Origin: Candidatus Riflebacteria bacterium HGW-Riflebacteria-1
GTDB lineage: Bacteria > Muiribacteriota > Ozemobacteria > Ozemobacterales > Ozemobacteraceae
Assembly (NCBI GenBank): GCA_002839445.1
Contig: PGYB01000022.1
Span: 242 to 64,241, forward strand
Length of the DNA: 64,000 nucleotides
Direction: 5' to 3'
Shown here: positions 1-64,000 of the stretch, one piece after another
How the letters are laid out: every line of letters starts with the position of its first letter
Numbering within the stretch: the stretch's first letter is position 1
Notes under the pieces: model-generated
Databases searched by the model: none
What the model was told of the DNA's origin: nothing
Seen by the model: the letters and a program-made list of their open reading frames with translations, nothing else
Position numbers and translations under genes: made by a program

Positions 1-3
1 GGG

Positions 4-101
4 CATACACAAATGCGTAGACGCGGAAAATGAGGCCGGATCACGGGTCTTGCTTGCGCAACACCCGCGCCCGTCTCTCATTTCCGGTCACGACAGGCGT
101 T
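4..101 (+). repeat. Repeat module B, copy a (imperfect palindrome with attC-like ends)
   Basis: 15-101 matches 1615-1700 with about 9 differences in 87 nt (counted by eye). Similarity ends exactly after GGCGTT (96-101). Internal arms GGAAAA/TTTTCC and TGAGGC/GTCTCG can pair. Confidence 0.8.
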
Positions 102-364
102 TATGGCAAAAAAGAATTATGAATTGAAGACAATCGGACAACAATACGGGACAAAAATACAGAAGCAAATCCGTAATGGTAGAACCAGGTGACGCGAGCG
201 AAAGATTGTTCTTGGGCACAAGATTGTTTTCGTTGTAAAGTTTGTTTGGCTTGTTTGATGTGACGGAGATGCTTCGATTATTGGTGCACGGACGCAAGCG
301 AAGAATTTGATGTATTTGGTCTCAGAGATTAGCTTGCAAACAGAGTTTCGCTGAGTATAAGAAT
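102..364 (+). repeat. Repeat module A, copy a
   Basis: Matches 1392-1589 at roughly 90 percent by eye, apart from a ~52-nt insertion (about 261-312) bounded by a TTTGATGT direct repeat. Lies directly 5' of the ORF at 367. Confidence 0.8.
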
Positions 365-366
365 TA

Positions 367-1302
367 ATGACTATTTTTTTTGGGGTGAAACATATGACTG
401 AACCTGCCAAGAGAACGTTTTCAATAACAAAAACTGTATCTACATTTGGAGTGCCATTTACTATAATAGGCTCTATTTTACTTCTTGAGGGTAATGTTCT
501 CGCTTTCATCAATCTTGAGACACTTTTTGTCGTTGCCGGACTTCCTTTCTTCCTGCTACTGGGCAGCCACGGCAAGAAATTTATCGAGTTCCTGCCAGAG
601 GCGATGAAAACTCTTTTCCTCGACCCACCGGATCAAAACCCAAATTTTGCCCAAATTGCGAGGGATGGCGAAAAATTCGCTCTGGCGGCTGGAACAATTG
701 GTGTCGTGATTGGTCTTATCAACGTGCTTGGCAATCTTGCCGACCTGACAAAGGTTGGGCCGGCCATGTCCTTGTCGCTCCTTTCCATAGCTTATGGTCT
801 TATTTTATCCGAGTGTTTCTTTGCAGTTGTGGGCAGGGCCTACCAGACCGCGCAAAGCGACTCGACATTGGATACGAAGCATGGAATTGCTCTGTTAGCA
901 GGGGGAATCTTTGCATTTATGTGTTGTTTTTTCATCATGATGAATTATCACATTTCTCCCGCTTCAGAGCCTCAAGTTTACGAACAAGAAAACGAAATCA
1001 GCTTCACAGAAATTTCTATAGAAACAAACCTGGGGCAAATTCCTGAAGGCCATACGATCCAATTCATGGCCTGCCTGAAAAGTTCTGATCAGAAAACGAA
1101 AGATACTATTCTTTTCCTGGTCCCGGCGATCCGGGAAAGGATCATTGAGTTTATTCTCAAAAAAGAGTATACCGACTTGAGAGTTGCTTCCGCCTACGAA
1201 GGCTTGAAAGGAGAGGTGACTTCAATTGTTAATTCCCTTCTTAAGGAACATGGATGTCAGGAAATCCCCTCGGTAGTCTTCTCGGAGTTCCTGATAAAGT
1301 AG
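367..1302 (+). CDS. MotA/TolQ/ExbB-family channel fused to a FliL-like periplasmic domain
   Basis: 311-codon ORF with an in-frame ATG also at 394. AAGTIGVVIGLINVLGNLADLTKVGPAMSLSLLSIAYGLIL fits the MotA/ExbB TM3-TM4 signature. After a fifth TM segment (IALLAGGIFAFMCCFFIMMNY), the C-terminal ~110 aa (ISFTEISIETNL...VPAIRERIIEFILKKEYTDL...LKGEVTSIVNSLL...VVFSEFLIK) fit the FliL domain pattern. Confidence 0.7.
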   Translation: MTIFFGVKHMTEPAKRTFSITKTVSTFGVPFTIIGSILLLEGNVLAFINLETLFVVAGLPFFLLLGSHGKKFIEFLPEAMKTLFLDPPDQNPNFAQIARDGEKFALAAGTIGVVIGLINVLGNLADLTKVGPAMSLSLLSIAYGLILSECFFAVVGRAYQTAQSDSTLDTKHGIALLAGGIFAFMCCFFIMMNYHISPASEPQVYEQENEISFTEISIETNLGQIPEGHTIQFMACLKSSDQKTKDTILFLVPAIRERIIEFILKKEYTDLRVASAYEGLKGEVTSIVNSLLKEHGCQEIPSVVFSEFLIK

Positions 1303-1309
1303 AGTCAAT

Positions 1310-1391
1310 CTTGAACGATCAGTTTTTTTATTCAAGCCTCAGGTATAAGTGCTCCGCAGCGTTTTCGTTCGCGAACGCAAACTCGACAGTT
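1310..1391 (+). repeat. Degenerate B-like element
   Basis: Left end CTTGAACGATC resembles CTGTAACAATC of copy b. Right end CGACAGTT resembles CGAC(A/T)GGCGTT. Contains the palindrome CGTTCGCGAACG and the CTTGAA...TTCAAG hairpin. Confidence 0.4.
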
Positions 1392-1589
1392 ACAGCAAAA
1401 TAAAAACACAACCGAACAACAATACAGGACAAAATACAGAAACAAATCCGTAACGGTAGAACCAGGTGACGAGGGCAAAAGATTGTTCCTGGACGCATGA
1501 TTGTCTTCGTTGTAAAGTTTGTTTGGCTTGTTTGATGTGTTTGATCCCAGATATTGGCTTGCAAAGAGAGTTTCTCAGAGTATCAGAAT
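1392..1589 (+). repeat. Repeat module A, copy b
   Basis: Direct repeat of 102-364 (see copy a). Here it is followed directly by module B rather than by a gene. Confidence 0.8.
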
Positions 1590-1603
1590 GAATGGAATAA
1601 GAG

Positions 1604-1700
1604 CTGTAACAATCGCGTAGGCTCGGAAAATGAGGCCGGACCACGGGTCTTGCTTGCGCAACACCCGCCCCGTCTCGTTTTTCCCGTCACGACTGGCGTT
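1604..1700 (+). repeat. Repeat module B, copy b
   Basis: Direct repeat of 4-101. Starts with CTGTAAC (the exact inverse complement of GTTACAG at 1389-1395) and ends with GGCGTT followed by AGAC. Confidence 0.8.
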
Positions 1701-1790
1701 AGACTAAAAGAAATGAAATGGTTGCAAAAGGTTGCAAAACCAATCGAAAGTGAGTAATATTAAACTAAGATTAGGTTACAGGAGGCCAAA

Positions 1791-2009
1791 ATGGCTATCG
1801 CCATAAAAATTTCTGATTCATTAATTTCAGAAGCCAGGGTCTATAGTAAAGTCAACAATCGTTCTTTAACAGGACAAATTGAATTCTGGGCAAAAATTGG
1901 AAAGTGTTCGGAAGAAAACCCTGATTTGACCTATGAACAAATTAAAGAGATCTTGCTCGGACTTGAAGAGCTACATTCTGGACAGAAAATTGAATACAAA
2001 TTTGGCTAA
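1791..2009 (+). CDS. parD: ParD-like type II antitoxin
   Basis: 72 aa. RSLTGQIEFWAKIGK...ENPDL resembles the ParD-like antitoxin family. There is a 2-nt gap to the downstream toxin gene. Confidence 0.65.
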   Translation: MAIAIKISDSLISEARVYSKVNNRSLTGQIEFWAKIGKCSEENPDLTYEQIKEILLGLEELHSGQKIEYKFG

Positions 2010-2011
2010 AA

Positions 2012-2290
2012 ATGAAGATTTATCAATCCCCAACGTTTTTCAGGTACATCAAAAAGGTCGATAAAAAATTCAAGGCTGAAATTGACACCCAAGTCCGATT
2101 AATTGCCGAAAATCCGGAAGTCGGTGAGCAAAAAAGGGGTGATCTTCAAGAAATCCGAGTTCATAAATTTAAATATTCCAATTGTCTCCACCTCATGGCT
2201 TACAAACATGAAGATGACGAAATTCATTTGGTAATGCTTTCTACACATGAAAATTTTTATAGAGATCTTAAGAATTATATCAAAAAATAG
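2012..2290 (+). CDS. parE: RelE/ParE-family type II toxin
   Basis: 92 aa. Size, position after the antitoxin, and the pattern ...IRVHKF...LHLMAYKHEDDEIHLVMLSTHENFY are typical of ParE/RelE-fold toxins. Confidence 0.65.
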   Translation: MKIYQSPTFFRYIKKVDKKFKAEIDTQVRLIAENPEVGEQKRGDLQEIRVHKFKYSNCLHLMAYKHEDDEIHLVMLSTHENFYRDLKNYIKK

Positions 2291-2299
2291 TCTAATCGG

Positions 2300-2630
2300 G
2301 TAAAGAGGGAGCTTTCCCCCCTCCCTCCCACACAACCGTAAATGCGGGTCCGCATCCGGCGGTTCATGAACTAGATCGGGCCTTAGCCGGATAATGAATC
2401 TTCACCCACAGATCTTTAATGCAGATCAGTCCCATACTTGTAAGCCATCCATTTGAGATACCGATTTGAGTAGCCTTTGTTCTGGCGCTTTGACCGGCAT
2501 ACATTTATTACCGCCCACCGTCAATGAAGTGGGAAAGATGAGTTCACCCAAACATCGGCCGCAGAGTCGGGGAAAATCGTCACTGCAAAGGGTGAGATTG
2601 GCGACAGTTTTTACATAAATAATTGTCTTT
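2300..2630 (-). mobile_element. Group II intron 3' remnant (decayed maturase C-terminus, domain V-like and domain VI-like hairpins)
   Basis: The minus strand at 2333-2365 reads GAACCGCCGGATGCGGACCCGCATTTACGGTTG, resembling the domain V consensus GAGCCGTAT...ACGGTTC. A GAGGGAG/CTCCCTC hairpin lies at 2305-2327. Upstream, the minus strand translates (with stops and frame changes) to ...GQSARTKATQIGISNGWLTSMGLICIKDLW, like the C-terminal tail of intron-encoded RT/maturases. Confidence 0.5.
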
Positions 2631-3235
2631 TAATGCCTCAATTTTTTAATCAGTTTGTGGATAATCATCAGTCCCACATGCTGCAGCGCAACTGCCAGTA
2701 TGAACGTAATCACAAAAACCTTTATCCCGGTCAACATGGTCATACGGCTGAGCTTTGTGTACCACTTACTTCTTGTAAGCACTCCCTTGACAACGAATTG
2801 CCCCTGCCGCTTTCCGTAAAACACAGCATCTCTGCGGTCAAGTCCCTCGTCATCTCTTACAGTTCCATGGTATTCACAAACGATAAAACCGTCATCAGAG
2901 AAATCACCCACAGTCCCGTAGTTGCATACTGATGACTTGGTATGCAACATGGTCATATCAATAATTCCGCTGCTCTGCAAAATCTGCAGATTTTCAGGCG
3001 ATTCAGTAAAAATCTTTATTATCCTACCCGGCGCGGACTCTTTTTTATCGAGCATATTCCAGTTGTATTCGTGGATCTTACGGCTCAGCAAAGACCCTTG
3101 AGAGTGACAATGACTTCCAGGAACGCTTCTGGGAATTCGAAAATTAGGTATGGCGATAACTGATGCAATAATAAGACTGGTAAACAAAATTACTATAAGC
3201 TGTGTTTTCTGCAAAATACGCCCCCCTGACAACAC
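2630..3235 (-). CDS. Hypothetical membrane protein (N- and C-terminal TM segments)
   Basis: 201-codon ORF with a GTG start. Hydrophobic segments LIVILFTSLIIASVIAI and VFVITFILAVALQHVGLMII. No recognisable domain. Confidence 0.45.
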   Translation of the reverse strand: MLSGGRILQKTQLIVILFTSLIIASVIAIPNFRIPRSVPGSHCHSQGSLLSRKIHEYNWNMLDKKESAPGRIIKIFTESPENLQILQSSGIIDMTMLHTKSSVCNYGTVGDFSDDGFIVCEYHGTVRDDEGLDRRDAVFYGKRQGQFVVKGVLTRSKWYTKLSRMTMLTGIKVFVITFILAVALQHVGLMIIHKLIKKLRH

Positions 3236-3352
3236 TCATTTCAGCCGTTCCGTCAAGCTGTTCAAGTCCTGAAGACTTTTATTAAGACATCCAGGCTAGT
3301 TGCTTTTGCTTAAAAATCTGCACTCCCGAAAATTATAGCATGCCGGGCGTAC

Positions 3353-3385
3353 ACAAAAAAAGGAGCGGATGAAAACCCGCTCCTT
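3353..3385 (-). terminator. Rho-independent terminator downstream of the acyl-CoA dehydrogenase gene
   Basis: The minus strand reads GGAGCGGGTTTTCATCCGCTCC followed by a run of T. Confidence 0.7.
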
Positions 3386-3440
3386 AATTTTAGTCTTACT
3401 GGTCGAGGAAATCGTTTGAATCCTTTTTCCTCATTACGGA

Positions 3441-5165
3441 TCAGTAATCAATAAGTTCTCTATAATTATCTATTAATGTCACATCACCGCTCATTACTAC
3501 TGCATAAGATCTGTCGAATTCCGGAACGGCATCCAGTATATATCTTTCCGCAAAGAGTTCTCTTTCGGAGTCTTTGAGAGCGTCTCTCAGCATCAGATAA
3601 CTTACAAAAATATAAGTTTCCATTTCAACAAGATGCTTTGTGACTAAATCATAATAGGTTGAATCTTTCTTCTCTGCAACATACTGAACAGCGGTTTGTT
3701 GTTTTTTGCGCATTTCGTCTACATAAGTTGAGAGTCTCTTGAGTTTTCCATGGTAAGGAAGGCCGGCCAGTTCATCCATAATAGGATCGAGAACTCTCTG
3801 CATAATGCCGCCGATTGCAGCGACATGCTGAAGCTGAGTCGTTCCTTCGTAGATATTTGTGATTCTGGCGTCCCTGTAGAACCTTTCAGCATTGAAGTCC
3901 TTCATGTAGCCTGTTCCGCCGTGAATCTGTATCCCCTGGTAGCAGACTCTATTTGACATTTCAGTAGCAAAAGCTTTGCTCATAGGAGTAAGCACTGCCG
4001 CAATTTTGCTATAGAGTTTGTCTTTCTGCTTGTCTTCAGGAGTTACTTCTTCAGCTTTGCCATGTTCAACTATGCTGTTGTATGAATTTCTGAGGTCTAC
4101 CATTTTGGTTGTTTCATAGAGCAGAGTTCTGGCGGCCATAATTTCCATTTTCATGCTTGCCAGCATTGAAAACACCGGAGGGAATTCTTCGATGGCAGTT
4201 TTGAACTGTTTTCTTTCTGCCGCATATTTTCTTGCTTCCCTGTATGCTGCTTCGGCGATACCCAGGGCTTGCGCGCTGATTCCGACGCGTGCGCCATTCA
4301 TGAGGCTCATTACATATTTTATCAAACCGCGTTTTCTTTGTCCGCAGAGTTCAGCAGGTACACGGTTATACTGCAATTCTGCAGTCGCCACACCGTGTAT
4401 GCCCAGTTTATGCTCGATTCTTCTTACAACGAGCTCAGGGCCTGCTTCGCAGATAAACATTGAAAGTCCGCGTCCGTCTGAGGTGCCTTCTTCAGATCTG
4501 GCAAGAACGAGGTGGACTTTTGCGCATCCGTTGGTGATGAAGCGTTTCATCCCGTCGAGATACCACTGATTTGTTTTCGGATCGAGAGTGGCTTTAAGTC
4601 TAACTGACTGGAGGTCTGAACCTGAGTCTGGCTCTGTAAGGTCCATTGAACCGTCAGCTTCGCCGCTTGCGAATCTTGGCAGATATTTTTGCTTTTGTTC
4701 TTCTGTACCGAATTCGCAGATAGTTTCTGCTATGTCCTGGAGGCCGAAAAGGTTTTGCAGGCTGGCATCAGCTCTGGAAACCATTTCTGTCATCATTGTA
4801 TAGATCGTTACAGGGAAATTCAGCCCGCCGTATCTTCTTGGAAGCATAACGCCGAAAACTTCGGCATTTCTGAGTTCTTCCAGATTTTTAACAGTAAGCG
4901 GATGGTATGTAACCTTATTATTTTCGAAATGAGGGCCTTCCTCGTCCACAACTCTTGCCCTGGGAGCAATTCTTTCGCCTGAGATTTCGCCGACAAGTTC
5001 GAGAACTCTTTTGTAGTTGTCTTTGGCATCGGCGTAATTTTCAGGAGCGTAATCGAAATCTTCAGCCTGTTTATAATTATTCTCGCGAAGACTTACTACT
5101 TCTTCGAGTTCGAGATTAGCCAAGGTGAACTGGAGATCCTTATTATCAATAAAATAGTTAGACAT
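3441..5165 (-). CDS. Acyl-CoA dehydrogenase (long, ~570-aa type)
   Basis: 574 aa with ACAD-like blocks (GSDLQSVRLKA, FITNG, GIHGVATAELQYNRV, YEGTTQLQ). Sits directly downstream of etfBA. Confidence 0.85.
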   Translation of the reverse strand: MSNYFIDNKDLQFTLANLELEEVVSLRENNYKQAEDFDYAPENYADAKDNYKRVLELVGEISGERIAPRARVVDEEGPHFENNKVTYHPLTVKNLEELRNAEVFGVMLPRRYGGLNFPVTIYTMMTEMVSRADASLQNLFGLQDIAETICEFGTEEQKQKYLPRFASGEADGSMDLTEPDSGSDLQSVRLKATLDPKTNQWYLDGMKRFITNGCAKVHLVLARSEEGTSDGRGLSMFICEAGPELVVRRIEHKLGIHGVATAELQYNRVPAELCGQRKRGLIKYVMSLMNGARVGISAQALGIAEAAYREARKYAAERKQFKTAIEEFPPVFSMLASMKMEIMAARTLLYETTKMVDLRNSYNSIVEHGKAEEVTPEDKQKDKLYSKIAAVLTPMSKAFATEMSNRVCYQGIQIHGGTGYMKDFNAERFYRDARITNIYEGTTQLQHVAAIGGIMQRVLDPIMDELAGLPYHGKLKRLSTYVDEMRKKQQTAVQYVAEKKDSTYYDLVTKHLVEMETYIFVSYLMLRDALKDSERELFAERYILDAVPEFDRSYAVVMSGDVTLIDNYRELIDY

Positions 5166-5176
5166 TTTAAACCTCC

Positions 5177-6205
5177 TTAGACTTTAGCCTTGAAGGCTTT
5201 GATTAGTTTTGGAACGACATCTTTCAGTTCACCGACGATTCCGTAATGTGCTACAGAGAATATTGGAGCGCCCGGATCACTGTTAATAGCAATAATCTTC
5301 GCGCTCTCGTTCATTCCTGCGACGTGCTGAACTGAACCGCTTATGCCGCATGCGATGTAGAGTTTCGGCCTCACTGTAACGCCTGTCTGACCTACCTGAT
5401 AATCATGGTTAATCCAGCCTGCATCAACTGCCGCGCGGGATGCCGCGACTTGCCCGCCGAGAGCTTCAGCGAGATGTTCAATGAGTTTGAAGTTTTCTTT
5501 TGTGCCGACCCCGTACCCGCCGGCAACGATTATCGATGCTTTTTTGAGGTCAACAGTTTTCGGCTTGCTTACTCTTTTGATTACCTTCATTACTTTTGCT
5601 TCATCTGACAGTTCAGGAGTAACTTTTACAACTTTGCCTTTTTTCGAAGTGTCAGGAGCCGTAAGTTTCATTACGCCCTCTCTGACTGTAACCATCTGCG
5701 GATCTTCCCAGGTGTTAACGATTGTGGCTATGATGTTTCCGCCGAAAGCAGGCCTTATCTGCATGAGTTTGCTTTTGTAGCTGACCTTGTTGACCTTGTC
5801 TTCGAAGTCATCGATTTGCAAATCCGTGCAGTCAGCTGTGAGTCCGCACATCATTTCTGAGGCTACTCTTGGTGCAAGTTCTCTGCCCTTCAGCGTAGCG
5901 CCGAACAGTAGAATATTTGGCTTGTGCTTTTTTAAGAGTTTTACAAGAGCCTGAGCATACGGAAGAACGGTAAAAGGTTCGAGAGCCTTGTCTTCTACCT
6001 GATAGACTGTTTCACATCCGTAATGAAAGAGGGAATCAAAGTTTCCGTCGAGTTTGTCTCCGAGTATTACTGCTTCGCTGACGACTCCGAGTTGCTTTGC
6101 AAGCTCAGTTCCCTTGCATACGAGTTCAAGGCTGACCTCGGCAATCTTGCTGCCTTCCTGTTCAATAAATATCCAAACATTTCCTTTATTATTCATATTT
6201 ATCAC
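5177..6205 (-). CDS. etfA: Electron transfer flavoprotein alpha subunit
   Basis: 342 aa. C-terminal FAD-binding block AASRAAVDAGW...QVGQTG..V.PKLYIACGISGSVQH..GM is typical of EtfA/FixB. Confidence 0.9.
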   Translation of the reverse strand: MINMNNKGNVWIFIEQEGSKIAEVSLELVCKGTELAKQLGVVSEAVILGDKLDGNFDSLFHYGCETVYQVEDKALEPFTVLPYAQALVKLLKKHKPNILLFGATLKGRELAPRVASEMMCGLTADCTDLQIDDFEDKVNKVSYKSKLMQIRPAFGGNIIATIVNTWEDPQMVTVREGVMKLTAPDTSKKGKVVKVTPELSDEAKVMKVIKRVSKPKTVDLKKASIIVAGGYGVGTKENFKLIEHLAEALGGQVAASRAAVDAGWINHDYQVGQTGVTVRPKLYIACGISGSVQHVAGMNESAKIIAINSDPGAPIFSVAHYGIVGELKDVVPKLIKAFKAKV

Positions 6206-7131
6206 CCTAAAGTATGGTCTTCGATAAGTTCGCGAATTAACCCATTTATGCCTGCTTCTGTAGGCTCAATGGAAACGACTTTGCCGGCCTTGAGGACGAC
6301 GTTTTCTATTTTCTTCACTTTGGTCGGTGAACCTTTTAATCCGATTCTGTTTACATCAGCCTGGATTTTTGCGGCATCCCACTCGTAAATCCAGAGGTTT
6401 TTAGCCTTCATTTCGTTTTCCTTGTCAGCCAGAGCCTGTGCATCTGTATAATCCGCATCTCTCATGAGTTTGGCTAACTCGGAATGGGTTTTAGCTTTTT
6501 TGTATTTCATTATGCCTTTTGCTGAGGCTGATCTTGGCTCGTTCGCATCAATGACCGTAAGGAGGGACGGAAGAGGGGATTCGAGAATCTCGTAACCGCC
6601 TTCGATGGCGCGTTTTGCCTTGATTGCTTTATCGGATATACTGATTACCTCTTCTACATAAGCGATTTGCGGTATGTTGAGTTTTTCTGCGATCTGCGGA
6701 CCTACCTGAGCAGTATCGCCGTCAATAGCCTGTCTGCCGCAGAGGATGAGATCGACATTTCCAACCGTTTTTACGCAACAGCTCAACGCATAGCTTGTAG
6801 CGAGCGTATCTGCTCCGGCAAATGCTCTGTCTGTAATAAGGATTGCTTCATCAGCGCCTCTATAAAGGCATTCTCTAAGGACTTCCGCCGCGTTCGGAGG
6901 GCCCATTGTAGCAACTGTGACTTTGAAGTTATATCTTTCTTTTAACTGCAGACCCAGCTCCAGAGCATTCAGATCTTCCGGGTTAAATATTGCCGGCAGA
7001 GCGGCTCTATTTACTGTTCCCTCCGGCGTCATAGCCTCGCCTGAAATGTTCTTGGTGTCAGGTACCTGCTTTACGAAAACTATTAATTGGCGCTTCACAC
7101 TAGGTCTCCTGTATTGTTGTTGTATAGTCAA
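6202..7131 (-). CDS. etfB: Electron transfer flavoprotein beta subunit (long form)
   Basis: 309 aa. VKQVPDT...NPEDLNALELGLQLKE...GRQAIDGDTAQVGP...GLKGSPTKV are typical of EtfB/FixA. Overlaps etfA by 4 nt. Confidence 0.9.
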   Translation of the reverse strand: MTIQQQYRRPSVKRQLIVFVKQVPDTKNISGEAMTPEGTVNRAALPAIFNPEDLNALELGLQLKERYNFKVTVATMGPPNAAEVLRECLYRGADEAILITDRAFAGADTLATSYALSCCVKTVGNVDLILCGRQAIDGDTAQVGPQIAEKLNIPQIAYVEEVISISDKAIKAKRAIEGGYEILESPLPSLLTVIDANEPRSASAKGIMKYKKAKTHSELAKLMRDADYTDAQALADKENEMKAKNLWIYEWDAAKIQADVNRIGLKGSPTKVKKIENVVLKAGKVVSIEPTEAGINGLIRELIEDHTLG

Positions 7132-7149
7132 TTATGAGACAAGATCTTA

Positions 7150-7590
7150 ACATCTTATCACTATAGAGGCAAATAGTTTCCATTTCAGCAGTTTCGTATA
7201 ATAAAATCAGGGCAAACGCAAGCAATTTATTATAAAGCACCTTTGAGCCACTGCTGCGGCCCAGCGTAATGCATGTGACCTGCTGATTTTCACCGACTGT
7301 CAGAACGTCTGGAATCGGTCTGATCTGGGGCGGCTTTACAATGTCTACCCACTTCCATTTCTTACTTCCAGAAGAATTGCAGGCCGCCCCGGTCGGCTCT
7401 AACAGTACTCCAGAAGCGGACAGTAATGAAATGGTCAAAGTAATCTTTTAAATCCTGCTTTCCCAGATTGCCTGGACATCGATCAAAGTAGCGGGCAATC
7501 CTGATGATGGCACGGCTGTAGGTGAACCTGTCTCCCTCCAGTCGCAGGTTAGCTCCGCGTTCGACGCAAAAAAAACCAATCAACCCGGAC
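7150..7590 (-). pseudogene. Truncated, frameshifted tyrosine recombinase (N-terminal fragment only)
   Basis: Two minus-strand fragments in different frames read ...YSRAIIRIARYFDRCPGNLGKQDLKDYFDHFITVRFWSTVRADRGGLQFFWK and KWKWVDIVKPPQIRPIPDVLTVGENQQV...LILLYETAE. These are colinear with the SAM-like N-terminal domain and the start of the catalytic domain of phage-integrase-family recombinases. No catalytic RHRY region follows. Confidence 0.55.
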
Positions 7591-7608
7591 CACCGTTCTA
7601 ATCCCTGG

Positions 7609-8220
7609 CTAAACGCCAAAGTGTTCATGGTAATCGTGAATTGCCGCGGTAACGACCCGTTCGGCGTGTTCCCGGCCATATGGGCGGTCGATATGAATTT
7701 CGACCTCGTGCCCCGGCACAAGCTTGTAAGTGCTGAAGTAATGATAAATACGTTCTATCAGCACTGTCGGCAACTCGCTGATGTCGTTAACATGCGCCCA
7801 CATGTTGTCGGAAGCAAGAACGCCGATGATTTTGTCATCAGCTTCGCCGCGATCGATCATGGGAAGGCCGCCAACTACACGCACGTCGAGAATAACCTCA
7901 GCCCGTGCAATCGGGCGTTCACTGATAACGCAAATATCTAGCGGATCTTCATCACCGCGGGCAGAGTTCGGAGACAACTGATGAACCGTCGGACCGCAAT
8001 AGGTTCTGGGAATAAATCCATACAATGCCGGCGGTTGCGAAGAAGTTCTTTGCGGGCGGTCAACCCGCATATAGCCGGTTTCCTTATCAATCTCATATTT
8101 AACCAGATCAAACGGAGTGATTTCGATATATGCCTGAACCAGAGAAGGCGGCTCTTTGCCGACTTCCAGACCATGCCAGGGATGGGGCCGCCACTTGTAA
8201 AATGGTTTGGGAAATGCCAT
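7609..8220 (-). CDS. ppa: Inorganic pyrophosphatase (family I)
   Basis: PWHGLEVG...YEIDKETG...VDR...YGFIP.T...[10 protein letters not shown]...IGVL...D are Ppa signatures. The ATG at 8220 (MAFPKPF) is preferred over the longer track ORF, which starts at 8289. Confidence 0.9.
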
Positions 8221-8694
8221 GATTTTATTGTTCCTGTCAACAAAGATTATGCTGCATAGCAGCATAACATGACCGGCTGCTGATTGCAATCTTCGACTGC
8301 AGATAGCTCGGGCGTTTGGCAGCGATTGAGCGACTGGCTTTATCTATTGTTGCGGAAGTTTTTAACCTGGCTGGCCCAGGCTTTTCCTGCCATTGACTTA
8401 CTCCCTGCACATTGTCATTTCGTCGGACCGAGCCGGTAGCGCAGGGGAAGATGCAGGCGCGGCCTTCACATTTGAGTTACCGCCCTTCATCGTTACATTG
8501 CAACAGGCTAACGATCACGAGCACGATTCACAAAATTTTGCTTCTTATCTTAGTGCCATTCTGAGGTGTTCCTCTATTCCCCCTCGATTCCACACAAGCT
8601 ACAGTGAATGACTTCTTGAGACTGGTAAGGTATCCTCCGGAATTGGCGGAATCCCAAAGTTGCCTTGCAGAAAATTCTGGCATAAACTGACTGC

Positions 8695-9150
8695 ATGTTA
8701 AAAATAATCAACGTGCATGAGTTCGCCAAAAGTATCGATACAGCGATTGAATACATTCATGGCATCTGGGGAAACTCAAAAAGTTTCGCCTATTACCAGG
8801 ATGCAATACGCCATTCCTTTACCAACAGCCAGTTGCCGCAGTTTTATCTGTTGCTGCACGCAGGCGAACCGGTTGGTTGCGCCGCCCTCATCACCAATGA
8901 TTTTATCAGCCGGCATGACCTTTACCCGTGGGTAGCCTGCCTGTATGTTGCCGAAGAATTCAGGGGAAAAGCCTACGGCAGCCGGTTGCTGACCCATGCA
9001 GTGCAGCAGGCCCGCGCCGCCGGCTTTTCAGCTGCCTACCTGACGACCGACCATGACGGCTATTACGAAAAATACGGCTGGCAGCGCATTGAAGACGGCA
9101 TAGATCTGTTCACCGGCCTGGCTTCACGCATTTACAAAATGAATCTGTGA
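8695..9150 (+). CDS. GNAT-family N-acetyltransferase
   Basis: 151 aa. The acetyl-CoA-binding block LYVAEEFRGKAYGSRLLTHAVQQARAAG is typical of GNAT motif A. Confidence 0.8.
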   Translation: MLKIINVHEFAKSIDTAIEYIHGIWGNSKSFAYYQDAIRHSFTNSQLPQFYLLLHAGEPVGCAALITNDFISRHDLYPWVACLYVAEEFRGKAYGSRLLTHAVQQARAAGFSAAYLTTDHDGYYEKYGWQRIEDGIDLFTGLASRIYKMNL

Positions 9151-9239
9151 ACCTGCCTTCTTTTTCGGGATCGGGATAATGAAGTTTTCCTTCCCCGCCT
9201 GGTTTTTGTGATCTCCTACGGGAATCAGGAAATTAAAAC

Positions 9240-10838
9240 TTACTGAGCGGTGGAGCCGAGGTTTTTCAGGTATTCTTCGTAGCTGATGCCGTAGTCGATG
9301 AGGCCGGTTGGCGTTAATTCAATGACGCGGGTGGAAATGGTTTCGTTGAACTGCAGATCCTGCGAAGTGAACAAAATTGTGCCGGGAAAAGCCATGAGTC
9401 CATTATTCAGCGCGGTGATCGATTCGAGATCGAGATGATTGGTCGGGCCATCCAGCAGCAGCACGTTGGCGCTGCTCAGCATCATTCGGGCAAGCATACA
9501 GCGGACCCGTTCCCCACCCGATATGACATTTACCGTTTTGAGCGCTTCTTCGCCCGAGAAGAGCATACGGCCAAGAAAGCCGCGGACAAAGCTGTCGTTT
9601 TTATCTTTTGAATACTGGCGCAACCAGTCGACCAGGTTCACGCTGGTGTCGCTGAAAAATGCAGTATTGTCTTTTGGAAAGTATGACTGCGAGGTGGTTA
9701 CGCCCCAGGTGAATGAACCGGAATCAGGTTCGAGCTCACCCATGAGAATTTTGAAAAGCGTGGTGTTGGCCAGTTCATTGGCGCCGACAAAAACGATACG
9801 GTCCTTTTTGTTTACCGTAAAAGTTACGTTATTGAGAATCTTGCTGCCATCGATGGTTTTCGTCAACCCCTGCACGCGCAGAAGCTGATCACCGGCTTCG
9901 CGCTCGGGCTTGAAACAGACAAAGGGGTAACGACGCGAAGAGGGCTTGATGTCTTCGAGATTGAGCTTTTCAAGCTGTTTGCGCCGCGAAGTTGCCTGCG
10001 AAGATTTTGATTTATTGGCGCTGAACCTGGCAATGAAAGCCTTGAGCTCTTCAGCTTTTTCTGAGAGTTTCTTGTTCTGATCCTGCTGCAGCTTGAGCGC
10101 CAGCTGGCTGGATTCGCTCCAGAAGTCGTAGTTGCCCGTGTAAAGAGTGATGTTGCCAAAATCAATATCGGCCATGTGCGTGCAGACGTGGTTAAGAAAA
10201 TGGCGATCGTGCGAAACGACGATTACGGTTTTGTTAAAGTTGACCAGAAAATTCTCGACCCAGCGGATAGCGGCGGCATCAAGGTGGTTGGTCGGTTCGT
10301 CGAGCAGCAGAATATCAGGATCGCCGAACAAAGCCTGCGCCAGAAGAACCTTAACCTTTTGCGAGCCGGTCAGCTCACGCATCATTTGATTGTGCAGCTG
10401 CGTCTTGATGCCAAGTCCGGCCAGCAGAGAGGCGGCGTTCGATTCGGCTTCCCAGCCGTTCATTTCAGAGCACAGCCCTTCAAGTTCGCTGGCGCGTGTG
10501 CCGTCGGCTTCGGTAAAATCAGCCTTTGCATACAGGCTGTCTTTCTCCTGCATTACCGCATACAGTTCGGGGTAACCCATGAGAACAACCTGCAAAACTT
10601 CGACATCTTCGTAGGCAAAATGATTCTGGTTCAGGGTGGCAACGCGCTGGCCGGGGCTGATGTGCAGATTTCCGCTGTAGTTGGTGATTTCGCCCGAGAG
10701 AATTTTTAAGAATGTCGATTTTCCGGAGCCATTGGCGCCGATCAATCCATAACAGTTTCCGGGCAGGAATTTAATGTTGACGCCGGCAAAGAGCTTGTTG
10801 CTGCCAAATGAGAGGCCGAGATTTTCTGTGCTGATCAT
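9240..10838 (-). CDS. ABC-F family ATPase (two ABC domains, no TM domain)
   Basis: 532 aa. Two Walker A sites (GANGSGKST, and a second cassette), LSGG signature motifs and an inter-domain linker, as in YbiT/EttA-type proteins. Confidence 0.85.
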   Translation of the reverse strand: MISTENLGLSFGSNKLFAGVNIKFLPGNCYGLIGANGSGKSTFLKILSGEITNYSGNLHISPGQRVATLNQNHFAYEDVEVLQVVLMGYPELYAVMQEKDSLYAKADFTEADGTRASELEGLCSEMNGWEAESNAASLLAGLGIKTQLHNQMMRELTGSQKVKVLLAQALFGDPDILLLDEPTNHLDAAAIRWVENFLVNFNKTVIVVSHDRHFLNHVCTHMADIDFGNITLYTGNYDFWSESSQLALKLQQDQNKKLSEKAEELKAFIARFSANKSKSSQATSRRKQLEKLNLEDIKPSSRRYPFVCFKPEREAGDQLLRVQGLTKTIDGSKILNNVTFTVNKKDRIVFVGANELANTTLFKILMGELEPDSGSFTWGVTTSQSYFPKDNTAFFSDTSVNLVDWLRQYSKDKNDSFVRGFLGRMLFSGEEALKTVNVISGGERVRCMLARMMLSSANVLLLDGPTNHLDLESITALNNGLMAFPGTILFTSQDLQFNETISTRVIELTPTGLIDYGISYEEYLKNLGSTAQ

Positions 10839-11036
10839 ATTTTTTCCGATATTGCTGTAACTGTGAGCTTCAAAGAGTGCAGCGCCAAGGTTAACAGGAA
10901 ATCACCGTTAAATAAAGGGCTTATCTAAGAATTATTGTAAGAATTCAGTTACAGATGGTAATTCGTCTTGGTGCAATTTTGAAAACCTGCCTGCGCCCTC
11001 ACCAGGAGTATTTACAAAGAACTGAATAATTACGAG

Positions 11037-12593
11037 TTAATACAGGCTGTTGCCCTGGGCGTCGTAGATGACGAAGGCGGGCATGTTCTTAACTTTGATG
11101 CGGTGAACGGCTTCCATGCCGAATTCGGCGAAATCGAGCACTTCTGACGAAATTATGTTCTCGCTGGCGATCAGCGCAGCGGCGCCGCCGATGGTACCGA
11201 GATAGAAGCCGCCGTATTGGGAGCAGGCTTTGATAACGCCTTCGGCGCGGTTGCCCTTGGCGAGCGTAACCAGAGAGGCACCACGGCTCATGAAAAAGTC
11301 GATGTATTCATCCATGCGCTGCGCCGTGGTCGGGCCGAAGCTGCCAATGGCGTAGCCGGGCGGCGTGCGCGCCGGGCCGGCGTAATAGACAGGATGATTT
11401 TTAAAATAATCTGGCATGGGCTGTCCTGAGCTGACCATTTCGAAGAGGCGCGCGTGCGCCATGTCGCGCGCTACGACCATGGTCCCGTTGAGCATGACGA
11501 GTGAACCGGCCGGCTGGCTGGCCAGCTGCAGCAGAATTTCTGGCATCGGGCGATCGAGGTCTATCGCTGCGGCCTTTAACGAGTCAATTTTGATTTTTTC
11601 AAGCAGGCGCGCCGGGTTTTTATCGAGTATTTCGAGAAAAGCGCCTTCGGCGGTGATCTTGCCGAGCATGTTGCGATGCGCGCTGCACGAAACGCCGACC
11701 GAGACCGGGCACGAGCCGGCGTGGCGCGCCATGCGGATAACGCGAGCTTCGAGCACGAGATGCGAGCCACCGAACTGGGCGCCCCAGCCGGTTTCAGCAG
11801 CGATGTCGCGGGCGCGGGCTTCCCATTCAAGGTCGCGATATGGGCTGCCGCTGCCGTCTGCCGTTGTTGGCAAATCGTCATACCAGCCGGTTGACGCGAG
11901 CTTCATCGTCTTGAGATTGATTTCGGGCGAAGTGCCGCCAACGACGACAACCAGCGTGTAAGGCGGGCAGGCAGCGACCCCGAGGCCGCCGATCTTGTCT
12001 TTTAGGAATGCGGCAAAGGCCTTCTCGTTGAGCAACGCACGGCTGCCCTGTAAGAGCAGGGTCTTGTTGGCCGAACCGCCGCCCTTGGCCATGAACATGA
12101 AACGGTATTCTTCGCCCGGGCTGAAAGCGATATCGATCTGCGCCGGCAGGTTGTTGCCGGTGTTCTTCTCGGCAAACATGCTCAGCGGAGCCACCTGCGA
12201 ATAACGCAGAAAATTCTCCGACCAGGCCTGGGCAACGCCCTTCGTCAGCATCTCTTCGTCTGCCCCGCCAGTCAACACGCGCTCACCGCGCCAGGCAAAA
12301 ATCGTGGCCGTGCCGGTATCCTGGCACAGCGGCAGTTTGCCTTCGGCCGCGATTATTGCGTTTTTAACCAGAGAACTGCAGACGAAGCGCTCGTTGGGCG
12401 CAGCAGCCGGGTCGGCGGCTATTGCCGCCAGCTCGTCGAGATGATCGGGTCTGAGATAATACGACAGGTCACGAAAAGCCTCGGCAGCCAGTTGCGTCAG
12501 AACTGACGGCGCTACGTTCAAAAAACTGCGACCACCATTTTTTTCACTGTGAATGCTGTCACTGCTGATTTTGCGATACTGCCGCGTATTCAT
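11037..12593 (-). CDS. Class I (Fe-S) fumarate hydratase, probable mesaconase in this context
   Basis: 518 aa. LPLCQDTGTA... and the C-terminal beta-domain block GPTTAQRMD...G.RA are typical of class I fumarase/tartrate dehydratase-type hydro-lyases. Confidence 0.85.
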   Translation of the reverse strand: MNTRQYRKISSDSIHSEKNGGRSFLNVAPSVLTQLAAEAFRDLSYYLRPDHLDELAAIAADPAAAPNERFVCSSLVKNAIIAAEGKLPLCQDTGTATIFAWRGERVLTGGADEEMLTKGVAQAWSENFLRYSQVAPLSMFAEKNTGNNLPAQIDIAFSPGEEYRFMFMAKGGGSANKTLLLQGSRALLNEKAFAAFLKDKIGGLGVAACPPYTLVVVVGGTSPEINLKTMKLASTGWYDDLPTTADGSGSPYRDLEWEARARDIAAETGWGAQFGGSHLVLEARVIRMARHAGSCPVSVGVSCSAHRNMLGKITAEGAFLEILDKNPARLLEKIKIDSLKAAAIDLDRPMPEILLQLASQPAGSLVMLNGTMVVARDMAHARLFEMVSSGQPMPDYFKNHPVYYAGPARTPPGYAIGSFGPTTAQRMDEYIDFFMSRGASLVTLAKGNRAEGVIKACSQYGGFYLGTIGGAAALIASENIISSEVLDFAEFGMEAVHRIKVKNMPAFVIYDAQGNSLY

Positions 12594-12607
12594 GATTGCC
12601 TGTCCTT

Positions 12608-13561
12608 TCAGCCCTGTTCGTCGAAGTAGACCATGTCTTCGATGCCGCTGCGATATTTTTTACCGACCATACCGACCATCATGTATTCTTTCCAGATCGG
12701 GTCGAACATGTATTTCTTGAGCAGCCTGAAATCTTCGATTTCACCGGAAGCCTTAACGTGCGTGCGGGTGCCGGTGCAGAACATTTCCCAGTCGCCGATA
12801 CGAATGCGGTCTTTGCCACAGCCACCGATCGGCACATTGCTGGCGATAATCGCGCGCACCTTCGACTCAAGCTCATCGAGATCGATCTGCGGTTCTTCAG
12901 GAAACTTGATGACAAAACCATGCTTAACGTCTGAATGCAGCACACGACGGGTGTAGTTGTAATCAGTCGCCAGAATGTGGCTGGTGATATCTTCGGCTGA
13001 ATGCGCCATTTTGCGATACTTCGTTGTCTTTTCAACAACGCTTTTGATAGAAGTTGGTGTCGGGCCAAACACGGTCGGGCGCGCCACAATGACCTCTTCG
13101 CCGAGTCCGAAGATTATCTGCGCGTTGTAGCCAAGCGCGCCGTAAATGAGGTCAAAATGCTCGATCACAACGCGGCGGCCGTCTTCGAGGGCGCGCTGAA
13201 TTGCTTCGACGATTTCAAACTGCTGATGGAACGCAAGCTCATAGCGAATATCGAGATGAAAAGTATGCGCGGCAAAAAAGTCTTCACTATGAAAATCGTA
13301 AATTGGCGTAGGACGCAGGTTAACGCCGTCGTCATCGTTGGTCAACTCGAGCCCGGGGAAAAGCCCTTTGATCAGCGTCGATTTGCCTGAGCCTTCTGCG
13401 CCGATGATGCCGATCAGCAGGTCATTGGGCGTCAGATAGCGACTGGCCAGCTGACCGGCCAGCACATAAAGGCGCGGCCGGCCGCGTGGCGCGTAATACA
13501 CCGAATAGAGCAGCGTCTCAAAATGCGACTGGTTTGCGTAGAGAAACGAATTGTTCGGCAT
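12608..13561 (-). CDS. P-loop NTPase with C-terminal tRNA_SAD-like domain, function unknown
   Basis: 317 aa. Walker A is GIIGAEGSGKST. The C-terminal IRIGDWEMFCTGTRTHVKASGEIEDFRLLK resembles the Ala/Thr-tRNA synthetase second additional domain motif (C.GTHV..TGEI). Confidence 0.6.
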   Translation of the reverse strand: MPNNSFLYANQSHFETLLYSVYYAPRGRPRLYVLAGQLASRYLTPNDLLIGIIGAEGSGKSTLIKGLFPGLELTNDDDGVNLRPTPIYDFHSEDFFAAHTFHLDIRYELAFHQQFEIVEAIQRALEDGRRVVIEHFDLIYGALGYNAQIIFGLGEEVIVARPTVFGPTPTSIKSVVEKTTKYRKMAHSAEDITSHILATDYNYTRRVLHSDVKHGFVIKFPEEPQIDLDELESKVRAIIASNVPIGGCGKDRIRIGDWEMFCTGTRTHVKASGEIEDFRLLKKYMFDPIWKEYMMVGMVGKKYRSGIEDMVYFDEQG

Positions 13562-13562
13562 A

Positions 13563-13874
13563 CTAGAATTCTATGGCCAGAAGCGGTGCGTGCTGCTGCG
13601 CTCCGTAAATATCAGTTTCGCCTGGAGCCCCGGAAGGCATCAACCGCTTGATGGTAATCTTAACGGCGTTGGCGGGAGCAAACCAGATCAGGCTCAGAAT
13701 GTCGCTTTCGCTGATTTTGAGCACGCCTGCTATCATCTTGTGGTTGATGATCTGCTGGTTTTTGAACTGCTCGAAAAATTCGCGGTTCTTGAACATGATA
13801 TCGTAAGTAAGCTCAAACGGGCCGGCATTCTTTGAACGAATGACCTTGGCCGCTTCGAGAATGTTTCTTTTCAT
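13563..13874 (-). CDS. DUF4387-family protein
   Basis: 103 aa. VIRSKNAGPFELTYDIMF...IKITIKR...G...D.YGAQQHAPLL matches my memory of the DUF4387 pattern. It sits in the usual partnership downstream of a DUF1446 gene. Confidence 0.7.
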   Translation of the reverse strand: MKRNILEAAKVIRSKNAGPFELTYDIMFKNREFFEQFKNQQIINHKMIAGVLKISESDILSLIWFAPANAVKITIKRLMPSGAPGETDIYGAQQHAPLLAIEF

Positions 13875-13942
13875 AATTTTGTTCCTTTGCTGTAAAGCTG
13901 CTTATCAGCCTGTCCAGGGCTGCGTCTGCCAGACTGCTTTTG

Positions 13943-15322
13943 TCAAACCTGCTTACCGTCTTTGAATGTTTCAACAGTAGTCGAAAACAGCTTTTCACCG
14001 GCTGGTTCCATCAGGTGATAGATCGAAAATTCGTAGACCTGGCCCATCTTGATATCAGAAGGCGAAAACGGAAACGCGAGATTGCCGGCAGTCGAAATGC
14101 GGCCTTCGTAGCCATAATGCAGCAGCGTTGAACGCGCCACGCTGCACAGGGTGTCGGCCTGTTCCTGGGTCGGGCAGAGAGCCTCGATAACAATGCAGAG
14201 CTCGTGCGAAGAGACATCAGTCAAAGGCTCCATTGCGCCCATGACGCCATTTTTGCCATAGACATGAAAGAACAGCTGCTGCGAACGGTCGCTGTCTGAA
14301 GACATTTCAGCAACCTGGTGCTTGACTTCGCTCAGAATTTTCTCGATACCGGCGATCATTATCGGGTCGCGGGTGCCGGCGATGCTGATACTGCGGTAAC
14401 CGATCGGGCGGGCGCCTTCAAGCTTGATGCAATAAGCCGGCGACTTCTCAAAGCGGCTGCCTTTAACTTCAACGCGGCCATCGCCAATATCGGTGAACGA
14501 GCAGTCTTCGAGATTGATTGAACCGCCCGGGCCGGGCAGATGATAAGGATCTGACTTTTCATAAAGCGTATGAGCGGCGGCCGATTCACAGGTAAACTTG
14601 CGTTTCGGGTTAAGCGTTTCGAGAATAAAAGAGTCTTTTTTCAGAATGCCAAGGGCGCAGTCAGCGCCAGAACCAGGCGTTGACGCGATGGCAGCACATT
14701 CGAGAATTTTGCCGAGATGCAGTGCGAGACCTTCGTCATAACCCTGCATAACCGGCAGAGCGGCAAAAACCGCCGGGTCATAGCAGCGACCGGTCAACAC
14801 GACATTACAGCCAAGCTGCAGCGCTTCGATGATCGGTTCGATGCCGATCTGCGCAACCAGGTAGGTAGTGTCGTCGATCAGACCTTCGGTAAGCTCGTGC
14901 ACGCAGGCCAGCGGACTTATTCGGCCTTCACGCAGGGCTTTTTTAACTGAATCCTTGCTGATATCAGACGGGATAACGCCCATCTTGAAGCTCAGATTCT
15001 CTTCTTTAGCAATTTCATGAATAATCTGGCGGCACCATTCGAGATGAACCGATGCGCCTGAGCCGCCGGCAGTGCCGACAACAACCGGAATATTATTGGC
15101 CACGCCTGCTTTAAGCATATAGCGCAGATCGCGTTTAACAAAGGCGCGGTCAGTGAAGGCCTTGCCGGCGCCGAGATAATAGGGACCGGGGTCGGTCGAT
15201 CCGGCGTCGACCGCGATAAGATGCGGTTTGCGCTCAATGCCGCGTTTAAATGAGCTTTCGGGAAAGCCATAGCCAAGAATGGCGGTTGGTGATAATACTC
15301 TGAATTCTTCGTTAGTTGTCAT
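13943..15322 (-). CDS. DUF1446 / AtuA-like protein
   Basis: 459 aa. N-terminal ILGYGFPE.SF..G....PHLIAVDAGSTDPGPYYLG is characteristic of the acyclic-terpene-utilisation AtuA family. Confidence 0.7.
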   Translation of the reverse strand: MTTNEEFRVLSPTAILGYGFPESSFKRGIERKPHLIAVDAGSTDPGPYYLGAGKAFTDRAFVKRDLRYMLKAGVANNIPVVVGTAGGSGASVHLEWCRQIIHEIAKEENLSFKMGVIPSDISKDSVKKALREGRISPLACVHELTEGLIDDTTYLVAQIGIEPIIEALQLGCNVVLTGRCYDPAVFAALPVMQGYDEGLALHLGKILECAAIASTPGSGADCALGILKKDSFILETLNPKRKFTCESAAAHTLYEKSDPYHLPGPGGSINLEDCSFTDIGDGRVEVKGSRFEKSPAYCIKLEGARPIGYRSISIAGTRDPIMIAGIEKILSEVKHQVAEMSSDSDRSQQLFFHVYGKNGVMGAMEPLTDVSSHELCIVIEALCPTQEQADTLCSVARSTLLHYGYEGRISTAGNLAFPFSPSDIKMGQVYEFSIYHLMEPAGEKLFSTTVETFKDGKQV

Positions 15323-16572
15323 TATTTTACCCCGCTTTTCATGCGCAGAATTGCAATTATGCGCTCAAGTTCATTGTTAACAATGGTGAAGCCCTCGTCA
15401 AAACCCATTCCCGGCTTGGCCAGCATGCGTTCGGCGCGGGCGGCAACCGCCAGATGCACGCAGATACGAGCCGAAACGTCGGTTTCGTTGCAGGTGCCAC
15501 CGGTATAAGCTTCAACTCCGGTTTTACGGCAATAAATCACGCTTTCGACGATATTCTGGATCCCGCCGAGATCAGGTGTCTTGATCTGCACCATATCGCA
15601 GGCTTTTGCATCGCAGAAATCGCGCACATCTTCATAGGTATTGCACCATTCGTCGGCGACAATCTTTACCTTAGAGCCTATTTTGCGCAGCTTTTGCGTG
15701 ATGTAACCGAGTTTTTCGATCTGCAGCTGCTTTTCTTCCATGTCGACTGGCCCCTCGATGTAGAGCGGCAGGCCATCAGCATGCACTTCGAGAGAAGCCA
15801 GGTAATCGACGACTTTGTCCATGTTGTTATTGAAGATCGGCCCGATGTTGCCGTAAACATCGATATGCAGGCTCGGTCGGTAGCTTTCACTGTTGCGCAG
15901 ATGCTTGATGCGGCGCACCAGCCATTCGATATACTCGCGCAGTTTTTCGCCGCTGCGGCCGAGTTTTTCGTCAATGTTGTTGATAAGTCCGTGTGGCAGC
16001 ACCTCAACGCCCTTGATGATCATCTTGTCGACGTTGTCATAACGGTTGTCGCCGCTCTGGCCGAATATCGGCACGCGCTCGGCGATTACCGGCAAATTGT
16101 ATTCACTGCATATCACTTCGCAGGGCAGCAGCCTGGAGGCTTTGGCGCAAGCGTCGAGCAGCGCCTGGGTCAGACCGTAGCGCAGCGCTGAATGCAGCGG
16201 CTTGCCCTCGATCTGCAGCCCGGCAAATTTTGCCGCCATATCGCGGAAAGTGCCGAGTTCCATGCCTTCGAGCAACGGGCGCAGATGTTTTTCGAGAAAC
16301 GGCACGTATTCTTCGGCAAGAAACAGCGGATCACGCCCGCCAGCACCTGAATACTGCACTGCCGCGCAATCGCCCAGCCCGATCTGCCCGTCTTCGAGCA
16401 GCAGCATTACCGAAATGCTCTGGCCGGCTTCCCTGATGCGGCTGAATCTGGGCGTAACCGGTTCGCCGACGTAGACAAAACCGTCATGACCGGCGCCATT
16501 CTTGATCGCGCGCTGGTCATCGAAAAAGAATGCTGAATTACCTTTGCTGAATACTGCTTTAACTATTTTCAT
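15322..16572 (-). CDS. mal: Methylaspartate ammonia-lyase
   Basis: 416 aa. FFFDDQRAIKNGAGHDGF.Y.G.PVT...GDCAAVQYSGAGGRDPLFLAE is nearly identical to the clostridial beta-methylaspartase N-terminus as I remember it. Confidence 0.92.
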   Translation of the reverse strand: MKIVKAVFSKGNSAFFFDDQRAIKNGAGHDGFVYVGEPVTPRFSRIREAGQSISVMLLLEDGQIGLGDCAAVQYSGAGGRDPLFLAEEYVPFLEKHLRPLLEGMELGTFRDMAAKFAGLQIEGKPLHSALRYGLTQALLDACAKASRLLPCEVICSEYNLPVIAERVPIFGQSGDNRYDNVDKMIIKGVEVLPHGLINNIDEKLGRSGEKLREYIEWLVRRIKHLRNSESYRPSLHIDVYGNIGPIFNNNMDKVVDYLASLEVHADGLPLYIEGPVDMEEKQLQIEKLGYITQKLRKIGSKVKIVADEWCNTYEDVRDFCDAKACDMVQIKTPDLGGIQNIVESVIYCRKTGVEAYTGGTCNETDVSARICVHLAVAARAERMLAKPGMGFDEGFTIVNNELERIIAILRMKSGVK

Positions 16573-18014
16573 CTCGGTCTCCCTACCAGTCTGCCTTTGC
16601 TGATTGCGTAAATATCGTCAGTCACCATCTGGAAGCACACCGCGCGGTTTTCTGCTTTGGCCCGCTCTTCGAGTTTGCCGCGGTGGTAGGCCATGATATC
16701 GTCATCGAGGCCTAGATTGCCCTTGTTGAATACTCGGATATAACCCTCGTTGTCGCGCATCGGCAGAATCTTGCCGTGGTTGTATATCGACGGCGCGAAG
16801 GGAACATCCATGACGCCTGCTTCAAAAGCTGCAATTACGCCGGTTTCAACGTCGCCATTGCCGAGGCGGTAGATCGCTTCCATAATGCTTTTCACTTCGC
16901 GTTCGATCATCGCGACTTCTTTCTGATGATCGCCGCTGATCGGGAATCTATGGTCGCAAAGCATATTGACCGCCTGGCGCGTGCAGCGCAGACCCTGAGC
17001 GTTGGCTTCTTTGGTCGGAATACCCATCGCTTCGTGCGGCGATTTAACGATTACTTTGTCGGCGCCGGCAAGCACAGCAACCGAGGCTCCCCAGGAGATA
17101 ACCGAGAAAGCCTTGGCTTCGTCTTCGGGGAAACCGCCCATCCACTGATGAAATACGGTGGTCAGCTCGTAATCGCTGAAGCCTTCGCGTTTGAAAAATT
17201 CGTGCGCAAGACTCTTGAGCGAAATCAGCGCTGCGATATCCTGAAACATGTTGCCGCCCTGCCCGTAGCCAAGAGTCAGCGATTTAACGCCCTGGCGCAA
17301 AGCGAGAATGCCTTCGACGATGGCAACGACATGGCTGACAAACGGCGGCACCAGAGTGCCGGTAAGCGGGCCAAAAGGTTCGCGATTGATGTGAATGCCG
17401 TTCTCTTCGTATATTCCAACGAGGCGGTCGACGTATTTCCAGTCTTCGATCGACTTTTTGAGCGGCACCTTTTTGGTGTAAGGAATATTGTAAGAAATAC
17501 CGCCGCCTTCGTAACTGGTGAAGCCACCAGCAAGCGTTATCTCGGCGAGCAGTCGGGCATCAGGCGTGCCATGGCGAACCTGGATCGGCGATCTAACCGC
17601 TTCAGTTACCTGACGGCAACCAATCAGTCCGTGATTTACTGCCGGAAACCCGTTCAGAAGAGAAGTTCTCGCCTGCAACGATTTTTCGATACCGACTGCT
17701 GCTTCCTGGTAGCGATTCTGGCGGGTATAAGCATCTATAGTTGTCGGCAGCAGATCAGCGCCGCCTTCGGTTTCGAGATACTGTAAAAGTTTGATGTGGT
17801 CCTGAATCAGCGCGACGCCGGCCCTGGGCTGCAGCAGGGTTATACCGGCTTCTGAAGCCTTGCGCATGGCAACTGCGAAGTTTTTAGCTTCGGGGATCTT
17901 CTTCTGATAAGCAATGCCATCTTCGAGACTGAGGCCCCGCCCGGTCGGCCAGGTCTCTAAAATTTCGCTGCGGATCTGGTTAAAACTGTCGAGGCTAAGC
18001 ATGTGTGAACTCAC
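16569..18014 (-). CDS. glmE: Glutamate mutase (methylaspartate mutase) epsilon subunit
   Basis: 481 aa. Correct length and blocks (LLQPRAGV, TIDAYTRQN.Y) and position between glmL and mal. Confidence 0.9.
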   Translation of the reverse strand: MSSHMLSLDSFNQIRSEILETWPTGRGLSLEDGIAYQKKIPEAKNFAVAMRKASEAGITLLQPRAGVALIQDHIKLLQYLETEGGADLLPTTIDAYTRQNRYQEAAVGIEKSLQARTSLLNGFPAVNHGLIGCRQVTEAVRSPIQVRHGTPDARLLAEITLAGGFTSYEGGGISYNIPYTKKVPLKKSIEDWKYVDRLVGIYEENGIHINREPFGPLTGTLVPPFVSHVVAIVEGILALRQGVKSLTLGYGQGGNMFQDIAALISLKSLAHEFFKREGFSDYELTTVFHQWMGGFPEDEAKAFSVISWGASVAVLAGADKVIVKSPHEAMGIPTKEANAQGLRCTRQAVNMLCDHRFPISGDHQKEVAMIEREVKSIMEAIYRLGNGDVETGVIAAFEAGVMDVPFAPSIYNHGKILPMRDNEGYIRVFNKGNLGLDDDIMAYHRGKLEERAKAENRAVCFQMVTDDIYAISKGRLVGRPR

Positions 18015-19452
18015 GGTGACTGAACTCCTTAACTTGTTCTTCGTTGTGATGCAGGCTGGTTAAATAAGAAACGGCGGTTGCGGCGCTTTGTTGCGGATAT
18101 TTTGCGGCAAGGCAGCCCAACAACGGCAAAACGTAATCAGAATCGGAAAAGTATTCAAAATCTTTCGGCAGAAGCGGTATTTTATCAGATTTCACTGCCG
18201 GAGCAACCGGCATTTCAAGTGCGTCACCGGCGCGACCCATCGCAGCGAGAAAACCACCGGTGCCGATTATGCGGTTGACCCGGCGCAAATCTTTGCCGGA
18301 TTGCGCCCACACCGGGCCTTTAGCGGTATAGACTTCTTCAATTGTTCCGGCGTGGCGCATCAAAGAGTGATAAACGCAGGCCGAGGCCAGCAACTGATCG
18401 AACTGCTGTTCAGCCAGGTCGGCAGGCAGATGGCTGGTATTGGCAGCAAGGCGGTCAATATAAGCACTCATGATTTCAAGACTCTGTTCTGAGCCTTCGA
18501 GATTGGCCAACAGAAGCTCGCGCGCTGTTTCGAAAGCCGAGGCCGCGCTGACCCGCATTCCAAGGTCGCCCTCTACTGTGCGCTTGAGAGTTGGTTCGAC
18601 AATACCCTTGAGAATCGTTCCCGAGTCTGGGTAATAGGCTTCACAGAATGAGTAGAAATCGGTGGTGGCGCCACCCATATCGATCATGGCAAAGTTATCC
18701 CAGCCGGCAACGTGGTTGCCGATCGCTTCGACGAGGTTGAGAACGGCGAGCGGAGTTGGCACCGGCTGCGTTTTGAAGCGGCGCACCAGCTCATCGAGGC
18801 CTTTTCCTGAGATTATGCGCTCAAGAAAAACCTGGCGGATCGTCTCTCTGACCGGTTCGATGTTGAGGCGACCAAAATCGGGCATGAGGTTTTCAGTAAC
18901 GCGCAGATCTCGTTCAGACAGCAGATCGCTGACATGGTCAACCGCCTGGTTGTTCCCGGCATAAACCACGGTGCCACAGAAAGCTGACCCGGCAATGGCG
19001 CGGGCGTTTTCGGTGACATAGCGCTCGTTGCCGCCATCAGTGCCACCGCAGAGCAGAAGAATATCGGGACGCGCCTGCTCAATGGCGGCAATGCAACTGC
19101 GGGTCAGCCGGTATGGGTAAGCCGCACAGATGCGGGCTCCGGCCGAGAAGGCGGCGAGGCGGGCTATCTGCAGTGTCATTTCGGGAACCAGCCCGACAAC
19201 AGCAACATTCAGCCCGCCTTTGGCCGACGACGCGAAGTGAACCGGGACAGGTGTCGACTCGAGACTGTGCCAGTCGTGCCCGGGCATCAGATGGTGCAGA
19301 ACGCCATAGACGCCCTCGGGCAGGTGATCAGTGGTGGTGGCCATGACCGCACGCGTTTCTACGCTGAAGCGGTCATGGCTGAGGTTGAACATCGCGGCCT
19401 TAGTCCAGGTCGAGCCGATGTCAACGCAGATTTTCCTGTCTTCTTCAATCAT
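17995..19452 (-). CDS. glmL: Glutamate mutase accessory/reactivating protein GlmL (MutL)
   Basis: [15 protein letters not shown] is an ASKHA-type N-terminus, and the gene lies between glmS and glmE. The ATG at 19452 overlaps the glmS stop by 8 nt; the longer track ORF to 19587 is rejected. Confidence 0.85.
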
Positions 19453-19873
19453 TTCCTTTTGGCCTTGAATCAAGGTCTTCGTTAAGCAGTTCCACCACTT
19501 TTTCCAGAGAACAGTCAGGGCCGAACACCCTGTCATAGCCCATTTTAAGAAACTTCTCTTCGACTTCGGCAAACGCAGTCTTGCCAACTACAAGGTTGCC
19601 GCCGACGTAGAGAAGGATTTCCTCAAGCCCCTTTTCGATACATTTTTCGCGCAGGCCGGCGCAGTCAATTTCGCCATGGCCATAAAGCGACGAAACCAGG
19701 ATAGCCCGCGCATCAGTTTCGATAGCGGCGCTGATAAATTCTTCCTGGCTGACCATGACGCCAAGGTTGGTGACCTTGAATCCGGCTTCAGTAAAAAAAG
19801 CTTCGAGAATTTTGTTGCCGACAGAATGGCAGTCAAAGCCGATTACGCCTAATACGATGTTTACTGGTGTCAT
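19445..19873 (-). CDS. glmS: Glutamate mutase sigma subunit (B12-binding)
   Basis: 142 aa. [18 protein letters not shown] (the DxHxxG cobalamin ligand motif) and [14 protein letters not shown] are colinear with clostridial MutS. Confidence 0.92.
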
Positions 19874-20940
19874 AGTTTTTTTCCTGGTCTGTTTAACAAG
19901 TTTTTAATTAGTTCTTCAAGATGCAGCAACGAGCCACGCTCGATCTGGTAAGCAAAATCGATCAACTGACCGCCGCGCTGCCTGAACCGGTTGATCATGT
20001 GCAGCAGTTCGCTGGAAAGCTGCGCAACGAATCCTGGAGGCACAATCAGCACGTCTTTGTCGTCGATGAATTTTTCGATTTCTTCGGGCGTTTCCGTGTA
20101 GTAACCGATACCGGCAAGAGCGCCATTGAAGCCCGACTTCTTGACCCAGCCACCGATAATCTGAAAGAAACGCGAACTCTGATACAACACGCCGGCACGG
20201 CATTGGTTGTCGAGTCTGGCCAAGGCAATCAGCGTATTCTGTGAAGGCGCCACCACGACCGGAACAGCCTTGTCGGCTACTGCTGGCGCGAGACGGCGCA
20301 ATTCATCAATATGATTTGAAGTAGTAAGTATAAGGTCAAAAGGGGCCAGCATCGCCGACGGGTCTGGCACTTCACGCAAGTCAGAAAAAAGTATCCGCGC
20401 CGTCGTCAAATGCGTCAGCAACGCCAGCTGCGATTGGAATATACCAAGCGTTTCCGGGTTGCAATCGACGGCAGCGATGGCAAAGCGTGCCATTTCTTCT
20501 TCGCGTCGACCCAAAAGCAGGCCAAAGAGGTCGGCGATCTCGCGATATGAGAAACCGAGGTCTTCCAGTTTGTAAATGTTTTCTTTGATCAGACGGGTGG
20601 CGAGGTCAATGCGACTGATAGCGGCGCTGCCCGGAGCATTCTGCCCGGAGCGATCGGTTGTTACTTGCTCATTCGGGCTGTCGACGCCGGCACTTTGCGC
20701 ATTGCGGGCAACCAGGCTGCCACGGCCGCGCGCCGCAACAATGTAATGCTGCTGCACCAGTGCTTCATAAGCTTTTTTGATGGTACCGCGGGCGACTTTG
20801 AGCTGCAGCGCGAGTTCGCGCTCAGGTGGCAGCTGCTGACCCGGCGTCAGGCGCCCGGCTCTGATCAGCGCAGCAATCTGACTGCTGATCTGCCTGTATA
20901 TTGGCTCCTGGCCGCTGCTATCAATTTTAACCGGCAACAT
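19870..20940 (-). CDS. GntR-family transcriptional regulator with a ~250-aa C-terminal domain of unknown type
   Basis: The winged-helix block [48 protein letters not shown] is typical of GntR. The start is uncertain (ATG 20940, alternatives up to 21006). Overlaps glmS by 4 nt. Confidence 0.75.
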
Positions 20941-21027
20941 TATGCTGACCGCCATCATTGGTATAGTCCAACGCAACCATTGTATACCAATTTTAAATAA
21001 AGTCAACCGGTTATGGGCAAATGTACT

Positions 21028-21312
21028 TTATTTTTTACTTTCGCAGCAGCAGTGTGAATCTGCGGTTGCAGAATTGTCGGCGTTATCAACATACAGATCG
21101 ATTAGATGCAAAATGTCCTGCGAGCAACATTTCTTGCCAGGATTTTTAGTTTCACACTCATTTCCAGTGCAGGCTTTTGTAAAAACCTTAATGGCCTTCA
21201 GAGAACGACAGCCCGATCTGATTGCTTCAATTATTTCGCCTTTGCTAACACCCAGGCAATAGCAAACTATTTCCTCTGGGGGCGCGCTCATCCACTTTCC
21301 CTTTCCAGTCAT
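21028..21312 (-). CDS. BFD-like (2Fe-2S)-binding domain protein with Cys-rich tail
   Basis: 94 aa. IVCYCLGVSKGEIIEAIRSG...KACTGNEC resembles the BFD-like CxC...C..C fold. Extra Cys clusters at KKCC and HCCC. Confidence 0.55.
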   Translation of the reverse strand: MTGKGKWMSAPPEEIVCYCLGVSKGEIIEAIRSGCRSLKAIKVFTKACTGNECETKNPGKKCCSQDILHLIDLYVDNADNSATADSHCCCESKK

Positions 21313-21330
21313 ATTTCCTCCACGGTATTT

Positions 21331-21840
21331 TTATAGCTCAACGCCTGACAGCTCATCTTGCCAGCGGGCAAATTTAACATGGCAGCTCTGCGAAGCGTTG
21401 GCTGGGCTGGTCGAAGGCATAATCACAAGCTGATAACGCAAAGCCAGCTCAGGCGAGGTTTTTAGAATATGTTTTTTGAATGAACTATAGGCTTTCTGGC
21501 CGTTGAAGCAGATTTTGCTGACCTGTGGCAAGCTGGCAAGAAGAGCAACTATGTCATTGGGATGCTCTGAATCTTTTTCAATGCTCGAATCGAGACTGCC
21601 TTCGCGTCGACACTGCTGCAGAACATCCCATAATGCGATATGCAAAACTCTCAGCGCCGCAAGACGCTGCTGATAATCAACAGAAAACTCTATGCCGGCG
21701 CAGGCAAAAATAAACTTCCAGAACAGATTGTGCGGATGCGCGTAGTATTGTTGCGCTCGCAGCGAAGCCTCGCCAGGCATTGAACCCAGCACCAGCACGT
21801 GCGCATCTTCGGTCACTATCGGCACAAAGCTTTTTTTCAT
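21331..21840 (-). CDS. DNA-deoxyinosine (hypoxanthine) glycosylase, UDG superfamily
   Basis: 169 aa. VLVLGSMPGEASLRAQQYYAHPHNLFWK matches the hypoxanthine-DNA glycosylase family signature. Confidence 0.75.
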   Translation of the reverse strand: MKKSFVPIVTEDAHVLVLGSMPGEASLRAQQYYAHPHNLFWKFIFACAGIEFSVDYQQRLAALRVLHIALWDVLQQCRREGSLDSSIEKDSEHPNDIVALLASLPQVSKICFNGQKAYSSFKKHILKTSPELALRYQLVIMPSTSPANASQSCHVKFARWQDELSGVEL

Positions 21841-22017
21841 ATCCGAATTATGTTCAATCGGCGCGCCCCTTTATTTTTTTCTACATCATAAAAGCAAAAC
21901 CCATGCCTACGCCCATTATAAACTTTAACCTGAAAAACAAGTGTTTAATTTTCGAGAGATGACAGCGCTGCAGTACAGGTCTATAATACTCTTTATCTCA
22001 CTGACAGCGAGGCAAGA

Positions 22018-23256
22018 ATGAATACTTTTAAAACCCTTTTAACAGCCATTTTTATCATGGTCGCAGCCTGCATGCCGGCTTTTGCTGCCAAGCAGGCCAA
22101 CTCCGATTACGAAAGCGTCGTAGCCAGAGTCGCCGGAATGACCCGCGACCAGGAGGCGCGCGAGTTTGCAGCAAAATGCGAACTCGACATCATCGACCTG
22201 ACCTGGGAAGACACCGCCCGCTTCGAAGGCTCTTCGGTCGGTCCGAACATCAGTGACATGACGATTCAGGTGCATCACGGCAGCAAAGAAGCGCGTCAGA
22301 TGACCTGCATGCCGGTCATCCGCTTCCCCAATTATACCGACAAGACCGCTGACATTCCGCTCGGCAAGCTTTACGCGCGCGTCGGCAACGAAAAGGGCCA
22401 GGAGCTCAAGACCATTCCGCTCGGCGCCCTGCTCGAAGACCCGCGCCCGCTTATGAGCAACCCGTCTTCATGGCCTGGCACCGGCAACATGCTGCTGGCG
22501 CAGCGCGACTCACATGTGCTGGTTTCGGCGCAGGCGTGCTTCCTGCCGATTCCAACCGGCGAAGAAGCTACTTTCAACCCGGTCATTTTCAATTACCAGT
22601 CATATGCCGGAAACCCGGCAGTGCTGGCGATCCTGGTCACACGCGAAGGCACCAGCATGACCATTATCGACAACCGGCGCGACGCGGTCAGCAATGGCGG
22701 CGCGCGCGGACAGCGCCTTTTCTTTAACCTGAACGGGGAAAAAGCGTCGCTGACCGGCAAACGCGCCAGCGATGCTGCTGCTGCCGAGCCGGCAAAAACA
22801 TCAGAGACTACAGAGCCCTCCAGGCGCCCGACAGCTCCGGCAGTTGGCAGCAGCGGCGGCGACAACATGGTCATGCTGATCCAGGTTCCGCTTAAATTCA
22901 AAGAACCGCCGAGAAGCGATGCCAAAGGCATTGCTTTTGACAGCGAAGTCTATAGCAAGTCAGAACGGGTCTCCAACGTTGAAGAGGCTGTCATTGGCCA
23001 TGGCGAAATCGAAGGACCTTTTGTCGAAATGGACAATCAGGCAATCGAACGCGACGACCGCTACCCGATCCGGGTGACCGTGCAATTCTATAAAGCCACC
23101 GACAATGGCGTGGTCAGCGAAGAAGACATAAAATCGATCAGAGAGCAGATCGACCGCGTTTATGCTGACGGAACCTATGTTGGCTCGCTGGTCGTGCCAG
23201 AAAAAGACGGTTTGAACCGCCCTACCGACTGGAAACCAACAAAAATATCATTCTGA
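22018..23256 (+). CDS. Secreted hypothetical protein
   Basis: 412 aa. Signal peptide MNTFKTLLTAIFIMVAACMPAFAA, and an Ala/Pro/Ser/Thr-rich linker near residue 250. No recognisable domain. Confidence 0.6.
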   Translation: MNTFKTLLTAIFIMVAACMPAFAAKQANSDYESVVARVAGMTRDQEAREFAAKCELDIIDLTWEDTARFEGSSVGPNISDMTIQVHHGSKEARQMTCMPVIRFPNYTDKTADIPLGKLYARVGNEKGQELKTIPLGALLEDPRPLMSNPSSWPGTGNMLLAQRDSHVLVSAQACFLPIPTGEEATFNPVIFNYQSYAGNPAVLAILVTREGTSMTIIDNRRDAVSNGGARGQRLFFNLNGEKASLTGKRASDAAAAEPAKTSETTEPSRRPTAPAVGSSGGDNMVMLIQVPLKFKEPPRSDAKGIAFDSEVYSKSERVSNVEEAVIGHGEIEGPFVEMDNQAIERDDRYPIRVTVQFYKATDNGVVSEEDIKSIREQIDRVYADGTYVGSLVVPEKDGLNRPTDWKPTKISF

Positions 23257-23263
23257 AACACCA

Positions 23264-23302
23264 CCGGCCGGCAGCTTTAAACAAGCTGTCGGCCGGTTTT
23301 TT
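23264..23302 (+). terminator. Rho-independent terminator
   Basis: CCGGCCGGCAGC...GCTGTCGGCCGG hairpin followed by TTTTTT, 8 nt after the stop at 23256. Confidence 0.75.
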
Positions 23303-23332
23303 AACGCACAATTTTAATTACAACAAGCAACG

Positions 23333-23445
23333 ATTACGACGCGCAGGATGCGCTAGTGCCAGGGCGTCCGAGGATACGGCGCGCCCAGGTGCGATTACGA
23401 GCACGAGCACGATAAAAGAATACAGGACAACACCGTAAGTGCCGA
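23333..23445. repeat. Intergenic repeat X, short copy
   Basis: Shares TACGACGCGCAGGAYGCGCTAGTGCCAGGGC..CCGAGGAT and GCGCCCAGGTGCGATTAC with 28600-28778. The core is flanked by a 9-nt direct repeat CGATTACGA (23331-23339 and 23392-23400). The tail AATACAGGACAA...CCGTAAG resembles the start of module A. Confidence 0.7.
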
Positions 23446-24078
23446 CTACTTTGCGAGGTCGTTGAGAGAGATATCGAGGAGCGGAAAGCTTTTCCAGCCG
23501 GGAAAATCAAAGTGCCACCATTCGCTCGCCAGGAGCTTAAACCCGCTTGTCTGCATGGCATTTTGCAGAATCTGCAGATGAGTTTTTACCGGTTCCTGCA
23601 GACCTGGGTTGACAGCACGCGCTTTCTCGCCGAACTCGTCGTAACTGCTCGGCATCGCAACCTCTTTCCCGTCGATCGTCAGCAGAGTGAGATCGACAGA
23701 AGCGCCGCGATTGTGTCTGGACCCAGTGTCGGGATGAGCAACAAAATTGCGGTCAGGGTTCTTATCCCAGAGTTTGCGCTGGACTGACAGAGGGCGGTAG
23801 GCATCCCAGATCTTGAGGCGATAACCCTGCGCGCGCAGCAAGACAGCAGCAGTGGCCAGCGCGTGCGCGGCGGGCTCGACCAGAAAAGCGCGATTGGCCT
23901 GGTAAAGCGTTTCGCCGGTGAAATTGTGCGGCGTCGCGTAAGGCATATCGACGACCAGGTCAGCTATCAGCTCCTGCAGGTCAACCAGGCTGTTTGCGGC
24001 AGGCGGCGCAGGCTGTGAGAAAAGAACGGCAGAAGTAATCAGCATAAATAACAGGCTTCCGGTCAGGCGTACAATCAT
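23446..24078 (-). CDS. D-alanyl-D-alanine dipeptidase (VanX/M15D family), exported
   Basis: 210 aa. KIWDAYRP...Q..LW, GSRHNRGASVDLTL and EWWHF are VanX/DdpX signatures. N-terminal hydrophobic leader. Confidence 0.85.
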   Translation of the reverse strand: MIVRLTGSLLFMLITSAVLFSQPAPPAANSLVDLQELIADLVVDMPYATPHNFTGETLYQANRAFLVEPAAHALATAAVLLRAQGYRLKIWDAYRPLSVQRKLWDKNPDRNFVAHPDTGSRHNRGASVDLTLLTIDGKEVAMPSSYDEFGEKARAVNPGLQEPVKTHLQILQNAMQTSGFKLLASEWWHFDFPGWKSFPLLDISLNDLAK

Positions 24079-24321
24079 TGCGGCACCTTTTGCATAATCG
24101 GTGACTTGATTATATTACCTTCCGGCAATATGGCCAACAACTTTGATCATTCGTGGTCAGGAGCCTGCAGCAGCGCTACTGCCAAAATTGCCTGCTACGA
24201 CCACTGCAAAATCAAAGGCATAGCTGGCTAGACATTATTAAGGGGTCTGCGAGTGATTGAGCGATGACACACATTATGCCATCATGATATAATAAGTAAA
24301 CTCAAAAACGAGGCTTCGCGA

Positions 24322-24546
24322 ATGAAAAAATATCGTTTTCCAATTATAATTGAGCACGACGAAGACGGCTATTATGCCTACGTGCCAACACTACAAGGGT
24401 GTTACACTCAGGGCGACACATATGAAGAAGCAATGAAAAATATTCGGGAGGCAATTAGAGGTCACATTGCCGACAGGCTTGCCTCTGGAGAAAAGATTTC
24501 TACAGGTGGAGACATTTCTTTCACTCAGTTGGACATCGCAGTATGA
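24322..24546 (+). CDS. hicB: HicB-family antitoxin
   Basis: 74 aa. FPIIIEHDEDGYYAYVPTLQGCYTQGDTYEEAMKNIREAI is typical of HicB. Overlaps hicA by 4 nt (ATGA). Confidence 0.85.
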   Translation: MKKYRFPIIIEHDEDGYYAYVPTLQGCYTQGDTYEEAMKNIREAIRGHIADRLASGEKISTGGDISFTQLDIAV

Positions 24547-24767
24547 CGAAACTGCCAAGACTTACTGCTGCTGAATTGATCAAGTTTTTAAACAAAAACG
24601 GATACAATCTGAACAGGCAGGAAGGCAGCCACAAGATATTTCGCCACCCCGTTTACGGCAGAGCGACAGTTCCCGACCATGCAGGCAAGACAATACATCC
24701 AAAGATAATAAAAGAAATCATGGTCAGCATGGGCCTGACCCTTGAAAAATTTCTAAGTCTTCTCTAA
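24543..24767 (+). CDS. hicA: HicA-family mRNA interferase toxin
   Basis: 74 aa. ELIKFLNKNGY...RQEGSHKIFRHP..GRATVPDHAGKTIHPKIIKEI is typical of HicA (YcfA-like). Confidence 0.85.
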   Translation: MTKLPRLTAAELIKFLNKNGYNLNRQEGSHKIFRHPVYGRATVPDHAGKTIHPKIIKEIMVSMGLTLEKFLSLL

Positions 24768-24846
24768 TTTCAATTTGAATGTTCTAGCCGTAGAGAAAGC
24801 ATCCGGCAGCTTTCTCGCCAGGAGCACTCCGGCTGAATAGCGGTAT

Positions 24847-25656
24847 TCAGCCCTTGGTTGAGATGTTCGGGTTGGTGGCCGGTGCATTCTTCGCCTCACC
24901 GCTGGAATTATAGCTGACGGTTGAAGAAGACTTTAACCTGGCGGCAATTTCGGCTTTGGCTTCTTCGCGATAAGCGGCGATCTTTTCGAAAACACCGCCC
25001 GGGCGGAGCTTTTCGGGGCTGATACCATTTTTAACGAAATCTGCGAGACCGCTAAAAATCAGCGAATGTGTTTTGTCGATACCATCCGAAACATCTTCGG
25101 GCAGATCGCCGAGAATATTGCGGGCCTGGCGAAAGCCCTCATTGATGGCGCCGCCGATGAAATCAGCGAATTTCTGGCGGGCGGCCTCATTATCACCCTC
25201 TGTCTTTGCGATTTCGCTGATGCCAAAAAAGCTGGTCGCAACATCAAGGATGCGCTTAGCCGTGTTTTCCGGGGAAAAGTAATCCTGCAGATTAGTCAGC
25301 TGATCCTGCTCAGCGGCTTCTTCTGTCGCAGTTTCATCTACCGGCGCTCCTGCAGTCGAAACCCATTCCCCTCCAGAAGCCCTCTGCAGAAACTCATAAC
25401 TGCCCTTGAAAGAAAATATTTCTTCGGTTGTCTCGTAACCATTTGCCGAATTAATAGATTTTAACACCTGGTAATTCAGTTCAAACTGTGCTCTAGCCCA
25501 TTCCACCTTGTTGCGAGCATCTGGTGACAAGCCAAATCGGTCAATGTTCAAACTTTTATAATTCTCGTTGCGCAAATTGGCATCAGGAGTCCTGCCAGCA
25601 TTAGCAACTTTTTCAACACCAGGGACCGCTGTAATCTTCTGTATTTTTTCTACCAT
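24847..25656 (-). CDS. Hypothetical protein, DUF5610-like
   Basis: 269 aa. YFSPENTAKRILDVATSFFG...FADFIGGAINEGFRQARNILG resembles what I recall of the DUF5610 family. Confidence 0.5.
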   Translation of the reverse strand: MVEKIQKITAVPGVEKVANAGRTPDANLRNENYKSLNIDRFGLSPDARNKVEWARAQFELNYQVLKSINSANGYETTEEIFSFKGSYEFLQRASGGEWVSTAGAPVDETATEEAAEQDQLTNLQDYFSPENTAKRILDVATSFFGISEIAKTEGDNEAARQKFADFIGGAINEGFRQARNILGDLPEDVSDGIDKTHSLIFSGLADFVKNGISPEKLRPGGVFEKIAAYREEAKAEIAARLKSSSTVSYNSSGEAKNAPATNPNISTKG

Positions 25657-25908
25657 ATTATCCCCCCACTTTTTAACTCGTAATTCCAGTATACACCATT
25701 AATCTTTACTAAACTGTTATCATGCCAGCGCGAGCACAAAGCGGTTTGTAGACTGACGTCAGATGCGGCGGGGCTTTGCCGCTACGGAGCTCTTCTTATA
25801 GCTATAAGCTAATAATATTCCGGCGCAGCAGTTTAGCAAGCTCTGATCAGAAGCGCCATGAAACCAGCGATAAAATCAAGGGTGGCGACAAGTCGGCAGG
25901 TGGTGGGC

Positions 25909-28461
25909 TCAGTGGAAAAAGCTTGAACGCAGCTGCTCTGACGAGGCGTCATATACCGAGTTGATGACTTTGCCGGTCGCTTCGTTAATCGCGGTTTTTC
26001 CGAAAGTCGACAGGTAGCGCTCAAGATCGCTCGACGGGCTCTGCGGAATAACATTGCTGGTGATCGCTTTGTTTACTTCGCGGGTATATTCACCGAGAAG
26101 GTTGTTTTTGATCATTTTGGGAATGCTGCTGACGATTTTCTTCATTTCATCGCCAAAGTTGACATAGCCTTCGGGATTATACTTGTATCTGGCCAGGCCG
26201 TTCGCGTAGGCCTCGGCAGTCAGCACACCGACCCAGTTATTGTTATACTGCGTCAGCATCTGCTTTTCGGCGCGCGCCATGATCGCCGGCATCTGGCGTT
26301 CAACTTCATCCCATCTGACATTCTGCGTTTTCAGGTCGTAAACGTATTTTTCGACCAGGGCTGCCTTATATTGCGACGGACTGATTACGTCAGCACGCCC
26401 GGCCAGCAATTTAGCTTCTTCCGGGGAAAGGGCCAGTGTGCCGGCCTTGTGCTGGCGACGCATATCGAGAACCTTTTCGATGTTTTCAGCTTTAGCGCTG
26501 CTGCTGACAAACTTGTCTTCATAAGTCTTTTTGATGGCGAGGGCGGCAAGTTCGTTCATGCGTTCGTCAGAAGCATCGGCGAGATCAGGATTTTTCGACT
26601 GCAGAACTTTTTTCATTGCGGCAAGATGTGCATCACCGCCGCGCAAACGCCCAAGTTCAAGCATCTGGTTCAGCTTAACATCGCGTTCATATTGCACGCT
26701 GATATCTTTTTTCAGGGCAACATTCTGGGGAAGAGCTTCAGCCTTCTGGGCGGTCAATGACTGCTGCAGCCAGGCATCGCGGGCTTTATCAAGTTGCTTG
26801 ACATGCCCGGCAAGAGCCTTGGCATAAGTCGTTGGGTTGCGGTAACGCAGTGGGTTCGGCGTATTCTTTTTTAAATCTTCATATTTCTGCTGCAGGGTGG
26901 CGGCTTTTTTCCAGTTGGGGTCCTGGTCGCGGTAAAGATTTTCGACTGCTGCCTTACGGGCTTTGGGGCCATCGTAAACATTGTATTTAACAGCATCGAC
27001 CGTCAGACGAGCCGCATGCACCGCGAAGCCATTTACCATAGAGTCAAAACCGGCTTTGGTAGCGTCAATCGAATCGCGCTTCTGTTCTTTCTCGGCAATC
27101 ATTTTTTCGTAGTATTCGAAAACCGGCGTTCCTGCGGCGTATGCCTTCTGCTCATTGCGCAGATCTTTAATATCGCCGCTGACGAAAGATTTCTCAAGCG
27201 AGGCGCCAGCCATGCCGCTGCCAAAGTTAACCGGCATGGTAGAAAAAAGGCTAGCTACGCTCTTGCCCTTGGCGACGCTGCCAAACAAGCGCACTGACGC
27301 GCGGTCGGCCCAGCGCCCGAAGGTACTGTTATAAGCACGGTCAGAAATAATCGATCCGGCAAAACCTGAAATTGCCGCCGAAACACCGGCGCGCTTCAGG
27401 TCTTTAATGGCGTCTTCACGGGTGTAATGCTCGCCGCGCATCATTTCGTTTTCGGCGCGCAAGCGGTCAAGTTCAGCAATTGTTTCAGTTGAGAATGGAG
27501 TCTCACTGCTGAGATGAGCGTTGAGAATCTCGTCAATTCTGTTTTCGTTGGCTTCGATTTTTTCGGGATATTTGAAATAATGCACTGACCATAGGTTTTT
27601 AACCGCACCGCCGACCTGGCTCGAAAGAGCGCGACCGGCAAAGGTAATGCCAGCCTGAGTCAGTGCGACCTTGCCGATAGCGCGGCCGACAGTAGGACCA
27701 ACCATGCCAAACATGCCACCGGTTGCCAGATTGAACGGCGCCATCACCGCCTCGATCACGGCCTGAACCGAAACATCGCGCCAGATTTTGGCTTCTTCTT
27801 TTTTAACCGTTCGATATTTTGCGTTCATACGTTTTTCGAACGCATAGGTCATGAGACCGCCGAGCGCAGCGCCAGTTACGATGCCGCCAATAACCATACC
27901 CACCGGGGTAAGCGGTGCCAGTAGTGCCGTTGCAATTATCACGCCCATGGTCGGCAGCAGTGATTTGCCTATTGTCCAGGCGATTCTTTCCCAGAGGGGC
28001 ATTTCGCCGGGATTGCCCGAGGCGCCGAGCAGGCGCTGCGCGTAGCCGACTATTTTTGACTGAAAATTGCGCCAGAGATGCCATTTTTCTTCGGCCACCC
28101 GGGCTTCTTCGGCCGGGTTTCCTTCGGCGGAGGCGATTGTTGACGATTCTGCTGAAACTACCGACTCGTCAGCTGCGCCGGACTGGTCGACTGGCGACTG
28201 TTGCGAAGCCTGCACAGTCGGGACGTTCTGGCCGGTCGCTTCTTTATAAGCCTGCTGGGCTTCGAGATAGACATCGAGCTTGCCGCTGATCTCATCGATT
28301 GAAGCCTGTGACTCTACCGCTTTTACATACTCGGAATAAGCGCGCTGGTAAGTGTCATAAGAACTGGCTGCGGGCGCATTCTGGCTGGCGAACGCAGGCA
28401 CAATACCCTGCACGAGCAGAGTAAAAATAAGCACCCAGGTTAGTAGAAAGTTCTTACGCAT
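25909..28461 (-). CDS. Large exported/membrane hypothetical protein (850 aa) with Gly-zipper TM cluster
   Basis: Signal peptide MRKNFLLTWVLIFTLLVQGIVPAFA. Gly/Ala-rich hydrophobic segments at about residues 160-270 (LLPTMGVIIATALLAPLTPVGMVIGGIVTGAALGGLM...). The long C-terminal part is helical-looking and has no recognised domain. Confidence 0.6.
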   Translation of the reverse strand: MRKNFLLTWVLIFTLLVQGIVPAFASQNAPAASSYDTYQRAYSEYVKAVESQASIDEISGKLDVYLEAQQAYKEATGQNVPTVQASQQSPVDQSGAADESVVSAESSTIASAEGNPAEEARVAEEKWHLWRNFQSKIVGYAQRLLGASGNPGEMPLWERIAWTIGKSLLPTMGVIIATALLAPLTPVGMVIGGIVTGAALGGLMTYAFEKRMNAKYRTVKKEEAKIWRDVSVQAVIEAVMAPFNLATGGMFGMVGPTVGRAIGKVALTQAGITFAGRALSSQVGGAVKNLWSVHYFKYPEKIEANENRIDEILNAHLSSETPFSTETIAELDRLRAENEMMRGEHYTREDAIKDLKRAGVSAAISGFAGSIISDRAYNSTFGRWADRASVRLFGSVAKGKSVASLFSTMPVNFGSGMAGASLEKSFVSGDIKDLRNEQKAYAAGTPVFEYYEKMIAEKEQKRDSIDATKAGFDSMVNGFAVHAARLTVDAVKYNVYDGPKARKAAVENLYRDQDPNWKKAATLQQKYEDLKKNTPNPLRYRNPTTYAKALAGHVKQLDKARDAWLQQSLTAQKAEALPQNVALKKDISVQYERDVKLNQMLELGRLRGGDAHLAAMKKVLQSKNPDLADASDERMNELAALAIKKTYEDKFVSSSAKAENIEKVLDMRRQHKAGTLALSPEEAKLLAGRADVISPSQYKAALVEKYVYDLKTQNVRWDEVERQMPAIMARAEKQMLTQYNNNWVGVLTAEAYANGLARYKYNPEGYVNFGDEMKKIVSSIPKMIKNNLLGEYTREVNKAITSNVIPQSPSSDLERYLSTFGKTAINEATGKVINSVYDASSEQLRSSFFH

Positions 28462-28554
28462 ATACTACTTTTACTGATAGATCGGGGATGTGTCAATCCC
28501 CAGACGAAAAATGGTACAGCACCGAATACCATGAAAGTTAAGCTAAATGCTCTC

Positions 28555-28815
28555 TTAATCGTGCTCGTAATCATGATCGACAAGGCCGCCGATTTCTCTA
28601 CTACGACGCGCAGGACGCGCTAGTGCCAGGGCACCCGAGGATCAGGCTGTTCTTTAGGTGGCGATTATGGCCCTGGCATAGAGCCACGTATCCCGCAGTC
28701 CTTAACCGGGAGTGGCCAGCCGTTAGAGAACGGCTATCCCGAAGGGCTCCCCGGGTCGGTGCGCCCAGGTGCGATTACCGCTTCGCTGATTAGGAGCACT
28801 GCTTCGCTGAGCACG
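28555..28815. repeat. Intergenic repeat X, long copy with a 118-nt structured insertion
   Basis: Same ends as 23333-23398, but with an extra 28643-28760. An inverted copy of GATTACGAGCACGAT lies at 28560-28576. The right tail carries a GCTTCGCTGA duplication. Confidence 0.7.
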
Positions 28816-28969
28816 AGAAGATCTTCTTGAATGACATGTTTTGCCCTAAGTTAGTGTGATTCTTGACAGCAGCTCAAATTGGATCTGTCCTTTTTTTTTA
28901 TGTACATTACAAAAAATATATGCTTTAATATTTTAGCAAACAACACCGTAAATTTCCTGGGGAATCAAA

Positions 28970-29524
28970 ATGATCAACCGTGAAAAGGCAATTGAAATAC
29001 TCCACAAGCATCTCAGCAACGAAAACCTCCGCCGGCATTGCCTTGCCAGTTCAGTAGTGATGAAAGCGGCGGCCGAAAAGCTCGGGCAACCAGCCGAAGA
29101 CTGGGAAATACTCGGACTGCTGCACGACATGGATCTCGATATTACCAAAGGTGACATGAAAAGCCATGCCAACGTGGCAGCTGACCTGCTGCAAAACGAA
29201 GGACTGCCTGAAGAATATCTACATGCAATCAGGTCACACAACGAAGAGACCGGCGCGACCAGAAACAGCGTGCTAGACCACGCGCTGGCTGCCTGTGAAA
29301 GCATAACCGGCCTGATAGTTGCCTGCGCCATGGTCTATCCCGACCGCAAGATTTCTTCGGTAAAGGCCAAATCTATCGCCAAGCGCATGAAAGAAAAGCG
29401 TTTTGCCGAAAGCGTCTCGCGCGAAAACATTCTCGAATGCGAAAAAGCCGGCATCCCTTTCCCAGAATTCGTTGACCTGGCTCTGGCAGCCATGAGCGCT
29501 ATCGAAAACCAGCTTATCAACTGA
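28970..29524 (+). CDS. HD/HDIG-domain metal-dependent phosphohydrolase
   Basis: 184 aa. RRHCLASSVVM...LGLLHDMDL...H are the H...HD...D motifs of HD-domain proteins. Confidence 0.75.
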   Translation: MINREKAIEILHKHLSNENLRRHCLASSVVMKAAAEKLGQPAEDWEILGLLHDMDLDITKGDMKSHANVAADLLQNEGLPEEYLHAIRSHNEETGATRNSVLDHALAACESITGLIVACAMVYPDRKISSVKAKSIAKRMKEKRFAESVSRENILECEKAGIPFPEFVDLALAAMSAIENQLIN

Positions 29525-29624
29525 TACGAAACGGGCTGAAATCACCTGGCGAGAAATGTATTACATCGCTGCCGGCAACTGACGATACCGAAATCGGAAA
29601 AGCTTAATAACAGCGGAGTTGATA

Positions 29625-31295
29625 ATGAAATATTACCAGGCAAAAGCAATCTATTGTCTAGTCTGCATACTGACTTTTGTCGTGCTCACCGGCTTGCAGC
29701 CTTGTCGGGCGGTTTACCAACCAGGCGCTGACAGCCAGGCTGGAAGTAACTTTCCCAGCGGGCGGCAGACAAACAGCTCTGCTGTTTTGAACAAAGCCGC
29801 CACTATGGCAAAGCAGACCACATATTATCGTGCGCTCAAAGTCGAGCTTCCTGGCATGCCGCGAGAGTTTCGCGGCGTCTGGATCGCTACTGTGATGAAT
29901 ATTGACTGGCCGACCTCAGCCACTGATCCTTATCAGAAGCAGAAAGATGATTTTAGCAGACTGCTCGATTATTACCAGACGTTGAATTTTAATGCCGTTA
30001 TCGTGCAGATCAGAACAGCTGGCGACGCTTTTTACCCATCAAAATACTCACCATGGTCTAAATTTTTCACCGGCAAAGAAGGCCAGAAACCAGCTACCAA
30101 TGAAGACCCGCTCGCCTGGATGATTCTGGAGGCGCATAAAAGGGGCATGGAATTTCACGCCTGGCTCAATCCCTACCGCGCGACTGTCGACAGCAAAACC
30201 GCTTCGCTGAGCGCGCAGCATGACCTGCGCAAGTTCCCGAACTGGATGGTGAAATACGATGGCAGATATTATTATAACCCCGGTCTGCCAGAAGTCAGGG
30301 CGCACCTGGTAAAAGTAATCCGGGAAGTTGTGAAAAATTACGATGTTGATGCCATCCATTTTGATGACTACTTCTACCCCTTCAAATACAAGGCGGTTTT
30401 CAATGACACGGCCGCTTTTAAAAAATACTCTTCACCTGGCCAATCACTCGATAACTGGCGCCGCGACAACGTCAGTCGGCTGATCAGCGATGTCAGCAAA
30501 GCAATCAAGCAGGAAAAGCCATGGGTGCAGTTTGGGATCAGCCCTTTTGGCGTCTGGCGCAACATTGCGAGCGACCCAAATGGTTCGAACACCAGAGCCG
30601 GTCAGAGCAACTACGACAACCTCTACGCCGACATTCTGACCTGGATGAAAAACGGCTGGATCGACTATCTGATACCGCAACTCTACTGGAGCCTTGATTA
30701 CAGCAAAGCATCATATCGAGAACTGGTCAGCTGGTGGTCACGTAACAGCTACAACACTAAAATTTACATTGGAAACGGCCCTTATAAGATCCGCAATAAT
30801 TACGACGCAGCCTGGCACGACCCGATGGAAATCCCTAATCAGCTGAGCCTTTCCCGCAATACGAAGAATATTTATGGCAACGCCTACTTCAGCGCGAAAT
30901 CCATGTATCATTCAAATACAGACGTCGCAAAGCTTCTACGTGAGAGATATTACAACCACCCTGCCCTGCCGCCCCAGATATTCAGAATGCCGGCACCAGT
31001 TGCGCCGGGCGGCAGTCCCGCGCTGGTGCGGCATAAAAACGGGTATGCCTTTGAATTCGCTCAGGCGCTGCAAAAAGACTACCGTTTCGCGATGATCTAC
31101 GCTGCCGCCAACCTTGACGATCTCAAAAACCGCACCGGATCGGCGGTATTTCAAAAGATGTATCTTGATAATGACCGACGCAAACTGCTGCCGCTGCAAA
31201 AGCCAGATAACGCAAGGTACATCGCGTTGAGTTTTCTTGGCAGATACGGCAACGAAACGGTACCAATGGTTTTTGAATTCGCCGGCAACCTCTGA
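29625..31295 (+). CDS. Glycoside-hydrolase-like family 10 (GHL10/YngK-type) exported protein
   Basis: EFRGVWIATVMNIDWP...LNFNAVIVQIR..GDAFYPS...HKRGMEFHAWLNPYR is typical of the GHL10 family. The ATG at 29625 has a GGAG 7 nt upstream; the track ORF starts at TTG 29619. Confidence 0.75.
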   Translation: MKYYQAKAIYCLVCILTFVVLTGLQPCRAVYQPGADSQAGSNFPSGRQTNSSAVLNKAATMAKQTTYYRALKVELPGMPREFRGVWIATVMNIDWPTSATDPYQKQKDDFSRLLDYYQTLNFNAVIVQIRTAGDAFYPSKYSPWSKFFTGKEGQKPATNEDPLAWMILEAHKRGMEFHAWLNPYRATVDSKTASLSAQHDLRKFPNWMVKYDGRYYYNPGLPEVRAHLVKVIREVVKNYDVDAIHFDDYFYPFKYKAVFNDTAAFKKYSSPGQSLDNWRRDNVSRLISDVSKAIKQEKPWVQFGISPFGVWRNIASDPNGSNTRAGQSNYDNLYADILTWMKNGWIDYLIPQLYWSLDYSKASYRELVSWWSRNSYNTKIYIGNGPYKIRNNYDAAWHDPMEIPNQLSLSRNTKNIYGNAYFSAKSMYHSNTDVAKLLRERYYNHPALPPQIFRMPAPVAPGGSPALVRHKNGYAFEFAQALQKDYRFAMIYAAANLDDLKNRTGSAVFQKMYLDNDRRKLLPLQKPDNARYIALSFLGRYGNETVPMVFEFAGNL

Positions 31296-31406
31296 TATAA
31301 TGGCCTTTTGCGAGCCATCTGCATTTATTGTTTTGCTCGATTGCATAACCAGCAAAATTGAAGTAAATACTAAGTTAATTCTGTACGGGTTTGAAAGAGG
31401 AAACAT

Positions 31407-31685
31407 ATGAAGAAATTATGCAGAAGCAGGGCAAAGGGGATTCTTTTTGTAATGCTTGTTCTGGGCGGCACAATGCTGACCGGCTGCCTGGACTTTACCG
31501 GCAAGCTTGCCGCTGAGCGCGAGGACCTTCAGAAGAGGCGGAAAATTTTAAGAGATAACTATAAAAAGGTAGCAACAAAATTAGACCATAGAGACCGCAA
31601 CAAGCAGGAACTGATTATGACCGAACTCAGACTTGATTTATTTCGCAGAGCTCAGAAGATGATGCAGGAGGGCAAAAATGAGTAA
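31407..31685 (+). CDS. Small coiled-coil lipoprotein
   Basis: 92 aa. Lipobox LTGC after a hydrophobic leader; the rest is charged and helical. Confidence 0.5.
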   Translation: MKKLCRSRAKGILFVMLVLGGTMLTGCLDFTGKLAAEREDLQKRRKILRDNYKKVATKLDHRDRNKQELIMTELRLDLFRRAQKMMQEGKNE

Positions 31686-31950
31686 AAGAAACCTTCTTGT
31701 CTTAATCATGGCTTTCTCTTCGCTTGCTGTTGGTTGTAATTTTGAGCTTGCCAGCGACATAAAAACAGAGAATCAGAACTTGCAGTTAGAAGTAGCAACG
31801 CTCGAAAAATGGGTGGCGGAGGCCGCGTCGGTTGAGGAAGAAATAGACGAAATCCGTGAGCGGCTTGTGAAAAAGAAAGAAGAGCTTGAAGAGTTTAAAA
31901 AAGAGCACCCGGAAGTCGTTGAATATGCAATAAAGAATAAGCTTGAATAG
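31678..31950 (+). CDS. Small coiled-coil lipoprotein
   Basis: 90 aa. Lipobox AVGC; charged helical remainder. Overlaps the upstream gene by 8 nt. Confidence 0.5.
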   Translation: MSKRNLLVLIMAFSSLAVGCNFELASDIKTENQNLQLEVATLEKWVAEAASVEEEIDEIRERLVKKKEELEEFKKEHPEVVEYAIKNKLE

Positions 31951-31986
31951 CGTAACCGCAGGCGCATAAAAATTGTCACAAACCAA

Positions 31987-32015
31987 TTGACTTTGCCGCC
32001 AAGGAATGTTACCAT
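31987..32015 (+). promoter_or_regulatory. Putative sigma70-type promoter for tRNA-Val
   Basis: TTGACT (31987-31992), a 17-nt spacer, then TACCAT (32010-32015), ending 13 nt before the tRNA 5' end. Confidence 0.35.
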
Positions 32016-32028
32016 AGTTATTACGCAA

Positions 32029-32103
32029 AGGCTCGTAGCTCAGTTTGGTTAGAGCACCACGTTGACATCGTGGGGGTCAGCGGTTCAAGTCCGCTCGGGC
32101 CTA
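32029..32103 (+). tRNA. tRNA-Val (anticodon GAC)
   Basis: Cloverleaf read by hand. Acceptor AGGCTCG/CGGGCCT; D-arm TAGCTCAGTTTGGTTAGAGC; anticodon stem CCACG/CGTGG with loop TTGACAT; T-arm AGCGGTTCAAGTCCGCT. No encoded CCA. Confidence 0.9.
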
Positions 32104-32134
32104 TTTTTTATCCCAATTTTTCGGAGATTCTGGC

Positions 32135-32902
32135 TTGTCTATTACCAGCCCGCTGCTAGATAACATCAGAATTGTTCTGGTCGAACCCCAGGGCGCACTG
32201 AACGTCGGCTCAACCTGCCGCGCCATGAAAAACTTCGGCCTCAGCCACCTCAGCGTGGTGCGACCGGGCTGCCAGCTCAATCTCGACGCCGTCAAAATGG
32301 CGATGCATTCGACCGATATTCTTGAATCAGCAAGAATCATGCAGACTATTCCAGAAGCAATTGAGGGAAGCCTGCTCGTGCTCGGCACCGCCAACCGCCG
32401 CGGCGAGTATCATGAGCCGAACCTGACCGTTCAGGAAGGCATACTCAAAATCAGGCAGGTTCTTGAAAAAGGGCCGGTTTCGATTCTGTTTGGCCGCGAA
32501 GAATGGGGCCTGACCAAAGAAGACCTCGTTCACACCATGGGCACTATGCGCATCGTCACTGACCCCGAATGCACTTCGCTCAATCTCTCGCAGGCAGTAT
32601 TGTTGATAGCTTACGAACTGTATCAGAATTTTGGCAACCCGATGCCGCTGCCCAAAGCCTGCGCCGATGATCCGTATGAGCAGCCGCCGACCACCGAAGA
32701 ACTCGCGCGACTCTATAATCACATTGAAGCCGTATTGAGCATGAGCGAGTTTCTGCCGCTGGCAAACAGTGATGCAGTATTGCAGATTTTGCGGGCTTTT
32801 TTTCACCGCTCGACCCCCACCCTGCGCGAAGTCAGTCTGCTGATGGGCATTTTTTCAAACCTGCGCGGCTTCATGCGCAAATACGTAAAGAACCCAAAGT
32901 AG
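32135..32902 (+). CDS. trmJ: SpoU/TrmH-family RNA 2'-O-methyltransferase (TrmJ-like)
   Basis: 255 aa, TTG start. IRIVLVEPQGALNVGSTCRAMKNFG, ILFGREEWGLT and LNLSQAVLLIAYEL are the three SPOUT motifs. Confidence 0.8.
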   Translation: MSITSPLLDNIRIVLVEPQGALNVGSTCRAMKNFGLSHLSVVRPGCQLNLDAVKMAMHSTDILESARIMQTIPEAIEGSLLVLGTANRRGEYHEPNLTVQEGILKIRQVLEKGPVSILFGREEWGLTKEDLVHTMGTMRIVTDPECTSLNLSQAVLLIAYELYQNFGNPMPLPKACADDPYEQPPTTEELARLYNHIEAVLSMSEFLPLANSDAVLQILRAFFHRSTPTLREVSLLMGIFSNLRGFMRKYVKNPK

Positions 32903-33087
32903 TCCTTCTCGCATGCCGTCAGCGCCGCGACAACCGGATTGTCCAGGAGCGAGGCCTTGAAATATGCTTCAAATCTTGCAGGTCTTGCCTGGCTTTTTAA
33001 AAGACTTTCGAGTTGTTCTTTGTGTCTTAGAGGCTTAGTGCGCACTTTTTTTCTCTTGCCTCGAACCTCTCACAGCCAAGATATTTT

Positions 33088-36000
33088 TTGACGGATTGTG
33101 GTAAATTGTCAGGCAACTGGCTGAAATTAATCACATCGGGGCGCAAAAGAGTGCTGGTAATTACTTCTAATCAGAGACAGACCGGTTTCGTCTGGGTTCT
33201 GCTGCTCGCCATTCTTTTGCTTACCCCGCTGGCCGGGCTCAATCACCTGCTTGATCAACTGCGCGCCAAAGACGAGAATTATCTCGACATGCAGGCGCGC
33301 GAGCGTCTGCTCAATGAAATGACTGCCTTTCAGGAAAGCTTGCAGGCCGAGAAACATATCTTGACTGCACTTGATCACATGCGCGATCATTTTGGCATAA
33401 ACATCGACAACGACAATTTTCGCAATCTTAGCTTTTCTTACGCAAGCGACCCGATGCTTATTCAAAGCGGCTTTCCGGCAAGCGCCAGCGAATTTCTCAG
33501 ACAAAATTATCACATTAACCCGCTGCTGGCCTACGCGGTCGACTGCGACATGCAAAATTTCTATTCATACTATTCACGCGAGATTTTCAGAGACGAAAAG
33601 CTGCGACGTGACTTTGAATATGCCACGGCCCACTGGATGGTATTTTCGCAACACGATGTTGTCAACGAACTGCCAGACACTCCTGACATGCAGACAATCA
33701 ATGACTCTTACAGACTGCGAAATGGCGCGGGCTATGAAAATGCGCAGCAAAGATTCCGCGAACTCTTTCAGCTCTACATCTCTGCCTTCGGTACCCCGCC
33801 CATCTCAAACGGCATCTGTCGGCCATTCTTTTCCAACCGATTCGGCAGCCAGCGATCGTTTCAGCTGATACATCAGATTTCGCGGCCAAAAGGCCTGAGA
33901 GTAAGCATGCTCGGTTGCTATTATTTTGTCTTCAACAGCAGCGACATTTCCCCGACGGCGGTATTGAAAAAGGCGATGAACAATATCGACCCCGCGATCA
34001 ACAGATATGTCGTCAGCAAAGAGGTAGAGCAGCCAGAGTTTGTCTATGGCAGCGAACACCTGCTTTACTACTCGGTTTTTCCATCGCATTACTCCACGCA
34101 TATCGAAGACTATGCCATCAATAACCCGAAGACCAGCAGCCTGCTTCGCGACTTTGTTGGCAGGCGTGGGCTCTGCGTCAGAATCGATAACAAGCTTCTG
34201 ATTTCACGCTACGTGCTGGCTGGAAAAGTCTGCAGCGCGTTAGCCAGGGCGGCGTTGCTGCTGTTTTTTGCCTTGCTGGTCAGATCTTACATGCAGGATA
34301 TTGAATATGGTCTGCGGCTGGCTAAAAAACTACGGGTTGCCGTCGCAATAATTGTGATGCTGCCAGTCATCGGTGTATTTCTGGTCAGTCGGGAATATGA
34401 AGCAGATAATGAGAAGCTGAGCCTGATCAAGTGCCAGACAAAAATCAGACGGCAACTTGATTTTCTCGGCAAACTGATTGGCGATTCCGACGCAAGAACT
34501 ATGCTGATGCTGCAGGAAAGCAAAGAAAAGCTCGCCTTGCGTCATTACCGACTCGAAAACAAAGACCTTACTGAGCTTACCAGAAAAGGTGACTTTTACG
34601 GACTTACCGCTGGAGCCCTCGAAGGGTCACTAACCAGAGATGGTGCGCAGATAATGGCTACGCAAAGAAAACTCCGTGAGAATTCGTCGATTCGCACCGG
34701 TCTTTATCAGATACTTTTAGATCTCGGCGCAATCAACGCAGAAGCGCCAGAAATAAAGAAGATACACCGACAACACACCATATTTATTGGGCTCGCCGGA
34801 GCTCTTACCAACCTGTTCAGCGAACCCGAATCACTCGCCCGCGAAGGTCTTTTGACCAAACACATTCTGTCGGCTTCGGCCCTGTTACGATCTGTACATC
34901 ATTTCATCGTCCACCCGCTTCGCCCAACTGTTATCGACGCGATTGTACTGCTGGTAATAGATGATATCAATATCATGAAGAAGATGTATGCGCAGATGTC
35001 ACAGGAGTCTTTGCACCTGTTCAGCGAATACGACGAAAACAGCCAGATTGATTACGCGCTGGCCCTGCGCAGCCCCACATCATTACGCACTTACCAGGCG
35101 CCAAATTTTTCGTCTCCTTCCAACCGAATGACAAATCTGGCGGCGGCCGCGGTTAACAACAAAACTTCTGGCTCTATAACCAGACGTGTTGGAGGTCAAT
35201 TAAAAATCGACAGCTGGACAATCTCTGACCTGAATCCGGTAATCATTTTGGCCAGAGCCACTCTTAACCATAACCCTTCGACCCATCTGCTGTTCGTTAT
35301 CATTCCGTGGGCGCTGCTTGTTTACGCTATTCTGGCAGTGACCCTTATATCTGACGTTCTCGCGGACATTTTTCTGGCACCGGTAAGGGCCCTGCTCACT
35401 TTTGTCAGCAGACTGCGACAAAACGACCTGCAGGTCAGAGTCATTATTCCCTCTGGGGGCGAGTTTGAAGAGCTTGGTATTTCGTTCAACCAGATGAGCG
35501 AAGGTCTCAGGCAGCGGGAAAAGATGCGGCGTTTTGTTTCTGACAAACTGGTATCAAGCCTTGAATCGCAGGGCGAATCACAGCAACCGACCCGTGCGGC
35601 GCTCAGCGTATTGAGTTCGGATATTCGCGGTTTTACCGCCTTGAGCGAACAGTACCCGCCAGAAGAGATAGTAAGTCTGCTCAACGACTATTTTTCATGC
35701 ATGGAAGAGGCATTGCAGCAGCATGGCGGTTCGATAGAAAAGATCGTCGGCGATGCGGTAATGGCAGCTTTTTACCGTGATGACCAGCAGGAATGCCATG
35801 CAGCAAGAGCCTGCAAAGCCGCGAGAGAAATGAAGGCCAGACTGGCAACATTTAACCGGCAACGCGAAGAAAACAACAGGTTCACGATCAGAACCGGAAT
35901 CGGAATCGCCAGTGGCGAAGCTGTGCTCGGCTTTGCCGCCGGAGGCTCAGGCCGGCGCGAGTTTGTTCTCATCGGCGAAGTAACCCACCGCGCTGAAGCG

Positions 36001-36144
36001 CTTGAAGCACAGACGAGATGGGCAAAAAATAGCGGTATATTCGTTGACAGCGCCACCGCAGCCATGTTGAACGAAGAATTCGCAGAGGTATGCATCGACA
36101 ATGGCGACAGCCAGATAAAATGTCTGGAGCTGAAGCATGTCTGA
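33088..36144 (+). CDS. Four-TM double-sensor HAMP / class III nucleotidyl cyclase, C1-like (metal-binding half)
   Basis: 1018 aa. HAMP region (APVRALLTFVSRLRQNDL...EFEELGISFNQM) followed by a cyclase domain (LSSDIRGFTAL, EKIVGDAVMAAF, IRTGIGIASGEAVLG, EFVLIGEVTHRAEALE). The start codon is uncertain. Confidence 0.85.
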   Translation: MTDCGKLSGNWLKLITSGRKRVLVITSNQRQTGFVWVLLLAILLLTPLAGLNHLLDQLRAKDENYLDMQARERLLNEMTAFQESLQAEKHILTALDHMRDHFGINIDNDNFRNLSFSYASDPMLIQSGFPASASEFLRQNYHINPLLAYAVDCDMQNFYSYYSREIFRDEKLRRDFEYATAHWMVFSQHDVVNELPDTPDMQTINDSYRLRNGAGYENAQQRFRELFQLYISAFGTPPISNGICRPFFSNRFGSQRSFQLIHQISRPKGLRVSMLGCYYFVFNSSDISPTAVLKKAMNNIDPAINRYVVSKEVEQPEFVYGSEHLLYYSVFPSHYSTHIEDYAINNPKTSSLLRDFVGRRGLCVRIDNKLLISRYVLAGKVCSALARAALLLFFALLVRSYMQDIEYGLRLAKKLRVAVAIIVMLPVIGVFLVSREYEADNEKLSLIKCQTKIRRQLDFLGKLIGDSDARTMLMLQESKEKLALRHYRLENKDLTELTRKGDFYGLTAGALEGSLTRDGAQIMATQRKLRENSSIRTGLYQILLDLGAINAEAPEIKKIHRQHTIFIGLAGALTNLFSEPESLAREGLLTKHILSASALLRSVHHFIVHPLRPTVIDAIVLLVIDDINIMKKMYAQMSQESLHLFSEYDENSQIDYALALRSPTSLRTYQAPNFSSPSNRMTNLAAAAVNNKTSGSITRRVGGQLKIDSWTISDLNPVIILARATLNHNPSTHLLFVIIPWALLVYAILAVTLISDVLADIFLAPVRALLTFVSRLRQNDLQVRVIIPSGGEFEELGISFNQMSEGLRQREKMRRFVSDKLVSSLESQGESQQPTRAALSVLSSDIRGFTALSEQYPPEEIVSLLNDYFSCMEEALQQHGGSIEKIVGDAVMAAFYRDDQQECHAARACKAAREMKARLATFNRQREENNRFTIRTGIGIASGEAVLGFAAGGSGRREFVLIGEVTHRAEALEAQTRWAKNSGIFVDSATAAMLNEEFAEVCIDNGDSQIKCLELKHV

Positions 36145-38992
36145 ACAGCTACAGATAATAACCAGCAGCAACAGGTCGCATACAGTAAGGCTTTTCGCCA
36201 TCTGGCTTTTTCTCATCGTCATGCCGGCGCTGGTGCTGGTTATCTCTTTCGACATGTTGCTCAAAGACAGCGAAGGCTATATCAAAGACACCCTGAAAAT
36301 CAAAATGGTGCAGGAACTTGGCGATTTCCGCAGCAAACTGAGCTTTGCCAGAATGGTCGAGCTGAAAATGCACCGACTCACCAGCAAAACCAGACTGCTG
36401 GATTCTGATGCCGAAAGCCTCGCCAGAACGATCAATCAGCAACTGCAGATACCCGCGGTCATTGTGTTTCATCTCAACCCGCAAACCGGAAAATTTTCGA
36501 GCCATGTCGCTGATTCAATCAGCGCAAGGCTAGGCATGCTGTCGCGAACCATGCTGCAAAACTATCTGACGAGTGTGCTCAGAAACAGCAAGACTCCTTC
36601 CAGGAGCGGTAGCGCCGAAAACCCCGCCGAGGCTGCGAAATACAAAAGAAGCCTCGCCTATCTTCGCAGTCTTTTCAGCACCGCCGGCGAAATAGAAATT
36701 ATGTTCAATCGGGCAACACCCTCTTTTTCTGGTCACCCCGAGCTTGGCCGCCTGCTTTTCTACGCTGTTCCGCTGGAGAATAGCGGCGCCGCCCTGCTGG
36801 TTTTCAGAGAAAACGATATTTCGCTACGCCAGCTCGCTGAGTTTGCCGCCAATGACCGGCTTTTCACAGATCTGCAGCGAAGCTTTACCCTTTCAGCAGA
36901 GGGGAGACAGGCTGTTTACCGACTCGGCAATGAAATGCAGCATTTCAGCGAAGCGGGCGATGGAGCGCTGGTAGTTAAGGGGATGGCCTCGGAAGAGTTC
37001 CTGCTTCGCCGGGTTAACAACGGCACACTCTTCCCGGCCAGATTAAAAGAAACCCTTGCCAACCCGCCCCTGCTGCAAATTACCGCTCCCCTGCCCTCAC
37101 AACAGCACCCACTGAGAAAAGTAACTTCACAGGCTGAAAAAGCGGCTTTACTGCTGGTCATTCTCGCATCGGTGCTGCTGCTGCGCATATTTCTGTTTGG
37201 TTACAGCAGCGGCCTGAAAATTCGCACTCGTCTGCTGCTCTGCGTGCTCGGCGCCTCGATTCTGCCATTCTCGACATTTATCGCCAGCATGGCTTACCAC
37301 GAACACTTTGTCGCAGAATTTGAGAAATCCGAGATCGATCAATACCTCAATCTGCAGCAGGACTACCTGAACAAATCGCTTAATGCCCGTATTGATGTCG
37401 AAGAGCGTAAAATGGCTGAACTTGCCGAGACACTCGGCCGACTCAACTGGCAGGAATCAGACAAATATCTCAGTGACTGGAAAAAGAAAAGTGTTTCAGT
37501 GCTGCTGCTCATCAGCTCTGGCGATCAAGAAAAGATTTACACAGACAGTCCTGATGAAACCCTTAACGCAACCGAAATCAGCATGAAGAATCTTAGTTTC
37601 ATGACGCTGAGAAGTGCGCTCAGGCCAATCGAAGAGAGCCCGCAAGGTGAAATAAAAGATACTGGAACTCTCGGGATCGGTGTCAGGGGACTCGGCATCG
37701 TTCTCGAAAATGTCGGCAAACTGCAGGAAACACTTTCTGACAATGCTGTAACCCTGTTTTCCTCGTTTCCGGTCTTTGCCGAAAACCGACGTTTCGACGC
37801 GCCCACGTCGCTTGTGCTGGTCAAATACTACACTGCAGACCTGATATATGATTTTCTTAAAACACATCCTGAGTTCACCAGGTCAGAAATCAGGGGAAAA
37901 TACCGCATTCAAAGCTGTTTTATTCCGATCAAACACGCTTTCAGACTGCCACCTGACCATGAAGCTATTTACAGCCAGGGCTTCTCACCCTCCAGATGGT
38001 CGCAGCTGGCACGCCATGTTCTACACAGCAGATCGACCTCATCGTGGTCTGACGAAGAATCAACAGCGGTAGCGAGTTTTCACAACCGTCTGCAATGCAT
38101 CATCATCAACACATCACAGAGAATCAGCAACACCGATTCAGGAGTCGGAGACGTTTTTCTGCCAGCGTTGCTGTATTTTCTGCTGATGGTTGCCGCCATG
38201 GTCATATTCATGGCAAAAATACTGATAGAGCCGATCGACATGCTTAAACGCGGCGCCGAACTGGTTGCCGCCGGCAATTATCAGCACCGGCTTGAATACA
38301 ATTCTGGTGATGAATTTGAACCCCTGACAAGCTCTTTTAACGAGATGACAGCCGGCCTCTACCAGCGCGAACTTCTCACCAGCTATGTCTCACAGGACGT
38401 TCTCAGCGAAGTCAGCAGCAGCATGACGCTTGTTCCTGGAGGCGAGCGTGTCGAGGCCAGCGTTGTCTTCTGCGCGCTGAAAGGGTTTAAAGAATTCAGC
38501 CAGAGCTCAAGTCCTGAACAGACAGTAAAAGTTCTCGGCCGACTCATCGAAGTTGCTGATCAGGTCGCCAACCAGCACGGCGGCGGCATGGACAAGCTGA
38601 TTGAAGACACGGTCATGCTGGTATTCAGACAACGCGGCAACGATAATGACCATGTAATCTCTGCCTGCCGGGCAGCGCTGGCGATCAGTCAGAGCCTGCC
38701 CGACGCCGCCGCCCCTTTCAACGTTGCCATCGGCATCGCCTCGGGAGCGGCAGTCTCGGGTAAAATCGGTTCAAAAACCGGCAAGCTTGATTTCACGCTG
38801 ATTGGCAACCCGGTCAATCTGGCGGCACGCCTCAAAGCGCAGGCGCATAAAGCTGTTAACACCGGCGTTATTGCCTGCCCGGCCACAATCAGGCTGCTTA
38901 AAGGCCAGGGGCGGCTGCTCTTTATTGAACGTACAGAAATAAAGGGAAGGTCGCGGACCTTCCCTCTCTATGAACTTGTTGAACTGCGCTAA
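36137..38992 (+). CDS. Four-TM double-sensor HAMP / class III nucleotidyl cyclase, C2-like (substrate/transition-state half)
   Basis: 951 aa. HAMP region (EPIDMLKRGAELVAAGNY...EFEPLTSSFNEM) followed by a cyclase domain (VVFCALKGFKEF, DKLIEDTVMLVF, VAIGIASGAAVSG, DFTLIGNPVNLAARLKA). The ATG overlaps the upstream stop by 8 nt. Confidence 0.85.
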   Translation: MSEQLQIITSSNRSHTVRLFAIWLFLIVMPALVLVISFDMLLKDSEGYIKDTLKIKMVQELGDFRSKLSFARMVELKMHRLTSKTRLLDSDAESLARTINQQLQIPAVIVFHLNPQTGKFSSHVADSISARLGMLSRTMLQNYLTSVLRNSKTPSRSGSAENPAEAAKYKRSLAYLRSLFSTAGEIEIMFNRATPSFSGHPELGRLLFYAVPLENSGAALLVFRENDISLRQLAEFAANDRLFTDLQRSFTLSAEGRQAVYRLGNEMQHFSEAGDGALVVKGMASEEFLLRRVNNGTLFPARLKETLANPPLLQITAPLPSQQHPLRKVTSQAEKAALLLVILASVLLLRIFLFGYSSGLKIRTRLLLCVLGASILPFSTFIASMAYHEHFVAEFEKSEIDQYLNLQQDYLNKSLNARIDVEERKMAELAETLGRLNWQESDKYLSDWKKKSVSVLLLISSGDQEKIYTDSPDETLNATEISMKNLSFMTLRSALRPIEESPQGEIKDTGTLGIGVRGLGIVLENVGKLQETLSDNAVTLFSSFPVFAENRRFDAPTSLVLVKYYTADLIYDFLKTHPEFTRSEIRGKYRIQSCFIPIKHAFRLPPDHEAIYSQGFSPSRWSQLARHVLHSRSTSSWSDEESTAVASFHNRLQCIIINTSQRISNTDSGVGDVFLPALLYFLLMVAAMVIFMAKILIEPIDMLKRGAELVAAGNYQHRLEYNSGDEFEPLTSSFNEMTAGLYQRELLTSYVSQDVLSEVSSSMTLVPGGERVEASVVFCALKGFKEFSQSSSPEQTVKVLGRLIEVADQVANQHGGGMDKLIEDTVMLVFRQRGNDNDHVISACRAALAISQSLPDAAAPFNVAIGIASGAAVSGKIGSKTGKLDFTLIGNPVNLAARLKAQAHKAVNTGVIACPATIRLLKGQGRLLFIERTEIKGRSRTFPLYELVELR

Positions 38993-39009
38993 GCTGTTCT
39001 GAGCGTCAA

Positions 39010-39984
39010 TTACCAGCCAAGAATATACGCAAAAATCAGCGGAGCCACGATAGTGGCGTCTGATTCAACGATAAATTTTGGCGTATTGATATCGAGCTTG
39101 CCCCAGGTGATCTTTTCGTTGGGAACCGCGCCAGAATACGATCCATAACTGGTAGTCGAGTCAGAAATCTGGCAGAAATAGCTCCAGAATGGAATTTTTT
39201 CCATTTCGAGATCCTGATACAGCATCGGCACGACGCAGATCGGGAAGTCGCCGGCGATACCGCCGCCAATCTGGAAAAAGCCAACGCCCTTGCCAGTCGA
39301 GTTCTTGATGTACCAGTCAGCCAGCCACATCATGTATTCGATGCCGGATTTCATGGTAGAAGGTTTGAGATCACCCTTGATGCAATATGAAGCAAAAATG
39401 TTGCCCATTGTTGAGTCTTCCCAGCCGGGCACTATGATCGGCAGATTCTTCTGGGCTGCGGCGATCATCCAGCTGTTCTTCGGGTCAATCTCATAATACT
39501 GTTCAAGCACGCCAGAGAGAAGCATCTTGTACATGTATTCGTGCGGCAGATAGCGCTCGCCCTTGGTGTCGGCATCTTTCCATATCTTGAAGATATGAGC
39601 CTGCAGGCGCCTGAACGCTTCTTCTTCGGGAATACAGGTATCAGTAACCCGGTTGAGACCCTTTTCAAGGAGATCCCATTCGTCTTTCGGGGTAAGGTCG
39701 CGATAGTTTGGAACCCGTCGATAATGATTGTGTGCGACGAGGTTCATGATATCTTCTTCGAGGTTAGCACCGGTACAGGAGATAATGGCGATCTTGTCCT
39801 GGCGTATCATCTCGGCAAGCGACTTGCCAAGCTCGGCCGTACTCATGGCTCCCGCCAGCGTTACCATCATTTTTCCACCCTCTTTAAGATGCAGGCAGTA
39901 GCCCTTGGCTGCGTCAACAAGTGCGGCAGAGTTAAAGTGCAGGTAGTGTTCTTCGATGAACGATGTAATGGGGCTCTTAGTCAT
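39010..39984 (-). CDS. Deoxyhypusine synthase-family protein
   Basis: 324 aa. MVTLAGAMSTAELG...ISCTGANLEEDI...IVPGWEDSTMGN...GGGIAGDF...DATIVAPL are colinear with DHS/homospermidine-synthase-like enzymes. Confidence 0.8.
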   Translation of the reverse strand: MTKSPITSFIEEHYLHFNSAALVDAAKGYCLHLKEGGKMMVTLAGAMSTAELGKSLAEMIRQDKIAIISCTGANLEEDIMNLVAHNHYRRVPNYRDLTPKDEWDLLEKGLNRVTDTCIPEEEAFRRLQAHIFKIWKDADTKGERYLPHEYMYKMLLSGVLEQYYEIDPKNSWMIAAAQKNLPIIVPGWEDSTMGNIFASYCIKGDLKPSTMKSGIEYMMWLADWYIKNSTGKGVGFFQIGGGIAGDFPICVVPMLYQDLEMEKIPFWSYFCQISDSTTSYGSYSGAVPNEKITWGKLDINTPKFIVESDATIVAPLIFAYILGW

Positions 39985-40115
39985 GGCAATCTCCTGTTTC
40001 GCGAGGCGCGATTTTACTTTAGTTACAAACAGAACGGTATGAGAATTTAATAACTCATAAACGCTGACAAATCAACCTCTGATTATGCTTGCGTAATCGG
40101 TGCGGGGCAGGTAGT

Positions 40116-41132
40116 ATGCCTGACATGAGTGAACAGCAGCATGAATACGCAATTTGCACACGGGCGCTGAACCGTGAATTTACGGTCAGACTCAAGGCCG
40201 AGGGGCTGATAGCCAGTCTGCGCAACTTTTTTGCGCCGGCCAGCCGAACGGTGAATGCCGTTAACGACCTTGAACTGCTGATCAGGCCGGGTGATATTGT
40301 TGGCTTTCTCGGCCCGAATGGCGCCGGCAAAACGACTACGCTGAAAATGCTTTCTGGTCTTCTGGTGCCGACATCGGGCAGCATAGAAGTGCTTGGCTAC
40401 ACACCGTTTAATCGCGACCATGCTTTTTTAAAAAGCATTTCACTGGTAATGGGCCAGAAACAAAACCTGTGGTGGGATCTGCCACCGATCGAGACTTTTG
40501 CAATACATCGCCGCATCTACGGTCTCAGTGACAGCGAATACAATACCAGGGTCAAAGAACTCATCGATATGCTCGAAATCGCCGACTGTCTGGAAACCCA
40601 GACGCGCAAGCTGTCTCTTGGGCAGCGCATGCGTTGCGAGCTTGCCGTATCACTTCTGCACCAGCCACAAATACTATTTCTCGATGAACCGACAATCGGA
40701 CTCGATATTCTGATGCAGAAAAAGATTAGAGAGTTTCTCCTCGATTACCACCGGCGTTTCAAGCCTACGATATTGCTGACTTCGCATTATATGGACGACG
40801 TTGCTGCCCTTGCCCAGCGAGTAATCGTCATTGACCACGGCAACAAGGTATTCGACGGACACTTGAGCGATCTCACGCAAAAGCTTCACCCTGAAAAAAT
40901 CATGTCGATTGTGCTCAACAATGGCGAGTTTGAGTGCAAACTCGCCGATGGTTGCCGCCTTATTCATCGGGAAGGGTTGCATTACCGCTTTCTGGTCAAC
41001 CGCAGCCGCGTGCCGGAAATGGCGGCAAAACTCTATGCCACCGGCAACATTGCCGATCTGACCATCGAAGACCCGCCACTCGAAGATCTGATTGGTCAGC
41101 TGTTTACATCTGGCAGACAAAAACCTGAATGA
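40116..41132 (+). CDS. ABC transporter ATP-binding protein (ABC-2 type)
   Basis: Walker A GPNGAGKTTT, signature LSLGQRMR and Walker B ILFLDEPT. ATG 40116 or 40125 is preferred to the alternative start at 40089. Confidence 0.85.
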   Translation: MPDMSEQQHEYAICTRALNREFTVRLKAEGLIASLRNFFAPASRTVNAVNDLELLIRPGDIVGFLGPNGAGKTTTLKMLSGLLVPTSGSIEVLGYTPFNRDHAFLKSISLVMGQKQNLWWDLPPIETFAIHRRIYGLSDSEYNTRVKELIDMLEIADCLETQTRKLSLGQRMRCELAVSLLHQPQILFLDEPTIGLDILMQKKIREFLLDYHRRFKPTILLTSHYMDDVAALAQRVIVIDHGNKVFDGHLSDLTQKLHPEKIMSIVLNNGEFECKLADGCRLIHREGLHYRFLVNRSRVPEMAAKLYATGNIADLTIEDPPLEDLIGQLFTSGRQKPE

Positions 41133-41941
41133 GTTCAATGTTTAAAAGTGACGGCAAGTTCGCGGTTCTGCTCGCGTATTTCAAGATCATTATGACTTAT
41201 CGTGGCATGATGATTATACATGCCATTCGACTGTTGCTGCTTCCCATGGTGCTGGCTTCAGCATGGCTTTCAATCGAAAAAACAGCCAATAACCCATATT
41301 CAGACTCTGATTATCTGCTCTACTATCTACTGGTGCCGGTTATCATGAACCTCACCGACAGCCGCATCGTCTTCAAGTTTTCGCTGGCAGTCAAAGATGG
41401 TTCGCTCAACCGTGACCTGCTCAAGCCATTTCCGCCACTGATGGGCTATTTTCTCGAAAGCATTGCCGGCAATTCGATGCAACTGTTCTATCTCGTGCCA
41501 TTTACCTTCATTTTCTGGTATTTTGTCAGTGACCGCGTCATGCTCGGGCACCTTGAACCTTCGCTGCTGCTGTTTTTTGTGGCAGCAATTATAATCGGCG
41601 GGCTTGCGCGCCTGATGGTCTCAGGAGCTATCGCACTGCTCAGCTTCTGGATCGAAGACGTCACGACACTCAATCTGATTCTCAACGGCGGAATCTGGGC
41701 GTTGCTTGGCGGTATGATCGTGCCGGTAGCAACCTTTCCTGATAAAATCAGATATATCGCCGAGCTGTTGCCATATCGATATATGTTGAGTTTTCCCATC
41801 GAAATATTCAGCGGGCGGCTGAGCTCACCAGAGATCTATCGGGGTTTTGCCACAGCCGCATTCTGGATAATCCTCTTCGCGATAATCATGCGCGTTATCT
41901 GGAAAACCGGCCTGAAAACGTATACTGCGTATGGGGGATAA
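41129..41941 (+). CDS. ABC-2 family transporter permease
   Basis: 270 aa with six hydrophobic segments. Overlaps the ATPase gene by 4 nt. Confidence 0.7.
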   Translation: MSSMFKSDGKFAVLLAYFKIIMTYRGMMIIHAIRLLLLPMVLASAWLSIEKTANNPYSDSDYLLYYLLVPVIMNLTDSRIVFKFSLAVKDGSLNRDLLKPFPPLMGYFLESIAGNSMQLFYLVPFTFIFWYFVSDRVMLGHLEPSLLLFFVAAIIIGGLARLMVSGAIALLSFWIEDVTTLNLILNGGIWALLGGMIVPVATFPDKIRYIAELLPYRYMLSFPIEIFSGRLSSPEIYRGFATAAFWIILFAIIMRVIWKTGLKTYTAYGG

Positions 41942-41994
41942 GCGATAATTAACAGTCAAAACGCGAGCACGAGTAAGAGTAAGAGAAGAGAGAC

Positions 41995-42780
41995 ATGAGA
42001 CAGGCGGCGATAATATTGCATCTCTGGAAGGCAACGATAATTCAGGCCATGGAATATCGTGTCAGCTTTGTTTTCGCGATAATTGCCAACTTTTTCGACT
42101 TTGTTTTCGGGTTGCTGCAGTATCTGATTTTTTTCACTGCTGCCAAAAGCATAGCTGGCTGGGACTCTGATCAGATGCTGGTGCTCTATGGCGTTTTCAT
42201 GCTGGTTTTCGCGCTGCATTTCATTCTGCTGTATCCAAACCTGGTGGCGATGGGTGAAATGGTGAATTCAGGAAATCTTGATCTACTACTGACCAAGCCG
42301 GTTAACACCCAGCTGATGGTATCGTTCAGAAGAATATCGCTGGAAGAGCTTGGCAGTATTGGCACAGCAGTGCTGCTTCTTTGCTGGCAGCTTTACCGTG
42401 GTGTAATTGTTGCCGAGCCCGGTAATATTCTGCTTTTTGGCGTCAGCATGATCTCATCACTGCTGCTTATCTACAGCGTATTTCTGCTGTTGATATGTCT
42501 TGCCGTGATCATGGAAAGACTCGAAAACATGGCACAGCTTCTGTGGTCGATGTTCGCTTTGTGCCGCTACCCGGTCGACATTTACCCTGACCGCATCAGA
42601 TACGCATTTTTCAGCTTTCTTCCGGTAGCGTTTATTGCCACTGTGCCGGCAACTGCGCTGCTGGGTCGAGCCAGCGCGATGACAGTCTGGCTGGGCTTTG
42701 CAGTGTCGATAAGTGCAGTTGCGGCATGCAGCTGGCTTTGGCGGCGTACAATAAGAGTTTACACATCTGCCGGCGGCTGA
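41995..42780 (+). CDS. ABC-2 family transporter permease (second subunit)
   Basis: 261 aa, polytopic. Paralogous organisation to the preceding permease. Confidence 0.7.
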   Translation: MRQAAIILHLWKATIIQAMEYRVSFVFAIIANFFDFVFGLLQYLIFFTAAKSIAGWDSDQMLVLYGVFMLVFALHFILLYPNLVAMGEMVNSGNLDLLLTKPVNTQLMVSFRRISLEELGSIGTAVLLLCWQLYRGVIVAEPGNILLFGVSMISSLLLIYSVFLLLICLAVIMERLENMAQLLWSMFALCRYPVDIYPDRIRYAFFSFLPVAFIATVPATALLGRASAMTVWLGFAVSISAVAACSWLWRRTIRVYTSAGG

Positions 42781-42786
42781 AACAGT

Positions 42787-43230
42787 TTATTTGTCTGTCT
42801 TAGTGAGAGCGGCAGCCTTCGCTTTGAGCTTTTCTGGCAGAACTGGTGTCCAGCGCAGTTGAAGTGTGTTTGAGTTGTATTCACCTTTAATCGTGTAATT
42901 GCGGCGGAGCTCGATCACAATACCGCCATCAACGGTTTTGCATAGATAACCATAGCGATTGCATGTGCTGTTGAAAAAATTGTTAACCTGGTCTTTGCTG
43001 GTAGCAACATTGATGTCGCAAACCCCGAGCAGTTCTTGATCAGCGGAAGTCAGACGCTCAGCGTATGGCGGAATGTCGAGATAGCGAATCACATCGCCGT
43101 CAAACAGTCTGATATAGTATTTCTGGCTAAACCATTGATTGCCAAAATATATGCCAACAAGACCGATAATTATAAAAATCACAAGCACAAGGCCTGCCAG
43201 ACCCGCTCTTCGGTCATTTGTCAATTTCAT
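42787..43230 (-). CDS. Membrane-anchored hypothetical protein
   Basis: 147 aa with a single N-terminal TM segment (LAGLVLVIFIIIGLVGIYF). No recognised domain. Confidence 0.45.
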   Translation of the reverse strand: MKLTNDRRAGLAGLVLVIFIIIGLVGIYFGNQWFSQKYYIRLFDGDVIRYLDIPPYAERLTSADQELLGVCDINVATSKDQVNNFFNSTCNRYGYLCKTVDGGIVIELRRNYTIKGEYNSNTLQLRWTPVLPEKLKAKAAALTKTDK

Positions 43231-43293
43231 ACAACAGCCTCTCCTGATTGAAACTGTTTGCAGTATCGTCTTTAAGCACAGTTTTGTTAATCA

Positions 43294-43330
43294 TAAAAAA
43301 ATGGCTTTCTGAAGACCAGAAAGCCATTTT
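43294..43330 (-). terminator. Bidirectional Rho-independent terminator
   Basis: ATGGCTTTCTG...CAGAAAGCCAT hairpin flanked by A7 on one side and T4 on the other. Lies 15 nt beyond the stop of the 43345 gene. Confidence 0.75.
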
Positions 43331-43344
43331 AAGACATTACAGAA

Positions 43345-45612
43345 CTATTTTCTCAGAATTACTCCGGTGGTAGGCGCCACGTTATAGTCGCCTTCGGCAG
43401 TATAAAGACCGGCGTCATTCACTTTTTCGCCGTCACAGATAACTTTCCAGGAGCCGGCAGACGGCAGTTTGAAGTTAATCCAGTTGTTAGGATCACCGTT
43501 CAGCAGAACCAGCAGATTGTCAGTTCCTTTGAGAATCATGCCGATGCCATGGCCATTAGCAGGCTGGATCCAGTCGATGTGCTGGCTGTTAAGTGCCACG
43601 CCATGCCTGAAATTCGGGTATTTTTTGCGCAATGCGATCAGGCCGCTGTAAAGATCAAAGATATCGCGATTCTTGTCTTTTACGGTCCAGTCGATGTAGT
43701 TGATGTCGTTATCCTGATCGTATGAGTTGTGGTTACCCTTCTTGCTGCGGTTGAATTCCTGGCCAGCGTGAATCATCGGAACACCCTGAGCAGTCAACAG
43801 AACAATGGCAGCGAGCCTGGTTTTTTTCTTATCACCATGATAAAGATCATTGAGAGTGTAACCATCGTGTGCTTCGAGATAGTTAAGGCTTTCACTGGGT
43901 TTGGCAGTCCACCAGAAGCAGCTGCCAGCCATAACCGTCATGACATCATTACGATTGCCTTTTCCATCGATGAAAGCGCGCATTTTTTCGCGATAGTCAT
44001 CGTTCCATTTTGACAACCTGGTGTTGCGGAAATCGCTTTTACCCCACTGGTTGCGCTGCCAGTCAGCAGCCCACGGCTCAGCAGTAAGAATCGTGGTATC
44101 TGGCAGTTCGTCGATAACGCGCTGCATGGTCTTCTTATCGATGATTGTACCCAGGTCGAACCTGAAGCCATCGACATGATATTCTTTCTGCCAGTATTTG
44201 AGACTGTCGAGAATCATTTTTCCGGTCATCGGACTCTCAGTACGCATTTCATTACCGCAGCCGGTGCCGTTCCAGTAGAATTTTCGGTCATCCATCAGGC
44301 GGTAATAGCCGGGATTATCAAAGCCCTTGAAGTTAAGCGCCGCGCCGCGGTGGTCGCCTTCGGCAGTATGGTTGTAGACAACATCAAGTATCACCGCGAA
44401 GCCTTCGTTGTGCAGACCATTGATGAGGGTCTTGAGTTCTTTGACAGCCTGACCGGATTTACCGGTGGCAAAAGAACCTTCGGGAGCGAAAAAGTGACTG
44501 GTCATGTAGCCCCAGTGGTTGGTAACACCGGCAAAGTTGTTGTCGAATTCGTGAATCGGCATGAGCTGGATCGCGTTAACGCCAAGCTGTTTGAGGTGGC
44601 CGAGCACACGGTCGCTGCCCTTGCCCTGCAACATGCCCAGGTAATTGCCCTTGTGTGGGCCGGTTACTCCAGAGCTCTTGTGGGCGGTAAAATCTTTTAC
44701 ATGCATTTCATAGATAATCGCATCTTTGCTGGCCGGACGCTTAAAGTTCTGGTCGGTCCATTTGAATGAGCGGTCAACCACAACGCTCTTGCCGTCGTGA
44801 TCGACGTTGGCAAACGCGTATGGATCTGAAAGCAGCCGTGTGGGGTCGAACAAAAAGCCAGGAGCTTTCGGACCGTCAGCAGTAAAGCCGTAGAAAGTGC
44901 CGTAGAGTTCACCTGGCAGTATTTTGTGCCAGATACCGGCCGCGCTTTTTGTCATAACGTGCTCAACACCCTTGGTCGCAGCTGCCGTTTTAAACAGATG
45001 CAGCTTTACTTCGGTCGCATCGGGAGCGTAAACCGAAAAAGCGGTATTACCATTTACCACGTGAGCGCCAAGCTGTGCGTCATTGCGGCTGGGCTTGCTG
45101 CTGGTGTTTGTCGCGCTGGTTCTGGCGAGCAACTGCATACGTTCACTGACATTGCTGCCAATTATCGCTTTATTAGCTTCGAATTCTTTGCGCAGCGCCT
45201 GCATGGCATTGAGATTGCCCATCAGTTGTGGGTTTTCGGTCTGAGCCAGGTATTTTACGCGAGATTCAAGAATATTGAGGCTCTCTTCGAACGCGCGTTT
45301 TTCGGCGTGGTTTTTAACGCGATAACCGTAGAGTCGAATCTGCTGCGTCGCTTTATCGGCCTCGGCAGGAGTTTCTATGGTGGCGATCAGTCGCTTGAGA
45401 CTCTCAAAGCTGGCAGATTCTCGCGACAAGGCGGCAACGGCACCTTCGTTACCAGATTCGCTGATGGCGCGGCCAGCCAGATGCATATCTCTGGCCATGC
45501 GATTGATGTTGGAAACCAGATTCTTCTCAAAATCATTCGCAAAAACGGTGACTGAAACCAGCAATGCCAGGACCAGGCATATATAGCCGCGTGCAGAAAT
45601 CTTGTACATCAT
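43345..45612 (-). CDS. GH13 glycogen-debranching / pullulanase-type enzyme (GlgX-like) with N-terminal extension and signal peptide
   Basis: 755 aa. CBM48-like FSVYAPDATEVKL. GH13 regions VILDVVYNHT, GFRFDLG and EPWA, plus a YLEAHD block. The first ~180 aa are a helical extension after a leader. Confidence 0.85.
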   Translation of the reverse strand: MMYKISARGYICLVLALLVSVTVFANDFEKNLVSNINRMARDMHLAGRAISESGNEGAVAALSRESASFESLKRLIATIETPAEADKATQQIRLYGYRVKNHAEKRAFEESLNILESRVKYLAQTENPQLMGNLNAMQALRKEFEANKAIIGSNVSERMQLLARTSATNTSSKPSRNDAQLGAHVVNGNTAFSVYAPDATEVKLHLFKTAAATKGVEHVMTKSAAGIWHKILPGELYGTFYGFTADGPKAPGFLFDPTRLLSDPYAFANVDHDGKSVVVDRSFKWTDQNFKRPASKDAIIYEMHVKDFTAHKSSGVTGPHKGNYLGMLQGKGSDRVLGHLKQLGVNAIQLMPIHEFDNNFAGVTNHWGYMTSHFFAPEGSFATGKSGQAVKELKTLINGLHNEGFAVILDVVYNHTAEGDHRGAALNFKGFDNPGYYRLMDDRKFYWNGTGCGNEMRTESPMTGKMILDSLKYWQKEYHVDGFRFDLGTIIDKKTMQRVIDELPDTTILTAEPWAADWQRNQWGKSDFRNTRLSKWNDDYREKMRAFIDGKGNRNDVMTVMAGSCFWWTAKPSESLNYLEAHDGYTLNDLYHGDKKKTRLAAIVLLTAQGVPMIHAGQEFNRSKKGNHNSYDQDNDINYIDWTVKDKNRDIFDLYSGLIALRKKYPNFRHGVALNSQHIDWIQPANGHGIGMILKGTDNLLVLLNGDPNNWINFKLPSAGSWKVICDGEKVNDAGLYTAEGDYNVAPTTGVILRK

Positions 45613-45722
45613 TAGCCTCCAGGTTCGGGTTGCTATTATATTTGTTAATTATACCTGTTTTAACCTGAAACGTCAGTGCTATTTGGGCAAAATAGTGCAA
45701 AATATGCAAAAAAAAATTCGTT

Positions 45723-45756
45723 AAAAAAAAACTCCCGTATTGCTACGGGAGTTTTT
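45723..45756 (-). terminator. Bidirectional Rho-independent terminator
   Basis: CTCCCGT-ATTGCT-ACGGGAG hairpin between an A-run and TTTTT, just beyond the stop at 45769. Confidence 0.75.
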
Positions 45757-45768
45757 CTGTTTAATTTA

Positions 45769-46452
45769 TCAGTCGACGCTGAGATGAATGACGGTGCCGC
45801 CGTCTTCGCCGCCCTCGACGCGCAGCACTTTGAGAATGCCCTGCCGCGACTGCTTAAAGCGCTCCTGAAGCGTCAGCAGGTCTTTGTCAATCTTGGCCAC
45901 ATTGTGGCCAAACAGGATCAGGTCCTTTTCAAAACGCTTCAGCATACGGCGCAGGTCTTCGATGTCAGAAACAGTCAGATTACAGCGCTTGACCACCTGG
46001 CCAAAGTTCGGTGCCAGACCGATTTCGGTGACATTATCAGTGATGTGCTGCAGAAGTCTGACCCCGTAGTATTTGTCCATAGGCCGCATGCGCACTATGT
46101 TGCGTGCAGTCTGGTTCTTTACCCAGCCCTTGCGGAGAAAATTATTGAAAATGGCATGGATTTCGTCAGTATCGGGGATTTTGGGCGAAGGGTTGCTGTT
46201 CCAGTGAATCAGACTGCGCCGCGAAGTCATGGTCGGCCGCGACTGATCACGCTTGAGAGGCTCGGTATTAGGCGGAATCCGCAGCGAAATAGTAACCTGC
46301 TTGTCTTTGATATCTTGTGGCATCGGTATGCTGATAGTTGAGTCAGCGCTGACCGAATAGGAAAAAACGCCGGCAAGAACAGCCATTATTCCGAGCGGAA
46401 CAAGGGTTCTCAGTCCAGGTATCGTAAATTTCATGACATACCTCCGTTGCAA
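45769..46452 (-). CDS. Exported hypothetical protein
   Basis: 227 aa. Leader MKFTIPGLRTLVPLGIMAVLAGVFSYSVSA; the internal ATG at 46434 is the likely start. No recognised domain. Confidence 0.55.
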   Translation of the reverse strand: MQRRYVMKFTIPGLRTLVPLGIMAVLAGVFSYSVSADSTISIPMPQDIKDKQVTISLRIPPNTEPLKRDQSRPTMTSRRSLIHWNSNPSPKIPDTDEIHAIFNNFLRKGWVKNQTARNIVRMRPMDKYYGVRLLQHITDNVTEIGLAPNFGQVVKRCNLTVSDIEDLRRMLKRFEKDLILFGHNVAKIDKDLLTLQERFKQSRQGILKVLRVEGGEDGGTVIHLSVD

Positions 46453-46524
46453 TCTTATTCATCGCAGCCTATCGGCAGACCGTGCGAGATTGTTAACTGA
46501 TTGCGGAAATATGTCCGGGCAAAA

Positions 46525-47598
46525 TCAGACGTCGAGTTCGAACAGCTGATTCGGGGTTGCTGTCAGCCGCAAAAGTCCATCTGGCTTGACCATATAGACG
46601 TCTTCGATTCTTACACCGCCCCAGCCTGGCAGATAAATGCCGGGTTCAACGGTAAAAAGCATACCGACCTCAACCTTGTCGACGCATTTTTTTGACAGGG
46701 AAGGCGCCTCGTGAACGTCTAGCCCAAGCGAATGTCCGAGCCCATGACCGAAGTATTCGCCATAACCGGCATCGGTTATCACTTTGCGGGCGATGGCATC
46801 AACCTTGCGGCAGACAACGCCGGCCTTGAGCGCGGCTACAGCTTTGCTCTGGGCTTCGAGAACTGTGTTGTAAACTTTTTTGAACTTTGCCGTAGCCTTG
46901 CCAATAAAGATAGTGCGCGTCATGTCTGAATGATAACCACCATAGACTGCGCCAAAATCGATTTTAAGCATTTCGCCAGCCTTAATTTTGCGTGAAGACG
47001 GCTGGGCATGAGGCTTGGAAGCATTCGGGCCGGAAGCGATGATTGTGTCAAAACTGGGCATCTCAGAGCCGCGCATTTTCATGAAAAACTCAAGATGGGC
47101 GGCTACTTCGGTTTCGCGCATACCAGGCTTAATAACCTTCATCAGATCGGCAAACGAATCATCTGCGATACGAAATGCTTTTTTGAGACAGGCCAGTTCG
47201 TCGGTATCCTTATGACGCCTGAGGTCTTCAACAAGGCTGCTTACCGGTATAAGCTTGATTTTGAATAAATCTGACCAGGCAAGATACTGGTTAAGAGTCA
47301 TGCTCTTTTCTACGCCAAGTTTAGTGATCTTCTGCTTTTTGATCTCTTTTAACAGTGCATCAGCAAGGCCTTTGGTAAACACAACAATTTTGGCGGCATC
47401 GCCAATTTCGGCAGCACTCTGTTCTTTGTAGCGAAAATCAGTAAAGAAAATAGCCTGCTTTGGTGTTACCAGCAGGGTGCCACAAGATCCGGAATAGCCA
47501 CAGAGGTAGCGAATATTTTTAAGGTTGGTGACCAGAAAAGACTGGTAGTTTTTGCTGAAGCTTTTGCGTAACCGGCTGATGCGTTCGGCGTGATTCAT
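46525..47598 (-). CDS. Xaa-Pro aminopeptidase (M24 family)
   Basis: 357 aa. DFGAVYGGYHSDMTRT, HGLGHSLGLDVHE and FTVEPGIY..G.GGVRIED are the M24B metal-ligand blocks. Confidence 0.88.
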   Translation of the reverse strand: MNHAERISRLRKSFSKNYQSFLVTNLKNIRYLCGYSGSCGTLLVTPKQAIFFTDFRYKEQSAAEIGDAAKIVVFTKGLADALLKEIKKQKITKLGVEKSMTLNQYLAWSDLFKIKLIPVSSLVEDLRRHKDTDELACLKKAFRIADDSFADLMKVIKPGMRETEVAAHLEFFMKMRGSEMPSFDTIIASGPNASKPHAQPSSRKIKAGEMLKIDFGAVYGGYHSDMTRTIFIGKATAKFKKVYNTVLEAQSKAVAALKAGVVCRKVDAIARKVITDAGYGEYFGHGLGHSLGLDVHEAPSLSKKCVDKVEVGMLFTVEPGIYLPGWGGVRIEDVYMVKPDGLLRLTATPNQLFELDV

Positions 47599-47621
47599 TG
47601 CCTGTTCTCCTAGTTTATTGG

Positions 47622-48965
47622 TCAGGAATTCTGATTTTTCGGGGCGGTAAAGGTTACTACCGGCCGCCCGCCAAATGAGCTTTTTTCAAGAATGGCAGCG
47701 GCATCGGGAGATGGAGCAATCATGGTTATCGCCATGCGCTTCTGGTCGAGCATCTCTTTGGCCACCTTTTTAACGTCTTCAGCGGTTGTCTTGAGATACG
47801 GCAGAAGCGTGACCTCAGGCAAGCGGGGCTCGACATCATAGAGAAAACCGGTAGAAAGGCGATTCATACGGTTTGTGGTGCTCTCAAGAGCAATGAGCAT
47901 GTTACCTTTGAGCTGTTCGCGGGTATCTTCGAGTTCGCGGGCAGTAAGGCCGCGACTGGCAATTTTTTCGATTTCACTGTGAAAAAGCTCGAGAACCTTT
48001 TCGAGATGCTCCATCGAAGTGCCGGCATAAATACCAAGCAGACCAGTCTTTTTAAACGAAGTATGATACGAATAAACCGTGTAGGCAAGACCGCGTTTCT
48101 CGCGGATTTCCTGAAACAGGCGACTGCTCATTCCTCCGCCAAATGCTGCATTCATTATGGTCATGGCAAAGCGCCGGTTGTCAGAGAATGATACCCCCGG
48201 CGTGCCAAGCGTCAGATGCACCTGTTCAATATCTTTTTGATAGATGGAAACATCGCAGGTCGGCTTTGGCAGTGTTTCACGCGCGCTGAAAGTGCCGGTG
48301 CGCATTTTCTTAAGTTTCTTTTCGAGCATTACTTTCAGCTCATCCCAGACAAAGTTGCCGGCAACGCATATCAGCAGGTTTCCGGTGACGTACTGATTAT
48401 TGAAGAAATCAAAAATATCATCACGCTTCATTGCCGCTACTGTCTGGGCTGTGCCAAGAATCGGGCTGCCAAGTCGCGCATTTTTCCAGATGTTCTGGCT
48501 GAGGAGCTCGTGAATTATCTCATCAGGCGAATCTTCATACATTTTAATCTCTTCGAGAATCACGCGGCGCTCGCGTTCAAGCTCTTCGACAACGAACTGC
48601 GAATTCAAAACCATGTCAGACAACACATCAAGCGCGATATCAAGACGGTCTTTAACCACTCTTGCGTAGTAGCAGCAGTAGTCTTTGGCGGTAAAGGCGT
48701 TCAAGTAGCCGCCAATACGGTCGAACTCGCTGGCAATTTTTTTGGCCGAGCGTTTTTTGGTGCCTTTGAACAACATGTGCTCGATAAAATGCGACACACC
48801 CTGCTGGTGCTCGTTTTCATAGAGCACACCGCTTTTGAGGAACATGCCGATCGATACGCTCTGCACGGTATCAAACTGTTCGGCGATGACCTGTATGCCG
48901 TTACTGAGAGTCTGCTTCAAGTATGGTGACAAATTATTTCTCCAATGTTGGAAACTGCGATTCAT
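47622..48965 (-). CDS. M16-family (pitrilysin/insulinase-type) zinc peptidase
   Basis: 447 aa. The HxxEH motif is in GVSHFIEHMLFKGT, with a downstream E-containing block. Confidence 0.88.
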   Translation of the reverse strand: MNRSFQHWRNNLSPYLKQTLSNGIQVIAEQFDTVQSVSIGMFLKSGVLYENEHQQGVSHFIEHMLFKGTKKRSAKKIASEFDRIGGYLNAFTAKDYCCYYARVVKDRLDIALDVLSDMVLNSQFVVEELERERRVILEEIKMYEDSPDEIIHELLSQNIWKNARLGSPILGTAQTVAAMKRDDIFDFFNNQYVTGNLLICVAGNFVWDELKVMLEKKLKKMRTGTFSARETLPKPTCDVSIYQKDIEQVHLTLGTPGVSFSDNRRFAMTIMNAAFGGGMSSRLFQEIREKRGLAYTVYSYHTSFKKTGLLGIYAGTSMEHLEKVLELFHSEIEKIASRGLTARELEDTREQLKGNMLIALESTTNRMNRLSTGFLYDVEPRLPEVTLLPYLKTTAEDVKKVAKEMLDQKRMAITMIAPSPDAAAILEKSSFGGRPVVTFTAPKNQNS

Positions 48966-49713
48966 CTTCTTCTGGTTCAGAAACAGAATCCGCTGGCTGC
49001 TGTGAATTCATGGCCTTATCCTCATTTATCGGCATAAGTCCCTGACTGTCGTTGAAATCTTTTTCGTTCTGCTGCTGTTCGCCTGACTGCTCAGCTTTCT
49101 GGCCTTCTGGCGTCAGCTGCTCAGGTATATCGATAGAGGGAACCGGCAGTTCTTTGAGACTCTTCATGCCAAAGTAATACAAAAAATCCTGGGTGGTTGA
49201 ATAGAGTCTTGGTTTGCCGAGAACCTGTTTTTCGCCAGAAACATAGATAAGCTTTTTTTCGAGCAGGTTGGCGACAACGCCGTCACAGTTGACGCCGCGT
49301 ATGGCATCAATCTCAGCCTTGGTGATCGGCTGCTTAAAAGCAATAACCGAAAGCGTTTCAAGTGCCGGCAACGAAAGCGAAACCAGCTTTTGCCCATCGA
49401 GACGCTGAATAAACTGCGAAACCCTGGCCTTGGTTGCAAGCTGTACACCATTCTCGAGAATAGCTATCTGCAGGCCACTGCCCTCATCTTCGTCATATGC
49501 CTTTTTGCGGGCCTGTACGACCTCTTCGGCCTTTTCGAGGTTAACACCAAGAATCTCTGCCAGCTTTTCAAAGGAAATCGGGCGGTTCTGCACAAGAAGC
49601 AGGCCATCAAGAGCGGCACAAAGCAGAGAGAAATCGACTTCAACTTCCGGCGCTGTTTCGCCGGCAGGCGATATTACGCTTTCTTCGCTCATCTGCAAGT
49701 TATCTTCATTCAT
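48934..49713 (-). CDS. scpB: SMC-Scp complex subunit ScpB
   Basis: 259 aa. LDGLLLV...P.S...L, FKQPITKAEIDAIRGV and GKPRLYSTT..FL..FG are typical. The acidic C-terminal tail is longer than usual. Confidence 0.85.
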   Translation of the reverse strand: MNEDNLQMSEESVISPAGETAPEVEVDFSLLCAALDGLLLVQNRPISFEKLAEILGVNLEKAEEVVQARKKAYDEDEGSGLQIAILENGVQLATKARVSQFIQRLDGQKLVSLSLPALETLSVIAFKQPITKAEIDAIRGVNCDGVVANLLEKKLIYVSGEKQVLGKPRLYSTTQDFLYYFGMKSLKELPVPSIDIPEQLTPEGQKAEQSGEQQQNEKDFNDSQGLMPINEDKAMNSQQPADSVSEPEEDESQFPTLEK

Positions 49714-50551
49714 CGCTGTCTCCTGAGGCGTAGTTGACTATCTCTTCGCTGAAGCTGTCGGGCTGATCTTCGGGCAAGCCTTCGACTTCGGATTTCTCGG
49801 GGCGGGTTCCCGGTTTGGCCAGGCGCAACAGTATTGGTTGTAAATTGCCCTTCTGTATCGGGTTCAGTTCACCGGTCTTGGTCATTTCGAGAACCGCCAT
49901 AAAGGAAAGAACGGTTTCAAAGCGGCTGGTAGATTTTTTTACCAGCCGGTCAAAAGTCATCTCACCCTTGATCGTTTTAAGCAGGGCCCTGATTTCGTTA
50001 ATGCGGTCGATGATTCCTATTTTCTCGAGAACTACCCGATGGATTGGCGGGCTGATACGCCGGCGCACCAGAGCGTGATAAATGCTCAACAATTCGCCGG
50101 GGCCAACGTTGATTTCGAGAATCTCTTCGGGCTGGCGTTCGAGATCTGTACTACGCGTAAAAATTCGCGAGGCGCCGCGCTCCATCTCGCGCAGTTCAAG
50201 GGCAACCAGTTTGAACTTCTTGTATTCGAGAAGCTTCTCGACAAGAGAGGCGCGGGCATCTTCTTCGAAAAAGCCCTCGTCGATATCGAGATCGCCGCTG
50301 CTCATTTCCTCAGGCTTTTCGCGCGGAAGAAGCATCTTTGACTTGATCTCAAGAAGAGTTGCTGCCATGATCAGAAATCCCGAGGCGACTTCCATGTCGA
50401 GGATTTCCATCATCTGCAGGTATTCAAGATACTGCGCTGCAATGTGGGCGATCGGAATATCGTAAATATTGATCTTCTGCTCTTCAATAAGATGATAGAG
50501 CAGATCGAATGGTCCTTCGAAGACCGGCAGTTTTACCTGATAGCCACTCAT
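49706..50551 (-). CDS. scpA: Segregation and condensation protein ScpA
   Basis: 281 aa. The N-terminus VKLPVFEGPFDLLYHLIEEQKINIYDIPIAHIAAQYLEYL is typical of ScpA. Confidence 0.88.
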   Translation of the reverse strand: MSGYQVKLPVFEGPFDLLYHLIEEQKINIYDIPIAHIAAQYLEYLQMMEILDMEVASGFLIMAATLLEIKSKMLLPREKPEEMSSGDLDIDEGFFEEDARASLVEKLLEYKKFKLVALELREMERGASRIFTRSTDLERQPEEILEINVGPGELLSIYHALVRRRISPPIHRVVLEKIGIIDRINEIRALLKTIKGEMTFDRLVKKSTSRFETVLSFMAVLEMTKTGELNPIQKGNLQPILLRLAKPGTRPEKSEVEGLPEDQPDSFSEEIVNYASGDSDE

Positions 50552-50554
50552 TTT

Positions 50555-51538
50555 TTACAACAGAAACCCCATAACCTGCCTGACCTGCTGCAACACTTCT
50601 GCTGCTGCTGCATGCGCTCTTTTTTCGCCTGAATCGAGCACTTCTTCGACATAGCCTTTGCGCGTCTCAATTTCGGCGCGCCGCGCGCGAATTGGTTCAA
50701 GCATGGTGTTGAGGCGTTCAAAAAGTATAAGTTTGCAGTCGCGGCAGCCGAGACTGGCTGTACGACAACCCTGAGCAATTTCTTCGAGACGATCAGGCGT
50801 ATAAATTTTGTGATAGGCATAAACCGTGCAAACTTCGGGGTCACCTGGGTCGTTGCGGCGAACACGCTGGGGATCGGTAATCATCTGCTGCACCTTAGCC
50901 TTGAGTCCTTCGGGGGTTTCGCGCAGATCGATACCGTTATTGTATGACTTGCTCATTTTGCGTTTGTCAATGCCAAGCAGCAGGGGGACCTGTGACAGCA
51001 ATGCTTCGGGTTCTTTGAGTATGTCGCCGTAGCTGCCGTTAAAGCGCCTGATGATTTCGCGGCTGAGTTCAAGGTGCGGCAACTGATCTTTACCGACCGG
51101 AACGACTTCAGCATTGTACACCGCGACATCGGCAGTCATTAGAACCGGGTACATGAGTTTGCCGAGCGACACTCCAGATCTGGCATCGTCATCGCGCACC
51201 GCATCTTTGAAGGTCGGACAGCGCTCAAGCCAGCCCAGCGGCGTGCAATTACTCAGAATGGTGCTGAGTTCAGCATGTTCATGCATCGAAGACTGTCTGA
51301 AAATAACTGATTTCTCAGGGTCGATACCCACGCTGAGCCAGTCGACAATGATATTTCTGATAATTGTCGGCAGATCGTCAATCTTTATACGATCAGTGAA
51401 AGCGTGCCAGACCGCGGCAAAAAAGAAGCAGTCGTAGGTATCCTGCAGTGACACCCAGTTTTTGAGGGTGCCTTCGAGGTGGCCAAGGTGAAGCGAACCG
51501 GTAGTTCGCATACCGCTGACAAGTCTTTTTTTCGCCAT
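50555..51538 (-). CDS. trpS: Tryptophan--tRNA ligase
   Basis: 328 aa from ATG 51538 (MAKKRLVSGMRTTGSLHLGH). KMSKS motif present. The 94 upstream codons of the track ORF overlap the neighbouring gene and are rejected. Confidence 0.9.
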   Translation of the reverse strand: MAKKRLVSGMRTTGSLHLGHLEGTLKNWVSLQDTYDCFFFAAVWHAFTDRIKIDDLPTIIRNIIVDWLSVGIDPEKSVIFRQSSMHEHAELSTILSNCTPLGWLERCPTFKDAVRDDDARSGVSLGKLMYPVLMTADVAVYNAEVVPVGKDQLPHLELSREIIRRFNGSYGDILKEPEALLSQVPLLLGIDKRKMSKSYNNGIDLRETPEGLKAKVQQMITDPQRVRRNDPGDPEVCTVYAYHKIYTPDRLEEIAQGCRTASLGCRDCKLILFERLNTMLEPIRARRAEIETRKGYVEEVLDSGEKRAHAAAAEVLQQVRQVMGFLL

Positions 51539-51566
51539 GATCGGTGTCTCCTGTAATGTTATTGGC

Positions 51567-52730
51567 TTAGTAATCTGTTGCCCGCAATGCGTCTTCGGTG
51601 GCACGCAGAGTCTCTGAATCGGGGTTGAGCAGAAGCGTCTTCTGCCAGCATTCACGCGCGCGGTCGATGCGTTGCTGCTTATAATAACCCACTCCGAGGT
51701 TAAAATGTGCTTCTGTGTGGCTGGGGGAAATCTCGATCGCCTTTTCCCAGAATTCAATTGCCTTGTCAATGTCGCCCTGGCGATCATATATATTGGCATA
51801 GGTAAAATAGACTGCGGCATCGCGCGAGCCTTCTCTGATCAGTACGTCAAGAATGCGGGTAGCAGCGGCCATATCATTTTCATAATAACTCGCCCGCGCG
51901 AGCAGAAGGCGCTCTTCGGGGGTCAGTCGACCAACCATTTCAAATGGCGCCAGCACCGATACGGCGAGATCATAAAAACCAAGTGTTACAGCCATTTTGG
52001 CGACAGATACCGCTTCAGACTGATCAGCAATGGTTGCCGGGTTGATCATGCGCAGATAATGCTCGGCATTTTCACGATTCAGATTAGCGTCTTCGACACT
52101 TGCCAGAAGCATCAGCAGACGATTATTTGTCGGATCTGCCGCTACCGAACGCCGCAATATGTCTTCTGCCAGCTGATAGCGCATATTCTCGACAAGAACA
52201 CGGCCGACCCTTATCGCTTCATCGCTGCGCAATGTTGATTCTGAGCTTTTCTGTAACAGGTTCTGCAGCTCGGGGTCGCAAATTATGCGCACAGTCGCGT
52301 CTTCGAGAGTAAAATTCAGAACCGGGGCTGCGGACTGGCTACTGTCAACTTTAAAATAGAGGTCAACACGTGACTGCGTTGCGGGAAAAACGTTAAAAGC
52401 ATCACGGGTAGACTTGTTTTCTTTGTCGAGTAAAGAATCAAAGCGGGTGTCGATATCGATGGCAAAGTCTTTAAGCGGGTCAACCCGGTAAGTTTTGACA
52501 CCGGTGTTTACGAAAGTCATGTTGATAAAGATTTCGTCCTGGCGCGACACACCCAGGCCTGAGGCAAACGGCCGGCGCGCTATACTGTTAACCGACATGA
52601 CAAGACCGCTCGGGTGCGCCACATCTTCGCCCATAAGAAATGCTGTTTCGGCGGCAACAGAGGCAGAAACCAGCATCAGAAGGCAAAGGAAATAGAGAAA
52701 CAGTTTGCATCGCGGCTTGTGAAAAATCAT
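51567..52730 (-). CDS. Exported TPR-repeat protein
   Basis: The C-terminal half has TPR-like repeats (AVYFTYANIYDRQGDIDKAIEFWEKAIEISP, AHFNLGVGYYKQQRIDRARECWQKTL). ATG 52730 gives a clean signal peptide; the track ORF extends to 52784. Confidence 0.7.
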   Translation of the reverse strand: MIFHKPRCKLFLYFLCLLMLVSASVAAETAFLMGEDVAHPSGLVMSVNSIARRPFASGLGVSRQDEIFINMTFVNTGVKTYRVDPLKDFAIDIDTRFDSLLDKENKSTRDAFNVFPATQSRVDLYFKVDSSQSAAPVLNFTLEDATVRIICDPELQNLLQKSSESTLRSDEAIRVGRVLVENMRYQLAEDILRRSVAADPTNNRLLMLLASVEDANLNRENAEHYLRMINPATIADQSEAVSVAKMAVTLGFYDLAVSVLAPFEMVGRLTPEERLLLARASYYENDMAAATRILDVLIREGSRDAAVYFTYANIYDRQGDIDKAIEFWEKAIEISPSHTEAHFNLGVGYYKQQRIDRARECWQKTLLLNPDSETLRATEDALRATDY

Positions 52731-52780
52731 GGCCTCAATACTATCACAACCCATGCCGCAAGTAAATTGCGAGAAAGCAA

Positions 52781-53719
52781 TCAATATAACAGCAGCTGGT
52801 AATCGAAACTGTCTGAACTGCGGTCGACGGCTTTCATCAATAACCGCGAGCGTGAGTATCTGCCTGCAAAGGCTTTTTGCAATGGCATCACCAGTTCCTG
52901 TTCATACAGGGTTGGCGGCAAATCTGCGCCAGACCACACTATAGCTGTGATCTGCGAGTTTGCTGAAAGTCTGGTGAAAGTGTAGTAATCATTTGGACGC
53001 TCTATACTGATCTGGTATTTGCGCAACGCCACCTTTAATTCGCGGCGGGCATGTTCGAGATCATCGTGCCCACTTTGCCAGGCAGAAAAAATTACCTGCA
53101 GGGTGGTCTCAGGAGTCTCTTCATCGGCAAACATCAAAGGAAACACCGTTAAACATGCCTCTTTGGCGGCCAGCTCATCAAGCGAACAATTGCTGATGCT
53201 AATTTTTGCTTCGCGCCCGCGAATGAATTCGCCATGTCGATTCAGAATCAGACCCATCAACTCGTCAGGCTGACACAAGTTCTGCATCTCAACGGCACGA
53301 TTGCTCAGCCAGCACGACATAATCTGATATACGGCGGACCAGAAAATTTCACGCTGCGTTTCTTCTTCAATTTCAAACGCTGCTTCTCGCCAGTAGAAAA
53401 GGTAGTCGAGCTGCTGACGGTCAAACCAGCGATCTTTCCAGGCGCGAAACGGATTCATCGACAGGTCGAGCGGGTTTCTGATCTGCTGGTTGAATTTTTG
53501 CAGATTGCTGGCGCTGAAAGAACCGTTCTGGCCATCAAGCCAGGCGCGCAAAATCATGGCCTGGCTGGCCGTCACCGCGTTAACAGTCAGAGCGAAATCA
53601 CGACGGCTCAGCCAGTTCAGAGCTGAGAAGCGATGTATAACCGGAAAAAAAACGGAGTCGACAGTGCCAACTTCAGAAACAGCTTCAAGCAGCCATGAAG
53701 ATTGCAGGCGCAGGTTCAT
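52781..53719 (-). CDS. Hypothetical protein
   Basis: 312-codon ORF overlapping both neighbours by 4 nt (operon-like). No motif recognised. Confidence 0.5.
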   Translation of the reverse strand: MNLRLQSSWLLEAVSEVGTVDSVFFPVIHRFSALNWLSRRDFALTVNAVTASQAMILRAWLDGQNGSFSASNLQKFNQQIRNPLDLSMNPFRAWKDRWFDRQQLDYLFYWREAAFEIEEETQREIFWSAVYQIMSCWLSNRAVEMQNLCQPDELMGLILNRHGEFIRGREAKISISNCSLDELAAKEACLTVFPLMFADEETPETTLQVIFSAWQSGHDDLEHARRELKVALRKYQISIERPNDYYTFTRLSANSQITAIVWSGADLPPTLYEQELVMPLQKAFAGRYSRSRLLMKAVDRSSDSFDYQLLLY

Positions 53720-54393
53720 TTTGGTTTACACTCAAGCGGGCTGCCGATAGCCAGCCAGTTTTTGACCAGTTGCGGATCAAACTGCATTCCTGAGAGTCTC
53801 GTTACTTCGGCAACAATGTCTTCAGCCCTGGCAAACTGGCGGTTTCGGTAAGACCGGCGAGTGTTCATAGCTGATATTGCATCAGCCAAAGCGATGATAC
53901 GTGCTGCCACAGGAATTTCTTCGCCCTTGAGGTTATCTGGATACCCCAGACCATCCCAGCGTTCGTGGTGCCAGCGGATCAGAGAAGGTACTTCATCAAG
54001 GCCGTCAATCTGCGATTTAAGATGAAGTTCGCCCAGTAAAGTGTGAGTACGCAGAAGTTCGAGATCATCACCTTCGAGGCGTTTGTTGCTCTTCATTATA
54101 CTTCTTGGCAAAAGCAGTTCGCCAATATCATGCAGCATGGCAGCGGCATTAAGACTCTGCAACTGCTCATTGTTCAGACCAGAAGCTTCGCCAATCAGCG
54201 CCGACAGACCGGCTATTTCGCTCGAATGCGCTTTATCATAGCCTTCGAGTCGATCAACTATTGAGGAAACGCCACGCAACAACTGCGAATAGCGCTCATG
54301 CGCCGGCATCGCCTTTTCCCGCAAATCGAAATAAAGATAGGCAAACCAGGTAATGACAATGATTAGTATTGCATTGAACAGGGTTATCAACAT
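53716..54393 (-). CDS. Membrane-anchored HD-GYP domain protein (probable c-di-GMP phosphodiesterase)
   Basis: 225 aa. N-terminal TM segment, HDIGELLLP and HHERWDGLGYP motifs. Confidence 0.85.
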   Translation of the reverse strand: MLITLFNAILIIVITWFAYLYFDLREKAMPAHERYSQLLRGVSSIVDRLEGYDKAHSSEIAGLSALIGEASGLNNEQLQSLNAAAMLHDIGELLLPRSIMKSNKRLEGDDLELLRTHTLLGELHLKSQIDGLDEVPSLIRWHHERWDGLGYPDNLKGEEIPVAARIIALADAISAMNTRRSYRNRQFARAEDIVAEVTRLSGMQFDPQLVKNWLAIGSPLECKPK

Positions 54394-54398
54394 ATGGC

Positions 54399-55184
54399 TT
54401 AGAACCCGAAGTTAGCTCCAACAACATATCTGCTGGTTTCATGAACGCGGTCTGGAGTGTATAAACCAAAATCCAGGCTGAGTGCTTCATCAAAGCGATG
54501 GCGCAGACCCACGACAAAGTCGTTACCAGCGTAATCCATGGTCAGGATGGTATCCGGGTCGATATTCAGGCTGGCGCCCATTACAAAAAAGATCGGGTCA
54601 ACAACGGCGCCCTTTTCGGTGTAGCGACCGAAAGCAGCCTTTTTCTGATTCTCATTCATGGCGATATTGGTGCCGAGGCCGAGCACGACGCGGTTGCCTG
54701 GCAGGCCGTTAAGCAGCATCACCGAATTCTGATAGTCTTCATTTGGGTCAATAAAAGCTGCCACAGCCATATTTGATCGGATTTTATATTTGCCGGCAAA
54801 TACCGGGTCGGTCTGATCGGTCTTGCCGTCAATTGAGAAACGCTTTATTATAGCTACTTCGGCATCATCAGAAAAGGCGAAAACCCCTTTAAAAGAGGCT
54901 TCGTTGAATTTGGATTCGCCAATCATGTGCACTGCCGCGCGCGCACCGCCAGGCGGCAGCACTTCGAGACCTGGCACCAGCATTGTGCCGCTTAAGCCGT
55001 TGATGGTGGCGCTTGCCATGCACATCGAGGCAGACGCCATGAACAGCAGAACAAGAAGTATCCTGCCGGCAATAACAGATTCAGTAGCCTTCGATATCGC
55101 GCAACTTTTCGCGAATCTTTCTGGCCTCTTCGTGGCGTGGAAATCGATCGAGAAATTCCTGGTAGGACTTCCTGGCCTGATCAT
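54399..55184 (-). CDS. Probable outer-membrane beta-barrel protein
   Basis: Alternating-hydrophobicity strands and a C-terminal ...VVGANFGF (terminal Phe). The start is uncertain: ATG 55040 lacks a signal peptide, and ATG 55184 overlaps the upstream gene by about 100 nt. Confidence 0.5.
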   Translation of the reverse strand: MIRPGSPTRNFSIDFHATKRPERFAKSCAISKATESVIAGRILLVLLFMASASMCMASATINGLSGTMLVPGLEVLPPGGARAAVHMIGESKFNEASFKGVFAFSDDAEVAIIKRFSIDGKTDQTDPVFAGKYKIRSNMAVAAFIDPNEDYQNSVMLLNGLPGNRVVLGLGTNIAMNENQKKAAFGRYTEKGAVVDPIFFVMGASLNIDPDTILTMDYAGNDFVVGLRHRFDEALSLDFGLYTPDRVHETSRYVVGANFGF

Positions 55185-56307
55185 AATTGCGCAGTTCCTT
55201 TTCGTAAAGTTCACCTTTTCGCAAAAAGGCATCTGCTGATACATCGGCATTAGGATATTTTTCGGTTACCGAATTATAATAATTCAAAGCTTTCTCGACA
55301 TTCTCAACACTCTTACGATAGCGAACACGACCGTCAGACGTCGTTGTCTTTTTCATCGAATCAAGATCCTGCTCATAAATCCTGCCGAGACGATAAGTGA
55401 GATCTTCGGTGCCAGGGGCGTCAGGGTATTTCTGCATCATTTCTTCGAGCAGATCGGCAGCACCTTGATAATCTTTCTGCTTGGCATCGAGAACATCAAA
55501 CAGCTTGCGATAGGCGCGAACAGCTTCATCCTGATCGCCAGATGCCGCTATCGCCTGTCGATAAGCGCTGGCAGCCTGCTTAAAGTTTCCAGATTCTGAA
55601 TGCATGTCACCCAGGTCAAGACTGGCCTGGGCAGCCTGCTCGGCATCCGCGGTGGCGGCAAAATCTTCCTGGGTAGATATGGCATCGGCCTGAACACCGG
55701 TGCCGACAGAGAGCCTCTTCATACGTTCCTGGGCTGCGCTGAAGTAGGTGCTGTAGGCATAATCCGCAACAATTTTGCGATAATTTTCGGCCGCCTGCTC
55801 GATCTGGCCGATTGCTTCCTGACTGCTGGCGAGGTTGTAATAGACGCGGTCAATTGCCAGAAAGGCGGGGTGATCTTCAATGATACGCCGATAGATTTCG
55901 ATCGCCATCGGATAATTTTTAACACGTTCTTCATATACTCTTGCCAGATCATATAGAGTCTTAGGCAATTCCGGGCCGGTTACTCCACCAGCCTGCAGAC
56001 CACCGTTGAGCATTTCGGCGGCATCGCTGAAATTTGCCAGGGCACTGGTCATCTGAGCCTCAGCCTGTTTGATTCTGATCTTGCCTATCTCGACCATGGT
56101 CGAGGCATGAAATTTGCCCTGACCCATCAGGGGCTTAAGTTCTTCGACGGCAGCGTCATAGGCCCCTTGCGCCAATTGCTGCATCGCACGCTGAAATTCG
56201 GGCGTAACCTGAACGGGTTGAGCCTGTATACTGTAGCCTGCTAATAACATCGCTACTGTTAACAAGGCTGTAAGATTTGTTCTGAAATCATATTTGAAAA
56301 AAAACAT
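55081..56307 (-). CDS. Exported TPR-repeat protein
   Basis: 408 aa. Leader ...LLTVAMLLAGYSIQA and multiple TPR-like repeats (e.g. AIEIYRRIIEDHP, AAENYRKIVADYAYS, KALNYYNSVTEKYP). Confidence 0.7.
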   Translation of the reverse strand: MFFFKYDFRTNLTALLTVAMLLAGYSIQAQPVQVTPEFQRAMQQLAQGAYDAAVEELKPLMGQGKFHASTMVEIGKIRIKQAEAQMTSALANFSDAAEMLNGGLQAGGVTGPELPKTLYDLARVYEERVKNYPMAIEIYRRIIEDHPAFLAIDRVYYNLASSQEAIGQIEQAAENYRKIVADYAYSTYFSAAQERMKRLSVGTGVQADAISTQEDFAATADAEQAAQASLDLGDMHSESGNFKQAASAYRQAIAASGDQDEAVRAYRKLFDVLDAKQKDYQGAADLLEEMMQKYPDAPGTEDLTYRLGRIYEQDLDSMKKTTTSDGRVRYRKSVENVEKALNYYNSVTEKYPNADVSADAFLRKGELYEKELRNYDQARKSYQEFLDRFPRHEEARKIREKLRDIEGY

Positions 56308-56403
56308 GGTGACGACTCCTGTATTTTTATTAAATATTTGTTGTTGTTAAAAACTCATGATAACATAAGCTAACAAAATTCTGTTCAGACAAGACACAGA
56401 AAG

Positions 56404-57297
56404 ATGCTAAAAAATTCGTTAAATCAACAAGATAAAATGGCCGATGTAGATCTCACAGGCTATTCACATTCGACAGAGGAAAACATCGAAATCGAAATGG
56501 AATTTCGCATGTTGCCTCTCGACAGGGTTTACCCTAACCCGAATCAGCCGAGGAAGATCTTTGACAAACAGGCATTAGATGAACTGGCGCAGTCAATACG
56601 TGAAAACGGCATATTGCAGCCAGTTCTGGTGAGAAAGATCGGCGATCGTTATCAGATTGTATCAGGTGAGAGACGCTATCGTGCGAGCAAACTGGCAGGC
56701 GCCCGAACTATTCCTGCTGTCATCCGTAAACTTGATGAAGAGCAGACTCTGCTTGCCGGACTGATCGAGAACATACAGCGCCAGGATCTCAACCCCATAG
56801 AAGAAGCAAAGACCCTCAGGGACATACTTCTCAACTATGGTCTGACCCACGATCAGCTGGCTGAAAAGGTCGGTCGGAGCCGCTCAGCGTTGACCAATCG
56901 TCTGCGTCTGCTGCAGTTGCCCGTCGAGATCCAGGAACTGGTCATCACAGGCAAGATATCTTCGGGACACGCCAAGATGCTCGCCGGAATTAAAGATCCA
57001 CTAGAGGTGAAGACCTGGGCCAGGCTTATCATCAAAGACCAGATGTCTGTTTATGAGATCGAGAAACGTATAGCACAGAGTCGTACTGCGCACGTGTCAG
57101 GTGCGGCGCTAAAGAAAGGTAAGTCGTCGATGAGTCAAGATTTGCACATCAGAGCTGTTGAAGATAATCTTCAGGAACTTCTTGGTGCGAGAGTCCGCAT
57201 TCGTCATGGGAAAAAAAGCGGTCGCATAGAAATTGAATTCTACAACCGCGAAGATCTTGAGAGGGTCGTCGAAACAATGGTTTCGCTCTGCCCATAA
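56404..57297 (+). CDS. parB: ParB/Spo0J partition protein
   Basis: 297 aa. NPNQPRK, GILQPVLVR...YQIVSGERRYRA, LIENIQRQDLNPIEEA and the HTH block LTHDQLAEKVGRSRSALTNRLRLLQLP. Confidence 0.9.
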   Translation: MLKNSLNQQDKMADVDLTGYSHSTEENIEIEMEFRMLPLDRVYPNPNQPRKIFDKQALDELAQSIRENGILQPVLVRKIGDRYQIVSGERRYRASKLAGARTIPAVIRKLDEEQTLLAGLIENIQRQDLNPIEEAKTLRDILLNYGLTHDQLAEKVGRSRSALTNRLRLLQLPVEIQELVITGKISSGHAKMLAGIKDPLEVKTWARLIIKDQMSVYEIEKRIAQSRTAHVSGAALKKGKSSMSQDLHIRAVEDNLQELLGARVRIRHGKKSGRIEIEFYNREDLERVVETMVSLCP

Positions 57298-57324
57298 TTA
57301 CCATCGTGAAAGGTAAGTAGACCG

Positions 57325-58212
57325 GTGAGAATAAAATTCTGGGGCGTCAGAGGCTCGATTCCCACGCCAGGGAGAGACACGGTAGAATTCGGCGGCAACA
57401 CCACCTGCATGGAAATACTATCTGCAGGCAAAGAACGCATTATCTTTGACGCCGGTACCGGGATCCGTGTACTCGGCCTGGAGCTTATGCAGGCCGAATT
57501 CGGCCAGGGCAAAGGCAAGGCGCACATATTTTTCACCCACTCCCACTGGGATCACATCCAGGGCTTTCCGTTCTTTGCTCCAGCCTACATCGGCCGCAAA
57601 GACATGCAGGGCAACCGCCTCACCGATTTCTGCAACGAATTCAATCTGTATGGCGCCGCTGACGTAGGCGACCGGCTTGAATCAACTCTGCGCGGACAGA
57701 TGGACAACTACTATTTTCCTGTCGATCTCAATTACCTGTCATCAAGCATCAACTTTCGGACCCTCAAAAACAATCAGGTAACCATTGGCTCGATTACTAT
57801 ATCAGCGCTTAAGCTGGTACACCCGAATGGCGTACTCGGCTATCGCATCGAAGACGGCAATTCTTCGGTGGCACTTGCCACCGACTGCGAACACCCTTCT
57901 GACGGAACAATAGATCAGAATCTGCTTGAACTCGCGCAGAATGTCGACGTTCTTATCTATGACGGCCAGTACACTCCCGAAGAATACGCACCGCACAAGT
58001 TCAATCTGCCCGGCCCCGGCAAACAGGGCTTTGGCCATTCAACCGCCCAGGAAGGCATCAGGGCAGCAAAGGCCGCCGGTGCGAAACGCCTGCTGATTAC
58101 ACATCACGACCCGCTCCACAATGACGAATTCCTGCAAAATATGGAAAACGAGGCACGCAAGCTTTTTGCCACAACAGATTTTGCCAGGGAAGGCATGACA
58201 ATCGAGATTTAA
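57325..58212 (+). CDS. MBL-fold metallo-hydrolase
   Basis: 295 aa, GTG start. HxHxDH motif in FFTHSHWDHIQGF, and a distal ITHHD. Confidence 0.8.
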   Translation: MRIKFWGVRGSIPTPGRDTVEFGGNTTCMEILSAGKERIIFDAGTGIRVLGLELMQAEFGQGKGKAHIFFTHSHWDHIQGFPFFAPAYIGRKDMQGNRLTDFCNEFNLYGAADVGDRLESTLRGQMDNYYFPVDLNYLSSSINFRTLKNNQVTIGSITISALKLVHPNGVLGYRIEDGNSSVALATDCEHPSDGTIDQNLLELAQNVDVLIYDGQYTPEEYAPHKFNLPGPGKQGFGHSTAQEGIRAAKAAGAKRLLITHHDPLHNDEFLQNMENEARKLFATTDFAREGMTIEI

Positions 58213-58244
58213 CAACCGATTTTTTATGGTTGTGCAGAGATTGA

Positions 58245-61200
58245 TTGTGGTATGATGTGCATACCATGGGTAAGGCATCTCTTTTAACACCCGTTTACTT
58301 TTTCAGCTCGATCAGAGCTGGTTCTGGCAAGAGTTCAATGCTTGCCAATCTTGCAGTTTTCCTGAACAATATTAATCAGAAAATTGCAATTGTTGATCTC
58401 GACGCCGAAACTCCACTGAAGCTCAAAAACACTTTTCCACGCTCCATCAGCCTTCAGGAATACAGCGACATTTCACTGATCTCACAAAATCACGATTCGC
58501 GATATCAGAAGAATTTTTATTTTACTGAGACCAGCCTGATTTCATATTTTCCTGCGCATCAGCTCAAAGACGCTTCAATGCTGTTCAGCGACACAACTTT
58601 GCGCGATTTCTTCATTCAGATAACTGCCTGCTTTGATACGGTCATGGTTAACTTCCCGTCAGGAGCCTCGCACTGTCAGAAATCCTCTGATCTGCTCGCG
58701 CGAACTCATCTCTGGCGCGGCAAAAGTCCCGTTGCCATAATAGTGTCGCAGGCTGACGAAAAAAGCCTGGTAACCCTGGATTCGCTTATTCATGAGAACC
58801 CTGCCTTCTTTTATCAGCTGCAGGAAAACACACTTCTGCTGTTCAACCGTGTGCCGACTTCAGTAGAAGATCAAAAACTTTCAGAGAACACGCTCAACAG
58901 CCTCGAACTGCGCAGCCTGTTTAATTTTCCGGCAACTTACGTGGTGGGCATCAGCGAAGAGTTTCCTCATCAACGCCAGATTGCAGCGCCGCAGGTTCTC
59001 AACAAAGACTCGGTCATACACCAGACTATAGCGAGTTTTAATCGACTGCTTACCAGCACAGCAAGAAGTTTGAGCCGCGCAACATATGATCTGACCTCTG
59101 ATTATCAGGCCTGTCTCGACGGGCAGCTACTCGAAAAGCTTTCGCCGTATCTCGAAAAAATTCAGGCTCTGGCCGCGCAAAAGCTTTTTCAGCACCCCTC
59201 AGACGTTCAGGTATTTCTTGAAGAGAGCGAAGGCAATTACCGGATCAGAATCAGATTGACCGGCGTAAAACAGCCACTATCCGGCATTCAGCGCGTAATC
59301 GACCTTAACATTAACCGTCAGATTAAAGACCGCCTCTCGCCCGCGATCTGGCAATTCAGGCGCAATTTCGACCTGCCGGCAACAGCAGATATTTACCAGA
59401 AACCAGACAAGCCTGCTCTGGCTGTTAAGCCAATATACCGCTTTGACGATCGCTTTGCCGGTTCGCTCGACTTCAGACTGCGATGCGAGTTTGACTTCAG
59501 ACCCGAACGTGGCCGCTACCCGTCTCCGATTTTTTTCAAGGCCGCCCTTGAAATGCCCGAAATACCTTCACTATCAGAAGTTCTTGGGTACTCGCGCAAA
59601 CAATTCAAAAAGTGTGGTTTTGCAGCTTGTTCGCACCTTTACGCGATATCCGGGGTGACACACTTTTTCATACCTCCAGAATTTGATCTGTCAACCATTT
59701 ATAGCTGCGTTTTTCAGCAGATGTATAGCAGTGATCTCAAAATTTACACCCGCCAGACCTTGCGGCACGTCAAAGAATTTGTTCCGGCTTATCCAATGCC
59801 TGAATGCGTTTTAAGCATGCATGCAGAACTGCCCGATGAATTCGCCCGCACTAAGCAACTGCGCCCCGAAAGAGATTTTCTGGCACGAGTAAAGACTGTT
59901 ATTAAAGAAAATCTTGTAAAAGTCGCCAACGCCGCAGCCAGATTTCGACACAGCGAGCCTCTACTGGCATGCGGAGAGTATCTCGATCAGACTGGCGACC
60001 CCCCGTCGCTAAGTCGACTGACGATTCCGCCCATAATCAGGCTCAGCGCGTCGTCAAAGATTTCCCTTCCCGAGATCAGGGCCCGAACCAACGACCCGGC
60101 AAATCGTGCGTGGCGCGATAATTTTGTTCTTAGAAATATACTCGATGATATCTGCAAAGCCAATGAAACAGCGCTTTACAGCCTTAAACTGCTGAATTCA
60201 GGCATCGATAGCCGGGCAGCGCAGCTTGTCGGGATTTCATTCGCCCAGAAACAGAGCGAATACAGGTCAAATATTCTTACCAAGGCAATTCCAGATAGTC
60301 CGACGACATTTATTTGCGACTATATCACGCCGCTCACCGATAAATACGAGCCTTTACGTGAGCTCAATCTGCCCAGAGCGTTTAAATACGCTGATGTGAT
60401 GATAGACCATTACTTCGCGCCCGTGGTTTACCGACTTTCTCATAGAAACCAGATATCCGAAGAAAAAAGTTCGCGAATATACAATTTCAGTCACCCGGCA
60501 TTTTTTAAGCAAACCTATGCTGAACGTTCTGTCGAAAAGGCTAAATCAGATATCACGCTGCCGCGGCAGGCCACTGCGCACAGATTCGCGGCAGAGGGTT
60601 ACGACTACCACAACCTGGCCTACCGATCCCTGCGCGGAAAGCCAACCATGGCGCACCAGATACTGCCGGTTGCTTATACACAGGCTACAATCGGGGACTA
60701 TCGCGACATCGGCAATGCCAAGGCCACGCGAACAGACCATCTGATCGACGCGAGGGCGAACTCGCTCAAATTCCCGCCGCATAAAGGCAAAATTATTGAG
60801 ATAAGGGTTTTACTGAGCCGACCGCCGTCATTGAGCCATTTGCGGGCTGAGCGGCCAGTTTTCGCTGAAATTTCAGCCCAGTCGACAAAATATGTATACA
60901 GACACCTGTCAGGCAAGAAAGTGCCTGACAAATTTTCAGCTGCCGTGTCTCCTCATCTTCTGCAGATTATTAAAGAACTCGGCACAACAGGCGGACTGCC
61001 GTTTACCCCGTTCTACAGTTTTAATCCCGCTTTTACTCCGCCAACCATCCCGGCTTTTGTAATTGCAGATCCCGAGCTTTACACTATGCCGGTGCGATCA
61101 GGCAGTCGACAGATATGGCATTCTGTCAGCAATGAAATCTCCGACCGGATTGATATTGAAACCATGATAGAAACAAGCAAGTTTGCGCATCAAACAGTCT

Positions 61201-61829
61201 ATTCTGAAAAATTTGTGGAACCTGAATTCTTTTGCAAGCTGCCTGAGCACATCGCATGCGCTCTACGGGCGAGAAATATCGAACTACCACAGTCTCTTGA
61301 TTTTGGCGATTATCAGCGAATCAAAGAGGTTCTCGACCACGAAAGCACAATCTTTTTCTCTGCCGACAAGCGTTTTACCGCAAATTACGATACTTGCAAA
61401 CTCACTGCCAAACCGACTTATCGCCAACCTGCTCTGGCAAAGCAGTCACTACCGAAGGCAGCGGCAAAAATCTGGAAGCAGCTTAAACAACCCAGAAAGC
61501 AGTTCTGGGTTGTTTTTCCTGATAAAATCGCAACGCTTTACCAGCACCTTCTCTGGAGTATCTCTGCCAGACGTCAGCAAACGTCATTGTTCTCAGACTC
61601 TTTTCTCAAAAAAAGCGACGGCACGGCAAAAGCGTTTACCAATAGCGCAGCAGCTGAGACGCCAGACAACCCATTTTGTGACAAGGGATTCATGCCCGCC
61701 ACCAAGCTTTCGCAAAACTTTTTACGCACCAGCATAAAAGTAAAAAAATTGAGTCTCAAAGATATTATGAGTCTCGCCCGCCAGGCCAGTGAAAAATTCA
61801 GCCAGGTCAACAGTCAGCTCCGCGCATGA
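58245..61829 (+). CDS. Giant protein: divergent ParA/MinD-like ATPase domain plus ~900 aa of unknown function
   Basis: 1194-codon ORF (TTG 58245; first in-frame ATG 58266). The N-terminal ~270 aa carry SSIRAGSGKSSMLANLAVFL (Walker A-like), IAIVDLD and DTVMVNFPSG (Walker B-like strand). The rest has no motif I recognise and no obvious TM segment. Confidence 0.65.
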   Translation: MWYDVHTMGKASLLTPVYFFSSIRAGSGKSSMLANLAVFLNNINQKIAIVDLDAETPLKLKNTFPRSISLQEYSDISLISQNHDSRYQKNFYFTETSLISYFPAHQLKDASMLFSDTTLRDFFIQITACFDTVMVNFPSGASHCQKSSDLLARTHLWRGKSPVAIIVSQADEKSLVTLDSLIHENPAFFYQLQENTLLLFNRVPTSVEDQKLSENTLNSLELRSLFNFPATYVVGISEEFPHQRQIAAPQVLNKDSVIHQTIASFNRLLTSTARSLSRATYDLTSDYQACLDGQLLEKLSPYLEKIQALAAQKLFQHPSDVQVFLEESEGNYRIRIRLTGVKQPLSGIQRVIDLNINRQIKDRLSPAIWQFRRNFDLPATADIYQKPDKPALAVKPIYRFDDRFAGSLDFRLRCEFDFRPERGRYPSPIFFKAALEMPEIPSLSEVLGYSRKQFKKCGFAACSHLYAISGVTHFFIPPEFDLSTIYSCVFQQMYSSDLKIYTRQTLRHVKEFVPAYPMPECVLSMHAELPDEFARTKQLRPERDFLARVKTVIKENLVKVANAAARFRHSEPLLACGEYLDQTGDPPSLSRLTIPPIIRLSASSKISLPEIRARTNDPANRAWRDNFVLRNILDDICKANETALYSLKLLNSGIDSRAAQLVGISFAQKQSEYRSNILTKAIPDSPTTFICDYITPLTDKYEPLRELNLPRAFKYADVMIDHYFAPVVYRLSHRNQISEEKSSRIYNFSHPAFFKQTYAERSVEKAKSDITLPRQATAHRFAAEGYDYHNLAYRSLRGKPTMAHQILPVAYTQATIGDYRDIGNAKATRTDHLIDARANSLKFPPHKGKIIEIRVLLSRPPSLSHLRAERPVFAEISAQSTKYVYRHLSGKKVPDKFSAAVSPHLLQIIKELGTTGGLPFTPFYSFNPAFTPPTIPAFVIADPELYTMPVRSGSRQIWHSVSNEISDRIDIETMIETSKFAHQTVYSEKFVEPEFFCKLPEHIACALRARNIELPQSLDFGDYQRIKEVLDHESTIFFSADKRFTANYDTCKLTAKPTYRQPALAKQSLPKAAAKIWKQLKQPRKQFWVVFPDKIATLYQHLLWSISARRQQTSLFSDSFLKKSDGTAKAFTNSAAAETPDNPFCDKGFMPATKLSQNFLRTSIKVKKLSLKDIMSLARQASEKFSQVNSQLRA

Positions 61830-64000
61830 GTTTTAAAAAATCGAACAACAATGACGCTCCAATCTTCGATAAGCCGGCGCAAAAAAAGGCAACAGGCTTT
61901 TTTCTAAGAAGATTGATGAGCCTTGCCGGGAAACCGGTACTGGCAGAAAAAAACCTGCCGATAAGCCCTTCGACTGATGAGCTTGCAGAAAAGTGTTACG
62001 TCTGCAAAATGTCCCTGTTATATCGCCAGCAAAAAATCGCGGCCGCCAGACTTGATTTTAAGCCAACGGTAAAAGGTTATGCCGTTCCACAACATAGCAA
62101 TTTCGAGCATCCAGAGCGGTTTCGCAGCGAATTAAACTGTATTTCAGCAAATGGAGCAAAGCTGAAAACTGTTTTTGCCAACAGGGCCTTAGATACAGCG
62201 GTTCCAATAAAAATAAGCAAACATCACCAGAGCTTTGCCGAACGCTTTGACACCCACATAAAAGCAACCACTGCTTATAGCTTTGCGCCCACTACCGCAT
62301 TACCTGAACTTATTGGAACCCACGCAAAGCTCAATTCAATCAAGCTTGCGGAGACTTGCAATACGATTATGAAGTCTGCGCTGTTTTCGGGATTTAATAG
62401 GCGTCTGAACTGGCAACCGCAGGGTTTCAGTTACCCTGATTCCCAGCTGATTTTCAACTCGCAGTTTCCCGACACCGTCAGCGATTTTTTCAGGTATCTG
62501 CCCGAGCCGTGCAATTTTGCACTGTTTCCCGGGAATTACGGTTTTTTGCCGGCGGTGCAAACAGCTCTGTGCCGCATTGAGCATAACTTCGGCGAACAAA
62601 AATTTGCAACACAGGCACCGAAGTCGGCAGCGAATTTTGATCCGCGAATCGAGTTCGCGCGCAATCTTGTGATACTCTGCAATTCTTCGTTACGCCCGGT
62701 TGAGGGAAATGCCAGCGCTTCACATGCTAAGCCGCAAGACCCAGGACTGTCTCTTGAAGTGTGCAACAGGCAGCTCCACCCAATGCCGCGACACAGAGAA
62801 CGTCTTCAATGCTTGTTGACCGAAGTAGTTGCCCGGATAAAGGCCTCGCCACAAATTAGCTCGCCAGCGCTGCGCAATCTGAGGCTTTCCCCCGGACTGC
62901 AGGCAACCAGCGTGACGCAGAAAAAAGGTCCGTTCGCCGGCACCATGCTGCTAAATTTGGCCTGCCAGGCTTCACGAAGTCGCTTAAAACTCAGGTTGAG
63001 CCTCAAACACGCCGACTACTCAAAAAAAGTTCCCATGATGCAAACGCTGTCACACCACCAGATTTTTCAGTCGCGTATGCCTCTGCCAGCCAAAATAGCC
63101 AACAGCTATCTGCCTCTTGTTCTCGCCGAACCCTCAAAGAAACTGCTTATGCGATCTAAGCCAGAAGTATGCCCAAGCTATGCGGCAAGACGCAGCTCAA
63201 TGCGCTTTACCGCGAACCGGCATGCAAAATATTGCCGCAAGGCTCTGAAAACCATCTTCGAGGCGCGCACAACAAAAATCAGCGAGAATCATGTAAACAC
63301 AGACAACAGATATTGTGTCGCGAGTAAGCTCTCTAAGGCACAACGTTGCAGCGAAAGATTCGCTTCGAGCAAGCTTTGTAATGAAGCGATAAACGCTATC
63401 TATCTACGCTCAATGCCATTTTTGATGAAACTGAGCGCGATGCACTTTACCGACATCTTTCTTCCTGACGCGCAGCGGCGCGCGGTACCGGCAACAGCCA
63501 GCTTTTGCTCAGATCTTGCTCCCCTGCCCCTGCGGCGACGCAACACACTTAAATCGCTGAGATTCAAACTGACGCGCATCAACGATGGCTACGTCGCAGC
63601 CTCATTGCGCGCGCGACGCCGGATCCTGCAACCGTCAGAAACTTTCAGAATTCATGACGCCAGAACTGCGATAAAAATCACAGAGCCCACCAGACTGCCG
63701 GCAGGAACAGGCGAAAAGTTCTATAATCCCGGCTATAGGGGCAGGCTTAGCAGGTTTGCTCTTTCTGACCGCCTGCCTGGACAGATAAGCGACCAGCTGA
63801 AGCTTAGCATGGAGATTCTCGATAATACTCAGCGGGAGGATTTGCCACAAAGGCATTTTATCCATCCGGCAACCTGGGAAAAGGCAACAAGACCGCACAA
63901 ATGTCGGGTTATACTGGCTCCGCACCCGTTCGGGTTTCCGCATTTCCGGTTGCCGATCGACAATTTTCAGCTCGTCGAGTCCTCGATTTCTTTCAAATTC
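61826..64000 (+). CDS. Second giant hypothetical protein, 5' part (open to the window end)
   Basis: The ATG at 61826 overlaps the upstream TGA (ATGA). I translated all 725 codons to position 64000 by hand and found no stop. An in-frame TGA about 35 nt upstream fixes the start. It is absent from the supplied ORF track because it has no stop in the window. Confidence 0.6.
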   Translation, partial: MSFKKSNNNDAPIFDKPAQKKATGFFLRRLMSLAGKPVLAEKNLPISPSTDELAEKCYVCKMSLLYRQQKIAAARLDFKPTVKGYAVPQHSNFEHPERFRSELNCISANGAKLKTVFANRALDTAVPIKISKHHQSFAERFDTHIKATTAYSFAPTTALPELIGTHAKLNSIKLAETCNTIMKSALFSGFNRRLNWQPQGFSYPDSQLIFNSQFPDTVSDFFRYLPEPCNFALFPGNYGFLPAVQTALCRIEHNFGEQKFATQAPKSAANFDPRIEFARNLVILCNSSLRPVEGNASASHAKPQDPGLSLEVCNRQLHPMPRHRERLQCLLTEVVARIKASPQISSPALRNLRLSPGLQATSVTQKKGPFAGTMLLNLACQASRSRLKLRLSLKHADYSKKVPMMQTLSHHQIFQSRMPLPAKIANSYLPLVLAEPSKKLLMRSKPEVCPSYAARRSSMRFTANRHAKYCRKALKTIFEARTTKISENHVNTDNRYCVASKLSKAQRCSERFASSKLCNEAINAIYLRSMPFLMKLSAMHFTDIFLPDAQRRAVPATASFCSDLAPLPLRRRNTLKSLRFKLTRINDGYVAASLRARRRILQPSETFRIHDARTAIKITEPTRLPAGTGEKFYNPGYRGRLSRFALSDRLPGQISDQLKLSMEILDNTQREDLPQRHFIHPATWEKATRPHKCRVILAPHPFGFPHFRLPIDNFQLVESSISFKF

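What the first reader, a model, noticed from the sequence alone, without database searches (positions are those of the whole stretch)
33088..38992. Translationally coupled cyclase pair with reciprocally degenerate active-site residues (obligate heterodimer?)
The two genes overlap by 8 nt (ATG 36137; upstream stop 36142-36144) and encode paralogous HAMP + class III cyclase proteins. I mapped the six canonical catalytic positions by eye.

Protein 1:
- keeps both metal-binding Asp (SSDIRGFT, VGDAVM) and the Lys (EKIVGD);
- has Val, His and Ala where the substrate Asp/Thr, the transition-state Asn and the Arg should be (FVLIGEVTHRAEAL).

Protein 2:
- has Ala instead of the first metal Asp (FCALKGFK);
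- keeps Lys (DKLIED), Thr, Asn and Arg (FTLIGNPVNLAARL).

In class III cyclases the active site forms at the dimer interface: the Asp pair comes from one chain and the Lys/Asp(Thr)/Asn/Arg from the other. Neither homodimer would therefore be complete. A 1:2 heterodimer would have exactly one catalytic site plus one degenerate, potentially regulatory pocket. This is the mammalian C1/C2 solution, encoded here as two separate bacterial receptor-type polypeptides.
Basis: partly seen in the sequence, partly recalled or inferred. Interest (0 to 1): 0.7.

Follow-up and report, generated by a model that had tools for sequence, protein, structure and literature searches.

The report
Two-gene heterodimeric bacterial adenylyl cyclase receptor
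Two overlapping genes of a Riflebacteria genome encode membrane sensor-cyclases that each lack a different half of the catalytic residues, so they should only make cyclic AMP as a mixed pair; this mammalian-style design is conserved in every related pair examined and is even fused into one chain in some relatives, although bacterial class III cyclases are usually described as homodimers.

Summary
ORF1 (33088/33151-36144) and ORF2 (36137-38992) overlap by 8 nt. Both are 4-TM, double-loop sensor + HAMP + class III cyclase proteins.

Formal alignments to solved cyclases give:
- P1 = D-K-D-V-H-A: metal Asp pair kept; substrate Thr/Asp, Asn and Arg lost.
- P2 = A-K-D-T-N-R: first metal Asp lost; Lys, Thr, Asn and Arg kept.

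The pattern is systematic. In 30 related pairs, almost all from Rifleibacteriota MAGs:
- The C1-like partner always keeps both Asp.
- The C2-like partner always keeps K/T/N/R.
- The complementary positions are degenerate or hypervariable.
- 28 of 29 two-gene pairs have overlapping stop and start codons.

C1-like and C2-like domains form separate groups with mirrored sub-trees covering at least 6 paralogous pair lineages.

Three relatives (L028, L040, P0172) are single-chain fusions of both halves. This is Rosetta-stone evidence that the halves interact.

The best explanation is an obligate C1/C2-type heterodimer with one active site (predicted adenylyl cyclase, Lys/Thr) and one degenerate pocket.

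The mechanism is known from eukaryotic mAC and sGC. I found no description of a two-gene or fused receptor-type version in bacteria. I rate it a new variant of a known kind.

The parts
33151..36144 (+). P1, the C1-like subunit gene. The ORF is open from TTG 33088 (1018 aa); the probable true start is GTG 33151 (997 aa). Architecture: 4 TM, two ~300-aa extracytoplasmic loops, HAMP, class III cyclase domain.
35362..35514 (+). HAMP domain of P1 (residues 759-809 in 1018-aa numbering)
   Evidence: Pfam PF00672, 28.5 bits against a cut-off of 25
35599..36087 (+). Cyclase domain of P1. It keeps the metal Asp pair (D845 at 35620, D889 at 35752) and Lys (K885 at 35740). It has V960 (35965), H967 (35986) and A971 (35998) in place of Thr/Asp, Asn and Arg. 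It lacks the C-terminal '(I/V)KG(K/R)' strand (Pfam match covers profile positions 8-162 of 183).
36126..36144 (+). Coupling junction: GGAG (36126-36129), P2 ATG (36137-36139), P1 TGA (36142-36144); 8-nt overlap.
36137..38992 (+). P2, the C2-like subunit gene (951 aa). Same 4-TM / two-loop / HAMP / cyclase architecture as P1. The sensor half is barely alignable with that of P1.
38207..38359 (+). HAMP domain of P2 (residues 691-741)
   Evidence: Pfam PF00672, 35.9 bits
38453..38950 (+). Cyclase domain of P2. A780 (38474) replaces metal Asp 1. It keeps K820 (38594), D824 (38606), T887 (38795), N894 (38816), R898 (38828) and the C-terminal IKGRS strand.

Best explanation
P1 and P2 are the two subunits of an obligate heterodimeric, membrane-bound class III nucleotidyl cyclase.

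Production: they are probably made in near-equal amounts from one transcript by translational coupling (8-nt stop/start overlap with an internal GGAG).

Assembly: the subunits would pair in parallel through their TM, HAMP and linker helices. The head-to-tail cyclase dimer would then have a single complete catalytic site.
- P1 (C1-like) supplies the two metal-binding Asp (D845, D889) and the phosphate-loop motif SDIRGFT.
- P2 (C2-like) supplies the base-selecting Lys/Thr (K820, T887), the transition-state Asn/Arg (N894, R898) and the C-terminal KG(R) strand.
- The pseudo-symmetric second site (P2 A780/D824 + P1 K885/V960/H967/A971) cannot catalyse. It is a degenerate pocket, possibly regulatory.

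Product: the Lys/Thr pair predicts ATP as substrate, so cAMP as product (class IIIb-like).

Input: each subunit carries two large extracytoplasmic loops that look dCache-like. Their sequences differ strongly between P1 and P2, so the receptor is also asymmetric on the sensing side.

Shown here: gene structure, domain content, residue assignment, conservation, co-diversification, fusions.

Inferred: physical dimer, coupling, activity, product, ligand.
For: 1. Residue assignment rests on formal alignment to solved cyclases. Codons were verified.

2. Orthologues (40-74% identity) keep the pattern. P1 family: D-K-D-[V/I]-[H/Q]-[A/K/T/S/L/H/Q]. P2 family: [A/S/R]-K-D-T-N-R.

3. Thirty pairs were taken from a genome-contig scan plus contig look-ups.
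- C1-like: Asp1 30/30, Asp2 30/30. The Sub, Asn and Arg positions carry 10, 11 and 13 different states (a gap counted as a state at Sub).
- C2-like: Lys, Thr, Asn and Arg 30/30 each. Asp1 is never Asp; Asp2 is Asp in only 14/30.
- Unpaired HAMP-cyclases of other phyla found in the same scan are nearly all canonical DKDTNR.

4. Of 114 representatives (50% identity clusters, out of 1.84 billion proteins) that carry this sensor module together with a cyclase domain, none has a complete residue set: 115 domains, 105 C2-like and 10 C1-like.

5. Adjacency is universal. Gene order is C1->C2 in 18 pairs and C2->C1 in 12. In 28 of 29 two-gene pairs the stop and start codons overlap by 1-17 nt.

6. In an NJ tree all C1-like domains form one clade. 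C2-like domains group apart from them (paraphyletic under the midpoint root). The sub-clades mirror each other across at least 6 pair lineages, which indicates co-diversification of partners.

7. There are natural single-chain fusions.
- L028 (Ca. Ozemobacter sibiricus, 2215 aa) and L040 (2305 aa) are only ~39% identical yet collinear. Both read sensor-HAMP-C1-like, linker, sensor-HAMP-C2-like.
- P0172 (2111 aa) is fused in the opposite order.
- Sources.

8. Literature: the Rv1625c point mutants D300A and R376A are each inactive but complement each other in a heterodimer (PMC4821796).
Against: - No direct test was possible.
- P2 keeps the second metal Asp and P1 keeps Lys, so the 'dead' site is only partly degenerate in this lineage.
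- A few C1-like relatives still have Thr and Asn and lack only Arg (DKDTNE/Q/A). Degeneration is graded, and some homodimer activity cannot be excluded for those.
- Genomes carry several paralogous pairs, so partner exchange between pairs is conceivable.
- Translational coupling is inferred from overlap alone.
Confidence: 0.8

Rival explanations
1. Both proteins are catalytically dead pseudo-cyclases. They would act as sensors or scaffolds (for example nucleotide-binding receptors) and make no cyclic nucleotide in any combination.
For: Neither chain has a full catalytic set. Degenerate cyclase-like domains with non-catalytic roles exist in other families (general knowledge).
Against: Dead domains would not keep exactly complementary residue sets invariant across 30 pairs while only the non-contributing positions drift. 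Together the two chains provide all six canonical residues.
Confidence: 0.06
2. Each protein works as a homodimer with non-canonical chemistry. Examples would be P2 using one metal Asp, or P1 using His/other residues in place of Asn/Arg. On this view the pairing reflects only duplication and co-regulation.
For: Some characterised bacterial cyclases tolerate unusual substrate-defining residues (my recollection of Rv1900c and Rv0386; not checked here). P2 keeps Asp2 and P1 keeps Lys.
Against: Single substitutions of a metal Asp or the transition-state Arg inactivate Rv1625c homodimers (PMC4821796). In C1-like subunits the Arg position takes 13 different residues and the Asn position 11. In C2-like subunits Asp1 takes 8 different residues. 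That is drift, not an alternative conserved chemistry. The fusions argue for a physical C1/C2 unit.
Confidence: 0.05
3. The proteins are heterodimeric, but partners are promiscuous. C1-like and C2-like subunits from the several paralogous pairs in one genome would mix combinatorially, so the encoded neighbour is not the exclusive partner.
For: Several MAGs carry two or more pairs: DAOQWI L011/L015, DAOPYA L008/L017, R. amylolyticum L003/L024, GCA_018818125 L001-2/L005.
Against: Mirrored C1/C2 sub-trees, conserved stop/start overlap and the fusions all indicate dedicated cognate partners.
Confidence: 0.09

Closest known systems
Mammalian membrane adenylyl cyclases (class IIIa pseudo-heterodimers, TM1-C1-TM2-C2)
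   Same: - Division of labour: the C1-type domain gives the two metal Asp; the C2-type domain gives Lys, the base-specifying residue, Asn and Arg.
- One active site plus one degenerate pseudo-symmetric pocket.
- The fused relatives (L028, L040) even repeat the order membrane module - C1 - membrane module - C2.
   Different: - In the window the two halves are separate, overlapping genes.
- The membrane modules are 4 TM with two ~300-aa extracytoplasmic loops plus a HAMP domain, not 6-TM bundles.
- The substrate residue is Thr (IIIb-like), not Asp.
- The origin looks independent: in the NJ tree the Riflebacteria C1-like clade lies next to canonical bacterial HAMP-cyclases. No eukaryotic sequences were included in that tree.
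Soluble guanylyl cyclase alpha/beta
   Same: Two separate polypeptides forming an obligate catalytic heterodimer with one active site and one degenerate site. sGC chains appear among the sequence and fold hits.
   Different: sGC is eukaryotic, soluble and GTP-specific, with H-NOX/PAS/coiled-coil sensor parts. Here the proteins are membrane receptors with HAMP, and the residues predict ATP.
Mycobacterial Rv1625c and HAMP-linked bacterial class III cyclases
   Same: Bacterial membrane anchor (+/- HAMP) followed by one cyclase domain per chain, with catalysis at the dimer interface. Engineered Rv1625c D300A + R376A heterodimers reproduce the complementation proposed here (PMC4821796).
   Different: The natural enzymes are homodimers with all six residues and two active sites. 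Reviews state that bacterial class III ACs homodimerise and that a fused dimeric species is unknown in bacteria (PMC9552081; PMC4821796).
sAC-like tandem-domain cyclases of Chloroflexota
   Same: One chain carries a C1-like (D-K-D-x-x-x) domain and a C2-like or canonical second cyclase domain (L057-L085). Intramolecular pseudo-heterodimers therefore do occur in bacteria.
   Different: These are soluble, with N-terminal tandem domains followed by a long C-terminal region. They have no membrane sensor and no HAMP, and they are unrelated to the pair lineage here.

Membership tests
Class III nucleotidyl cyclase (Pfam PF00211 Guanylate_cyc) | Catalytic-domain profile match above the curated threshold | tested here: met
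   P1 59.3 bits and P2 58.1 bits against a cut-off of 21.9. Solved cyclases were hit at E = 1e-23 to 1e-15. The P2 model superposes on CyaB 3r5g with TM(target) 0.82.
Class III nucleotidyl cyclase (canonical homodimeric bacterial type) | All six catalytic residues (2 Asp, Lys, Asp/Thr, Asn, Arg) present in one chain | tested here: not met
   P1 = DKDVHA and P2 = AKDTNR. The full set is present only across the pair.
C1/C2-type heterodimeric class III cyclase (functional kind: mAC, sGC) | Reciprocal degeneracy: one chain keeps the metal Asp pair, the other keeps Lys + base residue + Asn + Arg | tested here: met
   Met in the window pair and in 30/30 related pairs.
C1/C2-type heterodimeric class III cyclase (functional kind: mAC, sGC) | Physical heterodimer, with activity only in the mixed dimer | not testable with these tools
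Indirect support comes from the fusions, the overlap and co-diversification.
Mammalian-type membrane AC (class IIIa) | Single polypeptide with 2 x 6 TM and an Asp as the adenine-specifying residue | tested here: not met
   Two genes, 4 TM each with large loops plus HAMP. Thr is at the specifying position. Relatives L028, L040 and P0172 are single-chain but have the same 4-TM/HAMP modules.
Class IIIb adenylyl cyclases | Lys + Thr as the substrate-defining pair | tested here: met
   P2 K820/T887 align with the Lys/Thr of OaPAC. Thr is invariant in 30/30 C2-like subunits. Bicarbonate responsiveness was not testable.
dCache-type extracytoplasmic sensor domains | Long N-terminal helix followed by two PAS-like alpha/beta modules; profile or fold match | tested here: inconclusive
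   No Pfam hit in the sensor halves. In the AF2 model (pLDDT 71-76) each loop has the helix + beta-sheet pattern. Foldseek gives only weak matches to dCache ligand-binding domains (Mlp24, TlpA, McpB models): E 3e-5 to 2e-2, TM(target) <= 0.47.

The most novel reading that the evidence does not exclude
Rifleibacteriota independently evolved the mammalian solution for adenylyl cyclases, and it can be seen at every stage:
- canonical homodimeric HAMP-cyclases;
- overlapping two-gene C1/C2 heterodimers, diversified into at least 6 co-evolving pair lineages;
- single-chain sensor-C1-sensor-C2 fusions in both orders.

On this reading the degenerate second site is a regulatory ligand pocket analogous to the forskolin site of mACs and the pseudo-site of sGC. 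The two non-identical double-loop sensors would let one enzyme integrate two different extracellular signals.
Probability: 0.35. Interest if true: 0.8.

Novelty: new variant of a known kind. Interest (0 to 1): 0.66.

Why it matters
Reviews of the field state that bacterial class III cyclases are homodimers, that heterodimeric or pseudo-heterodimeric cyclases are a eukaryotic feature, and that no fused dimeric class III AC is known in bacteria (PMC9552081, PMC4821796, PMC8815786).

This lineage offers three things:
- A natural bacterial counter-example.
- A living series from two-gene heterodimer to single-chain fusion, which makes the proposed route to mammalian mACs (duplication, sub-functionalisation, fusion) testable in a simpler system.
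- Asymmetric receptor-cyclases with one active site and one spare pocket. These could clarify why asymmetry is advantageous and could serve as scaffolds for engineered two-input cAMP sensors.

It also warns annotators that 'inactive-looking' cyclase genes should be read together with their neighbours.

Tried and rejected
- Hetero- versus homodimer modelling. A two-chain input with ':' was rejected as not a protein. No dimer model exists.
- Foldseek on the full-length P2 model returned only cyclase-domain hits. A second model of residues 1-700 gave only weak dCache-like matches.
- NCBIfam gave only sub-threshold HAMP-region hits to histidine kinases, with no informative family.
- The promoter/terminator consensus scan was not informative for the operon boundaries. 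The one exception is a terminator-like hairpin after the upstream SpoU gene.
- Seven literature searches found no description of a bacterial two-gene heterodimeric class III cyclase or of Riflebacteria cyclases. The body text of the 2004 actinobacterial survey is not held. The non-open reviews (Linder & Schultz 2003; Bassler et al. 2018) could not be read, so earlier speculation about heterodimerising degenerate bacterial cyclases cannot be excluded.
- No other cyclase gene lies in the window (local HMM over six-frame ORFs). A third partner encoded nearby is therefore rejected.
Full report
**1. What is in the sequence**

The window holds two long same-strand ORFs, 33088..36144 (1018 aa from a TTG) and 36137..38992 (951 aa). 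I call their products P1 and P2.
- The ATG of the second ORF (36137-36139) lies inside the end of the first, whose TGA is at 36142-36144. This is an 8-nt overlap.
- A GGAG sits at 36126-36129, 7 nt before the ATG.
- Orthologues are 996-1000 aa and begin at the residues equivalent to GTG 33151. P1 therefore probably starts there and is 997 aa long. Residue numbers below use the 1018-aa frame.
- Both products match Pfam HAMP and Guanylate_cyc above the curated cut-offs, and nothing else.
- A hydropathy scan gives the same topology for both: TM1, a ~320-aa loop, a TM2-TM3 hairpin, a ~290-aa loop, TM4, HAMP, cyclase.
- The sensor halves of P1 and P2 are barely alignable with each other: 27% identity over the TM2-TM3 region only.
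- No other cyclase gene is in the window.

**2. Catalytic residues**

phmmer alignments against solved class III cyclases (OaPAC 5x4t/4yus, Cya2 2w01 and others) place the six canonical positions unambiguously.
- P1: SS**D**IRGF (metal Asp 1), E**K**IVG**D** (Lys, metal Asp 2). Then EF**V**LIGEVT**H**RAE**A**, where OaPAC has DY**T**ILGDAV**N**VAA**R**.
- P2: FC**A**LKGF, where the first metal Asp should be. Then D**K**LIE**D**, F**T**LIGNPV**N**LAA**R**.
- The codons were verified directly.
- P1 also lacks the last beta-strand with the '(I/V)KG(K/R)' motif, which P2 retains.

**3. Is it systematic?**

Homologues with full-length coverage come only from Riflebacteria / Rifleibacteriota MAGs, for example Ca. 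Rifleibacterium amylolyticum.
- Twelve P1-type proteins show D-K-D-[V/I]-[H/Q]-[A/K/T/S/L/H/Q]; one of them is truncated before the last three positions.
- Eleven P2-type orthologues show [A/S/R]-K-D-T-N-R.
- Contig look-ups show the same gene pair, the same 8-nt overlap and the same neighbourhood in divergent MAGs. The neighbourhood is HD protein, two small ORFs, SpoU methylase | pair | convergent deoxyhypusine-synthase-like gene, ABC transporter.
- More distant pairs appear in L004 and L006.
- One MAG has a second, paralogous pair in which the C2-like gene comes first (L005).

A scan of one genome per GTDB species, using a profile of the C1-like HAMP+cyclase part, returned 80 loci. I searched their six-frame ORFs with a local cyclase HMM and read off the six positions. 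Over 30 non-redundant pairs:
- C1-like subunits have Asp1 30/30, Asp2 30/30, and Lys 20 / Arg 10. Their Thr, Asn and Arg positions carry 10, 11 and 13 different states (a gap counted as a state at the Thr position).
- C2-like subunits have Lys, Thr, Asn and Arg 30/30 each. They never have Asp at metal position 1, and have Asp at position 2 in only 14/30.
- Gene order is C1->C2 in 18 pairs and C2->C1 in 12.

In contrast, the unpaired HAMP-cyclases of other phyla picked up by the same scan are nearly all DKDTNR.

In 28 of 29 two-gene pairs the downstream start overlaps the upstream stop by 1-17 nt.

A profile of the P2-type sensor half, searched against 1.84 billion representative proteins, found only 153 proteins. 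Almost all are ~930-1000 aa or fragments. Of the 150 listed hits, 114 carry a cyclase domain (115 domains): 105 are C2-like, 10 are C1-like and none is canonical.

**4. Evolutionary structure**

I built an NJ tree of the cyclase domains.
- All Riflebacteria C1-like domains fall in one clade. All C2-like domains group separately (paraphyletic under the midpoint root).
- The two groups have mirrored sub-clades, giving at least six pair lineages.
- This fits one ancient duplication with sub-functionalisation, followed by duplication of whole pairs and co-evolution of partners.
- It is a distance tree without support values, so this is indicative only.

**5. Natural fusions**

- In Ca. Ozemobacter sibiricus (L028) a single 2215-aa ORF reads sensor-HAMP-C1-like (DRDSGA), Ala/Pro-rich linker, TM, sensor-HAMP-C2-like (GKETNR). 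Pfam finds two HAMP and two Guanylate_cyc stretches in it.
- A second Ozemobacteraceae MAG (L040) has a collinear 2305-aa protein that is only ~39% identical. The fusion is therefore old and not an assembly artefact.
- Representative P0172 (2111 aa) is fused in the opposite order, C2-like then C1-like.
- In the tree the fused halves cluster with the unfused pairs L029 and L034.

Gene fusion of two proteins that are separate elsewhere is classic evidence that they act as one complex.

**6. Mechanism proposed**

In class III cyclases the active site lies at the dimer interface. The two metal-binding Asp come from one chain. The Lys, the base-specifying Asp/Thr, and the transition-state Asn and Arg come from the other. 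This is established for mammalian C1/C2 and for Rv1625c, whose D300A and R376A mutants are each inactive but complement each other (PMC4821796).

Consequences for the pair:
- A P1:P2 heterodimer has exactly one complete site: P1 D845/D889 + P2 K820/T887/N894/R898.
- It also has one incomplete site: P2 A780/D824 + P1 K885/V960/H967/A971.
- P1:P1 would lack Thr/Asn/Arg in both sites. P2:P2 would lack a metal ligand in both.
- Lys/Thr predicts ATP as substrate and cAMP as product.
- The stop/start overlap with an internal GGAG suggests coupled, near-stoichiometric synthesis.

On the input side, AlphaFold2 models of P2 (mean pLDDT 75.7 full length; 70.8 for residues 1-700) show each extracytoplasmic loop as a long helix followed by alpha/beta modules. 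Foldseek gives only weak similarity to dCache ligand-binding domains of chemoreceptors. I call the loops 'dCache-like, tentative'. The ligands are unknown.

What is inferred rather than shown: the physical dimer, coupling, activity, product, and any role of the spare pocket.

**7. Rivals**

- *Dead pseudo-enzymes.* This does not explain invariant complementary residues combined with drift at the non-contributing positions.
- *Active homodimers with odd chemistry.* This is contradicted by the hypervariability of the replaced positions and by the mutant data on Rv1625c.
- *Promiscuous mixing among paralogous pairs.* This remains possible as a refinement, but it is disfavoured by the mirrored trees, the overlap and the fusions.

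**8. Comparison with the known**

Functionally this is the C1/C2 principle of mammalian membrane ACs and of sGC alpha/beta. It is not a member of class IIIa mACs: it has 4-TM + HAMP modules, Thr rather than Asp, and two genes.

Reviews state the following:
- Homodimerisation is 'a fundamental difference' from eukaryotic enzymes (PMC4821796).
- Heterodimeric class III cyclases are a feature of higher eukaryotes (PMC8815786).

Seven full-text searches found no bacterial two-gene heterodimeric class III cyclase and nothing on Riflebacteria cyclases.

Caveats:
- Several key reviews are not open access and could not be read.
- I recall, unverified, that degenerate bacterial cyclases have been speculated to heterodimerise, and that sAC-like tandem-domain cyclases exist in Chloroflexus.
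- Tandem C1-like/C2-like soluble cyclases did turn up in Chloroflexota loci here.

**9. Verdict**

The mechanism is of a known kind. The bacterial, receptor-type, two-gene form, its fused derivatives and its lineage-wide expansion appear to be undescribed. I rate it a new variant of a known kind, with interest about 0.66 and confidence in the heterodimer model about 0.8.

Noticed in passing
L028:2589-9236; L040:~2430-9347; protein P0172: Single-chain fusions of a C1-like and a C2-like sensor-HAMP-cyclase (2215, 2305 and 2111 aa). L028 and L040 are only ~39% identical but collinear. P0172 is fused in the reverse order. They contradict the published statement that no fused dimeric class III AC is known in bacteria.
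   Followed up: partly
window 33088-33153: The P1 ORF is open from TTG 33088, but orthologues align from the residue encoded by GTG 33151 (997 aa, preceded by GGGG at about -14). The annotated or longest start is probably 21 codons too long.
   Followed up: partly
L057, L061, L063, L067, L068, L070, L072, L073, L075-L077, L079, L085: Chloroflexota and related MAGs encode ~1200-1340-aa soluble proteins with two N-terminal tandem cyclase domains. The first is C1-like (DKD + degenerate); the second is C2-like or canonical. These are an sAC-like intramolecular pseudo-heterodimer unrelated to the Riflebacteria pairs.
   Followed up: no
L051:874-5891 (bacterium UBP17_UBA6191); L080:1672-8765 (Chloroflexia): Adjacent cyclase genes outside named Riflebacteria. 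L051 is a C2-like -> C1-like overlapping pair of the same type; UBP17 is unplaced in NCBI taxonomy. L080 has a canonical cyclase next to a C2-like one with a different architecture.
   Followed up: no
window 38941-38967 (- strand): A 12-bp G+C-rich hairpin followed by a T-rich tail lies inside the 3' end of P2 (the codons for the conserved KGRSRTFPL). It points the right way to terminate the convergent deoxyhypusine-synthase-like gene (39010-39984, -), which ends only 17 nt from the P2 stop.
   Followed up: no
window 31407-31685 and 31678-31950: Two small ORFs (92 and 90 aa; hydrophobic N-terminus with Cys, then coiled-coil-like sequence) also overlap by 8 nt. They are conserved in the same position upstream of the pair in L001-L003. 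Only sub-threshold coiled-coil Pfam hits were found. Function unknown.
   Followed up: partly
window 32029-32103; 32135-32902; 32979-32991: A tRNA-Val (GAC) and a SpoU-family methyltransferase lie directly upstream. A short terminator-like hairpin with a T-run after SpoU suggests the cyclase pair is its own transcription unit.
   Followed up: no
window 25909-28461 (-) and 58245-61829 (+): Two large ORFs (850 and 1194 aa) have no significant Pfam domain. The second has only a sub-threshold ParA/CbiA P-loop hit.
   Followed up: no
window 1-8000: G+C content is lower (0.42-0.47) than in the rest of the window (about 0.49-0.56).
   Followed up: no

Follow-up and report, generated by a model that had tools for sequence, protein, structure and literature searches.

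The parB gene analysed here has no parA beside it, and two genes downstream an open reading frame opens with a ParA/MinD-like domain that runs on into a very long tail. This raises the question of whether the fused protein, giant1, is the partition motor of the locus or serves some other role near ParB. We analysed the whole 64,000-nucleotide stretch (the window) together with related loci from Riflebacteria, an uncultured phylum. Features lie on the plus strand unless stated otherwise.

parB and its gene neighbourhood

The parB gene (56,404–57,297) encodes 297 aa that match ParB_N (1.6e-34), HTH_ParB (2.1e-31) and ParB_C (3e-10) of Pfam and the NCBIfam model parB_part (194 bits; cut-off 58), with a GERRYRA box at aa 88. 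Its predicted product is a canonical ParB/Spo0J CTPase-type protein, as the preliminary description had it, and is 56–93% identical across the phylum. The usual place of parA upstream of parB is filled by a divergent TPR gene with a YfiO/BamD-like profile match (55,081–56,307, minus strand), which sits in the same place in 27 related loci; the ORF list and this match bear out the description of a parB preceded by a TPR gene and not by parA. No Soj/MinD homologue was detected in the 64-kb window by tblastn, nor any Soj/MinD gene in the window plus 39 related loci (664 kb in total). We also found no parS consensus within the 664 kb around riflebacterial parB genes. The conserved motif by which the N-terminus of ParB binds ParA (PMC12462528), sought as G[LIVM]G[RK]G[LIVM], was absent from riflebacterial ParB.

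After a gap of 27 nt with no terminator, parB is followed by an MBL-fold metallo-hydrolase gene (57,325–58,212; 295 aa; Lactamase_B_2, 1.3e-20) with an intact HxHxDH motif. Its product weakly matches RNase Z and a cyclic-nucleotide phosphodiesterase, and its relatives outside the phylum adjoin CHASE2 cyclases. In all loci with sufficient sequence, this gene lies directly 5' of giant1. The start of the next gene, giant2, overlaps the end of giant1 by 4 nt (ATGA). giant2 (61,826–64,000) is cut by the window end, leaving at least 724 aa; its relatives, recognised by synteny, reach ~1280–1320 aa, and no known domain was detected in it.

Direct comparison of loci gave the order parB, MBL, giant1, giant2, PP2C phosphatase, coiled-coil protein, 20-repeat TPR protein in 28 of 29 loci, a count that applies to parB-MBL-giant1, with the later genes present in most loci reaching far enough downstream. 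The 28 parB-linked loci span 25–93% giant1 identity, so the linkage for which a survey had been proposed is kept across the phylum. The remaining locus (L005) represents one lineage with the TPR gene and the module from MBL through giant1, giant2 and PP2C to TPR, without parB. The 20-repeat TPR protein is 81–99% identical across the phylum. The earlier idea of a "self-contained" system did not hold, as giant1 belongs to a conserved module that comprises MBL, giant1, giant2, PP2C, coiled coil and 20-repeat TPR. Both scpA and scpB lie close to the parB-module region. The divergent operon contains an HD-GYP-type gene.

We recovered all ORF coordinates as previously given. Read from TTG 58,245, the origin of the residue numbers used here, the giant1 ORF (58,245–61,829) has 1194 codons. 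The true start is almost certainly ATG 58,266 (Met8), giving a gene at 58,266–61,829 and a product of 1187 aa, equal in length to database protein P0001. The intervening peptide MWYDVHT looks conserved because the DNA beneath it, an extended -10-like box (tgtgGTATGAT; 58,246–58,256), is conserved: T-x-T-G-n-T-A-n-n-A-T is kept in a DNA alignment of 10 loci, and the box ends 9 nt before the ATG. By this consensus match alone, the box is probably giant1's own promoter, and the mRNA would be leaderless or near-leaderless.

The P-loop domain of giant1

Several methods bear on the N-terminal fold. AlphaFold gave a confident MinD/ParA-fold P-loop domain at aa 14–275 (58,284–59,069; pLDDT 80–95); the same range was obtained for aa 14–340 as a whole, with 74–84 in the appendage part of that span. 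The top Foldseek matches, whose E values run from 3e-9 to 1e-7, were MinD (4v02/4v03; E 3e-9, TM 0.65–0.68) and then Soj, BcsQ and ParA. CbiA matched 32 of 35 giant1 homologues (best E 4.5e-9). Together with hhalign, these results support the SIMIBI MinD/ParA fold that had been read from the first ~270 aa.

The narrower label "ParA" fared less well. By hhalign, E. coli MinD matched the whole domain (aa 17–286) at 94.4% and Soj more weakly at 68%, whereas a BY-kinase domain reached 97.5% (32% identity) over the N-terminal half only (aa 6–143). MinD, Mrp, BY-kinase and Soj are all weak matches and do not fix a sub-family. A family-specific helix (aa 293–314) and beta-hairpin (aa 321–338) follow the domain (59,100–59,264; pLDDT 74–84); this appendage is unaccounted for because the Foldseek alignments never exceed targets of ~240–260 residues. 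The family, with ~64 representatives among 1.84 billion sequences, was found in Riflebacteria only, and giant1 is thus a Riflebacteria-only member of the MinD/ParA/Mrp/BY-kinase P-loop superfamily.

All three motifs quoted in the preliminary description were present, and we counted their residues directly in 60 homologues (59 at some P-loop positions). In the P-loop, SSIRAGSGKSS (58,305–58,337; motif reading and family alignment), G28 and K29 were kept in 59/59. Position 24, the signature-Lys site, is variable (Arg 42, Lys 5, Ser 5, His 3, another residue 4) and is Arg in the window, which agrees with the claim of a non-canonical P-loop. The Mg-binding Ser/Thr position after the P-loop Lys, position 30, is Ala in 30/59, Ser in 25 and Thr in 4; the window's giant1 has Ser. 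Mapping by hhalign and family counts placed switch I/Walker A' at IAIVDLD (58,383–58,403), with D51 invariant (60/60) and D53 (Soj D44, MinD D40) kept in 45/60 and lost in 15/60. The same approach placed the Walker B-equivalent strand at FDTVMVNFPSG (58,632–58,664), where the Asp of Walker B (MinD D120, Soj D125) is replaced by N136 (58,650–58,652), Asn in 60/60. This Asp-to-Asn exchange had been missed earlier. The base-contacting N201 is kept in 60/60.

As judged from these residues, giant1 keeps the nucleotide-binding core and has lost the residues on which fast ATP hydrolysis depends; we infer nucleotide binding by the N-domain. The earlier option of a ParA that has degenerated and stopped hydrolysing ATP is favoured by N136 (60/60), Ala30 (30/59) and the loss of D53 (15/60); Asn136 and Ala30 argue against hydrolysis, and do not prove its loss.

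A tail of fixed length and free sequence

The tail, from aa 341 to the C-terminus, begins with a conserved, motif-rich region (aa 341–540; 59,265–59,864) whose family alignments contain KPVYxFDDxF, PSPIxF, EIPSLSxILG, GVTHFFIPPEF and PDxFARN. Its length is 195 ± 1.6 aa across the family, and AlphaFold predicted nearly no secondary structure (pLDDT 45–60). A hypervariable region follows (aa 541–1160; 59,865–61,724; pLDDT 30–45). Identity in the tail falls to 11–18% between clades and the gapless hydropathy correlation in the hypervariable part is 0.08–0.29, and the distance between the anchors R535 and D1173 is 641 ± 4.3 aa across the family. Conservation climbs again at a C-terminal amphipathic helix (VKKLSLKDIMSLARQASEKFSQVNSQLR; 61,740–61,823; AlphaFold helix aa 1171–1193) with a hydrophobic moment of up to 0.6; Tyr is absent from the final 34 aa.

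The composition of aa 546–1160 (R 6.7, K 7.0, F 5.5, P 7.0, S 8.3 and A 10.1%; net charge +23) agrees with the earlier remark that the tail is rich in R, K, F, P and S. No repeats were found in the tail, domain searches of aa 341–1165 detected none, and no transmembrane helix was found in giant1 (top 19-residue Kyte-Doolittle mean, 1.18), in line with the description of ~900 aa with no nameable motif or membrane span. By sequence, the ~850-residue tail matches no known family. The low pLDDT of aa 341–1165 may reflect a shallow alignment (35–60 sequences) rather than a missing fold. Tail hydropathy falls in the "folded" range, and chains with almost no indels are more typically folded or otherwise geometrically constrained.

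Candidate roles for giant1 beside ParB

Among the alternatives to a ParB-associated scaffold, the one that survives best, though we think it unlikely, is that the module from MBL to TPR is unrelated to ParB beyond being its conserved neighbour. It would form an assembly peculiar to the phylum, whether cytoskeletal, in the envelope or regulated by cyclic nucleotides, and ParB would load SMC on its own, as in bacteria such as Streptococcus pneumoniae that possess ParB without ParA. The L005 lineage, which keeps the module with parB absent, the conserved -10-like box 5' of giant1, the CHASE2 nucleotide cyclases beside the closest outside-phylum MBL relatives and the HD-GYP-type gene all speak for such independence, and the nearby scpA and scpB fit a ParB-SMC role without ParA. 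It is opposed by the position of parB directly 5' of the module, 27 nt from MBL with no terminator, in 28/29 loci over 25–93% giant1 identity. Moreover, non-motor MinD/ParA-type partners of ParB exist: MipZ of Caulobacter is a MinD/ParA-like ATPase that acts with ParB and is not a partition motor (PMC7229837). The proposed giant1-ParB relationship would be of the same kind, and one family member is a weak MipZ Pfam match. Unlike giant1, MipZ is an active ATPase of ~280 aa whose deviant Walker A is canonical, as is its Walker B, and we found no specific sequence similarity between the two (PDB MipZ, E 0.19).

We consider it improbable that Riflebacteria run a ParABS system in which giant1 serves as the ParA, binding the nucleoid as an ATP dimer, hydrolysing ATP under stimulation by ParB and driving origin segregation, with the tail as an accessory. 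Its place two genes 3' of a canonical parB in 28/29 loci, the lack of another ParA/MinD gene in the 664 kb around parB genes and the shared superfamily fold (6iub, 8ray and 2bek matched) speak for such a motor, and Arg could replace the signature Lys, as Type 1 McdA functions without it (PMC7182216). The catalytic residues point the other way (Asn136 in 60/60, Ala30 in half, an unconserved signature site, D53 lost in a quarter), as do a ParB without the ParA-binding peptide, a profile nearer MinD than Soj and the lineage that has the module without parB. giant1 also differs from ParA/Soj in lying two positions 3' of parB instead of directly 5', and in being ~4 times the size of ParA.

We likewise give little credence to a MinD-derived, membrane-associated spatial regulator whose end helix targets the membrane and which positions division or a polar structure. 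MinD is the best structural and whole-domain profile match (4v02, 4v03, 3q9l and 6riq by Foldseek), sharing the P-loop, the switch I DxD, xPxG after Walker B and a conserved amphipathic helix at the extreme C-terminus; the FNRVP motif of giant1 also resembles the "NR" motif of the MinD/FlhG type. However, the giant1 end helix is heptad-like and ~25 residues long, against ~10 for the MinD targeting helix, and ~890 residues separate it from the domain. The signature Lys is unconserved, Walker B carries Asn, half of the family has Ala30, and the residues for a MinE-type cycle are missing; minC and minE are absent from the cluster, and giant1 falls below the curated thresholds of MinD models. Very improbable is a BY-kinase-type tyrosine autokinase with the tail as its substrate: Wzc-like domains are among the nearest non-family sequences, the best sequence matches in the PDB include CapB, the N-terminal half is strongly similar with S-S-x-R-x-G-x-G-K-S...ANLAV...DxDxxxP shared, and the operon has a phosphatase gene, but the likeness is limited to that half and to comparators that are best picks from 1.84 billion. 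giant1 is missing the Arg of Walker A' (DxDxR), the Asp of Walker B, a C-terminal tyrosine cluster and a transmembrane activator, and the operon's phosphatase belongs to the Ser/Thr-type PP2C enzymes, not to LMW-PTP or PHP.

We return to the scaffold. In PomXYZ of Myxococcus and in McdAB, a ParA-like ATPase acts together with large partners that are scaffolds or form condensates. Both resemble the giant1 module in combining a MinD/ParA-type component with large coiled-coil, repeat or low-structure proteins. Their ATPase is separate, active and ~200–420 aa, whereas the giant1 domain is degenerate and covalently fused, and their partners are not homologous to those of giant1. Type 1 McdA, like giant1, is without the signature lysine (PMC7182216). 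In TadZ/CpaE (3fkq, among the Foldseek matches), a MinD/ParA-type domain that is fused, hydrolyses poorly and has an atypical Walker A serves as a localisation hub; its N-terminal receiver-like partner, pilus-gene context and size all differ from giant1.

Gene order is the basis on which we infer a functional link between giant1 and ParB, and the link stays at that strength because L005 has the module without parB and giant1 seems to be self-promoted. Overall, giant1 is probably a scaffold and not a chromosome-partition motor, and we assign a probability of about 0.5 to the whole reading of a non-hydrolysing nucleotide-switch scaffold that organises the region near ParB. The N-domain would still bind nucleotide and dimerise through binding, acting as a slow or non-hydrolysing switch instead of a partition motor that ParB stimulates. 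The ~850-residue tail, with its short conserved motifs and amphipathic end helix, would serve as a tether or scaffold whose length is set, and may recruit, or be bound by, giant2, the PP2C phosphatase, the coiled-coil protein and the 20-repeat TPR protein. Because the module lies directly 3' of an orphan parB, near scpA/scpB, in nearly all lineages, it would most likely organise or anchor the ParB-marked chromosome region, or couple that region to another cell structure.

The gene cluster and its distribution

In the window, parB (56404-57297, + strand; 297 aa), a gene for an MBL-fold hydrolase (57325-58212, +; 295 aa) and giant1, a 1194-codon ORF (58245-61829, +), are co-directional, with intergenic gaps of 27 nt and ~50 nt and no terminator-like site seen between them. 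The ORF list agreed here with the preliminary description, including the divergent TPR gene (55081-56307, −) that, rather than parA, precedes parB. A second large gene, giant2 (61826-64000, +; at least 724 aa, open to the window end), follows giant1, and its start overlaps the giant1 stop codon by ATGA. The other genes of the window encode the methylaspartate pathway, ETF, acyl-CoA dehydrogenase, two HAMP-cyclases, scpA/scpB and trpS; no origin-type genes were present in the window.

We observed two further features of the surrounding DNA. The methylaspartate genes (13943-19587, −) constitute a gene set for fermenting glutamate by the methylaspartate pathway, namely a MutL-type reactivase, the mutase E chain, methylaspartate ammonia-lyase and an AtuA-like protein, and are adjoined by a fumarate hydratase gene. 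A 283-aa ORF (54399-55250, −) shares 170 nt with the 3′ end of the TPR gene; since its orthologues are called at 231-254 aa, translation probably begins at an internal site. The product's N-terminus resembles a signal peptide, and its C-terminus reads ...ANFGF, like that of an outer-membrane beta-barrel.

In ten loci, the DNA itself is conserved over the 22 nt preceding the ATG at 58266, and an extended −10-like box (T-x-T-G-n-T-A-n-n-A-T, containing TGnTAnnAT; 58246-58256, +) ends 9 nt before this ATG. The apparent conservation of ‘WYDVHT’ (‘MWYDVHT’) upstream of Met8 in some annotations arises because this DNA box is conserved. The pattern places the predicted start of giant1 at ATG 58266, giving 1187 aa as in the database protein P0001 (residue numbers here count from TTG 58245). 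As a consensus match only, the box suggests that giant1 may have its own promoter and a leaderless or near-leaderless mRNA.

Gene calls and a tblastn survey of 37 loci showed a conserved neighbourhood. One strand carries scpB-scpA-trpS-TPR-unknown-HD (GYP-type)-predicted outer-membrane protein-TPR, and the opposite strand carries parB-MBL-giant1-giant2-PP2C-coiled coil (~540 aa)-20xTPR (712 aa). Of the 29 loci that extend far enough upstream, 28 have the parB-MBL-giant1 arrangement, which the preliminary description had proposed to survey. The sole exception, L005, belongs to the most divergent lineage; there the TPR gene directly faces the MBL gene without parB (L005:2191-2510), and the downstream order is MBL-giant1-giant2-PP2C-...-TPR.

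Relatives of giant2 span 1247-1425 aa and contain short conserved motifs in a background that evolves even faster than that of giant1. No known domain was detected in giant2, and homology between the two giants was rejected (hhalign probability 0.1%). Within closer clades both giants share the motif [DE]-x-F-A-R-[NT] (giant1 aa 533-536, 59841-59852; giant2 aa 277-280, 62654-62665), which may be a docking motif common to the two or a chance resemblance. The 712-aa protein of ~20 TPR repeats at the module end (L001:19925-22063, with the same gene in L002-L033) showed 81-99% identity over its full length across the phylum, an identity unusually high for a repeat protein. The corresponding phylum-wide values were 56-93% for ParB, 25-93% for the giant1 N-domain and 44-100% for PP2C. 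A defence system was rejected for the cluster, as there were no meaningful PADLOC matches.

Downstream of the nearest relatives of the MBL enzyme outside Riflebacteria (48-50% identity) lie an uncharacterized gene of ~375 aa and a CHASE2 adenylate/guanylate cyclase (L038:8001-12449; L039:8001-12282). Together with the two tandem HAMP-cyclase genes of the window (33088-38992), these cyclase neighbours hint that the MBL enzyme may be a cyclic-nucleotide phosphodiesterase. The cyclase neighbourhood outside the phylum, the lack of parB in L005 and the predicted promoter of giant1 all favour a rival explanation in which the module works independently of ParB.

A word-indexed search returned 44 giant1 homologues, nearly all of ~1190 aa, whose organism names were all Riflebacteria apart from a single partial record named as Erysipelotrichia. 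When 1.84 billion representatives were searched exhaustively by HMM, 68 matched, ~64 of them family members or fragments; in the most divergent matches (1162-1863 aa) nothing beyond the first 450-535 profile positions was retained. Scanning a single genome for each species identified 31 loci, all in riflebacterial MAGs (Rifleibacterium, Ozemobacter, Ozemobacteraceae), although 3 of the 31 carry other organism labels. These three (L016, L021 and L024, labelled ‘Erysipelotrichia bacterium’ or ‘Candidatus Avigastranaerophilus sp.’) have the riflebacterial cluster with full synteny, and the labels are probably mis-binning, mislabelling or naming errors. Automated annotation already calls some giant1 members ‘ParA family protein’ or ‘MinD-like ATPase’. 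No paper was found on the giant1 family or on riflebacterial cell biology; unknown gene families are reported to be denser in Riflebacteria than in any other phylum (PMC10849945).

The C-terminal tail of giant1

Beyond its N-terminal P-loop domain (aa 14-275), giant1 continues into a helix (aa 293-314) and a beta-hairpin (aa 321-338), both modelled confidently by AlphaFold, and then into a tail of ~850 residues. AlphaFold was run on the full-length protein with 35 sequences and on aa 1-560 with 60 sequences; past aa 340 neither model was confidently folded, and hardly any secondary structure was predicted over aa 341-1165 (pLDDT 30-60). The first part of the tail (aa 341-540; pLDDT 45-60) combines nearly no predicted regular structure with strongly conserved short motifs, including KPVYxFDDxF, PSPIxF, EIPSLSxILG, GVTHFFIPPEF and PDxFARN. 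The following ~620 residues (aa 541-1160; pLDDT 30-45) were unstructured in the models.

The tail had been described as lacking any nameable motif or obvious transmembrane helix, and this was borne out. No tail domain was found in Pfam or NCBIfam (the protein and 35 homologues), in PADLOC or in PDB profile searches with 35- and 60-sequence profiles, all matches lying in the P-loop domain, and giant1 contains no predicted TM helix. Internal repeats were also absent from aa 281-1194 (best tile-against-tile hhalign probability 3%).

Compared with the window protein, the N-domain of the homologues is 44-92% identical and the motif region 21-75%; in the variable region identity drops to 11-18%, the closest relatives excepted, and it increases again at the C-terminus. 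Lengths were nearly constant. The motif region measured 195 ± 1.6 residues, and the R535-D1173 spacing was 641 ± 4.3 residues (33 sequences) with almost no net indels. Anchor-to-anchor distances were fixed within 1-3 residues (F754-F781, 27 ± 0.7; P1006-L1102, 95 ± 1.5). The gapless, anchor-registered hydropathy correlation between clades was weak and positive (0.08-0.29), compared to 0.60 for the N-domain and 0 for shifted controls. A charge-hydropathy plot put the tail mostly in the ‘folded’ range, and its composition is not that of a classic disordered region. Given the fixed lengths, the hydropathy correlation and this plot, we therefore did not adopt the label ‘intrinsically disordered’. 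The geometry of the tail, that is its length and anchor spacing, is under selection and most of its side chains are not, a pattern for which no explanation considered here fully accounts. Window positions 59850-61763 (giant1 aa 536-1172) bear the marks of length selection without sequence selection.

At its extreme C-terminus giant1 has a conserved amphipathic helix with a hydrophobic moment of up to 0.6. Another rival explanation is built on this helix, with giant1 acting as a MinD-like membrane regulator that uses it.

The N-terminal domain and the adjacent ParB

The N-terminus had been described as a ParA/MinD-like ATPase. The window protein alone gave only sub-threshold matches, all over the P-loop: CbiA (E 7.6e-4; 19.9 bits vs a cut-off of 25.4), BcsQ, a KGGVGR-variant AAA model, minD_bact (15.6 vs 212.9) and ParA_partition (13.7 vs 180). 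CbiA matched 32 of 35 homologues (best E 4.5e-9), some of which passed its threshold. AlphaFold modelled aa 14-340 with a pLDDT of 80-95, and Foldseek against the PDB returned MinD (4v02, 4v03, 3q9l, 6riq), H. pylori Soj, BcsQ, ParA, FlhG and TadZ (E 3e-9 to 1e-7; target TM-scores 0.6-0.68). In hhalign against the 60-sequence profile, E. coli MinD covered the whole domain (aa 17-286; 94.4%, E 9e-8), and the match to B. subtilis Soj was weaker (67.8%). The modelled N-domain is thus of the MinD/ParA (SIMIBI) alpha/beta fold, as found in Soj, MinD, MipZ and ParF.

The preliminary description went too far in favouring ParA in particular. Among PDB sequences, Mrp/NBP35, CapB, MinD, Soj and MipZ all gave weak scores that were about equal, and a firm ‘ParA’ label was rejected on this ground. 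The nearest sequences outside the family, among the 1.84 billion representatives, were small ‘S-x-R-G-G-T-G-K-T’ MinD-like proteins and Wzc-type BY-kinase domains, one of which aligned with the N-domain at 97.5% over aa 6-143. From the profile, fold and PDB comparisons, the N-domain is therefore a member of the MinD/ParA/Mrp/BY-kinase assemblage that is not assignable to ParA specifically. That it is itself a BY-kinase is a rival explanation against which the absence of several defining features counts. BY-kinases (Wzc/CapB) have a Walker A′ DxDxR, a Walker B Asp and a C-terminal tyrosine cluster, whereas giant1 has VDLDAETP without the Arg, N136 at the Walker B position and no Tyr in its last 34 residues.

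We compared the active site by hhalign and across 60 homologues. R24-A-G-S-G-K29-S30 maps onto K-G-G-V-G-K-T, and D51-L-D53 maps onto the switch I DxD (Soj D42/D44, MinD D38/D40). G28 and K29 were conserved in 59 of 59 sequences, and D51, D179 and N201 were invariant in all 60; D53 is kept in the window protein and in 45 of 60, with N, A or H in the other 15. N136 maps onto the Walker B aspartate of both MinD (D120) and Soj (D125), and the position is Asn in 60/60 homologues, unlike the Asp of MinD/ParA ATPases. The Mg-coordinating position after K29 was Ala in 30, Ser in 25 and Thr in 4 (n = 59); the window protein has Ser. As the preliminary description had noted for the window protein, the signature lysine of xKGGxGK[ST] is replaced by Arg and a Gly by Ala: the window P-loop (R-A-G-S-G-K-S) does not match the signature Lys, this position was mostly Arg in the family (R 42, K 5, S 5, H 3, L 2, Q 1, A 1), and the second deviant Walker A position was Ala in 38 of 60.

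In the MinD/ParA superfamily, the retained residues serve phosphate and base binding, and the altered ones serve Mg coordination, water activation and completion of the partner site across the dimer. Because the former are kept and the latter changed, we infer that the N-domain would bind nucleotide without efficient hydrolysis. The loss of the signature lysine is by itself not decisive in this analysis, because type 1 McdA is without it and yet very active (PMC7182216).

The description of parB as canonical held. The window ParB matches ParB_N, HTH_ParB and ParB_C, scores above threshold with NCBIfam parB_part, and has the CTP-binding GERRxRA box (GERRYRA at residue 88), the HTH and the C-terminal dimerisation domain; riflebacterial ParBs keep the box and the dimerisation domain. 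ParB's N-terminal motif for binding ParA (LG[RK]GL-type; PMC12462528) was missing from the window ParB and four riflebacterial orthologues, and was found in B. subtilis Spo0J in the same alignment. No parA adjoins parB, the upstream gene being the TPR gene. With B. subtilis Soj and E. coli MinD as tblastn queries, we found no homologue in the 64-kb window and no match in 37-39 related loci, searched ±10 kb around the matches per locus.

A search for parS sites, suggested in the preliminary description, yielded none in the window or the related loci. The consensus (TGTTNCACGTGAAACA) had 0 matches at ≤3 mismatches in the window and 0 at ≤2 mismatches in 664 kb (the window plus related loci), the exact 14-mer core had 0 in six loci, and no recurrent 14-bp palindrome was found. 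The only near-matches, at 3 mismatches inside parB (GTTTCnGGTGAAAGA; L004:8404, L011:8426, L017:8427), were rejected as codons of the conserved ParB peptide VSGER. The cluster thus shares the core ParB features of chromosomal ParABS systems but not the ParA-binding motif, the adjacent parA or the nearby parS. The missing motif and missing nearby parS are in keeping with a ParB that drives no classical ParA. That giant1 is a true ParA motor is disfavoured, as both the active site substitutions and the ParB N-terminus count against it.

Interpretation and significance

The best-supported reading sees in giant1 a MinD/ParA-type nucleotide switch that hydrolyses very slowly or not at all and is fused to a fixed-length scaffold or tether. 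As such a switch it would act within the conserved module of giant2, PP2C, the coiled coil and the TPR hub, and would probably be tied to a ParB-marked region of the chromosome.

A more far-reaching version is unlikely, at roughly one chance in eight: the ParA motor would have been replaced in Riflebacteria by a fixed-geometry tether, a molecular-ruler chromosome organiser without a described counterpart. The tether would consist of a catalytically dead MinD/ParA-type dimerisation head, a ~640-residue spacer and an amphipathic anchoring helix, with selection keeping the spacer length within ~1% and leaving its sequence free. It might keep the ParB-origin complex, or other cargo, a set distance away from the membrane or pole. 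With giant2, PP2C, the coiled coil and the very highly conserved 20-TPR hub, it may form a phosphorylation-regulated apparatus that was previously unknown.

The domain class of giant1 is already known. The new elements are that its catalytic residues have degenerated systematically, that it is covalently joined to a very large chain selected for length only, that the neighbouring ParB has lost the peptide for binding ParA, and that the module is conserved across the phylum. ParA/MinD ATPases, the general positioning engines of bacterial cells, are in nearly every case small active proteins distinct from their cargo adaptors. In Riflebacteria, a gene near parB encodes a covalent fusion of a ParA/MinD-type domain to a very large partner-like chain. 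If the N-domain still binds nucleotide, giant1 would exemplify in nature the conversion of a MinD/ParA switch into a static scaffold, and would illustrate how chromosomes can be organised without a ParA ratchet. The tail matters for protein evolution, with its length and anchor spacing fixed and its sequence essentially random, a pattern that points to selection on geometry rather than sequence. For the Riflebacteria, the cluster offers a concrete, testable way into their cell biology.
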